Virus record (IMG/VR): IMGVR_UViG_3300035182_000456 | Span: 1-39,999 of that record | Reading direction: 5' to 3' (one strand) | Source: a virus | Lineage: Duplodnaviria > Caudoviricetes | Length of the DNA: 39,999 nt | Part shown: in pieces, positions 1 to 39,999 of the stretch | Layout: each line of letters starts with the position of its first letter | Numbering within the stretch: position 1 is the first letter of the stretch | Notes under the pieces: model-generated | Seen by the model: only the letters and a program-made list of their open reading frames with translations | Told to the model about the DNA's origin: nothing | Database searches by the model: none | Position numbers and translations under genes: made by a program

Positions 1-568
1 AAGTTTCCGTTCCCGATCTAATGCCGCCGTGGGTGTGGGTGTTAACGTTTTTGCCGCCCACTATCAGTGTATTGGGGATAGTTACCGTAGGCGCTACTAT
101 CTCAATACCACTGGCGCTAAACCGGATATACTGAGTTGGGGCGCTTGAGAGTATAGCCCCCAAGTATACCGCATCACTCATATCGTGCTTGCGCAAGCTA
201 CCGGGCTGCGCCGAATCTTTGGATGCCTTGACCGCCGATATGTCCCGATCACAAAACAGGGCAATGCCAATATCACCCACCACCGGGTCAATGATGATCG
301 CATTGCCACCGCCTTGCAGCCGCAGGTATGGCACGTCGTAAATAGTGCCATGCGGGATAAGCTGCCCGTCACCGTCAAGCTGACCCACTAACGGCATGAT
401 GTCCACGCGCCCAATTGCCGCCGCGTCGCCTGCGTTTGTTACCTTGGTTACTTTGACGGGCATGGATGTTCGCACATCGCCCAACAGTGACCGAATGATG
501 AATTGCGCCTCATTCTGTGGGCTGGTCAAGTCCGAGGGTGTGAGGTTGGTGTTAAGCTCTTGGGGCAT
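1..568 (-). CDS. Baseplate spike/puncturing protein (Gp138-like N-terminus), truncated by the window edge
   Basis: Not in the ORF track. I read it from ATG at 568: MPQELNTNLTPSDLTSPQNEAQFIIRSLLGDVRTSMPVKVTKV...VDIMPLVGQLDG. It follows the baseplate hub gene. Confidence 0.75.
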   Translation of the reverse strand, partial: MPQELNTNLTPSDLTSPQNEAQFIIRSLLGDVRTSMPVKVTKVTNAGDAAAIGRVDIMPLVGQLDGDGQLIPHGTIYDVPYLRLQGGGNAIIIDPVVGDIGIALFCDRDISAVKASKDSAQPGSLRKHDMSDAVYLGAILSSAPTQYIRFSASGIEIVAPTVTIPNTLIVGGKNVNTHTHGGIRSGTET

Positions 569-1412
569 AAAGTGACCTGTTAAGTTTTAGCGATGACTGC
601 CACATTCCACCGGGCAGTTGCGCCGCCAACTCATGACGCGCAGCCAAACAAAACCATTTTCCAGTAGCATTGCCGACGATGGAGCGCAAATCTACCAAAG
701 CGCCGTAAGCTAGGTTAACGTCAAACTCTGCTTTTACTTCAATGCCTGCCGGGGTAAATGCCGGGTATCCGATCATGCCAGTATCCGCGCTCAGGATGAT
801 GGGCGTATCGTTACGCGCCGCGCCGTTAGACCAGATACTCACTGTTTTGTTGCTCACGCTGTACGCCACGCCTGCTGCCTGCGCTAGCCGTTGTATTTGC
901 TGCATAGCACTACCGGGTGCGTATTGATTGGATAGCCTAGCCGTCACACCATTGTTCACAAACGTATAGCCCATGCCCTCAGTGATAGCCTTGATAGCGT
1001 CCGCCACAGGCACAGAGCCGGAATAGGACGCTGGGGCGATGGGTTGCGCTCGGTTGCGGTAGCCGGATTGGGCAAAAATGTTAAAGCTCGAATCAGGGGA
1101 CGCTGAAAAATCTGTGTAGGCTTTTATGATTGTCCCCTCGAAAACCTGCCAGATTGCGCCTCCGACATTGCCAGCCAACACGGTTACGGAGTCGCCACGG
1201 ATACTAAGGGCTTGCAGGGTATTGGTAGCGAAGTTATTCATATCTGCCAATTTCATGCCGAAAATGCGTAGGTTCAGCGTGTCCATTGCGTGCAATCCGC
1301 CCGGATTATCGACGATGGCTTCAACCCGATGACCTGACAGCGAGAGTATGGAATTCTTCCCGCCAGATGCTAGTGCCAACACAACGCGGATTTCCCGCTC
1401 GATTAGAGCCAT
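552..1412 (-). CDS. Baseplate hub protein
   Basis: 286 aa with VFEGTI and TGMIGYPAFT motifs; position in the myovirus tail module. Confidence 0.75.
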   Translation of the reverse strand: MALIEREIRVVLALASGGKNSILSLSGHRVEAIVDNPGGLHAMDTLNLRIFGMKLADMNNFATNTLQALSIRGDSVTVLAGNVGGAIWQVFEGTIIKAYTDFSASPDSSFNIFAQSGYRNRAQPIAPASYSGSVPVADAIKAITEGMGYTFVNNGVTARLSNQYAPGSAMQQIQRLAQAAGVAYSVSNKTVSIWSNGAARNDTPIILSADTGMIGYPAFTPAGIEVKAEFDVNLAYGALVDLRSIVGNATGKWFCLAARHELAAQLPGGMWQSSLKLNRSLYAPRA

Positions 1413-1723
1413 TGCGACACCTCACCGGGCAACAGATAGACCAGCAGCCAACGACTACCCATCCCCGTGTGTTGCGGGTCGCTTGCCCCTTGCGTATCGG
1501 CAAACATCAAATCACCCGACAGACCGCCGTAACGGATTATGCGCACACGGTCACGGCAAAGGATGCCAGTTGCCGCCGCCACGCCGTCCACGGTCAAATC
1601 AAGGAAAACACCCGTGCTTTTTTGATAAACGGATATTTCACACGACTGCTGGTCTAGCGAGACATAAAGGTCTTGTGAAGCGATGGGCAACAGGGGGATA
1701 TTTTTCACGGGTAATACTGCCAA
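1403..1723 (-). CDS. Small baseplate protein
   Basis: 106 aa with GDLMFADTQG..DP..TGMGSRWLLVY; synteny. Confidence 0.7.
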   Translation of the reverse strand: MAVLPVKNIPLLPIASQDLYVSLDQQSCEISVYQKSTGVFLDLTVDGVAAATGILCRDRVRIIRYGGLSGDLMFADTQGASDPQHTGMGSRWLLVYLLPGEVSQWL

Positions 1724-1766
1724 TTGAAGTAAAAAACAACTGCCAGCACAATAATGATAACGGTAA

Positions 1767-2372
1767 TCATTTAATATTTACCTCTGTAGCCTGCACCGTG
1801 CCGATGCCTTGCTTGTCCTGTGCTGCTGGTGTTTTGGTGGAGTAGTAGCCAATCACGGCGGATTCACGCACCTCTTGGAAACTTGCCTCAACTGTCAACA
1901 TACTCACCCCGTTTTTTGCCGTTCGCCGATAGCTGTAGTTAATGAGATTCATTCTAGGGTAAGTCGCGTCAGGTGTCACGACCGAATACAGCAACAGACT
2001 ATTTTTCATGGCTTCGAGCGCAATCAGAAAACCCGCCCGTGTCATTTGCCCCATACCACCGCAGGTCATAACGATATGCAGGTCGGACGGAATAGCGACT
2101 TTGTTGTAAGCCGCAAAACTGCCGTTTTCGACGGGGTGTGTAGCTATCTTGGCTTCGCCTTTGTATTCCAACCCCATCACAGAATCAGGGGTTAAAGCAG
2201 GCTGTCCGCCAGCCGTGAGAATCTGCCACTTCGACGGGCTGAATAAATCCATCAGCCCGAACAAGTCGCCGCCCAATGCCCGATAAATCCCCGTCACGGC
2301 ATTGGTTACTGAGCGCGGAACGTTCGGCACGCCCGGCACTTTTGGCACGTTGGGAAATGGTATCAGTGACAT
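1767..2372 (-). CDS. Dit-like tail/baseplate initiator protein
   Basis: HPVENGSFAAYNKV and VVTPDATY motifs; directly after tape measure. Confidence 0.7.
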   Translation of the reverse strand: MSLIPFPNVPKVPGVPNVPRSVTNAVTGIYRALGGDLFGLMDLFSPSKWQILTAGGQPALTPDSVMGLEYKGEAKIATHPVENGSFAAYNKVAIPSDLHIVMTCGGMGQMTRAGFLIALEAMKNSLLLYSVVTPDATYPRMNLINYSYRRTAKNGVSMLTVEASFQEVRESAVIGYYSTKTPAAQDKQGIGTVQATEVNIK

Positions 2373-4030
2373 TATTGTGCCCCCGCTGCGTGTGAGTAGA
2401 CGGCTGCTTGCCGCTGTAGCGCCGTCTTCATGTCCTTGAACATCACGTCTGCGGTTGTCGCTTGCGTGTTGATCGTCATGTTTTGGATGTTGGTGGATAC
2501 GCTGGATGTGTTGCCAGTTGCCCCAGCCACAGCCGCTGCGCCCATATATCGTTCAGGCAATCCTTCAAATTTAGCAATAGCTTTGGACATTTCAAAGGCG
2601 ACCTTCTGGTCTTTCAGGCTCACCTTCTGCCTAACCCCAACGCCGATTTTACCCGCCACGGTAGCAGCATATTTTCCAGTATCGTTTTCGCTTGGCGGTG
2701 CCCATTTGGCGATAGCGTCATACACGTTATCCGTGCCCTTGTCCGCGTATCTGCTCAACAGCCCACGCAACGCCGCGAACCCGGCTTCCATGCTCGGAAA
2801 AATAGCAAACCGCCCATCAGTGCCCGTTGCCCCCATGCTTTTTGCATACTTTCCATACTCGATATTGCCGGGGTTATTGTTGCGAGCGTTGCGCGGTTCT
2901 CTCTTTTGCCCTTGTGTATCGCCCCAAGTTGATTTGCTACCTAGCGGCGCTGCCGATTCTGCCGGAGTCGGAACAAATGGCGGGGGCGCGATAGGCTTTT
3001 CATCCTTAGCATAACCGAAGTATTGCTTGATTCCCAACCAAGCGTTACTAGCTCGTTCCCCAACGGTCAGCGGGTCATCAAAAAGCCCTTGACCACGAGT
3101 GTCGATAGGAGATTCAGCGCCTGTTGCTTCGCTGACTGCCGTTAATTTATCAGCCAACTTTCCAAGCCATTCCGCACCATCTTTAATAACTGGCACTAAT
3201 TTTCCAATCCACGAATCCGCCAGCCGCTCCGATGAGTCCATGATCTTCTCAATCTCAGGTGCGACACGGATAAACGCGCCCGTCATCAGACCGTCAATCG
3301 ACTGCTTAAACACCGACCACTTTTCCTGCATCCGTTCCGTGACTTTCGCGCCATCCTCGGACACGCCGGACAAGTTGCGCATTTTATCGACAAGCGCCTG
3401 CACTTTTTCGGGTGATTGGCGTAACAAGTTAAACGTCCCTGCATCCAGCCCTAAGGCGTTGGCGAGATACATCTTGTCTTGTTCGGTCAGGTTTCGGTTT
3501 TGCAAGCCCTTATTGATTTGCCCCATGATGTCGGATACATCACGCATGTTGCCCTTGGCATCCAGCATACTGACATTGAGCGCATTCATTGCGCCCATAA
3601 ATGCCGGGGGCGCGTTGCCTGTCGCTTTGATCTCTTCAAGCGTGCCTGCGATAGCCTGCGCGGATGCTTGGAAATCGGATTTCTTCCCACCAACCGATTC
3701 GACCGCAGCACCCCATGCGTCCAGCTCTCGCCCTGACGTGCCGAGGTTAAGCGCCATCCTGCCGAGCGCCGCTTGCGCTGATACCGTGTCAGCCACAAAA
3801 CCCTTGATCGAGTTCGCCCCGACCAGCACGGCAACCATGCTGACGATTTCGTTTTTGACCTTGTTGAAGCCGTCCGCCATTGCCTTAGATCGCGCTGCTT
3901 GCGCTTTGGCGTGCTTGTCGCTGGCTTTGTCGAGATTATCGAGCGACTGCCCTGCATCAGCCTGACCCCGACGCAATCCCGACGTGTCGTAACCAAGGGT
4001 TATCAGCAGGCTGTCAATGACTGTTGGCAT
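2372..4030 (-). CDS. Tape measure protein with C-terminal lysozyme-like domain
   Basis: Starts MPTVIDSLLITLG; helical and Ala-rich; C-terminal RNNNPGNI...GRFAIF...KWAPPSENDT motif; follows the chaperones. Confidence 0.85.
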   Translation of the reverse strand: MPTVIDSLLITLGYDTSGLRRGQADAGQSLDNLDKASDKHAKAQAARSKAMADGFNKVKNEIVSMVAVLVGANSIKGFVADTVSAQAALGRMALNLGTSGRELDAWGAAVESVGGKKSDFQASAQAIAGTLEEIKATGNAPPAFMGAMNALNVSMLDAKGNMRDVSDIMGQINKGLQNRNLTEQDKMYLANALGLDAGTFNLLRQSPEKVQALVDKMRNLSGVSEDGAKVTERMQEKWSVFKQSIDGLMTGAFIRVAPEIEKIMDSSERLADSWIGKLVPVIKDGAEWLGKLADKLTAVSEATGAESPIDTRGQGLFDDPLTVGERASNAWLGIKQYFGYAKDEKPIAPPPFVPTPAESAAPLGSKSTWGDTQGQKREPRNARNNNPGNIEYGKYAKSMGATGTDGRFAIFPSMEAGFAALRGLLSRYADKGTDNVYDAIAKWAPPSENDTGKYAATVAGKIGVGVRQKVSLKDQKVAFEMSKAIAKFEGLPERYMGAAAVAGATGNTSSVSTNIQNMTINTQATTADVMFKDMKTALQRQAAVYSHAAGAQ

Positions 4031-4250
4031 ATTCGCTCATCCTGTTTTGATTGTGTGCGTCCACAGCGTTTATCTCCAGCATGTCCCACAAATCCACCAG
4101 ACCATAAACCGTTTGGAGTTCGTGCAATGTCGCAAGTCTGCTCGAAACGATTGTCCCAATGGTGCGGGGAAGATTGGTGTATTCGACCAATCCCCGCACC
4201 TGATGCGGCACATGAACCCCGAAATCTATTGACTGTCGGCTGTCAAAAAA
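4014..4250 (-). CDS. Frameshift extension of the tail assembly chaperone (gpGT-like)
   Basis: The -1 frame from slippery T-TTT-TTG (4250-4244) is open into ORF 4014..4211 (ATLHELQTVYGLVDLWDMLEI). Confidence 0.75.
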   Translation of the reverse strand, partial: FFDSRQSIDFGVHVPHQVRGLVEYTNLPRTIGTIVSSRLATLHELQTVYGLVDLWDMLEINAVDAHNQNRMSEYANSH

Positions 4251-4621
4251 AGGGTGTGCAGCTCAAAAACATGACGGCGTAGCTTGATAAGCGTCGGCAC
4301 TTCTTCAATGTCGTCCTCAAACAATGCGCGGGTCAGTGTTGGATTTTTCGCATCTGGTACTACTTGCACGCATCCTAGCATGTCATTGAGCAGTGGCTCG
4401 GCATCCTCGAACTGCATGTGCAGCACCGCGGCAAGGATATTCCCCGCAATGGATGCCATGCCGCCCGATGTTTCGGGGATTTCCACGCCAGCTTTACCCA
4501 TTGCAAACACGGCACGGATTGCCCAGCGTTCAGCGGCATAGGCTGACATTTCCGTGATTAAAAACGCCTTGCCTTTGTCACGCCCGTCAGTAGCGGTAAA
4601 TGTCTCGGTACGTCTAGCCAT
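4226..4621 (-). CDS. Tail assembly chaperone
   Basis: GRDKGKAFLITEMSA...DIEEVPTLIKLR; lies between tube and tape measure. Confidence 0.8.
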   Translation of the reverse strand: MARRTETFTATDGRDKGKAFLITEMSAYAAERWAIRAVFAMGKAGVEIPETSGGMASIAGNILAAVLHMQFEDAEPLLNDMLGCVQVVPDAKNPTLTRALFEDDIEEVPTLIKLRRHVFELHTLFLTADSQ

Positions 4622-5052
4622 TATGCCGCCTCACCTGTTACGCGCTCCCATGTAATCACGTACACCTGCGGTTGCAGCGTCTTTTTAACGGACGGCATGG
4701 CGGGGGCTGTGGTCAGGTAGCCATTGGTGAGGGTGTACTTTTTGCCGACGGCTGGAAGTAGGGCGGTTGCATTTGCCGCGTACTTTTCCTTCACCGCTTT
4801 TTCCGCACTTGCCCATGTATCAAAAAACGGAATGGATGGGCTATCAGGCATGAGGGTAATCGTTTGTTTGACCGGGCTAAACACAAAACCCGCTGACAGA
4901 TGCCCATCAACACCCATGACGACCTCCGCCATTTCGAGTGCCTCAGCCGTAAAAGCGTCATCAGCGGCATAGCCCTTGATGTTCTGTGGCGACTGGAACA
5001 ATCCGGTAATCGAGATGGCTAACGTGCTGTTAGCACTGGTAATTGTTGCCAT
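4621..5052 (-). CDS. Tail tube protein
   Basis: 143 aa, MATITSANS...MGVDGHLSAG; immediately after sheath. Confidence 0.8.
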   Translation of the reverse strand: MATITSANSTLAISITGLFQSPQNIKGYAADDAFTAEALEMAEVVMGVDGHLSAGFVFSPVKQTITLMPDSPSIPFFDTWASAEKAVKEKYAANATALLPAVGKKYTLTNGYLTTAPAMPSVKKTLQPQVYVITWERVTGEAA

Positions 5053-6530
5053 TATTGCACCTCAATGCTTGCAAGGGTTACGGACTGGATAGAACCGCCA
5101 TCCATATAGTACAGCGTCATCACGGGGCTTGATCGCGCTGCCCGGATAGCTGCGGTTGCGGGTTGAATTTGCAGATACCAGCCCTTTTCTGCCATTACCG
5201 CCGACACATCCACGCCTAACACTGACTGCATTTGCGCCTTTTGGCTTTGCGACAACACCACGCCCCGACGGATTGCGCCGAAGTTAACCGCCGCTTCTAT
5301 GGGGTCTTGGCAGGCTGCATAAATCAGCGCGTAGCCATCCGCGTTGTAAGGGATGGATGTCACACCCACCATCAGATTGATGATCGAGTATTGCAGGTTA
5401 GCATTTAACCAGATCTGATTGAGATACGAGTCCAGCCACTTCCAGATGCCTGCCACGCTGCCCGGATAGAAAAACACGAACTGGTCGTTTGCCGTGGCGT
5501 AATTGCCATAGTAGTTGTACCCGTTGCCCTTGAGTGCATCAGCCGCCGCTTGCGTCACAACGGTTTGCGTGACGTTGCTACCCTGCTTAAACGCTGCTGT
5601 TGCCCGACCATTCAAGCGGTTGAAATCAAGGGATGCGGCAAAGCCCAATACAAACGCCGTGGCGGTTGCATCCCCGAATACAGGGATAGAGCCTGACACA
5701 TTGCCCGATTGCAGGTAATAGCCCCATGTAACGGTACTGCCCAATGTCAGCGCGTTAACATCCGAGTCCATGCCGACATAACCAAAGCGAGGCGCAACAC
5801 TTGCCGTCCAGTCGCTAAACGCCTGTTTTTCGGCAAGGAGTGATTCCCACGTCGTCGTGAACAATGCCCATTTTTGTGTTGTGGCGATAATGCCCGGCAT
5901 AAACGTTGCTGGTGTTGCAATTGTTGCACCTGCTGACGTTACCGCCCCCGTTGCCGCTGTCAGCATCAAGCCTGCCGATAGCGTGCCTGTGGCAAACGAT
6001 ACGGTAGATGTTGCGCCAGTGGTTGAGCTGGTAAATTTGAAGGCGTTGCGTTGCTGGTCGTAAGTGACCGTACCACCCAGCGAAGTGAATGCAGCTTGAA
6101 TGATCGTCGCTGCATTACTAAAGCTGGTAGCTGCTGTCAAAGTGATTGCGCTTGACGTTTTAACCACGCCGTCGACACTGACAGTAAGCACGCCCGATAA
6201 CGCCTTGAGCTGCGTTAACGTCATCGTGCCAAGGTTTGCGCCGCGCATGTATCCAGCCTCAGCAGCCGGGTTAAACTGCGCGAAATACAGCAAGCCCGGT
6301 GTTTTTGTGCCATTGACGAACCCGGCAAAGTAGGTTTGAGCCATGCCGTATTCGGTGCTGGTCAGACCGAAAAACTCACCAACGTCAGCAGCCGACACGA
6401 AGGATTTGACCTCGCCCATCGGCACTGCGTTGTCTTGCGTCAGGATTAGTCCGTTAAGATCAACCGCGCTACCCGCCGCCGACAGTACGCCGGGGTTGAT
6501 GCGGACAATAGAAGAAATAGGGATACTCAT
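5052..6530 (-). CDS. Tail sheath protein (DUF3383-like)
   Basis: 492 aa, MSIPISSIVRINPGV...NGYNYYG...YMDGGSIQ. Confidence 0.88.
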   Translation of the reverse strand: MSIPISSIVRINPGVLSAAGSAVDLNGLILTQDNAVPMGEVKSFVSAADVGEFFGLTSTEYGMAQTYFAGFVNGTKTPGLLYFAQFNPAAEAGYMRGANLGTMTLTQLKALSGVLTVSVDGVVKTSSAITLTAATSFSNAATIIQAAFTSLGGTVTYDQQRNAFKFTSSTTGATSTVSFATGTLSAGLMLTAATGAVTSAGATIATPATFMPGIIATTQKWALFTTTWESLLAEKQAFSDWTASVAPRFGYVGMDSDVNALTLGSTVTWGYYLQSGNVSGSIPVFGDATATAFVLGFAASLDFNRLNGRATAAFKQGSNVTQTVVTQAAADALKGNGYNYYGNYATANDQFVFFYPGSVAGIWKWLDSYLNQIWLNANLQYSIINLMVGVTSIPYNADGYALIYAACQDPIEAAVNFGAIRRGVVLSQSQKAQMQSVLGVDVSAVMAEKGWYLQIQPATAAIRAARSSPVMTLYYMDGGSIQSVTLASIEVQ

Positions 6531-7009
6531 TTAAGGTTCTCCAAATTGATAGTGAGCGCATCAGCGTACTGTTGCGGGTGTGTGTATGTTGGGTTGTACT
6601 GCATCACGGCTTGTAATTTCCAGCGCTGCTCATAGGTTTCCTCACCGTTGATAAGCGGGATTTGCACCGGGTCATCAGCATAGAGCGGCTGGCACGGGTC
6701 GCCGAAATTATCAGCCGCGTAACATGTTCTGAACATCGTCATAATACGGGCTGCGGTGTCGCCAGAATCAGCCCCATAACAATCGAGTTGCACGGTGATT
6801 TTACTGGGTGCGGTTTCCGTTGCCTCATCCGTGCCGGGGTAATCGGTGTGGTTGGTGGATAGCCGCTCGACACTGATTAGGTTCATCGAGATAAACGGGT
6901 CAATCGGCATCGGCACGCCGTTATCTTGAGCAGCGATGACCTGCGTACCAGCCGGAACGATCAGCAGCAGGAAGGCGCGTAACGCCGTTAGAACATCGTT
7001 TTGTGTCAT
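6527..7009 (-). CDS. Tail terminator/neck protein
   Basis: Start MTQND overlaps the upstream stop; VQLDCYG, PLYADDP and QYNP motifs. Confidence 0.7.
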   Translation of the reverse strand: MTQNDVLTALRAFLLLIVPAGTQVIAAQDNGVPMPIDPFISMNLISVERLSTNHTDYPGTDEATETAPSKITVQLDCYGADSGDTAARIMTMFRTCYAADNFGDPCQPLYADDPVQIPLINGEETYEQRWKLQAVMQYNPTYTHPQQYADALTINLENLK

Positions 7010-7368
7010 TGCATCACCACTATTACTTTGCACCAGCTAGACCATGTTTCCAGCACCTGCACCACGCGCCAGTCATGCCCATCAAAAGTCAGGATGTCGC
7101 CGCCTTTTTGGTCAGAGCGGACAATCCCCTGAACATCACCGTACAGGTACACCGCATGCTTGACTCCTTGAATATTGAGTCCATCAATGTGTTGCAGGTC
7201 ATTTGCTGACAGGGCTTGCACCTGCGCCGCTACCGTTGATGTGGTTACATTGGCAGTCCGATGTCCCGCCGCATCCGTAAAAAACGTGCCATTGGGGCGC
7301 GTCCACGTCACAAGGATATTGCCGTTAATGGGCTGTATTGCGCCGTTTGCTATGCCGCGCAAATCCAT
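7006..7368 (-). CDS. Head-tail joining (head closure) protein
   Basis: 120 aa, MDLRGIAN...KGGDIL...WCKVIV; synteny. Confidence 0.65.
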   Translation of the reverse strand: MDLRGIANGAIQPINGNILVTWTRPNGTFFTDAAGHRTANVTTSTVAAQVQALSANDLQHIDGLNIQGVKHAVYLYGDVQGIVRSDQKGGDILTFDGHDWRVVQVLETWSSWCKVIVVMQ

Positions 7369-7805
7369 TAATCATCCTCCACAACATAGGTTACAGAGTT
7401 AATCATGTGTGACGTGTCGATCAACGGCTTTGCAAAACCCTTCTCGGCAATCGTTCGGGAGGCAAGTGGCGGGTCGGTCAGGTCATTGATTGACTGTTTC
7501 AGCGCACCTGCGATGTCCTCACCCATCAGGGACAGGGCTGTATGCCCACCCATAGGAGCAAGACGAGCCAGTTTATCGCCCCACGTCGGCGACTCTTTGG
7601 CAATCATGTTGCGGAAAAACGGACGTGGCGGCTGATGCTTGGTGGGAATGCCGTACTCATTGGATGCAGCCACAGCAGCAACGGGTGTACCATCTGGATA
7701 CGTCGCACCGGACATAAACCCGACGGACACACGCCCACCGCCCATCTGTTCAGCGATTTCCGCCAAGCGTCTCATGACCCTATCACCACCGCTTAACGCA
7801 CCCAT
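7368..7805 (-). CDS. Tail completion/neck protein
   Basis: Likely start MGALSGG at 7805; NEYG..PPRPFFR and KGFAKPLIDT motifs. Confidence 0.7.
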   Translation of the reverse strand: MGALSGGDRVMRRLAEIAEQMGGGRVSVGFMSGATYPDGTPVAAVAASNEYGIPTKHQPPRPFFRNMIAKESPTWGDKLARLAPMGGHTALSLMGEDIAGALKQSINDLTDPPLASRTIAEKGFAKPLIDTSHMINSVTYVVEDD

Positions 7806-8182
7806 CGGAAACCCCGCAATGCCGTAGTCGCCTGCCAAAATTGTGCTCCCCACTGGGTCTGCTTGAACCATTCGCCGCTGCCGGGCGTGGCGGTAGGTGC
7901 TGTCATGCCAATTGACACACTGCCCTCTGTGGCTGATGTCATGATGCCGACAGGACGGGGCAACCCATCCGCCGACAATGCACCTCCCAAGAAAGCGAGG
8001 TGAGCCGTTACCATCCACAACAACCGCTCACGCCGATCAACATCCGACACAGGGCTGCCGTCACTGTTTGACAGGTAAAACCCCGCGTCCTTAAAACACG
8101 CTGTCAACATTGCATCCGCCACGCCAGCAAATGCCGGGTAACGGATTTTGAATGCAGCCGGGTCAAACGCGACGATAGCCAT
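7793..8182 (-). CDS. Head-tail adaptor (DUF4054-like)
   Basis: FKIRYPAF, SATEGSVS and WFKQTQWGAQFW motifs. Confidence 0.8.
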   Translation of the reverse strand: MAIVAFDPAAFKIRYPAFAGVADAMLTACFKDAGFYLSNSDGSPVSDVDRRERLLWMVTAHLAFLGGALSADGLPRPVGIMTSATEGSVSIGMTAPTATPGSGEWFKQTQWGAQFWQATTALRGFRWVR

Positions 8183-8484
8183 TAGTCAGCCGTTGCGGGG
8201 GTGACGCTAGACGCTGCCGGGTCAATTGGCTCTAGCCCTGTTTTCGGCTGATCATCCGACTTGGCTTTTGCGTCCGCTGCTTTGGCGGCAAAAATAGCGC
8301 CAGACTTGAGCGGCGCGAAGTCTTTATTAGCCTTCAGCCACTCCGACCAAAAGCTATCATCAACTTCGGTTGTGCCGTAATCAGCGCCAATGATTGACGC
8401 TTTGTTAACGCCATTCAGGGTTACGGACTTTTCGCCAAGCTCCAACCGGATGCCGTTTGGCAGTTTGCAATGGATAGCAGCCAC
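8182..8484 (-). CDS. Virion-associated hypothetical protein
   Basis: GTG start just after the capsid stop; CKLPNG and KTGLEPIDP motifs. Confidence 0.65.
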   Translation of the reverse strand: MAAIHCKLPNGIRLELGEKSVTLNGVNKASIIGADYGTTEVDDSFWSEWLKANKDFAPLKSGAIFAAKAADAKAKSDDQPKTGLEPIDPAASSVTPATAD

Positions 8485-8485
8485 T

Positions 8486-9526
8486 TTACACCCCCAGCAT
8501 TTGAGCAATAAACATAGGACGGTAGATGATCGTTCCCCAAACGCCCTGAGATTTTTTCTGGCGGAAGCTGGAAGAGCCAATCACAACAGGATGCGCGCGC
8601 ATCTTTTCGGTAAACGCACATTCAGCAGTGCGTTGACCTTCGTACTCGTCCACGATCAACTGTAACAACTCACCACTGCCCGTGCTGTAGTCGGGTGCGG
8701 TTTTGACGGTCATGCCGGGGAAATTCTTCTTGAGAATATCCGCCACAGACACGTTATAGGTGGTCGTATTAGTCAGGTACACTTCGGATGATGGCGACAT
8801 AGCCAAGGTCATCTTGGTATCAAGCTCGATCAAGCCGCCGCTTTGGGTTTGCAACTGCTTAAACAGCTTTTGGATGTCTGCGAGGATTTCCAGTGCCGTG
8901 GCAACCGTCCAGCTTGTGCCAGTGGCGGCTTTGGTGGTTGGCACAATTGCCGCGTTCAGTTGCGGGTCATTCAGCAAGCCGTAGTTCTGCAAACCAGCCA
9001 CGCCGTTGAAGTACGCCTTGTTCTGAAACTTGTTCAGAGTCAGTGCGCTGGCGATGTTCAGTCGGTTGGCGAAGTCGATCTTAGCCAGACCTGCGCGCTC
9101 AAGCTCACGCTCACCCCATTGGGTCACAGTCTGGTAGTGGAAAGACTGACGCTGTGGGAAGTTGGCATTAACGCCCGTGCTTCCGGTTTCGTTGTAGTCG
9201 CCGTAAGCCGCGGTTTGCCCGGTCGATTCGATCATGCTGAACATGACGGTTTCGGTTGTCCAATCGCCCTTTTTAACTTCCTGCCCAACGATCTCGACCG
9301 CTTTCATGGGGCTGACCAGAACTTCGATCAGCTTGGGGTCAACGAAGGTAGACAGGAACGCCGGAATGCCGCTGTTGCTTGACGTAATCATGGTCGGCTG
9401 CGCATCACACGCAAACCCGCCGTCATGTGCCATGCGCAAGCGGACATTATCCGGCTGCAATTGAGCGCGAACGCCCATGAAGTGAATGCCTACCGCTTCG
9501 GCGATGGCTTGTAATGTTGGATTCAT
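8486..9526 (-). CDS. Major capsid protein (DUF2184-like)
   Basis: 346 aa with KKGDWT, RQSFHYQT, QNYGLLNDP and IIYRP; AAGGAG SD. Confidence 0.9.
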   Translation of the reverse strand: MNPTLQAIAEAVGIHFMGVRAQLQPDNVRLRMAHDGGFACDAQPTMITSSNSGIPAFLSTFVDPKLIEVLVSPMKAVEIVGQEVKKGDWTTETVMFSMIESTGQTAAYGDYNETGSTGVNANFPQRQSFHYQTVTQWGERELERAGLAKIDFANRLNIASALTLNKFQNKAYFNGVAGLQNYGLLNDPQLNAAIVPTTKAATGTSWTVATALEILADIQKLFKQLQTQSGGLIELDTKMTLAMSPSSEVYLTNTTTYNVSVADILKKNFPGMTVKTAPDYSTGSGELLQLIVDEYEGQRTAECAFTEKMRAHPVVIGSSSFRQKKSQGVWGTIIYRPMFIAQMLGV

Positions 9527-9536
9527 GAGTTACTCC

Positions 9537-10010
9537 TTACAGGCTCATTACAGCAAGTTCACCCGTCAGGCACGCTTGCGATACGACAAAGGCGGTTTCG
9601 ACGAAACCGGAAATAGTAGCGCCAGCCGCGCCTGTTTGGGTCGTACCGTCCGCCAACTTGACGAATACCTTTTGCCCGACCACAGCCGCGTTAGTGTTGG
9701 CAGTAAACCAGTAATCGCCGTCGCGCATCAGTGTGACGGGCTGACCTTGCAGCACGGCATTGCCCGACTCTGCTAGATACGTGGTGATGCTGGCTTGCTG
9801 CTCACGGTGAATGAACCCAGTTGGTGCGCCAGTGCCTGTGTTTGCAACGGTTGTGCCTGTTGCCCACGCAAATCGACCGACCGTCACGCCGCCCGTTGCA
9901 GCAACAAAACCACCCTCGGGGCTTACGACGCTTGCACGCGGGTTGCTACTGGCAAAATCACCCGCATTCGCCGGGGCTGGGTACGTATTCGTGCTCTTTT
10001 GAAATGGCAT
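9537..10010 (-). CDS. Head decoration/cement protein
   Basis: MPFQK...GDFASSNP...VGRFAW...GDYW; lies between protease and capsid. Confidence 0.75.
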   Translation of the reverse strand: MPFQKSTNTYPAPANAGDFASSNPRASVVSPEGGFVAATGGVTVGRFAWATGTTVANTGTGAPTGFIHREQQASITTYLAESGNAVLQGQPVTLMRDGDYWFTANTNAAVVGQKVFVKLADGTTQTGAAGATISGFVETAFVVSQACLTGELAVMSL

Positions 10011-10022
10011 AACCTGCCCTCC

Positions 10023-11165
10023 TTAAACTGTCTTAAACCGGGCAATGCCGGGGAATTTGGAAACCGCGCCCGCTGAATCATGGGCAACGATGGGCGCGGC
10101 TTGTGCTTTGCCCGTGGCAACCTTAAGCAATGCCTTTAGTGCTGGCAGCCCGGTAACGCCTTTGTGATCGACTTTCAAGTGGTCGAGCGCGAAGCCGTAG
10201 ATTTCCGCCGCTGAATCCATCGCAATCACATCACCCACGACAGGGCGCACAGCGGCGCGTGCTTCGGTCGCATCACGGAATTCTTGGCGCATCGCATCCA
10301 TTGCCGATTTAACGTCTTCCTTGCTCACCTTGTCTTCGTCATCTTTTGGGTCTTTGTCGTTGGCTGCTGGCGGTGCAATCAGGTCGCAGATGGCGGAAAT
10401 GGTGGCATCATCCACCTTACCCGACAACATGCTTTTGACCTTTTCCGCAGGGGATTCATCCACAGCAGGTGGCAGGGCTTCAGGCTTTTCTTCTGGTTCA
10501 TCTTCGACACCAATCAGGGCATCAATCACGTTGTCGAGCTGTTCGGCTGACAGCGTAGCATCTTTTGCCAGCACCGCCGCCTTGATAGTAGATTTTCGTT
10601 TCATTTCAGTGGTTTCCGTAAATGGGTTGGAGTCGGATACATACACATCAGCACCAGCACGCCCGACTTCAACAAGTGCCAAGTGATTGCCCATGATTTC
10701 GGTCATCCGTCCATCGTAGGGTTCGCCGCTCACATTGCCCGGTGTCATGTCAGCAACGTAGCGATAGGAGCATGATAACTCTCGCACCGTGCCTGTCTCG
10801 ATTCCGGCGATGGCGGTGGCATCCCAGAACACCAGATCGGCATCCAGATAAGGGGAGTTAAACTCGACGTTAGAGCCGATAGCGCCGATAACCAAATCAG
10901 GACGTGGTGAATCAACAGTGACTGGGATGTGTTCTTTGAGGATTGGCAAACGGGCAAAGGTTGGGGCGGCTTTTGCCAGCTCTGCCGGGTCACGATAGAG
11001 CTTATAAATGGTCTTTGGCTGCAAACCAAGTTCGTCCCATTGCGGGATTTCGCGCCCGTAGTAAGGGTTTATCGCGGCTTTGCTGATGTGCGATTTATCC
11101 ACATGCAAACGACCGTCAGCGTCAACGGTGCGGGAGGAGCGATCGAATGCAAGAATGGTTTTCAT
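10023..11165 (-). CDS. Prohead protease/scaffold (DUF2213-like)
   Basis: DGRLHV, ELSCSY and GNHLALVEVGRAG motifs; acidic scaffold tail. Likely start MKTIL. Confidence 0.88.
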   Translation of the reverse strand: MKTILAFDRSSRTVDADGRLHVDKSHISKAAINPYYGREIPQWDELGLQPKTIYKLYRDPAELAKAAPTFARLPILKEHIPVTVDSPRPDLVIGAIGSNVEFNSPYLDADLVFWDATAIAGIETGTVRELSCSYRYVADMTPGNVSGEPYDGRMTEIMGNHLALVEVGRAGADVYVSDSNPFTETTEMKRKSTIKAAVLAKDATLSAEQLDNVIDALIGVEDEPEEKPEALPPAVDESPAEKVKSMLSGKVDDATISAICDLIAPPAANDKDPKDDEDKVSKEDVKSAMDAMRQEFRDATEARAAVRPVVGDVIAMDSAAEIYGFALDHLKVDHKGVTGLPALKALLKVATGKAQAAPIVAHDSAGAVSKFPGIARFKTV

Positions 11166-11213
11166 TTCGTCATTATCGTTGTTTTTTATTGGGTTGGCAA
11201 TCACAGAATTGAA

Positions 11214-11236
11214 AAAGCCCTCCAACCGAGGGCTTT
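11214..11236 (-). terminator. Intrinsic terminator after the Rha moron
   Basis: AAAGCCCTC-caacc-GAGGGCTTT hairpin followed by a U-tract on the minus strand. Confidence 0.7.
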
Positions 11237-11239
11237 GTT

Positions 11240-11914
11240 TCAGGCTATCAGCTTTATGACCCTTAATCTATCAGCATAGGCTTTCAGTTTTGCCTTGCGC
11301 TCTTCGTATTCCATATCTGCGCGGATGTATGCGGCATCCTTCATCCTTACTTTGCGCAACATTTCCACCTCTTCATTGCTCAGGCTTGATTCATCCAACG
11401 GCTTAAATTCACCTCGCACACACCAATTCAGCAGCTTGTTCTCGGTGGCGTAGTGGAATGACTTGGTATCCTTACCAGCTTCTGCGCGAATCTCTTTTAA
11501 AGCATCGGTCATATCCCACATTGATGCACGCTTGTCTTGCAGCATTCCGGTGCGGGGCGGGTCTTTGAAGTTTTCAGCAATGTAGTCAAGGGCTTTGCGG
11601 AACTGCTGGACAAGGTTTAGTTTGAATTCCAAAACCGTAGGAGTGTTGCGGAACAGTGTTACCAAGAATGTTGCTTGGTCTTCGTTTAGGATTGCGTACT
11701 CAGTGCTTTTTGCAAAACCACCTTGAGGCAATGAAGAACCCTTCTGGATTTCAAATCTGAGTGGGGCAAGTTTCTCGAACATAGCTTGGTGCTTGCGAAT
11801 CAGCTTAATGGTGGATTCATGAGATTTGTTATCGCAGCCTTCCGCAACAATCAGTGAGGTAGTAAATGCTTGCTGCCCGTTAGTCTGGACAAGTTGAATA
11901 GATTGCGTAGTCAT
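11240..11914 (-). CDS. Rha-family regulatory protein (moron in head module)
   Basis: TTSLIVAE..HES..KLI..LRFEI..LNEDQATFLVT..RNT..FKLNLV..F. Has its own promoter TTGTGC-17-TAATAT near 11950-11977. Confidence 0.8.
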   Translation of the reverse strand: MTTQSIQLVQTNGQQAFTTSLIVAEGCDNKSHESTIKLIRKHQAMFEKLAPLRFEIQKGSSLPQGGFAKSTEYAILNEDQATFLVTLFRNTPTVLEFKLNLVQQFRKALDYIAENFKDPPRTGMLQDKRASMWDMTDALKEIRAEAGKDTKSFHYATENKLLNWCVRGEFKPLDESSLSNEEVEMLRKVRMKDAAYIRADMEYEERKAKLKAYADRLRVIKLIA

Positions 11915-12020
11915 GGTATTGTTACCGGGTTGTTTGTCAGAACCTCAATATTAGCCCCCTTGAGGAAACAGCACAATCCCCAAACCCGCTTCGAGTCTAT
12001 CGGCGGGTTTTTTAATGCCC

Positions 12021-12797
12021 TTAAAACGGCAATACCGGACGGCTTGTACACCTGCAATTTATTTCGTAGCCCGGCTGAATATATTCCCCTGAAATCAAAC
12101 AGCCTTCGGCAATGCGGTACTTTTTACCATTTGCGGCTACGTGGTCGGGTCGTGGCTTTTTCCCTGCGTGAGAGTGCATCCAAATTGCCTCAGTTATGCC
12201 AAGTTCCATTTGCCGCGTGCGCTGCACGGTAGCGTTGGCTTTGTTGCTTTGGTCACGGGCGATAAGTTCCGCCCGATGGCTTGCATTCGGATACAAGGCT
12301 TTCAGGTCTTTAACCATCGTTTCCAAATCACGCCCCTGCGTGTATGAGCGCATCACCACGCCCTCGACTTGCTGTAGATACTGTTGCGGGATGGAGCGTA
12401 TCAGCCCGACGTTTTCCGCAATCGTGGCGTTTAGAGCATCCCGCATTTCTTGCGTCATCTCAAAGTCAACTGCCCAACCTGCATCTTTGAGCGATTGCCG
12501 TAACGCACGGTCGGAACTGCGGAACATGCCGTTGACGTAATAATCCGCCAATTTGTCCGCGTAAACATCGAAACGTCTTTGCCAGCGCAACGCTAAGCCG
12601 CGCATCAGATTATTTACGTAGTTCACGGGGCTGGCATCTTGCGCCATGATCGGCGGTGCTTCTCGGTAGGCAGCCGTCAACCAATACTCAAGGGATGACT
12701 GCATTTCATCGACCAACTTCACCAACGCTTTACGGTACTTGGCTTCTAGCCCACGGTTGGCAGAGACAGCACGGGCAGTTTTAGGCTTCTTCGGCAT
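12021..12797 (-). CDS. Head morphogenesis protein (Mu gpF/SPP1 gp7-like)
   Basis: RAELIARDQ, PRPDH and PGYEINCRC motifs. Confidence 0.9.
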   Translation of the reverse strand: MPKKPKTARAVSANRGLEAKYRKALVKLVDEMQSSLEYWLTAAYREAPPIMAQDASPVNYVNNLMRGLALRWQRRFDVYADKLADYYVNGMFRSSDRALRQSLKDAGWAVDFEMTQEMRDALNATIAENVGLIRSIPQQYLQQVEGVVMRSYTQGRDLETMVKDLKALYPNASHRAELIARDQSNKANATVQRTRQMELGITEAIWMHSHAGKKPRPDHVAANGKKYRIAEGCLISGEYIQPGYEINCRCTSRPVLPF

Positions 12798-14148
12798 CTG
12801 CTATCTCCGGCATCGCATCAACATCTAGCCCGTGATACCCGCTATCCTTGCTACGCGCCAAACGCTCACGCTCTTCTTGTGGGTCAAGCACGCCTCGGTC
12901 TATGTAAGTGGCTGCTGTGTTGGCATCCTGCGCCCGAATCCCCGCCAGTTCCGCCGCGCTCATTTGGTAAAGTGGCAAAAAGTTAAAGCCAATATCTGGG
13001 TCAATCTCGCCAAATAGAGACAGTTGCACCAGCGACAACACGGTTTCAATCGGTTTCCGCCAATTGCTTTCTTGTTGTGCAGCTATCCAATCGTAAAACG
13101 CCCGTACCTCGCCCTCGCTGCTGGCATTCAACCCGCTGGGGCTGATACCCGTCAGGATGATAGCGGGAAGGCGCGACACGCTGCACATCTGCTCTTGTGC
13201 TTGAGATTGCAGTTCATGCAAGCCAGACAATGGGGTGTTGATCTGCACAAGCTCCTCACGCTCTTTGTCCAGAAGCATCAGCCCCTTGTTGCTGCGCAGA
13301 GTCGTGAACAAGGTGGCTCGGTTAATCAGGTCTTGCCCGTCGTCATCACCCTGTAAAACCTGATCCATTGCCGTGGCAAGTGCCGTAATGGAAAAGTTGC
13401 TTATCAGGTCTGAAACGCTTTGCCGCGTGCGCAACCAGTTGTCTACATACGGTTCAGCCAATTGTGACAGTGACATTCCGGCGAAATTAAACGCTGGTTT
13501 GAGGATGTCGGGTAATGGGCGCGTGACGATGGTCATCAGTCGGGAGGCGTGAACCTCTTTGCCCAACACGTACCAGCCTGTAGGCGCGTAGAAGTCTGGC
13601 GCGGTCGGGTCATTGCTGTTGTATGCCGCCGGGGTTGTCCAAATCGCCTCAATCGTTTTGATGGCAGTCAGCGACTTTTCGGGTATGGTTTTGTTTGACA
13701 GGATAAGCGGTGTTTTCGGGTCAGCACCCACGATGTCAAGATAGATTTGACCACGACCGAACAGGCAATCATGTTCAGCAGCCTTTTGAATAACGCCGCG
13801 CAAGTTCAGCCGTTTGAATTCAGCCTCAATCGCCTTGAGTTTTTCGCTTGCACTGTCATCATCCTGACTGGATGTCAGCTCTATCCATTCCCGCGTCAAT
13901 TCCGTTGACAGTGCTGCCGCGAACGCCCTGAACTCGGCGCGGGTAGCCAGTTGCGCCAAATAAGGAAAGCCGGGGAAACCCCCGCCCGAATACTGGAACT
14001 CGGTATACGCTGGCGAATCCATCGCCATTACGGGGGCGGATGATGGGGCAACGCCGCGCAACAGCCGTGGGGGCGTAATCGGGTAATCGTAGTGCTTTTG
14101 TGGGCTGTCCATCATCTGCGCTTTCGCTGCTGCTTTTTTCAGGCTCAT
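12781..14148 (-). CDS. Portal protein (DUF1073-like)
   Basis: VHASRL and TGISPSGLNAS motifs; follows TerL. Confidence 0.88.
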   Translation of the reverse strand: MSLKKAAAKAQMMDSPQKHYDYPITPPRLLRGVAPSSAPVMAMDSPAYTEFQYSGGGFPGFPYLAQLATRAEFRAFAAALSTELTREWIELTSSQDDDSASEKLKAIEAEFKRLNLRGVIQKAAEHDCLFGRGQIYLDIVGADPKTPLILSNKTIPEKSLTAIKTIEAIWTTPAAYNSNDPTAPDFYAPTGWYVLGKEVHASRLMTIVTRPLPDILKPAFNFAGMSLSQLAEPYVDNWLRTRQSVSDLISNFSITALATAMDQVLQGDDDGQDLINRATLFTTLRSNKGLMLLDKEREELVQINTPLSGLHELQSQAQEQMCSVSRLPAIILTGISPSGLNASSEGEVRAFYDWIAAQQESNWRKPIETVLSLVQLSLFGEIDPDIGFNFLPLYQMSAAELAGIRAQDANTAATYIDRGVLDPQEERERLARSKDSGYHGLDVDAMPEIADAEEA

Positions 14149-15548
14149 TTTGCCGCCGCCTTGGTTATTGCCGCCTGACTAACTGACAGGCGAATAGGGG
14201 TGATCAGTTCGGAAAATGCCCGTGACAGCGCGTCTATTTGATCGTCATTGCTGCCATTGGGAAACATTCGCATTTCGTCAATTAGAGCTGAATTCCAGCC
14301 GCCGCGCAACATTAGTACGTTGCCCACATTGATTTGAGCCGCGAATGGCTCAGCACGGGTGATTTTATCGCCCGTTTCCGGGCTAGTGTGGATGCGGTAT
14401 CCTGCCAGCTTGCGCGACAGGTACAGGATTTGCGTCTTTCCAGCCTGTCCGGGGTCTTGAGGGATGGATACCTTGACCGACTTGCCGTCCATCGCAGATG
14501 TGTTGACCAGCGCATTATCCCGTTCATCCGCCAGCGCTCTTAGTCGCACCATATCACCAATGACAAACCGACCATCGGGCAATCGCCCCAGCAACCCGCC
14601 TGCGGTGTAGTCACCGTCCAATGTCGCGGCAAAGTCCCAGCCTCGTACCCACGTAATCCGCTCGGCTGGCAGTGCATCTATAACCTGTATTTGTCCCGGC
14701 TTGAATATGCCGCCATCTAACGGGGCTGGTCGCTGCATGTATTGACCTGCGAATACATAGGGGCTTGCCTGCTCCATCACGCGCAATTCAGCAAGGCTGT
14801 GCTTTTCAGGCCATAACGGAGAGCCGTCGGGCTGGATAGCTGGCAGGCACAAATGCTCCCATTTTTCACCATTACCGCCATTCAGCAGCCACCCACTCAA
14901 GTCACCCTCGTGCAGACGTTGCATGATAACGATGATTGGGGTTTCCCGGCTGTTCTTGCGGCTTTCCAGCGTGTTCTGAAACCAGTCGATGACGTTCTGG
15001 CGCATAACCTCAGACCGGGCTTCATCGGCTTTGTGCGCATCGTCGATTACTATGCACCCTCCCCACCCATCCCGCTGCTTACCCGCGCCGAATCCGGTAA
15101 TCGTCCCACCCGTTCCCGTGGCATACATCACGCCACCCGCCGTGGTCTTCCAATGATGCGCCGCTTCGGTTGCTAGCTCCACGCCGGGGAATATCGCCCG
15201 GTAATCCTCATGCTGCACCAGTGTGCGGATTTGTGAGCTGTTATTGCCTGCCAGCATTGCAGAGTAGGAGGCATGGATATATTCAGAGTCGGGATGCCTG
15301 CCCATTGTCCAAGCAATGAAGTTGATCACGGCAATCTCAGTTTTGCTGTACCGTGGTGGAATATTGATGATTAGGCGCTTGCACTCGCCCCGGTAAACCC
15401 TCATAAGGGCATCCGCTATCTGCTTGTGATGCGGGGCGCGTGACCATTTGTAGTTGCGACGCATGAGGAACATCCAGCGTGTGAAATGATAGAAGTCATG
15501 ATGCGCACGTAGCGACATTGCCGCGTGCTGCTCGGGACTAAACGTCAT
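14145..15548 (-). CDS. terL: Terminase large subunit
   Basis: PPRYSKT Walker A, IVIDD Walker B, QRLHE, WDFA and DDQIDA nuclease motifs. Confidence 0.95.
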   Translation of the reverse strand: MTFSPEQHAAMSLRAHHDFYHFTRWMFLMRRNYKWSRAPHHKQIADALMRVYRGECKRLIINIPPRYSKTEIAVINFIAWTMGRHPDSEYIHASYSAMLAGNNSSQIRTLVQHEDYRAIFPGVELATEAAHHWKTTAGGVMYATGTGGTITGFGAGKQRDGWGGCIVIDDAHKADEARSEVMRQNVIDWFQNTLESRKNSRETPIIVIMQRLHEGDLSGWLLNGGNGEKWEHLCLPAIQPDGSPLWPEKHSLAELRVMEQASPYVFAGQYMQRPAPLDGGIFKPGQIQVIDALPAERITWVRGWDFAATLDGDYTAGGLLGRLPDGRFVIGDMVRLRALADERDNALVNTSAMDGKSVKVSIPQDPGQAGKTQILYLSRKLAGYRIHTSPETGDKITRAEPFAAQINVGNVLMLRGGWNSALIDEMRMFPNGSNDDQIDALSRAFSELITPIRLSVSQAAITKAAAK

Positions 15549-15828
15549 CCGCCAAATCCCGGCAGATTTGCTCGAATCGCTCAGGGGTCAGAACTGTCGT
15601 GGATACGTTGCCGGAATGCTGCATATCAACCGCCTGCTTTGGCTTGCCAATTGCCCGATCAAGCCATGAGTTTATAGCCTGCACTCTCACGCTTGCCGGA
15701 TTATCCTCGTTTTGGATAATCTCAGCGAGCGTATTAATCAGCATGGGTACGCGCTCAAACATAGCAAGCCGCATCTCTTCTTTTGAGAGCGGTGTATCAG
15801 GTAGTTTGAGGCGTAATTGCTGTTTCAT
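15538..15828 (-). CDS. terS: Terminase small subunit (probable)
   Basis: Overlaps terL; LDRAIGKPKQ motif. Start moved to MKQQ because the longer ORF overlaps the tRNA. Confidence 0.7.
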   Translation of the reverse strand: MKQQLRLKLPDTPLSKEEMRLAMFERVPMLINTLAEIIQNEDNPASVRVQAINSWLDRAIGKPKQAVDMQHSGNVSTTVLTPERFEQICRDLADDV

Positions 15829-15850
15829 ATCGTCATAAAATATAAAGTAG

Positions 15851-15937
15851 TGGTGGATACCCAAGGAATCGAACCTCAAGGGTCAGTCTGACAGCAGATT
15901 TACAGTCTGCCCCCGCTCCATACGGGTCTACGCATCC
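15851..15937 (-). tRNA. tRNA-Tyr (GTA)
   Basis: Anticodon arm GCAGA-CTGTAAA-TCTGC, long variable arm, T-loop GGTTCGATTCC, encoded ACCA end; G7:G66 mismatch. Confidence 0.85.
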
Positions 15938-15945
15938 ATTTTGTG

Positions 15946-16233
15946 TCATATCCCTATCATAGCCTTAATTACCGCCAAAAAACCAGATTGAGAAGCCACG
16001 ACAATAATGCCTACCACCCACATTGCCGTGCGTGCTTGCGTGACAAACGTCCGTATTTGGTCAGCCAATTCCGATATTTTGTGCTCCGATTGACTGCCTG
16101 CAAGCTCTAAGCGGGTTAACGCCTCGCCGTGACGGTCTAATCGTGACTCTGCTTTGATAACGCGCTCTTTGATGTCGTCCATTTGTTGCTCTGTTAGCAT
16201 GACATACCTCATTAAATAGATGTATGTCATCAT
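15946..16233 (-). CDS. Coiled-coil protein with C-terminal TM segment (XhlA/holin-like)
   Basis: Heptad N-terminus and hydrophobic AMWVVGIIVVA; in the lysis region. True start probably near MLTEQ. Confidence 0.6.
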   Translation of the reverse strand: MMTYIYLMRYVMLTEQQMDDIKERVIKAESRLDRHGEALTRLELAGSQSEHKISELADQIRTFVTQARTAMWVVGIIVVASQSGFLAVIKAMIGI

Positions 16234-16554
16234 ATTAGCTGATTTAGTTCATGCCGAGCCGATAAATCTATGGTTGGTCTGCTAACTGCTGTTGGTCATC
16301 CCCAAGGAGTATTGTCAGACTCATCATCAGCCCCAACCCCGGCAGCAGATACCGCTCTACTGCCTGCCACGTCCAGCCATTGTCCCCGCTGGCGGGTGAT
16401 GCAAAAACTTACAGATGATGGCGCAAATGCCGCCACAAGCCAAACCAAGTAGAGCCATTGGCACGGGTTAGCAATATTGTGCCATTGTGGTAGCGCTGGA
16501 TGTGCATCTTAACAGACATATTAGCACGTTTTTTGCAACGCGCATTATCAGCCG

Positions 16555-17382
16555 TCATTGTTGCGCTCTACGCAAAAACGCCATGCCTAGACCGCCGATA
16601 ACCCACGATAACCCACTGATTGAGTAGTCGATAAATGGCAAGTGAGGCATACCAAAATTGTCGGACGCAATATCCAGCGCCCCCACGATGATAGCAATCG
16701 CTGCTGTGGTGTATGTGCCGTAGCCTTCGGGAACAAAGCGTGCAACCAGCTTGTAGATGCTGCTTTGCTCAACTTCGGCTTGAACATTGCTTGTGGCGGT
16801 CGGCTGCACTGGCTCATAGATAGGCATTGTCTCACCGTGGTTATCTGTGATGTATGTAACGGGTTTGTCCATTGATTCAGCCACCACTACACTGCTATCA
16901 GTGTATTGCCCTAGCCACATACCAACCTCTGTTTCGCGTCTAGTTTGCAATGCACGCAATACCCGACCACCTGCTTTGTCCCAGCGCCGCAATTGTGCAG
17001 GTACGCTGTCAAAGTCGCCTTCGTTAAGCAATTGTGCCAATGTTGACCGCTCAAGCGCCCCCTGCCCAACGTTAAACGTCCAGCTAACCAATGCGTCAAA
17101 CTGATGCTGGTTAAGTGGTTGCTTGATTACGCGGCTTACTGCATCCTCGGCAACACCCAAATCATCAACTAGGATGTCATGGATGGATTCATAGGACAAC
17201 GCCTGCTTGATGTCTATCACGCGCCCCCCCGATAGCTGGATAGCGCCGCTGGATAGCTCATCACGGGTGAGCAGATGACCAACACCAATGGTTGGTAATC
17301 CTCCTGCGTCGTTATAGATAACCGCTTTGCTACCCTCAAGCTGCATAATCATCCGCACGCCTAACGCTGATGTTTTGCTCAT
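16555..17382 (-). CDS. GH24 (T4-type) endolysin with C-terminal membrane extension
   Basis: E-x8-D-x5-T triad (LEGSKAVIYNDAGGLPTIGVGH), QFDALVSWTFNVG and RRETE; two hydrophobic segments at the C-terminus. Confidence 0.9.
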   Translation of the reverse strand: MSKTSALGVRMIMQLEGSKAVIYNDAGGLPTIGVGHLLTRDELSSGAIQLSGGRVIDIKQALSYESIHDILVDDLGVAEDAVSRVIKQPLNQHQFDALVSWTFNVGQGALERSTLAQLLNEGDFDSVPAQLRRWDKAGGRVLRALQTRRETEVGMWLGQYTDSSVVVAESMDKPVTYITDNHGETMPIYEPVQPTATSNVQAEVEQSSIYKLVARFVPEGYGTYTTAAIAIIVGALDIASDNFGMPHLPFIDYSISGLSWVIGGLGMAFLRRAQQ

Positions 17383-17451
17383 AAAAATCCCCATTTGTTA
17401 GATGGGGATAGTATTGATTGCTTTGGGGTTTTTATCAAGTGGGATTCGCCA

Positions 17452-18503
17452 TTACCTTGATTTAATGCTTGACTAACCAGCAAGCATCAGTATCGGGCTT
17501 TTACCAACCACAGCGGCATAAGCATTCACCCGCTCTTTAGCCAACTTGTAAGCATCTTTGTAATGCATGTTGGTTTCAACCGCTTCAGCATATACCCGTT
17601 CAACAATCTGATCAGCGACGCAAACCTGCATTAACTGCCCAGTGTTTAGCACGTCACGAATGTTCGGGTAATTATGTTCAAGAACAAACAGTGCTTTGTT
17701 TTCCATTGATGTTAGAGTTGAGTATAAATGGCTAATACCATCGCTTGCGCCTTGTGCTTTTGCCATTTCAATAAATTGCTTAATCACGTCGGTTTCTTTC
17801 TTGCGGTATTCCTTACCATCGCTACGAACTTTTGCATACTGACCAAGCTCTTGCAGTTGTTCGCGCATACGAAAGAATTCTCGCTTAATGCGCAACTTGA
17901 ACTCTTTAGCCTCTGGTGTGTTCTTTGCCAACATAACCAAAGTTACGAACTGCTGTTCATTCAGCAAATAAGATTCATCAGGTCTACCGCCTTTTGCGCC
18001 TTTAGGTTTCTGCACCTGTAGATGCAGAAACCCATCTTCCTCAAATGAATGAAGGTTTTCGGCAATAACACGTTTTAAGGTTCTATGCTCCGTGTAACCG
18101 AACTTTTCCCACAAATCAAACGTGCTGACTCGCGCACCTGTTTTCTTTGTGTTTTTGACGATCATATCCATTTCAATATCCTGTGTTGTTGGTTGAGGTT
18201 ACATTATGCCTTATGTATTTGTGATTTTCAACAATAACGCAGTTTCTGCATCTGTAGGTGCAGAAACCTATCTTTGAACTCCCTTGATTTAGTGCATGAC
18301 TTTCCATGAAATTAGGTTTTGCGTTTTCAAATCGCAGAACCCGCTTTTCCATTGCAGGGATTTAGTGCTTGACTTTCTCCCCATGTAGAACCCACTTTTG
18401 AACTCTGCTGATTTATTGCTTGACTTCCCATTCTGCTGATTTAATGCTTGACTTTCTACTCATGCAGAACCTAATTTTATGTTACCTTGATTTAATGCTT
18501 GAC
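17452..18503. repeat. Array of 15-bp repeats (consensus GATTTARTGCTTGAC, 6 copies); outer copies form a 22-bp direct repeat flanking the Rha gene
   Basis: Copies at 17459, 18286, 18359, 18410, 18438 and 18489. TTACCTTGATTTAATGCTTGAC is identical at 17452-17473 and 18482-18503. Confidence 0.9.
17473..18171 (-). CDS. Rha-like regulatory protein
   Basis: ST..L..FG..H..LK..I, KGGRP and LLNEQQFVTLVMLAKNT motifs. Own promoter TTGAAA-17-CATAAT near 18203-18231. Confidence 0.75.
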   Translation of the reverse strand: MDMIVKNTKKTGARVSTFDLWEKFGYTEHRTLKRVIAENLHSFEEDGFLHLQVQKPKGAKGGRPDESYLLNEQQFVTLVMLAKNTPEAKEFKLRIKREFFRMREQLQELGQYAKVRSDGKEYRKKETDVIKQFIEMAKAQGASDGISHLYSTLTSMENKALFVLEHNYPNIRDVLNTGQLMQVCVADQIVERVYAEAVETNMHYKDAYKLAKERVNAYAAVVGKSPILMLAG

Positions 18504-18517
18504 AATCACCACACACA

Positions 18518-18542
18518 AAAAAGCCCCAATCAAGGGGCTTTC
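18518..18542 (-). terminator. Intrinsic terminator
   Basis: AAAGCCCC-aatcaa-GGGGCTTT with an A-run on the + strand. Confidence 0.75.
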
Positions 18543-18544
18543 TG

Positions 18545-18766
18545 CTAGAAGCAACGCAACGTCGGATTATCAGGCTGCGTCGCCCAATATACCCATCCTG
18601 TCGTTGGGTGCTGTATATCGGTATCCCGCCAATGCTGATTTTTGAGCCGCTCCAACGTGGTCACATTGCGCTCTTTCGCCGCTAATGCCTTTGACCGTGG
18701 AGTCTGCAGGTTCAGCTTTTTAACCTTTCCAGTGCTGATGCCGTTTCTACCTTTTGCGTTACTCAT
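18545..18766 (-). CDS. Hypothetical basic protein
   Basis: AGGAGA SD; coupled to the VRR-NUC gene. Confidence 0.6.
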   Translation of the reverse strand: MSNAKGRNGISTGKVKKLNLQTPRSKALAAKERNVTTLERLKNQHWRDTDIQHPTTGWVYWATQPDNPTLRCF

Positions 18767-19106
18767 GTTGGTTGTCTCCTATGTGTTGTGTGATAACTTG
18801 CACGGCTTCAGCCGCACCTTTGCATACTGCTACCGCGTAGCCAGCTTTTGTTAAGCGGTCATGCCAGTATTTTTGCTGTGGTGATACTTGACCACCTTTA
18901 ACGCGCTTCATCTCGATAAATAATTTCAGTTCTGGGAAAAACAGGTCTGGAACACCAGCCTTAACCCCTTCGGCTTTGAGCTTTTGCGCAACAATCACGT
19001 TGCGCTCGCCGCCGTTAGGGATTGCAAAGTAGTCCAGCCCCGGATGGTTGATGGCAAGCCAGCCGCAAAGGCTGACTTGTTCCGCGTGTTCGGTTGGTAT
19101 CGCCAT
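18759..19106 (-). CDS. VRR-NUC domain nuclease
   Basis: IPNGG, GVKAGVPDL, FIEMK and SPQQ motifs. Confidence 0.9.
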   Translation of the reverse strand: MAIPTEHAEQVSLCGWLAINHPGLDYFAIPNGGERNVIVAQKLKAEGVKAGVPDLFFPELKLFIEMKRVKGGQVSPQQKYWHDRLTKAGYAVAVCKGAAEAVQVITQHIGDNQHE

Positions 19107-19447
19107 CAGATTGAACTTAGGCTGTATGTGTAGCGGCGGATTGCGTCCGCCATATATTCCGCCGTGTCTAATTCATCGTCACGCAATGCGCGTGTTAGCG
19201 TGCCTGTAAGGATTAGGATTAGGCGCTTGGTTGCTGCGTAGCGACGATCTGATGCCAATTGCTCGCGTGATATTGCATCAACTTTGTTTGCGTATGCGAT
19301 CAAATCAGCCATTTCCCAGCCTTGGGTATTCCCGTTAACGTCCATGTGCTCGATCAAATCAAGCGTTGAATCCAGCACGTTGCAGCGTTCTGCTACGATT
19401 TCGCGTGCTGTGGCGTTTGGGTAGTTAGTGTATTTAATGCGTTTCAT
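19106..19447 (-). CDS. Hypothetical protein
   Basis: Preceded by a box promoter and the ACAACACGGAGAC leader. Confidence 0.7.
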   Translation of the reverse strand: MKRIKYTNYPNATAREIVAERCNVLDSTLDLIEHMDVNGNTQGWEMADLIAYANKVDAISREQLASDRRYAATKRLILILTGTLTRALRDDELDTAEYMADAIRRYTYSLSSI

Positions 19448-19498
19448 TTTTTCCGTCTCCGTGTTGTGTTGTTGAAAGGGTAATGTGTCGATGGGGTA

Positions 19499-19527
19499 AT
19501 CATCGCATAGTGTCGGGCGCTTGTCAA
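19499..19527 (-). promoter_or_regulatory. sigma70-like promoter with GTGTCGGGCGC box (1)
   Basis: TTGACA-17-GATGAT; box at 19510-19520. Confidence 0.8.
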
Positions 19528-19531
19528 TGGC

Positions 19532-19870
19532 TTATTCGGCATCCTTGAAATCGGCAAGCTGTCTGTATTTGCTAGCAGGCTTTCCCGTCGCCGCTGCCAC
19601 ATCTGCCAACGTGTGACCAAGCATCAGCATGTTAAGCGCGGTGATTTTATCGGCTTTGGTTAGTTTGTTCGCTTCGCGGTATGCCTTATGCTTCTCCTTA
19701 TTCGCTTCGCGGTACGCCTTCTCCTTCTCCTTATTCGCTTCGCGGTATGCTTCGTTGTATGCCTTATGCTTCTCCTTATTCGCTTCGCGGCACGCCTTCA
19801 GCCGCTCTTTGTTCGCTTCTTGGTACGCCTTATTATGCGCCTTCAGCTTCTCTGGGTCTTTATACGCCAT
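19532..19870 (-). CDS. Charged repeat protein (AYREANKEK repeats) with possible C-terminal HTH
   Basis: AGGAG SD before MAYKDPEK; tandem peptide repeats; TLADVAAATG. Confidence 0.7.
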   Translation of the reverse strand: MAYKDPEKLKAHNKAYQEANKERLKACREANKEKHKAYNEAYREANKEKEKAYREANKEKHKAYREANKLTKADKITALNMLMLGHTLADVAAATGKPASKYRQLADFKDAE

Positions 19871-19871
19871 C

Positions 19872-21698
19872 TCAAAAACTCCTATGCTTAATCTCACAAA
19901 AATCACCCGCTTTCGTCCACGCAATAGCCCGTGGCGTTTTGTGCATCTGCTTTTCAAATGCTTGTAATACACCCTCTTTTGTTTTAAGCCCTGCAATGCC
20001 AAGTTCAACCAAAATTGAGGTAGAACGCTTGCGCAAAAACGCACTAGACGCGCCTGGATTGATGTATTCCTCAACATGCTTGCCGCCATCTAACCAATAA
20101 GTGATTCCCACGGCTTTCTCAGTCATGCGTGCTGTAACGCGGATAACTTGCCCTTCGTGCAATTCTGTTTCCTTGCGCAATTTCTTGATTGCCACACCCT
20201 CTGCTTTTAGTGCCAGCTTCTCGTTAGGGTCAATAAGCTCATTGCCACAATGCACGCACTCACGCGCCGACAATGCGTTCTCGCCTGCACAATTTGGGCA
20301 TTCACGGAAATTCCAGCGGTGAGAGCATTGGACAACATCATGCGCCGTCTGGCTCATCCCGCCACACCGTTGCCCCATGTGAGCGGCTATCGGTTCTCCG
20401 ATCTCATTGATAATTCGCTCTCCAAGAGTCCCCAAAAAATAACCATTCGCGTCTATCTCAAAACCGTCTGGATTAGGCTTGCCGCCAAATTGGTTGGTGT
20501 GGCTACAAACAGGGCAAACCACATCAAGCCGCTCACCTTTGGTTGTTGCTTTGGATCTAATTTCGGGGTCAAACACATCGCCAGCGGGGGCGTGTCGCTC
20601 CAAGTTTTCAGCGTAATCAAGTATCATAACCTTGCTTTTGCCATCAAACAGACGCAGACCACGCCCAATGATTTGCAGCATCAGACCAGGTGATTCTGTT
20701 GCCCGTAATATCGCTACTGTGCCGACGTTGGGCGCGTCAAACCCTGTCGTGAGTACTGACACATTAACCAAGTAACGTAACGCGCCTGATTTAAAATCCT
20801 TGAGGATTTGCGCACGCTCTTTTTTGCCTGTCTCACCCGTCACAAGAGCGGTTTGATCTGCTGGCAATGACTCTACGATCTCATGGGCATGGTTAATGCT
20901 TGCCGCAAAAAACATGACACCTAATCCCTGCTGTGACCTGCTCACTGCATCAGCAACGATGTCAGCCGTAAGTCTCCCCTTGCCCTCGAATACCTCGGCA
21001 ACTTGTGCCGCGTCAAACTGCCCTCGACTGTTAAGCACAAGCTCATTGCCGCCGTAATGCACGCCACCACTATAAAATTCCGGCATTGTTAAAAAACCAC
21101 GGTCGATAAGCTCACGGGTTGACACGCGGTAAACCAGCTTTGCAAAAAAGGGTAGTTTGTCGGGATTTTGGCTGATTGTTTCCGTAGGCATTGGCTTACC
21201 GTCTAAGTCAAGCTGATAGATGTATCCATCACCGAGACGGTACGGCGTGGCAGTCATGCCGATCACGCGTAAGTTAGGGTTAGCTTGACGCATCAAGCCT
21301 ATGATTTTTCGCATGGTCGGGTTTGTTTGATGACACTCATCTATCACCACCGCTGCAAAACCGCTGGTAAAGCCGTCAATGCCGTTAAGCACTGATAGCG
21401 GCGTGCCGAATACCACATCATGACGTGTCGATTTAATTCCGACTGATGCGCTGTAAAATGATGCTTTATTGCCATAAGCCACATACTTCTCGAAGTTTTG
21501 CTCGACAAGCTCTTTGGATGGGGCAAGAACAAGCGTCTTTTTGCCGCTAATAGCGTTAATCTGCATGGCAATATTTGCCGCTACCAGCGATTTACCTGCG
21601 CCAGTGGCAAGGTCTAAGCAGCATGATGTTGTGTGCTTGCGGATGTGGTTAATCGCAGCGTCTACGGCTGCTTGCTGATAGTCTCTGAGGATGTACAT
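19872..21698 (-). CDS. SF2 DExH helicase with Zn ribbons (RadD/YejH-like)
   Basis: ATGAGKS, DECH, TATP, LTTGFD and QIIGRGLR motifs; CxxC pairs. Confidence 0.92.
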   Translation of the reverse strand: MYILRDYQQAAVDAAINHIRKHTTSCCLDLATGAGKSLVAANIAMQINAISGKKTLVLAPSKELVEQNFEKYVAYGNKASFYSASVGIKSTRHDVVFGTPLSVLNGIDGFTSGFAAVVIDECHQTNPTMRKIIGLMRQANPNLRVIGMTATPYRLGDGYIYQLDLDGKPMPTETISQNPDKLPFFAKLVYRVSTRELIDRGFLTMPEFYSGGVHYGGNELVLNSRGQFDAAQVAEVFEGKGRLTADIVADAVSRSQQGLGVMFFAASINHAHEIVESLPADQTALVTGETGKKERAQILKDFKSGALRYLVNVSVLTTGFDAPNVGTVAILRATESPGLMLQIIGRGLRLFDGKSKVMILDYAENLERHAPAGDVFDPEIRSKATTKGERLDVVCPVCSHTNQFGGKPNPDGFEIDANGYFLGTLGERIINEIGEPIAAHMGQRCGGMSQTAHDVVQCSHRWNFRECPNCAGENALSARECVHCGNELIDPNEKLALKAEGVAIKKLRKETELHEGQVIRVTARMTEKAVGITYWLDGGKHVEEYINPGASSAFLRKRSTSILVELGIAGLKTKEGVLQAFEKQMHKTPRAIAWTKAGDFCEIKHRSF

Positions 21699-21723
21699 GT
21701 TATATCTCCGTGTTGTTGTGCTG

Positions 21724-21752
21724 ATTATAATATGTGTCGGGCGCTATGTACA
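21724..21752 (-). promoter_or_regulatory. sigma70-like promoter with box (2)
   Basis: TGTACA-17-TATAAT; box at 21734-21744; terminator hairpin at ~21760-21779 just upstream. Confidence 0.8.
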
Positions 21753-21798
21753 CAAGAAAAAGCCCCGGTTAAGGGGCTTCTTTTATAGTGTGGTTTCG

Positions 21799-22209
21799 CT
21801 AAAAGGGCACGTCAAAGTCCTCAAAATCCTCAAACTTTTGAGGTGGGGGCGCTTGCCGTGGTGGGGGCGCTTGCCGTGGTGGCTCTTGCGCCGCTCCCTC
21901 TGGCTTGATGCCTGCAAACTCCATATCTACCATGGTCGCGGTCAACTTAGCGCCGTTAGTGCCATCGCGCTTTTGGTATTCCTCCAGCTTGATGTCTTTG
22001 AGGTGCGCAACAATAGCACTACCTTTAACCAAATGTTTTGCCAATCCCTCGGCTTGCTTTCCCCAGATTACCGATTCCACCCATGTGGTTGTTTTGCGGT
22101 CGCCAAAACCAATGGTGAAAGCAAGCGCTACATTGCACACAGCCATATTGCTAGTTGTATACTTTAGCTCTGCATCGCGTCCGATACGCGCTAATCCTGA
22201 CATAATCAT
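21799..22209 (-). CDS. ssb: Single-stranded DNA-binding protein
   Basis: RIGRDAELKYT and WGKQAE motifs; acidic tail DFDVPF; GGAGA SD before 22209. Confidence 0.92.
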   Translation of the reverse strand: MIMSGLARIGRDAELKYTTSNMAVCNVALAFTIGFGDRKTTTWVESVIWGKQAEGLAKHLVKGSAIVAHLKDIKLEEYQKRDGTNGAKLTATMVDMEFAGIKPEGAAQEPPRQAPPPRQAPPPQKFEDFEDFDVPF

Positions 22210-22451
22210 TATGCTTGTCTCCGTTTTGTGGGTAATGTTGTGGGTAATGAAGAAGGGAAGCCATACTTTTTTACAGTCTCCCAATAATACAATGCGTGAC
22301 TCTCTGAAATGCGCCGCAAACGCTCTAAGCGCTCTAAATCGGCTTGCGCGTCAATCAACTTTTGCTCGTACTCTAAAACCTGCTGCTTTATGTCCACGTC
22401 AAACCCCCGTGATCTTGCGCAAAATGGCTTGCGCGTTGCTGGTTGCTGCAT
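22209..22451 (-). CDS. Small coiled-coil hypothetical protein
   Basis: Fills the gap between exo and ssb; true start likely the GTG near 22397. Confidence 0.5.
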   Translation of the reverse strand: MQQPATRKPFCARSRGFDVDIKQQVLEYEQKLIDAQADLERLERLRRISESHALYYWETVKKYGFPSSLPTTLPTKRRQA

Positions 22452-23007
22452 CCAGTGCAGCTATGTATTGCTCATTGCGCGTGTGGCGCTCAATGAACAG
22501 TTGATGCTCTGCCGGATATAGTGGGCAGTAGCTGATAAAATCGCACCACTGCCGACCAGACACAAACAAAAATCCTTGGATTTGAGCCGAGTGCTTTGCT
22601 GGTGTTTTGCCCTCTATAATTGTTTGCATATGCGTCCACGGTTCTGGACTTTTTATCTCAATTCCTCCGTCTGCACCGATCAAACCGTCTGGACTGCAAC
22701 CCGGCGAAAAAGGTTCGTCGCGTTCAATGATGAAACCGCACTCATTGACTGTTTCGCCCGTCATGAGTTCGTATAGTTCACGCGCCGCTGGTTCGCGTTC
22801 CGTTCCGTTGCGCATTGCATCAGTTTCAAAAAACGGCTTTTTGTTGCCGTAGTAAGCCGCTGCAAGCTCTGCAATGTAAGCCGTTGCGCTTGCTGATGGT
22901 TTTCCAGCAGGCGTAACCAAATCACTAAACCGTGATGCTGTAGGTCTTCCACGTAGGGCAAACCATTCCTCGGAATGTTGCTGTAAATCAGGGTAATAGA
23001 TAGCCAT
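22399..23007 (-). CDS. YqaJ/lambda-exonuclease family protein
   Basis: QHSEEWF..R..TAS, GCSPDG, IEIK and QIQG..WCDF motifs. Confidence 0.92.
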   Translation of the reverse strand: MAIYYPDLQQHSEEWFALRGRPTASRFSDLVTPAGKPSASATAYIAELAAAYYGNKKPFFETDAMRNGTEREPAARELYELMTGETVNECGFIIERDEPFSPGCSPDGLIGADGGIEIKSPEPWTHMQTIIEGKTPAKHSAQIQGFLFVSGRQWCDFISYCPLYPAEHQLFIERHTRNEQYIAALDAATSNAQAILRKITGV

Positions 23008-23660
23008 CACTCACCACCCAAAGTGTGAGTGATTTCTTCTTTGGCTTTGGCTGCTGCTGCTGCTTTGGTTGCTGTCGCCTTTTTTGCCGTTGCCATCACG
23101 TCGGCAAAGGCTTTTAGTGGGATTTCTTCGATACAGCCAACCTTAAGGCTACGTGCCAACCATGCGACAAATTTGCTTTCGTCGCTGCCGCCGTTTGCTA
23201 GCTCGGCGCGTAAGCTGTCTGCCTGACCTTGGGTGATTGTTTCGGCTTTTTGCGGCTCTGGTGCAACTGTTCCTGCGTCGTACAAGTCGCCGCCTTTGTG
23301 CCACAAATCCAACGCCACACCAAAGCGCATTGCTGCGTTGCGCAACGCATCGCCAATGGCTTCCTTGATCGCGTTCCCACCCTTTTTATCTTGAGCATCG
23401 CCATACCCGTAGCGGGTAACGCCCCCAATAGTCAAAGCAATCCACATCTCCACGCCAGACCCGACCATCGGCAAGCCCAATGCTTGAGGGTTAGCAACTG
23501 GATTCCAAGTCCAGTTAGGGTCTGCCTGCAACAGGCGGTCAGTCAATGCAGCGTGACCAACGTATGACAAACCCGCTTTAGAGCCTGCGTTTCTTGGAAA
23601 AGTGCTAATCTGGTGCGGTTCAAATGTTTTGCGTAAAGCCGCTTGCATTTCTGGTGTCAT
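23007..23660 (-). CDS. Rad52/Sak-like single-strand annealing protein
   Basis: LSYV..DRL...W and KEAIGDALRNAAMRFGVALDLW; in an SSAP-exo-ssb operon. Confidence 0.8.
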   Translation of the reverse strand: MTPEMQAALRKTFEPHQISTFPRNAGSKAGLSYVGHAALTDRLLQADPNWTWNPVANPQALGLPMVGSGVEMWIALTIGGVTRYGYGDAQDKKGGNAIKEAIGDALRNAAMRFGVALDLWHKGGDLYDAGTVAPEPQKAETITQGQADSLRAELANGGSDESKFVAWLARSLKVGCIEEIPLKAFADVMATAKKATATKAAAAAKAKEEITHTLGGE

Positions 23661-23712
23661 TTCAATGTCTCCGTGTTGTGTTGTTGAAAGGGTAATGTAT
23701 TTTTATGTGTTA

Positions 23713-23741
23713 ATTATCGTATAGTGTCGGGCGCTTGTCAA
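23713..23741 (-). promoter_or_regulatory. sigma70-like promoter with box (3)
   Basis: TTGACA-17-GATAAT; box at 23724-23734. Confidence 0.82.
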
Positions 23742-24565
23742 TGATTAAATGCCGCTGTAGCCTCATCAATTAACTGCTGCTGCTTGCCCATCGGCAATTG
23801 GTCAAATCCAGGATGATTTGCACGCAACATTGACGCTATGTCAATCGCTGGGGCATCTGCATAAGCCTCTTGTGTGGGCGCATCAGCCTCTACTGTGGGG
23901 GCGCTACCGTATTTGGCTATCAGCACACCACCAGCAAACAATGCCGCCGCTACAGCAGCTACAATCACTTTAACGTTGCTTTGCGGGGGCGCAACATCCG
24001 GCTGGCTGGCAACCATTGCCGCTGTCTTGCGTGCTAACTCTTGCCGCTGCTTTGCAAGATCGTGGGCTTTTTGAGCCGCTGCAAGTTTCCGCTGCTCATC
24101 ATATAACTCAGGGAATGCAGGCTTAACCACACTGGTTAGCATCGCCAACGCTGCATCGCGGGGCGCTTTGTGCTTTGCTGCCAAGTCCGCCCATACAAAG
24201 CCGTTACCCTCCTTAGCATCAACTACCCCGATCTGCACTAGCAAACCAAACGCATGATTAATTGCCCAATGCTGGCTAATCCCGTTGCAATTCTCTGACA
24301 CGTACTTGCCTAACTGCTTAGCATTCGCTGGCTTGCCGGGGGCAATCTGCTTGAGCATGATCATCAGTGCCGTTGTTTGTGTGCTTGGCTCAATGTCGTC
24401 CATATGCAAGCGTACAAACGCCGCCACCGAATCACGCACGTCTGGCTTGCTGATGTGGCTCTTAACCAACGCAGCGAGAACACGGCGATGTTTAAGCGCG
24501 TCCTCGGCTTGCTTTGTGCAGGTCTGCATTGCGCCTGCCAGTTGGTCGAATGGGTCAATTGTCAT
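23738..24565 (-). CDS. Hypothetical membrane-anchored protein
   Basis: Helical N-terminus, coiled coil, TM VIVAAVAAALFAGGVLIA; ACAACACGGAGAC leader. Confidence 0.7.
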   Translation of the reverse strand: MTIDPFDQLAGAMQTCTKQAEDALKHRRVLAALVKSHISKPDVRDSVAAFVRLHMDDIEPSTQTTALMIMLKQIAPGKPANAKQLGKYVSENCNGISQHWAINHAFGLLVQIGVVDAKEGNGFVWADLAAKHKAPRDAALAMLTSVVKPAFPELYDEQRKLAAAQKAHDLAKQRQELARKTAAMVASQPDVAPPQSNVKVIVAAVAAALFAGGVLIAKYGSAPTVEADAPTQEAYADAPAIDIASMLRANHPGFDQLPMGKQQQLIDEATAAFNH

Positions 24566-24624
24566 GGTAGTGTCTCCGTGTTGTGGGGTTAATGCCTGAT
24601 GAAAGGCACTGACCCATGATGTTG

Positions 24625-25362
24625 TTAAACCTTGTCGATAAGCTCTTTCAGATGCTCCCAGTCACGAACAACGCCAAACTGAACCATGCTTGTTAGCATC
24701 TTTTCCGCATCTGCACGGGCTGATAACTGATGCGCGTCTGCTTCGTTCCAGCGATTCACGCCTTTTTCCTTTGTAGGCAAACCAAGGCGTGATGCCAGCG
24801 CATTGGCAGCATGGACATACAGCCACTTGTTATCTTTCCCCACGCGGTCGGGCAACTGGTCAATAGCCATGTTGAACGGTTTGTAGCGGTCGCCTGATTC
24901 GTCACGGTTTTGCAAAAGTTTTCCTTCAACGAAGGTCTTATACACCTGATACTTAAAATCAGGGTTTAGGAATGTTGCAGCATCCAGCAGGATATACAGA
25001 TGCGCCCATGTACCGCCACCCTTGCCGCGCTTGGTTACGAACAATGAAGATGTTTTGGATAGGGATTCAGTCAAACGACCGTCATTTATAATACGCCGAT
25101 TCGGCGTATTTAAAATTTGATCACTTTCTTCATTTTTATAATCTGTGGATTCCACAGATTTAAACTCACGCTCTAACACAGCCACATATTCAGCTAATTC
25201 TGGTGAGCGCATCCAATGGTCAAGGTGTTTCGCTGGAAGCCCCTTCTCAATCCGGTATGCGTTGCCGCAATCCCAGAACTGGTTAAGGTTGCCCATCATG
25301 GTTTTGTGGTCGATGTTGAATACATTGTGACCGATGGTTACGGTCATACGTTGGTTTTGCAT
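24625..25362 (-). CDS. KilA-N domain protein
   Basis: NLN..W..GN..R and TKRGKGGGTWAHLYILLDAA..LNPDFK motifs. Own promoter TTGCAA-17-TATAAT at 25398-25426. Confidence 0.85.
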   Translation of the reverse strand: MQNQRMTVTIGHNVFNIDHKTMMGNLNQFWDCGNAYRIEKGLPAKHLDHWMRSPELAEYVAVLEREFKSVESTDYKNEESDQILNTPNRRIINDGRLTESLSKTSSLFVTKRGKGGGTWAHLYILLDAATFLNPDFKYQVYKTFVEGKLLQNRDESGDRYKPFNMAIDQLPDRVGKDNKWLYVHAANALASRLGLPTKEKGVNRWNEADAHQLSARADAEKMLTSMVQFGVVRDWEHLKELIDKV

Positions 25363-25426
25363 GTCTATCCCCGTTCGTTAATGGTTAGTGAGATTGCATT
25401 ATAGATAATGTTACCGCAGATTGCAA

Positions 25427-26689
25427 TCAAACAACCTCACGCCCCAACGTCCGATAGCCCAACACACGCGCTTTAGGGTAACTCTCAATACTGACTTGGT
25501 TGTTCTGATTGCCACCCAAAATTAGGACGTTATCCCCACTTTCCCCATAGTAATAGCCGACGTGACCGCGCCAATCGCCTTTACTGCCTCTCCACAACAC
25601 CACCACATCACCCTTGCGCGGGGTGGTAGTCGCCTTGCCCCAATCCAAAAATGACCTTGCATTGTCTCTACCCGTGCCAGTAATGCCAGCCTTGCGCAAT
25701 GTGCCATTAACAAATCCGGCACACCACGCATCTCCCACGGGGTCAAAGCCGACGATCTGGCGCAATTGCAGACGGTCATCACGCTCATGCAAGCCTAAAT
25801 ATCCCTTGGCAATCTCTACAGGGCTGCCAGCGTCAAACACGTCTGGTACGGCACTTTCACCAAGAGCCGCATACTCGGACGCATACGCGCCCCCTTTGTT
25901 GGTATTGCTCCCATGCAGGTAGTAATCAACCGCCGCGCCAATCCCTTGCAAGTGAGCCACAGCCACAAACCCCGCCGTTCGCTTTGGGTCATCGGCACGC
26001 AACACGCCACGGGCAAAGCCCTGATCAATGTTGAATTGTGCCAGCTTGACAAAGAAACCATCTTGTATGGACGGTGTGGACATAAAGCTGTCAAAGTTCA
26101 CGCCAGCCGTCCAGTGCTGGTTGTCTTGCAAAAATGCCAAATGCTTTGCCCCACAACTGCCGGATTTGACGCAATCAGGCGCATTGTCAAAGGCTTCGCG
26201 GTGAATGTAACCAGTTTGAGTAAGTGCAGCAGCCCCGCCCTGCCATGCGCCTATGTAGCCTTTTGTGTTCCAAATGGCGTAATTAGTGGATGATTCACGC
26301 TGCCGGATTTTGATCATCAACTCGGATGTCATGGCGTTGTTTAGACCGCGCAACTGTTGCCCCCATGCCATATTAGGCTTTGCGTACTGGATGGATGCTA
26401 ACCACGCGCCAACGGCTTCACCAGCGTATCGTGTGTAAGTGTAAGCGTCTTTGAGCGGGGCGCTTACAGGCGTTCCAGCGTCCTGCAGCGGGTTAAGTGT
26501 GGTGACAGTGATCAGCAGAGCAACGGGGGCGCTAAAGTACCAGGGAAGCATGGGACGTGTTGCGCCCCAAATTGCATCACTAGCGTTTTGCACGTTGTTT
26601 ACTACGCGGCTTAAATACTGTGTGCGTGCGTCTATCTGATCGACTTTGCGCTCAATCCTGCTTAATTGTGTTGTTGATAACTTAGCCAT
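25427..26689 (-). CDS. Membrane-anchored two-domain peptidoglycan hydrolase (lysozyme-like plus TIGR02594-type NlpC/P60-like)
   Basis: N-terminal hydrophobic segment; RESS.NY...GYIGAWQ; C-terminal AWCAGFV...GHVG...LGGNQ. Confidence 0.78.
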   Translation of the reverse strand: MAKLSTTQLSRIERKVDQIDARTQYLSRVVNNVQNASDAIWGATRPMLPWYFSAPVALLITVTTLNPLQDAGTPVSAPLKDAYTYTRYAGEAVGAWLASIQYAKPNMAWGQQLRGLNNAMTSELMIKIRQRESSTNYAIWNTKGYIGAWQGGAAALTQTGYIHREAFDNAPDCVKSGSCGAKHLAFLQDNQHWTAGVNFDSFMSTPSIQDGFFVKLAQFNIDQGFARGVLRADDPKRTAGFVAVAHLQGIGAAVDYYLHGSNTNKGGAYASEYAALGESAVPDVFDAGSPVEIAKGYLGLHERDDRLQLRQIVGFDPVGDAWCAGFVNGTLRKAGITGTGRDNARSFLDWGKATTTPRKGDVVVLWRGSKGDWRGHVGYYYGESGDNVLILGGNQNNQVSIESYPKARVLGYRTLGREVV

Positions 26690-26722
26690 TTCGATAAACC
26701 CATGTTGTGTTGTTGTGGGTCT

Positions 26723-26751
26723 ATGTTATCAAGTGTCGGGCGCATACACAA
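26723..26751 (-). promoter_or_regulatory. sigma70-like promoter with box (4)
   Basis: TTGTGT-17-TAACAT; box at 26733-26743; terminator at 26753-26773 upstream. Confidence 0.72.
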
Positions 26752-26884
26752 CAAAAAACCCGCCGTAGCGGGTAATTTATGAGCTAACATCCATTTCAAA
26801 TGTAGGTATTCTCTAAGCTGCCTATCCGGCAGTTAATTTTGATTTAGCCCGGATTTGAAATCCGTGCTGTTTCCAAGCTGCCTT

Positions 26885-27058
26885 TCACCAAAACAATCCC
26901 TTAATCTCATCAACTGCTTGCGTCCAGAACATGCTTAGCAAGTCCCCCGCCCACGTCGTGATCATGGGGAAAAAGAACGCTTGTGCCACAAAGATCACAA
27001 GCAACCAAATGGCGACGGGCTTTACAAAGTAGTGCGTGAGTGATTCAAACGCGTTCAT
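26885..27058 (-). CDS. Small membrane protein (57 aa, below the ORF-track cutoff)
   Basis: MNAFESLTHYFVKPVAIWLLVIFVAQAFFFPMITTWAGDLLSMFWTQAVDEIKGLFW; ATGA overlap with the upstream gene. Confidence 0.7.
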   Translation of the reverse strand: MNAFESLTHYFVKPVAIWLLVIFVAQAFFFPMITTWAGDLLSMFWTQAVDEIKGLFW

Positions 27059-27555
27059 TGTTTTGCCACCATGACCCCGCCAGCCGTGCAGTTGCGCCGT
27101 CCGGCATCAGTTCGCGCCCATTTCAGGCTTGTCTGACATTCTGCGGCTTCTTCAGCAGTCAGCCTGCGTACCATTACATAATTTTGCGCCTTTGGTTTTC
27201 CCGTGCCGTCTACTCTGATGTCGATCTTGCTTACCGCTTCAGACGTTGCCGCAAGCACCTTAAAAAATTGCCCCATGTTAATGCTTAGCATCCCGCCAAA
27301 CACCAACACAGACGCAAGCAAAAGGCTTGTAACGCCCCCGACTGTCTCGCGACTTGCTACCAGTGCTCCGCCGATCAGGACGGCACCGGCGCTAACTAAG
27401 CCGTTTGCAAACGCATTGTGCCCAACGCTCAAAATCTGGATGTTGCCGCCGCTGAACAAGCCAGACAACAGGCTAACACCGCCCAATACGCAACCAGCAA
27501 CGCCTACAAACGTGCTGGCATTTGCGCCGTAAAATCTTTCCCCGTACATGCTCAT
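27055..27555 (-). CDS. Gly-rich membrane protein (about 3 TM segments)
   Basis: Three hydrophobic segments; C-terminal Cys pair. Confidence 0.75.
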   Translation of the reverse strand: MSMYGERFYGANASTFVGVAGCVLGGVSLLSGLFSGGNIQILSVGHNAFANGLVSAGAVLIGGALVASRETVGGVTSLLLASVLVFGGMLSINMGQFFKVLAATSEAVSKIDIRVDGTGKPKAQNYVMVRRLTAEEAAECQTSLKWARTDAGRRNCTAGGVMVAKQ

Positions 27556-27588
27556 TTTATTAGTCCCGTGTTGTGTTGTTGAGCCTTA

Positions 27589-27617
27589 ATTCTATAATGT
27601 GTCGGGCGCTACTGCAA
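27589..27617 (-). promoter_or_regulatory. sigma70-like promoter with box (5)
   Basis: TTGCAG-17-TAGAAT; box at 27599-27609. Confidence 0.78.
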
Positions 27618-27897
27618 GCTGTTTTTTTAGCACGTCTGACTTGCGGTCAAGCGTCCAGTAACCAAACGCCTCCAAGCATTGTTGGTTGTAACAAGGCAAC
27701 TCTATGCCGCGATAGCTACCCGTGGGCAGCGTGCAATTGTCGGCAATCTGCGAATCATGCAAGCCCTCAACATGTACCGAACCCGTGTTGTTGCTCATCA
27801 TATAGACCGCAAAGAGCGCCCCCACAATGCCGCCGTAAAACCATGCGCGGATATATGCCCCGATCAATCCGCTAATTTCTCTGTGTATCATGCTCAT
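27592..27897 (-). CDS. Small bitopic membrane protein
   Basis: AGGAG SD; TM WFYGGIVGALFAVYM. Confidence 0.65.
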   Translation of the reverse strand: MSMIHREISGLIGAYIRAWFYGGIVGALFAVYMMSNNTGSVHVEGLHDSQIADNCTLPTGSYRGIELPCYNQQCLEAFGYWTLDRKSDVLKKQLAVAPDTL

Positions 27898-28091
27898 TTA
27901 AATTGCTCCTATTTCGTTAAGTTTCGTGTGACGTTTCTATTTCAGGTGTGTGACTAATCTCATTTTTTCGATGAGTCACACTATTTTGCATGGTTGCCTT
28001 CCTAAAAAATAGTGTGACCAATCAGAAAACGCTAATATACGCCATTTGTTTATTGGTTGCGCTTGATCGACGCAACCAATAACAGGCTGAT

Positions 28092-28544
28092 TTAGCGGCT
28101 TGGCGGCGCTGGTAGTTGCATCCAGTGCGTTACTTCACCATCTACCATCCAGTTCTCGTAATTGTCATTTACGCACCAGCGCTTGCCTGCATACATGGCA
28201 CGGATGACAAAGGGCTTACTGATGCCGTCGTTAACCACTGCAAGCACCGCTACGCCTGATTCTGGCAAGGTTTCCGCCGTATTCCAGCCGCTCCACGTCA
28301 CATTGCCGTAACTGTCAATATGACCACGCTTGTCATTGCAAACAAAGCCGTAGCCATCAATGATCGCGCCGTCATTGTCGTGCAAGTCTTGCCATTTGCG
28401 GTTTGACACGGGCAATTTCAGGGATAAAGAGTGCAAGCGTTCCGCCGCTTCGTCCAGCACGGCATTAACCACGCCGTCATCTGTCTCAATGTCACGCGCC
28501 AGCACACGCAACGCGCTAATAAGTGTTTGTGTGTTTGATTTCAT
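28092..28544 (-). CDS. DUF551-like phage protein
   Basis: W..AETLPE...VLA and VTHWMQLPAPP motifs. Confidence 0.75.
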   Translation of the reverse strand: MKSNTQTLISALRVLARDIETDDGVVNAVLDEAAERLHSLSLKLPVSNRKWQDLHDNDGAIIDGYGFVCNDKRGHIDSYGNVTWSGWNTAETLPESGVAVLAVVNDGISKPFVIRAMYAGKRWCVNDNYENWMVDGEVTHWMQLPAPPSR

Positions 28545-28580
28545 TTCGTCTAATCCTATTTAACGTCTACTAAATACACA

Positions 28581-28811
28581 TTAACAATAGTGGTTAATGC
28601 ACTGGGGGCGTATCCGAGCATTTGCCCGTTTTCGCCAATTCCGATAACCCCAAAATGGCTGTTTTTGGGCATTTTCGGGTTTGCCTGACTTCTGCCTGCC
28701 TTCTGCCTGCCCACCCGCGCTTTGTGCCTGCACTTTGGATGACAACTTTAAGCGACAAACACAAGCGCGTTTTGCACCTGATTTATTGATTGTCTGCATT
28801 ACGCCACTCAT
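28581..28811 (-). CDS. Possible small hypothetical protein
   Basis: ATGA overlap with the upstream gene, but composition is atypical and repeat-derived. Confidence 0.35.
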   Translation of the reverse strand: MSGVMQTINKSGAKRACVCRLKLSSKVQAQSAGGQAEGRQKSGKPENAQKQPFWGYRNWRKRANARIRPQCINHYC

Positions 28812-29761
28812 TTTACGATACTCAAAATAGCAGCGCTTTTTTGTTTGACTGGTTTAATACTGTCAATCGCACGCTTTGCACCCATCTTACACGCGCTTGT
28901 TCCACACGTTTTTGTAGCAGCACGGGTTTTGACGGATGCCTTGCCGCATACCGGACAATTAAAATTAGCGCTTACTGGTAATTGCATTATTTTCTTTACA
29001 TCAATTGCAATGTCGTTTTGTGAATTACGCTTTACATCGTATATTAGCGTTTCCTGATTGGTCACAGACTGGTCACAGATGGGTAACATGTGACTATGTG
29101 ACTCTTCTGTATCTTTTGTGTGACCAGTCTCAGTCACACGGTAAAAACCAAACAAATGGAGTAACATATAAATTACTGGTATTACGCCCACAGTAATAGC
29201 AGTCTTAAACAGCCAAGGCTTATTTATTGCCATGCGCTCCACGGGGGGCGAAACCGTAAACGCGGGGGGCATGGTGGCGCTTGCATCTAGCTTGGCAAGG
29301 TCGTTTTGCAAGCGTTCGAGATCAACACGACGGCTTGTCATCTTGTCTGTGTCGACAATCTCTTGGATTTGTGTCTTGATGACATTGCGTTGATCGTCTC
29401 GGTTTGCAGAGTCATGCGCCCATGATTTAACCATGGCAGCATGGTCGGCTTGTGCCTGCTGGTACGTCGCAAGCTCTGATGTGTATGCCGGGTCTTTGAT
29501 GTCGCCTTCGTGTTGATACATCAAATAACCTTCCAATGGTGAAAGGATTAGGCAGGCAGTTATTGCTAGCAATCGGACAAGCCAACCTGCACGGGGTGCG
29601 AATACGTGACCCCAGCCAATCCAGACCGCCGCCGCAAGCCCTAACGCCACAGACCAACCAAGTGCAGTGGACTCATAGCCTAATCCATCGTGCGTGTGCA
29701 TGACAGTTGCTGCTATAAATGGCAGTGCTATCAGGTGTGCTGTGTTGGTCAATTTTCTCAT
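28808..29761 (-). CDS. Multi-TM coiled-coil protein with C-terminal Cys4 Zn-finger-like domain
   Basis: Start MRKLT after the leader; 3 TM, coiled coil, 4th TM, then CPVCG...TCGTSAC. Confidence 0.75.
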   Translation of the reverse strand: MRKLTNTAHLIALPFIAATVMHTHDGLGYESTALGWSVALGLAAAVWIGWGHVFAPRAGWLVRLLAITACLILSPLEGYLMYQHEGDIKDPAYTSELATYQQAQADHAAMVKSWAHDSANRDDQRNVIKTQIQEIVDTDKMTSRRVDLERLQNDLAKLDASATMPPAFTVSPPVERMAINKPWLFKTAITVGVIPVIYMLLHLFGFYRVTETGHTKDTEESHSHMLPICDQSVTNQETLIYDVKRNSQNDIAIDVKKIMQLPVSANFNCPVCGKASVKTRAATKTCGTSACKMGAKRAIDSIKPVKQKSAAILSIVK

Positions 29762-29788
29762 TTTGTTGTCTCCGTGTTGTTGTCCGAC

Positions 29789-29817
29789 AGTATAGTGCAA
29801 GTGTCGGGCGATAACAA
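29789..29817 (-). promoter_or_regulatory. sigma70-like promoter with box variant (6)
   Basis: TTGTTA-17-TATACT; GTGTCGGGCGA at 29801-29811. Confidence 0.78.
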
Positions 29818-29820
29818 GGC

Positions 29821-29851
29821 GCAAAAAAGCCACCGGGTTAGGGTGGCTCTT
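29821..29851 (-). terminator. Intrinsic terminator (near-identical copy at ~31181-31210, variant at ~32145-32173)
   Basis: AAAAAGCCACC-gggttag-GGTGGCT hairpin. Confidence 0.8.
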
Positions 29852-29880
29852 GGTGTGCTTAGGTTTTGGATATTGGGTGG

Positions 29881-30555
29881 CTACCGTCCTAACAATGGCA
29901 CTTGCTTCACCTTGCTTTTTAACTCTGGCAACTTGTGCAGCAAATACGTCTTGTCACCTCGCTTCAAGGCTTCACAAACTGACGGTGCGCTAAACATGCC
30001 AGACAAACGAAAAAGAGACATTCTGAATTCATCATCTGACCATATATAGCCCCAGCCTGTTGAGAACTTATTTGAGTACCAGACTCTGAATGAAAGCCGC
30101 AACTGAGAAAGCGATGGCTTATTGTCGGTCATACGGAAATAAGGACTCTCATCATACAGATAACCACGATCAACAAGCTCTTCCCACCAATCAACAATAC
30201 CCGGCAACAAACCAAGATTGATTAGCTTAGCCGCGTAATGGTCGTTACCGATCACGGCTTGTTTGGTTTCGAGTTCTTGCCAGCGGTCAATAATGCGCAT
30301 CAGCAAGGCGACGTTAAGGTGTGCTGCAACTGAAATGGATTGGCGTTTGTCGAGTTGGTAGGTTTTGATGTACTCAGTTTTTCCTTTACCTGAAATTATT
30401 GGGCACTCAATTTTTGTAACCAAACCGAACGCAGGGTCTTTCGCCAATGACTCCACAGTACGCATTGCATTGTTGTGCCGAACATCCAACATATCGGTGA
30501 TTTCTTTCAGTGTCATGCTGGTTACTGTTGCAGACATTGTTGCTAAGTCGTTCAT
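29881..30555 (-). CDS. Rha-like (antirepressor-type) DNA-binding protein
   Basis: MTLKEITDML..RHNNAMRTVE, Y.LDKRQS and IIDRWQELE motifs. Start uncertain (30555 or 30564). Confidence 0.75.
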   Translation of the reverse strand: MNDLATMSATVTSMTLKEITDMLDVRHNNAMRTVESLAKDPAFGLVTKIECPIISGKGKTEYIKTYQLDKRQSISVAAHLNVALLMRIIDRWQELETKQAVIGNDHYAAKLINLGLLPGIVDWWEELVDRGYLYDESPYFRMTDNKPSLSQLRLSFRVWYSNKFSTGWGYIWSDDEFRMSLFRLSGMFSAPSVCEALKRGDKTYLLHKLPELKSKVKQVPLLGR

Positions 30556-30574
30556 TTCATTCATCCTTTCAGGC

Positions 30575-30675
30575 ATAAAAAAACCCGTGAAAACCAAAGG
30601 AGCAAGCAATGGTCGTCACGGGTTGGGCTTTTGCCCTTACGATTAATGCCTTGCTCGCACGATTCGTAAGGGATG
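30575..30675 (-). ncRNA. Structured two-hairpin RNA/leader, c4-antisense-like
   Basis: Stems CCCTTACGA/TCGTAAGGG and AACCCGTGA/TCACGGGTT plus U-tract; the loops are complementary (GAGCAAG/CTTGCTC); TATAAT upstream. Confidence 0.5.
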
Positions 30676-30867
30676 TGAGGATTATAGCCTGTGATGTGGA
30701 AAAACGCCAGACAAACGCACTGAACTCACACAATCGCCCACAAGCCTCGCAACACCATACCCGCCACTACCGTACCGCTAACAACGCGCGAACGCCGCAT
30801 AGACAACCACAGTGAGTATATGGAGGAGTTTAACCATGTTGGGGTGTGTGTTGGGTTGGTATGGCTT

Positions 30868-31160
30868 AAAGTAGTAGGATGGTAGTAAGTAGTAGTAGGA
30901 TGGTAGTAAGATGATGTTACTACCTTTTTCTTTATTAAAATCATATAGTTAAGCACTGGTAGTAAGAGTAGTAAGATATATTTTTAAAATAAGTATGTGA
31001 GATTAAGTATATATCTACACACACACACACAATTGCATATATATATATAAGGATGCGATCTTACTACTCTTACTACCGCCGCCAAGAAGCATACTATTTT
31101 GTCTTTGGTTTCAGCATGTTACAGGCTAATTTCTCGGTAGTAGGATGTTACTACCTTTTT
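30868..31160. other. Probable replication origin
   Basis: Many GGTAGTA(A/G)G iteron-like units; perfect 20-bp inverted repeat at 30958-30977 and 31058-31077 around an AT-rich (CA)n/(TA)n core; non-coding; near the helicase. Confidence 0.7.
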
Positions 31161-31230
31161 GGTTGATTCATCCCCAAAACGCAAAAAGCCACCGGGTTAG
31201 GGTGGCTCTTGCATGGTTTGAGTGGCTTTT

Positions 31231-31935
31231 TCAGTGAATCGGGATTGGCATCATGTAAGCCCTGACTGCTGAACCGTTAATTTTAACGCTCTTTGACGTG
31301 TACCCGCATTTCTTCAGGGCAATTCCAACGGCTCGAACTACTTTTGCGTCTGGTTTGTCGTATCCAAGTTTAACAGCTACCTGAGTAGTAGCCATAGGGT
31401 TTTTCAACAAAAACAACTGGTTATCATAGTTACTACGAAAACCGAACATAGCTAAGACCTGCTTTTCATGGTCAGTTTGCAATCTAAATTCCGGCTCATA
31501 CTGACCAAATGCCGATTCAAGTTGACGCAAAATAGCGGTTTCTTTTTCAATGTTCCTGCGCAATCCTTCAATAGCCAGTGAAGCGTGCTGATTAGGCGTA
31601 AGTCGTTGATCTTCTTTGGAGTAATTGCCTGTTTTGCGTATTGCTGGAAGAACTTCACCAGTAACCCACTTGCGAAACCGCTTTGCTTCAGGCTTGTCTG
31701 ATCTGATGATTACGGCATACAAGCCAGATTCGTTGATAATAGTGGATTCTCCTTGACGACCTAAGTTCAGCTTAGCCCGTTCATCTTCATCAAGGCGGCT
31801 TGCTACCATTGATGGGTTGCTCAATTCCAAAACATCGCACACATCAGCAAGTACAAACCATGGGTTTCCTGCTTCGTCTGTGATCGTGCGCAATTGGTTA
31901 GTGTTTCCGAAGTTGAATGTTGTCAATGCGTTCAT
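31231..31935 (-). CDS. Bro-N domain protein fused to a copy of the helicase C-terminal domain
   Basis: PWFVLADVC, INESGLY and AKRFRKWVTGEVLPAIRKTG motifs; the last ~55 aa match ORF 32193. Confidence 0.9.
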   Translation of the reverse strand: MNALTTFNFGNTNQLRTITDEAGNPWFVLADVCDVLELSNPSMVASRLDEDERAKLNLGRQGESTIINESGLYAVIIRSDKPEAKRFRKWVTGEVLPAIRKTGNYSKEDQRLTPNQHASLAIEGLRRNIEKETAILRQLESAFGQYEPEFRLQTDHEKQVLAMFGFRSNYDNQLFLLKNPMATTQVAVKLGYDKPDAKVVRAVGIALKKCGYTSKSVKINGSAVRAYMMPIPIH

Positions 31936-32078
31936 GGTTGTGTCTCCTTAAGTTTTCCGAGTAGATGTGTAATTTGAGAATTGAAAGAGCGGTGTTCTTC
32001 CTTTGCCTTGGCTTTCACCCATTCAGTTATTTCTGTAGGTAGCCTTAAAGGGTAGGGTGTTGCTTGCTTTGTCTTCAT
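31932..32078 (-). CDS. Arc-like ribbon-helix-helix repressor
   Basis: YPLRLP.EI.EWVK.KA..EHRSFNSQI; AAGGAG SD; arc-ant gene order. Confidence 0.85.
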   Translation of the reverse strand: MKTKQATPYPLRLPTEITEWVKAKAKEEHRSFNSQITHLLGKLKETQP

Positions 32079-32192
32079 GGTTGTGTCTCCTTGATGTGTT
32101 AAATAGAGTCTAAACTTAATCTTCAATGAATGCACTAGCCAAACGCAAAAAGCCACCCCGAAGGATGGCTCTTGCATAATTGGTGTGGCTTG

Positions 32193-33743
32193 TCAGTGAA
32201 TCGGGATGGGCATCATGTAAGCCTTAATGGGCGTGCCATTGATCTTTACGCTCTTTGTTGTGTAACCGCATTTCTTGAGTGCAGTACCAACAGAACGAAC
32301 GACCTTAGGGTCTGGTTTGTCGTATCCCAATTTACCCGCAATCATGGTTGTGGTCATCGGGTCACGCCGTCCGCCGTCATCTGCGTGCTTACCGAACATG
32401 GTTAAGATCGCCTCTTCAAACGGGTCGATAACTTCCATTGCCTTGTTGTGGTAGTTAAGGTCTGCCAGTTCCTCAGATGTCAAGCTATGGTCGGTGTAAT
32501 CAGCCATTGCTTTGATCTCTGCCCAATACTGTTGCATGTCCAAGGTGTTGTATTCAATGCACGTAACTGGGATAGACCACCAGCGACGGTTTCCAGTGTG
32601 GTCAATCAGGTATTTGTCATCGTTGACACTAGCGCAATACGCAGTACGCCGTCTGTAGTCCATAGAGGTCTTTGCATAAGGCATCCGGTACGTATCCACG
32701 TCTTTGGTAATAAATGCCTTGAGCGTCGGTATATCGCGCTTAAACGTTCCGTCCAACTCACCCAGCTCTGCAATCCATGCCGATGTCGCAGCCCTCACGC
32801 TGTCAGGGTTGCTAGGGTGTAGCTCCAAGCCATCAGCAACAGAGCCGCGCAATGGGCATAAGGATTTAATCCAAGTTGTTTTTCCCTTTCCCTGATCGCC
32901 AACCAACACAATTACGCCCTGCTGTGGTGGTGGCGTATCCAGCGTTGCAGCTTTGATTGCGCCCACGCTCCACCGCATCAGTAGGGTACGTTTAAGGTCT
33001 GCTGGCATGTCAGATACAAGCGTATCCGCCAACGCATCAATCCTGCTCACGCCATCCCACACAACAACGTCAAGCCACTCAGCCACTGGGTGATATTTAT
33101 TGTCGCTGGTGATAACTTGCAGGTGGTCAATCATCTCATTGGATTTGTACCCTACAGAACGCGCCCCCGAAATGATGCGTAACACCATATTGCCTATTTG
33201 ATCATCGTCAAACGCCCCCCCGGTATATTCCTCTTTGCGGGTCATGAGGTTAAGGCGTGCCTCAATCTGCATTGCTTTAAGGATTGCCGCTGTATTGCTG
33301 ATGGTGCTAAGCGGCTTGCCATCCTCATCCATGTTTACCCACTTATGGTCATCAAGTACGCCCTCTGCAACTTTGCCGGGTGCTGCACGGTCTGTACCTG
33401 AGGTGCGTTTTGCTGCTGCTGCTGCTTTGTCAAAAACGCGCTTAACGCTGCTGCGCCCACCGCCTGCTTTACGCTCTTTTGTGATAGCGTCGATCAAGCC
33501 ACTGGTTACAGTGTCGCCTACTCCGAGCCTTGCGCTATGTTTTGCAACGTCCGAGATAATGCGGTCGGCTTTATCCGCTTCGTTGGTAACGTCGATTGCA
33601 TCAACCATTGCATATAGCAATTTGTTTGCTTTCCCTTGTATTGCCGGGTCTTTATAAGCCCTATGATCTATATCTTGTATCTGTAGCAGTATATTTTGGT
33701 ATTTTCCGTCAACATGTAGTTGACTAGTCTCATTGTGTGTCAT
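32193..33743 (-). CDS. VapE/VirE-like P-loop replicative helicase
   Basis: YHPV..WL..WDG..RI, GDQGKGKT, ELGEL, YRMPY and YLIDHTGNRRWW motifs. Confidence 0.88.
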   Translation of the reverse strand: MTHNETSQLHVDGKYQNILLQIQDIDHRAYKDPAIQGKANKLLYAMVDAIDVTNEADKADRIISDVAKHSARLGVGDTVTSGLIDAITKERKAGGGRSSVKRVFDKAAAAAKRTSGTDRAAPGKVAEGVLDDHKWVNMDEDGKPLSTISNTAAILKAMQIEARLNLMTRKEEYTGGAFDDDQIGNMVLRIISGARSVGYKSNEMIDHLQVITSDNKYHPVAEWLDVVVWDGVSRIDALADTLVSDMPADLKRTLLMRWSVGAIKAATLDTPPPQQGVIVLVGDQGKGKTTWIKSLCPLRGSVADGLELHPSNPDSVRAATSAWIAELGELDGTFKRDIPTLKAFITKDVDTYRMPYAKTSMDYRRRTAYCASVNDDKYLIDHTGNRRWWSIPVTCIEYNTLDMQQYWAEIKAMADYTDHSLTSEELADLNYHNKAMEVIDPFEEAILTMFGKHADDGGRRDPMTTTMIAGKLGYDKPDPKVVRSVGTALKKCGYTTKSVKINGTPIKAYMMPIPIH

Positions 33744-33818
33744 AGTATTGTCTCCGTTGTGTAGTATTTACGAAAGCCCCTTAAGCCTGCCACCGCTCCC
33801 ACGGTCGCGGGCTTTTCT

Positions 33819-34001
33819 TTATGCGCGATTATCAGCGTTTTTGCAAGCGTCGATGTACTGACTTATCGCGTCTATCACCAATGTTGCTTTGTTGTAACCA
33901 TCCTTTGCCATCATCGCCTCTAGCGCCGCGTCCAGCTCCAACGGCAAGCGGAATGAAAATTTGCGTGTTACTTTGTTAAACGTGTTGGATTTTTTGCTCA
34001 T
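33819..34001 (-). CDS. Small ribbon-helix-helix protein (CopG/Arc-like)
   Basis: FSFRLPLELDAALE...KATLVIDAISQYI; AAGGAG SD. Confidence 0.78.
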   Translation of the reverse strand: MSKKSNTFNKVTRKFSFRLPLELDAALEAMMAKDGYNKATLVIDAISQYIDACKNADNRA

Positions 34002-34026
34002 GGTCGTGTCTCCTTGTGATTAAGAC

Positions 34027-34059
34027 TTGCATGTTATAGTGTCGGGCGCTATGATGCAA
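34027..34059. promoter_or_regulatory. Overlapping divergent promoters sharing one box (7)
   Basis: + strand: TTGCAT-17-TATGAT. - strand: TTGCAT-17-TAACAT. Box at 34039-34049. Confidence 0.82.
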
Positions 34060-34088
34060 GCTCAACAACACAACACGGGGACAACAAA

Positions 34089-34940
34089 ATGACAAAACAC
34101 ATAATTGCATACAGCGGCGGTCACAGTAGCGCACTGGTGGCGGTTGAAGTGTGCCGCAAGTTTGGCAAGGATAAAGTGGTATTACTTAATCACAACATCA
34201 GCCCAAAAGTTGAGCCAGCGGATGTTAAGCGGTTCAAGGCGGAAATAGCTGATTATCTTGGACTGCCGATCACATACGCAAATCACCCTGACTGGGAAAC
34301 TGAGACACCCATCAGCCTGTGCGTAAAGGCTGGTACATGGGTAAATCCAGCCAATCGGCAAATACTTTGCACAAACAGACTCAAAACAGCGCCATTTTAC
34401 AATTGGTTATCCGCTAATTATCGCGAAGGCGACGTTTGCTACTATGGATTTGACAAAAACGAGCCGGAAAGGATTACGCGCCGATCTAACATCATGGGGC
34501 AATCAGGTTATAAAACAGATTATCCGTTGGCTTTGTGGCGTGATCGCACTATCTACACAACTAATGAGATTGGCATAGCGCACCCGCTCTCATACGATGT
34601 TTTTAAGCACGCTAATTGTATTGGATGTATTAAGGCTGGATGGCAACACTGGTACGTAATCTATTGCCTTTATCCTGAGATTTACAAGCAGTTAATAGAT
34701 GGCGAGGAAGAGATAGGTCATTCTGTTCATGGTCTTGATTTTGCTGCTGACAAGTCAGAAATGTTTGAGCAAATGCAAAAAGCTGGCATTGTTCCAACCG
34801 AAAAAACACCCAGCGGCGAATTTTGGGCAACGGCAAAGAGAGAATTAGCACGACTCGAACAACAGAAAACACAATTTAGCTTGTTTGATATGCCTACGTT
34901 TGAAAAATCAGTCGAATGTACGGGAGATTGCAAGCTATGA
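34089..34940 (+). CDS. PAPS-reductase-like (PP-loop/HUP) protein
   Basis: AYSGGHSS, CT.RLK, GFD..E..R and HANCIGCIK motifs. Confidence 0.75.
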   Translation: MTKHIIAYSGGHSSALVAVEVCRKFGKDKVVLLNHNISPKVEPADVKRFKAEIADYLGLPITYANHPDWETETPISLCVKAGTWVNPANRQILCTNRLKTAPFYNWLSANYREGDVCYYGFDKNEPERITRRSNIMGQSGYKTDYPLALWRDRTIYTTNEIGIAHPLSYDVFKHANCIGCIKAGWQHWYVIYCLYPEIYKQLIDGEEEIGHSVHGLDFAADKSEMFEQMQKAGIVPTEKTPSGEFWATAKRELARLEQQKTQFSLFDMPTFEKSVECTGDCKL

Positions 34941-35866
34941 GCGACTTCCTAACAAAAATGCTTGCCGCAATCGGTAGCGCCCCCACGTCGCTGGTATGCG
35001 ACACAAAAACGCACCGATTCAGCACCAATGGCAAAAGCATGGACAAAGCAGGTTGGTACATCCACCCATCCACAGACGTGGTTATAGCGGGTTGCTGGCG
35101 CTCTGGTGTCACTGTCACGCTGTTTGCTGGCGGCGTTACCAAAGATGACCCTGAGGCGATTGCAGCTATCCACCGGGCGCGTGCTGCTTATCGCGAGGAA
35201 CGTGCTGCTGCTGCACAAGAAGCGGCTGCCAAAGCCAGTGACCTACTAACATGGTCAAAGCGTCTCGATCTTAACCATGAGTACATCAAGCGCAAAGCCA
35301 TTGACGGAATGTCGATAGCATCACGATTACGCTCACGCTCCCTAAAATCGTCCGTGCTGCTAGATATGGTTAATGCTTATGGTGAGATAGTGGGGGCGCA
35401 AACAATCGCGACCGACGGCGTTAAACGCTTTGTAGCTGGCACATCAAAGCAGGGTGCGTGGCACTGGCTGTTAAATCCAACCAAAGATCGTATTGACGAT
35501 ATTATCGGAGTGGTTGAGGGATGGGCAACGGGTTGCGCGGTAGCAGAGATCCACGGATTAAGCCGAGTTGCTGTGGCGTTTGACGCAGGAAACCTTGAAC
35601 ATGTAGTAGCTCGGCTGCTTATCCTGTATCCGCACAATCCTATTGTGATCTTTGCCGATGACGATGACATTAACCCAAAGACGGGCAAGCGTGCTGGCAA
35701 AGCTGGTGCTGAAAAGGCGCGTTCAATTGAACCTGATCGTGTTGGTATTCAGTACCCGCTCTGGTTAGATGGAAAAAAGCCAGTGGGTTGCAGTGATTAT
35801 GCTGATTTGTACTTGCTAAAGTGTCGGGCGCTTGATATTATAAACACTCAAACAACACAAGGGTAA
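34937..35866 (+). CDS. Toprim-domain primase (P4-alpha/TraC-like N-terminus, no helicase)
   Basis: HRF...GWY, Y..RK, Q.I..DG.KRF, VEGWAT, AFDAGNL, ADDD and SDYAD motifs; ATGA-coupled start. Confidence 0.88.
   Translation: MSDFLTKMLAAIGSAPTSLVCDTKTHRFSTNGKSMDKAGWYIHPSTDVVIAGCWRSGVTVTLFAGGVTKDDPEAIAAIHRARAAYREERAAAAQEAAAKASDLLTWSKRLDLNHEYIKRKAIDGMSIASRLRSRSLKSSVLLDMVNAYGEIVGAQTIATDGVKRFVAGTSKQGAWHWLLNPTKDRIDDIIGVVEGWATGCAVAEIHGLSRVAVAFDAGNLEHVVARLLILYPHNPIVIFADDDDINPKTGKRAGKAGAEKARSIEPDRVGIQYPLWLDGKKPVGCSDYADLYLLKCRALDIINTQTTQG
35813..35841 (+). promoter_or_regulatory. sigma70-like promoter with box (8)
   Basis: TTGCTA-17-TATTAT; box at 35821-35831, inside the primase 3' end. Confidence 0.72.
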
Positions 35867-35871
35867 TTTAG

Positions 35872-36402
35872 ATGGCTATCGAGATCAAAAACCTGCAAGG
35901 CGACGTTATTTTTACGTTATGCGCAAATGACCTGCTCGGTGCAAACCTGCAAGGCACAAACCTGCGCAGTGCAGACCTGAACAGTGCAGACCTGCGCTAT
36001 GCAGACCTGCGAGGCGCAAACATGCGCTATGCAGACCTGCGAGGCGCAAAACTTAGCGGTGCAAACCTGATAGGTACAAACCTTAGCGGTGCAGACCTTG
36101 GCTGTGCAGACCTTGGCGGTGCAAACCTGCAAGGCACAAACCTGCGCAGTGCAAACCTGAGAGGCGCAGACCTGCGAGGTTCAGACGTTTTAAGTGTAGC
36201 GGCAAGCGATGCAACAAATGATTATGATATTTTTGCTACAAAGACACACTTGAAAATCGGATGTCAGTTCCACCCATGGGGTGATTGGATGGGTTTTGAT
36301 GATGAAGCAATAATCAAAATGGATGGTGATGAAGCACTTAAATTCTGGCGCGTGTGGAAACCAATCCTGCGAGCTATCGCAACTGATCGCGGGTGGTTAT
36401 AA
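35872..36402 (+). CDS. Pentapeptide repeat protein
   Basis: About 16 A(D/N)Lxx repeats; C-terminal IGCQFH..W domain. Confidence 0.92.
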   Translation: MAIEIKNLQGDVIFTLCANDLLGANLQGTNLRSADLNSADLRYADLRGANMRYADLRGAKLSGANLIGTNLSGADLGCADLGGANLQGTNLRSANLRGADLRGSDVLSVAASDATNDYDIFATKTHLKIGCQFHPWGDWMGFDDEAIIKMDGDEALKFWRVWKPILRAIATDRGWL

Positions 36403-36405
36403 ATC

Positions 36406-37674
36406 ATGGATATTTTATCAAAAACCGGGGAATTATTTCCCCGCTCACCGATCACCCAACTTACAGTTGGCATAACAGCTACATTAGGCGTAATGCTTAA
36501 CTACCCTGAATTGAGCTTAGGTGTTGTAGGGATGGCAATGGCAGGTCGTGCGCTGCTGAATTACCGCAACAATGACCAAACAGAGGATAGCCAAACAACT
36601 ATGGTTAATCCTGTGGTTGCATCTGATGATATTGGCTTGGTAAAAACCATCGCTGATTACGGCTTTGATGGCGCTACGCTTGTTGCAAGTCATGACGGCA
36701 TGGTTATCAACCGCTATACCGTGCGATTGCCCCACGGGTCACGCATTAAGGATTTGCCTGATGCTGATGACTTGGCAATGGCTCTAGGCGTTGCGTCGGT
36801 AGATATTCTGCCAAGCCGTCAAAAAATGTGCCGTGAGTTTGACGTGCCGCGCATTGACCGCCAGTATGTCGACTTTGACAGTCTTATGCAGTCAAGCGAG
36901 TGGGCGCAAGCCAAGGATTCAAGCATGGCGTTGCCTGTATGCCCTGCTGTAACCATTGACGGCAAGCCCTACGTCATTGATCTAAAGGATGGTGTGCATT
37001 ACTTCATCCCCGGAACAACTGGCGCGGGTAAATCGGTTTTTGCAAATGCGCTGATGCTGTCACTGATTGATTCTGGTCGTGACTTCACGCTATTGGTTGC
37101 AGACGGCAAAAGCCGCAAGGGTGATTTTTACCCGTACTACAGCAAATCCGAGTACCTGCTGAATGATTACCGCGACCATGTGCAAGGAGAGCCACAGTGC
37201 AAGGGCGCTGCTATCGAACCCGAAGATATGGCAGCGCAGTTTGAATGGTTAGTCTGGACAATGGAACAGCGTTTTAGTGGTGGCTCTGATGATATGAAGC
37301 CGATCATTTACTTGATGGACGAAATGAAAGACGTGGTAGATATGCTTTCGGCAAGTGACGATAAAAACGCGCTGAAATCCTTCACCCGCAACGTAGGAAG
37401 GCTGGCGCAAAAAGCACGCTCCGTTAACATCACCATCCTGTTTTGCACCCAAAGCCCAAATAGTGAGTGGTTGCCACAGACGTTACGCGCCGTTATCCCG
37501 TCCGTGTTTGCGTTTGCCGTTAGCAGTGCAGCACAAAGCCGGGTATGTATCGGTGAAAACGGCTGTGAGAAGCTGCTAGGCAAAGGCGATGGATATGCAA
37601 AGATCAACGGCAAAACCACGCGCATTCATGGCGCTAACGTAACAATTGACCATATTGGAAGGTATTTAAAATGA
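36406..37674 (+). CDS. FtsK/SpoIIIE-family ATPase with N-terminal TM hairpin, lacking the gamma domain
   Basis: GTTGAGKS, MEQR, MDE, RLAQKARS..I...TQSP, SRVCIG..G.EKLLGKGD; ends right after the motor domain. Confidence 0.9.
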   Translation: MDILSKTGELFPRSPITQLTVGITATLGVMLNYPELSLGVVGMAMAGRALLNYRNNDQTEDSQTTMVNPVVASDDIGLVKTIADYGFDGATLVASHDGMVINRYTVRLPHGSRIKDLPDADDLAMALGVASVDILPSRQKMCREFDVPRIDRQYVDFDSLMQSSEWAQAKDSSMALPVCPAVTIDGKPYVIDLKDGVHYFIPGTTGAGKSVFANALMLSLIDSGRDFTLLVADGKSRKGDFYPYYSKSEYLLNDYRDHVQGEPQCKGAAIEPEDMAAQFEWLVWTMEQRFSGGSDDMKPIIYLMDEMKDVVDMLSASDDKNALKSFTRNVGRLAQKARSVNITILFCTQSPNSEWLPQTLRAVIPSVFAFAVSSAAQSRVCIGENGCEKLLGKGDGYAKINGKTTRIHGANVTIDHIGRYLK

Positions 37675-37964
37675 AACTGCTACCCATCGCCATAATCGCC
37701 ATACTCTCCACACCAGTCCATGCCGATTGGTTTGTAGATGGCACGATCACGCGTAACCTAGACGATAATACTGATCTTATTGAGGTGCATCCAGATGGTA
37801 GCCGTCATCTCTATAGAGGCAACGGCACGCTGTTTGCTGGCTACAAGTGGCGTTTTGACCATTCCGCACTATCTTTGGGGGCGTATCACCAGTCTAACCC
37901 GTACCGTGGTGACGATTACGGGCAGAATGGGGTAGCGGTTCGTGGGTGCTTTGGGGATTGCTAA
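37671..37964 (+). CDS. Small exported beta-strand protein
   Basis: Signal peptide MKLLPIAIIAILSTPVHA; aromatic beta-strands; HQSN...DYGQN. Confidence 0.7.
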   Translation: MKLLPIAIIAILSTPVHADWFVDGTITRNLDDNTDLIEVHPDGSRHLYRGNGTLFAGYKWRFDHSALSLGAYHQSNPYRGDDYGQNGVAVRGCFGDC

Positions 37965-38019
37965 AACAATTGACTAGCGCCCGGTGTTGACGGGTCAATA
38001 TCAGGCTCAAAACCAATCA

Positions 38020-39480
38020 TCAGTAATCCCCCCAACAAGCAGCCGTCCAGCCACACCACGCGGACGGCGCAACTGATGTTGTAATCGTAAACGTAGTTGC
38101 AGTTACCGCCGTGACGTATGGTATTACCGTGCTTGCACCCAACATTACCAGATTGATTTGATTGTCTGTTGGCGTGCCTGCTAGCCCATGAGTCACTACA
38201 ACGCTAGTGCTAGTCAACACCGCACTACCTGAGTTTTTTGTCAGACTGGCAGTGTTGTTAACCCGCAAACCAGTGCCAACGCCAAACATAGTGATTGATG
38301 GGCAGTTATCCACAACGCCCGTTGTAGCAGTGTTTACCCCCAATGTATTGGATTGAGTGGGTCCGCCAGAAAGTGCCGTATTGTTTGCCACGCATCCGAC
38401 CATGACAAGATTGGTCACGCTGTCAGCCGTATAGGCGCGATATGTCCCGCTACTGTCATAGCTGTTGTTACTGGATATGCAGCCCTGTACCACTATATCC
38501 GAGCAAGTGCTGAGAGCCAGCCCCGCAGACCCGCAATTGATAAAGCGGCACGCATCCAACGTGACGTTTTTGGCGTTGTAGACAACCAGCCCTTGACCAG
38601 CAGTAGCCGCTTGACCGCGCCCATTGCTAAACCAGCACCCGAACAATGCCGCTGTGGTTGTATCTTGCAGTAATGCGGAATATTTGCCAGAGTCAAAGTA
38701 GCACTGGATAAATGTGTTTGTCCGTGCTGTCGCCGTTGAGTGCTCAAGGCAACGCTCGAATTGCAGGAAATTGCAGTTTACAAACTCGCTGCCCTCCACC
38801 CATCCTGTGATATAAATCCCGCGCGAACCAGCAACAAACGCCGCAATGTAGGCAAGACAGTAGACGTTAGTGGCGAATACGTCATGAGTGCCGTGCAGGT
38901 ACAGACCATACGTATAAACGCTGGTCATGCTCACGTTACTGACACGATGCCGCCCTGAGTACGTTGGACTTGTCCCTGTAAACTCGATGCCGATATTACC
39001 CGCAGTAATAACGATGTCGTGGATGTCTGCATAAAACGCCCCATTCAGCAGCAGCGTGCTGCCCGTAGTTGCCTGCGTACCGTAGAAAAACTCTACTTGA
39101 GCGCACTCGAAATACTGACACGTAACGGTGATTGTTTGCCCTGATGAGCAAGTAATACGTGATGCCGATTGCGAAAGACCAATTAGAGCGCCTTGAGCCG
39201 CCCACGTAAACGAGCTGCCAAGGCTATAATCGCCTGCCGGAACGTAGATAACAAACCGACCGCCTGCCGCTGCTGCCGCTGTGTATGCTGTAGCAACGTC
39301 CGTATAGTCAGCTACGTTGTAGACCTTCGCGCCCATGTACTCACCCACCCGCACTGGCAGGTTTGAGTTATTGCCGACATATAGGGATGCCTTTTTAGCG
39401 TGCTCTTGATAAGCGCTAAATCGCCCCTTGGTTAGTGACGTTGGGATAGTTGTAACCCGCTCAGCCGTTAATGCTGTCAT
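38020..39480 (-). CDS. Right-handed beta-helix tailspike / putative depolymerase
   Basis: YVPAGDY pectate-lyase-like start, parallel beta-helix repeats, C-terminal VTHGLAGTP domain. Start MTALT after the GGTGA SD. Confidence 0.8.
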   Translation of the reverse strand: MTALTAERVTTIPTSLTKGRFSAYQEHAKKASLYVGNNSNLPVRVGEYMGAKVYNVADYTDVATAYTAAAAAGGRFVIYVPAGDYSLGSSFTWAAQGALIGLSQSASRITCSSGQTITVTCQYFECAQVEFFYGTQATTGSTLLLNGAFYADIHDIVITAGNIGIEFTGTSPTYSGRHRVSNVSMTSVYTYGLYLHGTHDVFATNVYCLAYIAAFVAGSRGIYITGWVEGSEFVNCNFLQFERCLEHSTATARTNTFIQCYFDSGKYSALLQDTTTAALFGCWFSNGRGQAATAGQGLVVYNAKNVTLDACRFINCGSAGLALSTCSDIVVQGCISSNNSYDSSGTYRAYTADSVTNLVMVGCVANNTALSGGPTQSNTLGVNTATTGVVDNCPSITMFGVGTGLRVNNTASLTKNSGSAVLTSTSVVVTHGLAGTPTDNQINLVMLGASTVIPYVTAVTATTFTITTSVAPSAWCGWTAACWGDY

Positions 39481-39484
39481 AAAA

Positions 39485-39970
39485 TCACCATGCCTCTGTT
39501 GTCCATACTGCGCCCGATGCTGCAACTGCTGTCGTGACGAATGCGGTAGTGGCAAGCTGTGTTGTATTTGTGCCTGCTACTGCTGTGGGTGCTGCCGGAA
39601 CGCCTGTGAACGTTGGGCTAGCAACGTTGGCTTTTAGGTTGTCCGCTGCCGTGACAAATGCCGTGGTTGCTACCAGCGTACTGCTATCACCCGCCGTCTG
39701 AGTAGTTGCTGTCGTTGTAGCGGGGATAGCAGCCAAACCGTGTGAGTGGTCAGCCCTTGCGCGTATGTCTGATGAGCCAGCCGTGCTAGTCACTGCCGTT
39801 GTCAGCGGTGGCGCTACTGACCCGACTGGTGCTACTTGCCGAGTCGTACCCGTAGTTGATGTCACGATCTCCTCAACTACGCCAGCCGTTGCGCTGGCAA
39901 TGTAATAGATTGCGCTGTTTGCCGGAGTGCCGGGCAGGGCTGTTACTTTGTTAAAACTCACTGCTGTCAT
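39485..39970 (-). CDS. Short tail-fibre-like protein
   Basis: ARADHSH, ASPTFTGVPAAPT and TTQLATTAFV fibre repeats. Confidence 0.75.
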   Translation of the reverse strand: MTAVSFNKVTALPGTPANSAIYYIASATAGVVEEIVTSTTGTTRQVAPVGSVAPPLTTAVTSTAGSSDIRARADHSHGLAAIPATTTATTQTAGDSSTLVATTAFVTAADNLKANVASPTFTGVPAAPTAVAGTNTTQLATTAFVTTAVAASGAVWTTEAW

Positions 39971-39977
39971 AATTTAA

Positions 39978-39999
39978 TTACCACTGTTCCAAATTCCAT
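39978..39999 (-). CDS. 3' end of an upstream tail-fibre-related gene (truncated)
   Basis: Reads ...WNLEQW-stop, resembling the WTTEAW end of the next gene. Confidence 0.5.

Follow-up and report, generated by a model that had tools for sequence, protein, structure and literature searches.

Why should a phage carry, directly upstream of a rha gene, an array of short repeats in which hairpins resembling a segment of that same gene are embedded? An earlier note on this locus had offered two answers: a store of cassettes that diversifies the Rha loop by gene conversion, or an array of operators or small RNAs matching the coding hairpin. We analysed the array within the whole available stretch of phage DNA, 39,999 bases long and hereafter called the window, the sequence of which is contained in sediment and microbial-mat metagenomes, with no RNA dataset among those listed as containing it. 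The window codes for three Rha-like proteins, one KilA-N protein and one Bro-N protein, together with a single-strand annealing protein (23007-23660) and a YqaJ exonuclease (22399-23010). The array and rha sit between a terminator-like hairpin and a lysozyme gene (Table 1). The hairpin, recognised by eye and absent from the computed scan listing, likely closes the upstream operon as its terminator and forms the left border of a variable slot, the contents of which across relatives are Rha, KilA-N or nothing. Elsewhere in the window, an ORF at 19532-19870 contains a repeated YREANKEK-type motif whose copy number varies in the relatives L208 and L209 and which the sister phage G001 lacks at this place.

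The rha product scored above the curated cut-off of the Pfam Rha family (32.6 against 29.9 bits) and its C-terminal domain is of the phrog_2657 type. In the structure model, residues 29-38 form a helix and residues 50-54 and 65-70 form strands, the former lying in a hairpin. Fold matches of the Rha-domain model, including those to winged-helix proteins, were weak (Z 5.0 or less), as was the top Foldseek match of the rha model, the Deinococcus nick sensor DdrC (E 2.6e-3, TM 0.39, rmsd 10), and no solved homolog was found. Sigma-70-like matches occurred in the region at chance frequency (3 against 2.7 by chance); the predicted rha promoter accompanies the gene into a different slot in G001.

Table 1. 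Coordinates of the array, the rha gene and their bordering elements in the window
Feature	Position	Strand	Description
Terminator-like hairpin	18517..18541	-	G+C hairpin with T-run; by eye; kept in sister phages
Unit 1	18471..18503	-	KilA-N type QALNQG-NIKL; 10/11 residues of a homolog, linker 6/6; also in L188
'Empty' site 1	18453..18470	-	VLHE, as in the VLHEENAKP allele; match at the amino-acid level only
Unit 2	18425..18452	-	KilA-N type SQALNQQ-NGK, 28 nt; 9/11, linker 5/6
Unit 3	18392..18424	-	KilA-N type SQAINQQ-SSKV; 9/11, linker 4/6
'Empty' site 2	18374..18391	-	VLHG; presumed
Unit 4	18341..18373	-	KilA-N type SQALNPC-NGK; 8/11, linker 4/6
Cassette 1	18312..18342	-	Palindrome of a foreign Rha allele (VLRFENAKP); 30/31 identical to G001:6505-6535
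Unit 5	18268..18300	-	KilA-N type S(H)ALNQG-SSK; 7/11, linker 3/6; weakest unit
Cassette 2	18241..18268	-	Copy of the own-gene palindrome, 25/28; ends 10 nt ahead of the -35 box predicted for rha
Predicted rha promoter	18203..18231	-	Sigma-70 type; 10/12 consensus bases
rha gene	17473..18171	-	232 aa, N-terminal Rha domain; PF09669, phrog_2657; model pLDDT 72
In-gene palindrome	18005..18032	-	Codons 47-56; likely the protein's own site
Unit 6	17441..17473	-	KilA-N type SQALNQG-NG; 9/11, linker 4/6; overlaps the rha stop codon

As the earlier note had described, a 15-nt motif occurs six times on the minus strand with at most one mismatch (17459, 18286, 18359, 18410, 18438 and 18489), the outer two copies share an exact 22 bp, and a GTT(T)CT site lies exactly 18 nt past the motif in all four of the units named there. 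The window held no further copy at this threshold; when up to three mismatches were allowed, 13 matches were found against 2.18 expected, a number reached by none of 100 shuffles. We also confirmed that cassette 1 encodes VLRFENAKP (9/11 pairs), its reading starting at 18340, one base off the start given before, and that cassette 2 resembles the in-gene palindrome to the extent claimed. Cassette 2 is likewise 25/28 identical to the reverse complement of that palindrome, so it could be an inverted copy with a flipped centre, and the two form 29-nt arms that are 93% complementary. Two features had been overlooked: the 18-nt 'spacers' are non-random, and the 'empty' sites, which are likely truncated Rha sites, start like a third Rha allele. 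An origin of the outer 22-bp repeat as a target-site duplication was rejected because the slot is empty in L208 and L209 and holds no motif copy there. The exact 19-nt pattern had no match in the sequence collection, a tandem-pattern search of the collection returned seven matches, all of them low-complexity coding repeats, a metagenome contig scan with a single protein found nothing, and no array was seen by eye in four cultured phages with related Rha genes.

The motif and the 'spacer' together make up a 33-nt piece that matches the variable segment of a KilA-N gene, and it is this gene that occupies the rha slot in the sister phages G001, L187 and L188. In G001 the variable segment SQVINQQNGS (SQVINQQ-NGS when set beside unit 2) is coded by repeat plus 'spacer'. 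We obtained 42 segment types from 88 of 91 KilA-N homologs, and the six units matched such types at 7-10 of 11 residues. Over the six linker residues past the motif, units 1-6 matched 6, 5, 4, 4, 3 and 4, respectively; in 20000 draws of random DNA, 4 was reached in 105 and 3 in 1513. The six units read as six KilA-N allele types, and the array as a whole matches KilA-N with six units and Rha with two full and two partial ones, while no gene with an array-type KilA-N segment was found in the window. A gap of 2 nt separates the end of unit 6 from the -35 box predicted for the lysozyme gene (promoter match at 17410-17438, such matches being at chance frequency), and the unit is missing at this end in G001, L187, L188, L208 and L209. 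The unit upstream of the KilA-N gene in G001/L187 and in L188 is of another allele than the gene's own.

Among close KilA-N relatives, helix and segment appeared by eye to go together, HQPAAWMR occurring with NQQ in 23/23 and HQPDKWFQ with NQG in 10/10. The covariation analysis of KilA-N placed no helix-segment pair in the top 25 of 11185 and did not single out the helix, and the variable segment contains no clear palindrome. Some KilA-N homologs of the P0156-P0196 group have a second segment copy in the next loop; there the second copy tracks the helix type and the first copy varies. A 160-bp insert between terminase and portal in G001 (G001:18265-18426, L050), which the window lacks, contains a KilA-N segment copy and a promoter-like end. 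The window's own KilA-N gene has two coding palindromes (25084-25116 and 25140-25160), and weaker ones were seen by eye in the Bro-N gene and the third Rha gene (31745-31790 and 30380-30430); no outside copies of the palindromes of these three genes were found.

The two Rha cassettes are best understood from G001, whose Rha protein is 77% identical to that of the window and has the loop GVLRFENAKP. The window's palindrome is present directly behind the stop codon of the G001 Rha gene (27/28), and a collection search for this palindrome returned G001 only. Cassette 1 being the G001 site, each phage carries the other's in-gene segment outside its gene. The check on relatives proposed in the earlier note had a positive outcome, in that the sequence of cassette 1 is found inside the gene of relatives and the loop is variable. 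Over their first 300 nt, however, the window and G001 genes share only 32-38 bases per block of 60, as against 60/60 in the next 300 nt, which indicates that the whole front domain was swapped and not the loop. A further palindrome in the window (24585-24615) and a copy of the window's Rha site in G001 (G001:7081-7107) occupy the equal place before a 275-aa gene and have the same outer bases.

We then surveyed the in-gene palindrome in 123 Rha loci, 111 of which were aligned through the helix to give 84 distinct helix-loop types. At codons 47-56, at least 9 of 11 bases pair in 43 of the 84 variants, compared with 1.0% of 2604 control windows. Judged from sequence, the in-gene palindrome is a family-wide DNA feature of Rha. 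In 70 loops of 30 nt, synonymous codons were limited to those preserving the symmetry; V53 was GTG in 9/9 and R53 was AGG in 9/10 cases, for backgrounds of 0.16 and 0.20. G-T was not favoured among the palindrome mismatches (17 G-T against 27 A-C), pointing to a constraint on double-stranded DNA and not to RNA wobble.

Covariation was evaluated in 168 Rha sequences that remained after coverage filtering and duplicate removal. The residue pairs 31-50 and 31-53 ranked 5 and 11 of 19900; codons 50 and 53 oppose each other in the palindrome, and residue 31 lies in the predicted recognition helix. K, Y or F at position 31 occurred together with R53 in 32 of 34. The partial correlation with the loop was 0.155 for the helix and 0.03 for the stretch in between, which argues against linkage alone, but segments 57-72 and 81-88 correlated with the loop about as strongly as the helix (0.12-0.17). 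On a tree built without helix and loop, with the residue-31 traits picked after inspection of the table, K/Y/F31 and R53 agreed in 10.7 of 12 independent pairs (p about 0.001), M31 and Q50 in 5.9 of 7, and T/V31 and H50 in 6.7 of 12, none being opposed on average; on an N-domain-only tree there were at most six pairs among the summaries listed and none was significant. The symmetric bases of the palindrome and residue 31 in the presumed recognition helix thus appear to vary together; a contact within the protein, between residue 31 and residues 50 and 53, may also be the source of this covariation.

Helix and loop were also inherited together on the short scale. Of 24 close Rha proteins, one of them truncated, the 23 relatives compared fell into four helix-loop types (4, 4, 4 and 11), and none was a mixture of types although breakpoints fall nearby, which speaks against conversion of the loop only.

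Of 77 upstream regions and 25 genomes examined, one each contained a close outside copy of a gene's own site, in both cases that of the window, so promoter autoregulation is not the rule in the family. With up to 3 mismatches allowed in 20, near-copies of sites from other genes were found upstream in 5 of 74 loci including the window, against 0-2 loci in ten control libraries and 0-1 in six shuffles, and downstream in 1 of 67. At four mismatches the upstream excess was lost (9 loci against 2-9 in controls). Several of the foreign-site near-copies adjoin a -35-like box, whereas units 1-4 of the window are 110-270 nt away from that of rha and the copy behind the G001 Rha gene adjoins no evident promoter.

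In L068, three 36-nt tandem units, every one of them including a foreign Rha site, lie some 120-200 nt ahead of rha in the stretch from terminator to promoter. A second small array precedes the CHAP gene of the window (26790-26870, minus strand), with a palindrome at 26846-26868 and another Rha-type core; a 12-nt core of the palindrome recurs in the loop of the Rha gene at 11240. In G001, where that Rha gene is represented by another allele, the spots of the CHAP-gene array contain other inserts. Two more loop-type palindromes directly follow a terminator in G001 (L002 100-160), for which no matching gene was seen in G000 or G001. An iteron-rich, origin-like module occurs twice in G001 (L002 170-720 and G001 1386-1960), once inverted inside the slot, and a module in the window (30730-31230) has other iterons.

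The array varies among sister phages and within populations as well. In L188 it has collapsed, and what is left of it comprises unit 1, a Rha half site and the beginning of the promoter of rha. In contigs of four studies the G001-type gene is present and units are lost. In contigs X2:2 and X3:10, unit 5 has the NPC-SSK allele instead of NQG, and the two central differences of cassette 2 are absent. Contigs of runs X2 and X4 have another symmetric Rha site (VLRFQIA, 9/11 pairs) at the position of cassette 1 in a similarly built array, possibly from another locus. Units were therein exchanged for other whole allele types with the symmetry kept. The window-type genes in contigs of X2-X4 retain the window's loop, although contigs drop rare variants. 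Left out of the evidence were contig X2:4 (depth 3.4) and a joint of 17473 to 18389 in X3, which might represent either an allele that lacks the gene or a different order of the units.

We propose, at a probability of roughly 0.55, that the array is a bank of Rha and KilA-N segment copies, putative binding sites that would place the rha promoter under the control of the phage's own and its relatives' regulators. Each Rha or KilA-N protein would recognise a site contained in its own coding sequence, in a loop tolerating any sequence, so that reader and site could travel as one short module; in Rha, the helix (codons 29-38) and the site (codons 47-56) would make up a module of some 85 bp, exchanged in its entirety. 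The unit copies were likely made by short-homology recombination, for which the annealing protein and the YqaJ exonuclease of the phage would be available. Copies would be retained before promoters, giving self-control via cassette 2, the likely own operator, and sensitivity to relatives' regulators via the remaining units; for cassette 2, repression of the phage's own promoter is more likely than activation. The operator branch of the earlier note is therein upheld at the level of sequence and widened, the array holding putative sites for members of two protein families, most of these members being alleles that the phage's own genes do not encode. Several results weigh against this proposal, namely the restriction of own-site copies to a single upstream region and genome, the near-copy excess that vanishes at four mismatches, the distance of units 1-4 from the -35 box, which is long for simple occlusion, the fact that the slot can be empty, and the KilA-N segment, which is not clearly palindromic and whose helix is not singled out by covariation.

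Two other explanations give the copies no role at the promoter. The putative binding sites could have another use, as decoys soaking up foreign Rha and KilA-N proteins, or as cis tags by which a genome is spared harm from these proteins or obtains a benefit that they confer on DNA with their site, an explanation that we consider unlikely although it is the strongest of the rivals. It would account for most copies being foreign, for six KilA-N units in a window without such a KilA-N gene, for the upstream units in G001 and L188 that differ from the gene's own allele, and for copies lying downstream of a stop codon or in the interval from the terminase to the portal gene; the block that Rha imposes on phage growth in IHF-deficient hosts (PMC4936722) and a weak structural similarity to the centromere-bound Par domain of pSK1 (Z 4.7, rmsd 2.3, 52 aligned; within the chance range) would also suit it. 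A decoy has no need of a place directly before a -35-like box, where copies often lie, and a single copy per allele would be a weak sponge. The array could otherwise be debris left by genes replacing one another time and again at a hot spot of recombination, and serve no function today, as the changing content of the slot, the collapsed L188 array with its half site and the loss of units in the population might suggest. We regard this as improbable, since the variable segments alone were kept, with no other part of rha and with units stopping after 33 nt, the 18-nt register is fixed in 4/4, replacements are whole allele types of intact symmetry, and the layout recurs in unrelated loci.

The remaining two explanations are close to readings offered in the earlier note. 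A donor store, in which recombination with the upstream hairpins would change the loop of the gene, is about as doubtful as debris: the loop of cassette 1 is indeed in use in relatives, the annealing protein and exonuclease are encoded, and KilA-N genes with a second segment show a first segment varying under a constant helix, but six of the eight full units are KilA-N segments from another protein family and could not be donated to Rha, the alleles differ over the N-terminal 300 nt, helix and loop types are unmixed in the 23 close relatives, and the window-type genes of X2-X4 keep their loop (with the proviso on contigs given above). A conversion store is hence unsupported. Least credible of all is that the coding hairpin pairs with small RNAs or with an mRNA leader; the cassettes are able to fold as hairpins, but G-T is not favoured over A-C, folding is no better than in shuffles (z -1.07), no Rfam family reached threshold, and the array is positioned after the terminator-like hairpin but ahead of the predicted promoter.

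Genes for Rha and KilA-N proteins abound in phages, and for most of them no DNA target is known. Were every such gene to contain its site at one set position, targets would become readable from sequence. Foreign sites banked ahead of a promoter would represent a kind of cross-talk between phages that is undescribed so far, and would explain the rapid swapping of Rha and KilA-N N-terminal domains. More tentatively, and with odds that we put somewhat below even, phages may hold an updatable, RNA-free memory of competitors, in which relatives' in-gene sites are captured at promoters (rha, lysozyme) to sense, blunt or exploit their regulators in co-infection; Rha and KilA-N genes would then form a natural table of a helix-to-DNA recognition code.

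Among known systems, silent-cassette gene conversion of the pilS/pilE and vlsE type likewise places short variant copies beside an expressed gene. The window array differs in that it has no conserved in-frame exchange flanks beyond a few bases, and its would-be donors come from another family, with no loop-only recombinants among the 23 close relatives. A CRISPR-like or guide-RNA array was rejected, as the 'spacers' continue the KilA-N segment and no Rfam family was matched; no associated nuclease or reverse transcriptase was found among the 58 window ORFs scanned. The nearest precedent for a regulator reading a site in its own gene would be Roi of coliphage HK022, which is reported to recognise a stretch of its own coding sequence next to a site for IHF. 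Roi is an antirepressor-like phage DNA-binding protein with a reported in-gene site, as the window's Rha would be, but it involves one gene and one IHF-tied site, whereas the window locus has many alleles, helix-site covariation, an outside bank of putative own and foreign sites, and two families. IHF sites were not above background in the window (7-8 of 9 consensus bases in units and 7 near the loop, 7 being reached by 297 of 1500 random windows, with a consensus that may not be the host's). A brief statement on the role of HK022 Roi, with the citation of Clerget and Boccard (1996, J Bacteriol 178:4077), is given in PMC3430580. Rha of phi80 and ORF201 of P22 belong to the Rha family (PF09669), above whose cut-off the window protein lies, and Rha blocks phage growth in IHF-deficient hosts; the passage on Rha in PMC4936722 names no DNA target, and the window protein differs in its phrog_2657-type C-terminal domain. 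With KilA-N/APSES proteins (PF04383; Mbp1) the locus shares the KilA-N gene matched by the repeats and a weak match of the Rha model to Mbp1 (Z 4.3-4.4). The copying of in-gene Rha or KilA-N segments into arrays was not found described in the literature searched, which lay mostly outside the subscription journals. What the present locus adds to these systems is the reciprocal phage pair, the two-family array, the non-palindromic KilA-N segment that was copied in like manner, and a single residue apparently tied to symmetric bases.

Follow-up and report, generated by a model that had tools for sequence, protein, structure and literature searches.

Six genes of a myovirus that likely infects Thiothrix form, judged by their sequences, the phage version of a cassette that is also found on plasmids and integrated elements in the Thiothrix family. 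We consider it probable (about 0.6) that this cassette acts as a pump for double-stranded DNA, passing it through the septum into the next cell of the filament, in a way resembling the TraB/Spd proteins; such a pump would likely let infection run along the filament without particle production. The window (the whole stretch of 39,999 nucleotides that was analysed) comes from a phage of ~43 kb; the ~3.5 kb beyond the window hold baseplate/tail genes, as read from sister records. No tyrosine integrase was found in any of the five phage records, as a sequence-only reading of the window had already noted. The lysis genes are located apart from the cassette, and a separate lysozyme and an XhlA-like holin candidate are encoded outside it.

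The sequence-only reading had proposed a phage-encoded module of eight ORFs. All eight were found where it had placed them, with one correction: the start of gene A is most likely at 29761, giving a protein of 317 aa. The genes and associated features are listed below.

28808..29761, minus strand: gene A, membrane protein with several passes, a coiled coil and a C4 zinc ribbon at the C-terminus
27055..27555, minus strand: gene B, three hydrophobic segments and a small C-terminal domain
26885..27058, minus strand: gene C, membrane peptide of 57 aa
25427..26689, minus strand: gene D, membrane-anchored wall hydrolase, lysozyme-like plus TIGR02594/CHAP peptidase
23738..24565, minus strand: gene E, predicted winged helix, coiled coil and one membrane segment
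36406..37674, plus strand: gene F, ATPase of the FtsK type; N-terminus short and hydrophobic, gamma domain absent
37671..37964, plus strand: small exported protein, phage-only, with features like those of outer-membrane beta-barrels
27592..27897, minus strand: small protein, phage-only and faster evolving, whose one hydrophobic segment is borderline
24625..25362, minus strand: KilA-N regulator, flanked in this phage by D and E
26750..26897, minus strand: remnant of a type I-F mini-CRISPR, located between C and D
29801..29810, minus strand: promoter-like box upstream of gene A
27599..27608, minus strand: promoter-like box upstream of genes B-C
26733..26742, minus strand: promoter-like box upstream of gene D

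A contiguous cassette of relatives of genes A to E and of the ATPase was found in 18 of the 107 host-family genomes, at 23 loci altogether. At every locus the hydrolase is no more than 4 kb from gene E, and at 22 of them an ATPase stands directly behind the gene E relative, separated from it at 21 loci by a gap of −52 to +5 bases; gene A is present at 16 of the 23 loci and gene B is found near gene E at 16. Metagenomic relatives share contigs as well, so the co-occurrence that the earlier reading had proposed as a check of its module was indeed observed. The carriers include Rep3/ParA plasmid-type contigs, integrase-AlpA-primase elements, a prophage-like region and a site beside a TraI/TraD element, and they are alike in the cassette only. 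In the phage, gene F is set apart from the other cassette genes. Six of the eight proposed genes thus belong together, but the module is not phage-specific, being common to plasmids and integrated elements. The remaining two leave it: 37671 is absent from the conserved cassette and has no relative in the host-family regions, and 27592 is phage-only and lies outside the cassette.

None of 34 host-family regions contained a match to capsid, sheath, tube or portal, so the cassette belongs to neither a virion nor a lysis module. The peptidase slot is filled by CHAP, M23 or M15, three unrelated families, suggesting that wall cutting is what is kept. A Pfam scan of 178 proteins (90 + 88, hand-picked from 412 ORFs, some phage proteins added) found no VirB4, VirB6/VirB8 or relaxase, the only exceptions being TraI_2 and TraD of an element beside one cassette copy; outer-membrane, pilus and WXG100-type families were absent among the element proteins scanned. 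The 10-base promoter-like box occurs in exactly eight copies, all on the minus strand. The claim that the module is mostly under box promoters holds for 28808, 27055 and 25427, but no box precedes the FtsK operon; since the box also fronts a Sak gene, a helicase gene and two others, it is a general promoter-like element and not a mark of the module.

The host is likely Thiothrix, a filament-forming sulfur bacterium. The full-length relatives of gene D that carry a name all come from Thiothrix, and a CRISPR spacer from the same genus agrees with a sister phage at 31/32 positions; a filamentous host, which the sequence-only reading had suggested checking, is thus the likely one. Full-length relatives of gene D were absent from 401 sampled Gammaproteobacteria, and a tilS primer search of 401 genomes did not single out Thiothrix. 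Virus-contig searches returned sister phages as the only relatives, close relatives of F, D or A were absent from isolated phages and PLSDB plasmids, and an alignment search with the FtsK in genome and metagenome contigs gave, among the matches listed, ordinary FtsKs. Four DNA data sets listed for the phage are sediment or mat metagenomes, one of them possibly its source, and no RNA data set was listed. Thiothrix is described, in excerpts of PMC9319827, as forming multicellular sheathed filaments.

Gene F (422 aa) matches FtsK_SpoIIIE (PF01580) with 48.6 bits (cut-off 24) and matches neither the gamma domain PF09397 nor PF13491, in line with the original call of an FtsK ATPase without gamma domain. 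Its Walker A and Walker B residues show no variation across 25 aligned relatives; G203, T205, G208, K209, D305 and E306 are invariant in 30 aligned rows. Alignments of the relatives stop at most ~15 residues past the motor. The N-terminal anchor is of moderate hydrophobicity (19-residue peak 1.27), and a double hydrophobic stretch was seen at the N-terminus in all five plotted family members. The best match among solved structures is chromosomal FtsK (E = 1e-76); a PDB ‘DNA translocase coupling protein’ is matched at E = 3.5e-34 and EccC/YukB with much weaker E-values. With chromosomal FtsK/SpoIIIE gene F shares the alpha-beta motor and Walker A/B, but it lacks the four-helix (4TM) N-domain, the linker and the gamma domain. 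A quick tree, which carries long-branch warnings, placed gene F with element FtsKs in a 22-row clade (SH-aLRT 99) apart from chromosomal FtsK, including the host's own 849-aa FtsK. Five FtsK matches of 495–504 aa (the two scanned were DndE-fused) and one of 629 aa were excluded, having no cassette.

Gene D has a hydrophobic segment at about residues 50–68 (peak 1.48), followed by a lysozyme-like middle domain with an invariant E132, which matches a PHROG of tail lysozymes at E = 5e-11, and by a TIGR02594 domain (84.5 bits, cut-off 70.55) with CHAP also over its cut-off, which bears out the description of a TM-anchored two-domain peptidoglycan hydrolase. AWC and GHVG motifs (Cys, His) are seen in its alignment; the TIGR02594/CHAP domain is missing from some relatives. 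Profiles of genes D and E found nothing useful among PDB sequences.

Five further membrane proteins had been claimed. Hydrophobic segments are present in 27055, 28808 (three called), 26885 (one, 2.43) and 23738 (one, 2.45, with the membrane segment at 198–216), and 27592 is only borderline (1.41). Gene A is, by sequence comparison, orthologous to the gene that comes first in the cassette, where an HTH-like domain takes the place of the zinc ribbon at the end; the gene A profile gave only two weak matches in the 107 genomes, and the link was made by iteration and profile comparison (HHalign 96.6%, E = 5e-10, 166 columns). The structural model of gene A is poor (pLDDT 65, pTM 0.33), and no viral fold matched it at E ≤ 0.001. 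DUF2637, the family of SpdB2, was matched by sequence neither by 28808 nor by the element A proteins scanned. The multi-pass and coiled-coil architecture is similar to that of SpdB2, and the Atlas structure row for DUF2637 fell under the bar (TM 0.31/0.41, for a model of pTM 0.30). Gene C occupies a slot that in other copies holds a membrane-anchored M23 or CHAP peptidase.

A motor without gamma domain was expected to need a partner for DNA recognition, and 28808 had been named for this role. Gene E appears the better candidate, given its predicted winged helix (about residues 58–128) and its position directly before the ATPase in host-borne copies; 28808 is kept as second. Gene E is thus likely to be the DNA-recognition partner standing in for the absent domain. 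Foldseek gave no match for it at E ≤ 0.001 (top rows MarR-type), and a predicted complex of F and E scored 0.00, which counts neither for nor against.

What the sequences show is the gene content and order, the carriers, the intact motor motifs, the purifying selection and the host link; from these we infer a septal location, a channel, DNA binding and transfer. The septal wall would be breached locally by the anchored transglycosylase and peptidase activities of gene D, the peptidase slot being taken by CHAP, M23 or M15. The walls of a channel spanning both inner membranes would be provided by A, B and C. Element DNA, kept at the membrane by the winged helix of E, would then be driven through by the FtsK ring. 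The phage would gain by seeding neighbour cells of the sheathed filament ahead of lysis. We give about even odds to a wider proposal, namely that the naked phage genome passes from cell to cell through a self-encoded septal pump, a capsid-free route taken from an undescribed family-wide cassette, one used by Thiothrix plasmids, phages and satellite-like elements alike and fought over via mini-CRISPR arrays.

In Streptomyces, as described in excerpts of PMC4447253, TraB and Spd membrane proteins spread plasmids through the mycelium without a T4SS. There the spreading set of pSVH1 is given as TraB, SpdB2, Spd79 and SpdB3, pore formation and binding of DNA and peptidoglycan are reported as demonstrated for SpdB2, and the SpdB2 homologues of some actinophages are suggested to aid spreading of phage DNA. 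As far as these excerpts go, the cassette has in common with TraB/Spd an FtsK-like motor, several small or multi-pass membrane proteins that are translationally coupled, among them one with coiled coil that may be of the four-helix type, the lack of T4SS/relaxase, a filamentous host, and carriage by plasmids and integrative elements. It differs in its Gram-negative host and in having a dedicated transglycosylase and peptidase as core parts. Gene F is not a member of the TraB family (model NF041214, 29.6 bits, cut-off 800) and lacks the C-terminal DNA (clt)-recognition domain of TraB, whereas a separate membrane-anchored winged-helix protein adjoins. No clt-like repeats of the 8-bp type were identified for the cassette in the phage DNA; 8-mer short repeats in three to four copies at 30800–31130 adjoin primase-helicase genes and may be the phage origin. 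Gram-positive T4SSs (pCW3 with TcpA/TcpG, Tn916) likewise combine an FtsK-like coupling ATPase with a two-domain, lysozyme-plus-peptidase wall hydrolase, but neither the cassette nor the small elements that carry it showed VirB4, VirB6 or relaxase families among the proteins scanned. The cassette would be an independently built solution in a Gram-negative filament, with the DNA reader of the motor split off as a membrane protein.

Post-entry colonisation of a multicellular bacterium by mobile DNA is understood for Streptomyces plasmids only; for phages, spread through cross-walls has been suggested in Streptomyces, and the literature searched held no demonstration. Thiothrix strains in culture and small plasmid-type carriers make the question experimentally accessible. 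Thiothrix causes sludge bulking, so a phage running along filaments, if real, bears on phage control.

The motor might instead act at division, moving DNA into daughter cells or gonidia as SpoIIIE/FtsK do and securing stable carriage, with no spread across finished cross-walls. We consider this unlikely: the closeness to chromosomal FtsK among solved structures, the lack of integrase in the phage and a membrane-anchored winged helix suited to tethering agree with it, yet an open septum would not need the two wall-cutting activities found at nearly all loci, integrated carriers are already segregated with the chromosome, and one plasmid-type carrier already has ParA. Relaxase-free, TraB-like conjugation between touching filaments or gonidia, with host parts crossing the outer membranes, would suit plasmids and integrative elements, and intermycelial transfer in Streptomyces needs TraB only (excerpts of PMC4447253); a possible outer-membrane protein also adjoins the phage FtsK. 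That protein (37671) is missing from the elements, however, as are outer-membrane, pilus, VirB4 and VirB6 families among the proteins scanned, and a sheath surrounds the filaments (excerpts of PMC9319827), which makes such transfer improbable.

We assign a rather low probability to envelope remodelling, be it for superinfection exclusion, division block, ESX-like protein export or septum weakening in lysis or fragmentation. Membrane proteins and wall hydrolases fit such roles, the ATPase has its weak EccC/YukB matches, and the mini-CRISPR within the cassette points to conflict among co-infecting elements. Nevertheless, a predicted DNA-binding fold just before the ATPase at 22 of 23 loci, retention by non-lytic plasmids and integrated elements, a single ATPase domain and the absence of WXG100-type families among scanned proteins argue against it. 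Finally, the phage genes could be leftover host-element cargo without joint function, as the separate FtsK and the interleaved KilA-N gene, mini-array and 27592 might suggest. The phage copies are, however, under purifying selection, with dN/dS of 0.08 (A), 0.07–0.10 (B), 0.03–0.08 (D), 0.08–0.11 (E) and 0.06 (F), resembling phage core genes (0.04–0.17), and A, D and F are co-inherited on contigs of 35.5 and 48.7 kb from a lineage only 38–39% identical in A; this highly improbable reading is largely refuted by selection and long co-inheritance.

Outside the cassette, dN/dS is 0.11 for 37671 and 0.26–0.61 for 27592. The coupling of FtsK to an exported protein noted earlier was confirmed, since 37671 and the FtsK gene share 4 bases at the FtsK stop, and 37671 has a hydrophobic start. 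Its Atlas feature scores of 0.93–0.94 to Ail/Lom, opacity and phage OMP clusters, over only 131–140 shared features, make a small outer-membrane barrel a lead only; a PagL-like assignment based on a motif was not supported, Atlas pointing to small outer-membrane barrels only.

The mini-array of the window has one near-perfect repeat (26810–26837), a degenerate repeat 60 bases upstream, and two 32-base units followed by a terminator-like hairpin; with one intact repeat, it yielded no spacer with a target. Sister records G001 and G003 carry host-type repeats, no cas genes, and spacers matching other mobile elements, one target being the cassette's own hydrolase gene in a sister phage and another an integrated element. 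Virus-borne mini-CRISPR arrays described in excerpts of PMC6858448 similarly have one or two spacers, lack cas genes and target close relatives, which target one another in both cases; the present array differs in being of type I-F, in a bacterial host and within the cassette.

The module is real, conserved and linked to its host. The window is a virus contig of 39,999 bases from a myovirus with a capsid identity of 60-63% to Aeromonas phages 56 and 4_D05; four sister records share ∼89% DNA identity with it over this region and contain baseplate genes missing from the window. The sequence-only reading had proposed eight ORFs as a candidate module for cell-to-cell DNA transfer or envelope remodelling, with no integrase and with a motor lacking the gamma domain. 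All eight were found as described, with some details corrected. No tyrosine integrase was detected in any of the five phage records (the window and four sisters), and the motor, FtsK 36406, retains Walker motifs and has nothing beyond the motor domain at its C-terminal end. Genes 28808, 27055, 26885, 25427 (the hydrolase), 23738 and 36406 are designated A to F; with their relatives on elements of Thiothrix-family genomes they constitute the cassette. Other features of the phage are as follows:

15851-15937, minus strand: tRNA-Tyr, beside the lysis genes
15946-17394: lysozyme and XhlA-like small protein, away from the cassette genes
26750-26897, minus strand: type I-F mini-CRISPR array between C and D (further copies at L171:857-1065 and L170:4869-4960)
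34089-34940, plus strand: PAPS-reductase-like gene, first in the operon whose last gene is FtsK

The hydrolase (D) profile had matches in 20 of 107 family genomes; among 401 sampled Gammaproteobacteria there was no full-length hydrolase match. The 34 regions examined have a contiguous unit, rearranged in some, of A, B, a peptidase (CHAP, M23 or M15) or small membrane gene, D, E and an ATPase. The E profile detects 23 loci, the same from which it was made, in 18/107 genomes (11 of 28 in the genus of genome G510). D lies within 4 kb at all 23, and A and B are each near E at 16/23. An ATPase directly follows E at 22 loci (18 of FtsK type, four of another type); the remaining locus stops at a contig edge. 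The phage retains the order A-B-C-D-E with insertions between, and F is relocated 12 kb off. Profile iteration assigned 28808 to family A, as did, independently, a profile hit (P0360, E 3.7e-5); profile comparison gave 96.6%. Its C-terminus has a four-cysteine ribbon, whereas element A proteins have an HTH-like tail. The supposed co-occurrence stands for relatives of A to F, contiguous in the host family, but not for 37671 and 27592, relatives of which are absent from the 34 regions.

Metagenomic relatives were compared by longest contig, with up to 15 members per cluster among the matches listed. F had 31 listed relatives at 46-97% identity and one at 39%; A had 16 at 38-85%. At least 11 contig sizes recur between lists: F, A and D all have 35,545 and 48,705 bases; F and A share 22,145; F and D share 22,560, 7,257 and 6,015; A and D share 10,370, 9,586, 10,852, 6,158 and 6,319. 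Equal sizes were taken to mark what are probably single contigs carrying both or all relatives.

Several variants were observed. Cassette copies at L239:16905-18350, L288:6867-8312 and L245:16839-18284 have an ATPase with an FtsK-type hydrophobic N-terminus and a HerA/DUF87-like motor; the anchor has been kept and the motor exchanged. A podovirus-like prophage region (L273-L274; G487 C5, ∼194 kb) encodes an FtsK that groups in the same clade as that of the phage and has additional membrane segments; its neighbours are a multi-pass membrane protein and one with an SNase domain. This region may hold a second variant of the module. Outside the cassette, five family genomes encode FtsK proteins of 495-504 aa (L281, L282, L283, L285 and L286); both of the two scanned have an N-terminal DndE-like fusion.

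The host family was entered through genome G106, a 92-94% match to a named Thiothrix plasmid. Of 24 relatives of hydrolase 25427 that are near full length, those named by organism are all Thiothrix proteins; further members in cluster lists come from T. unzii, Ca. T. anitrata and T. lacustris. Window positions 26810-26837 form a type I-F-like CRISPR repeat, with 25/28 positions identical to the repeat in the arrays of several family genomes. Of 329 extracted spacers, one from G508 agrees with sister phage G001 at 31/32 positions, next to a CC flank; G508 belongs to the genus of the main cassette carriers. The matched gene is missing from the window, whose own best spacer match is 25/32. The named relatives and this spacer make Thiothrix the likely host, and its sheathed multicellular filaments and released gonidia (PMC9319827) agree with the filamentous host that had been supposed.

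The window copy of the mini-array has one intact repeat between two 32-base hairpin-like units, for which no targets were found; it may have decayed from an array or encode a solitary-repeat anti-CRISPR RNA. Sister G003 has two spacers and three full repeats. One of them is identical at 32/32 positions to a site with a CC flank in the hydrolase gene of sister G004; in G003's own hydrolase gene this site differs at one position and the flank is gone. In G487, an integrated element that carries the cassette is matched by a G001 spacer (28/32, CC flank). Both matches fit the known inter-virus use of mini-arrays (PMC6858448).

Carriers in the host family include plasmid types with Rep3/ParA/resolvase (G465 C3, G464) and elements with tyrosine integrase, AlpA and primase or Rep genes (e.g. 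G495, G465, G487, G494, G511 and G493). The integrase-AlpA-primase carriers, twice with a small-terminase-like gene, resemble phage satellites. Two cassette sites adjoin TraI/TraD genes (G484, G490), and in G493 C29 terminase and lysozyme lie 12-13 kb from the cassette. Capsid, sheath, tube and portal had zero matches across the 34 regions. Among 178 proteins scanned there were no VirB4, VirB6 or pilin families, and the only relaxase was that of a neighbouring element.

The septum in Gram-negative filaments consists of inner membrane, wall and inner membrane; for Thiothrix, we found no published description of this layout. DNA would cross the septum through one inner membrane, the wall and the second inner membrane. 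Such a path fits the parts that non-lytic plasmids, integrated elements and phages all keep: a DNA motor, a tethered fold predicted to bind DNA, proteins of the inner membrane and two activities that cut the wall, without an outer-membrane part. An element inside one cell of a sheathed filament would benefit from getting to the remaining cells. Judging from sequence, we put the probability that the cassette spreads DNA through septa at roughly 0.6. The other explanations are, in descending order, all improbable: segregation at division, then transfer between filaments, then other envelope roles. That the genes are cargo in the phage is very hard to credit.

By analogy, the cassette would work like Streptomyces TraB/Spd as described in PMC4447253, whose authors suggested that SpdB2 homologues of actinophages possibly aid phage DNA spread. 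In contrast to TraB, however, the cassette motor has no C-terminal recognition domain, and F scores 29.6 bits on the TraB model (800 needed) and is not a member; unlike in SpdB2, a DUF2637 match is absent in the phage and element proteins scanned. No account of the cassette turned up in the open-access literature searched on Thiothrix phages, on FtsK/TraB systems in such hosts and on septal phage spread.

Some further observations concern the phage. The 97-aa exported protein at 37671-37964 (plus strand), under purifying selection, has features of a small outer-membrane beta-barrel and is too small for a full barrel; it might form a barrel as an oligomer or act in exclusion. An AT-rich non-coding stretch at 30800-31130, in which short TACTAC-type repeats run both ways, adjoins Bro-N and VapE helicase genes and by its sequence is a likely replication origin. 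A 10-base promoter-like box has eight exact copies, all minus (19519, 21743, 23733, 26742, 27608, 29810, 34048 and 35830), and after most of them comes a common leader motif with the ribosome-binding site at its end; the copy at 35830 is antisense, directed into the primase gene. The tape-measure proteins of the window (2372-4030) and a sister (L002:9430-11103) share the N-terminus and differ in C-terminal lysozyme-type domains. Five Rha, KilA-N or Bro-N regulators occur in the 40 kb phage (11240, 17473, 24625, 29881 and 31231); in a sister phage, a different KilA-N-like gene is the host spacer target.
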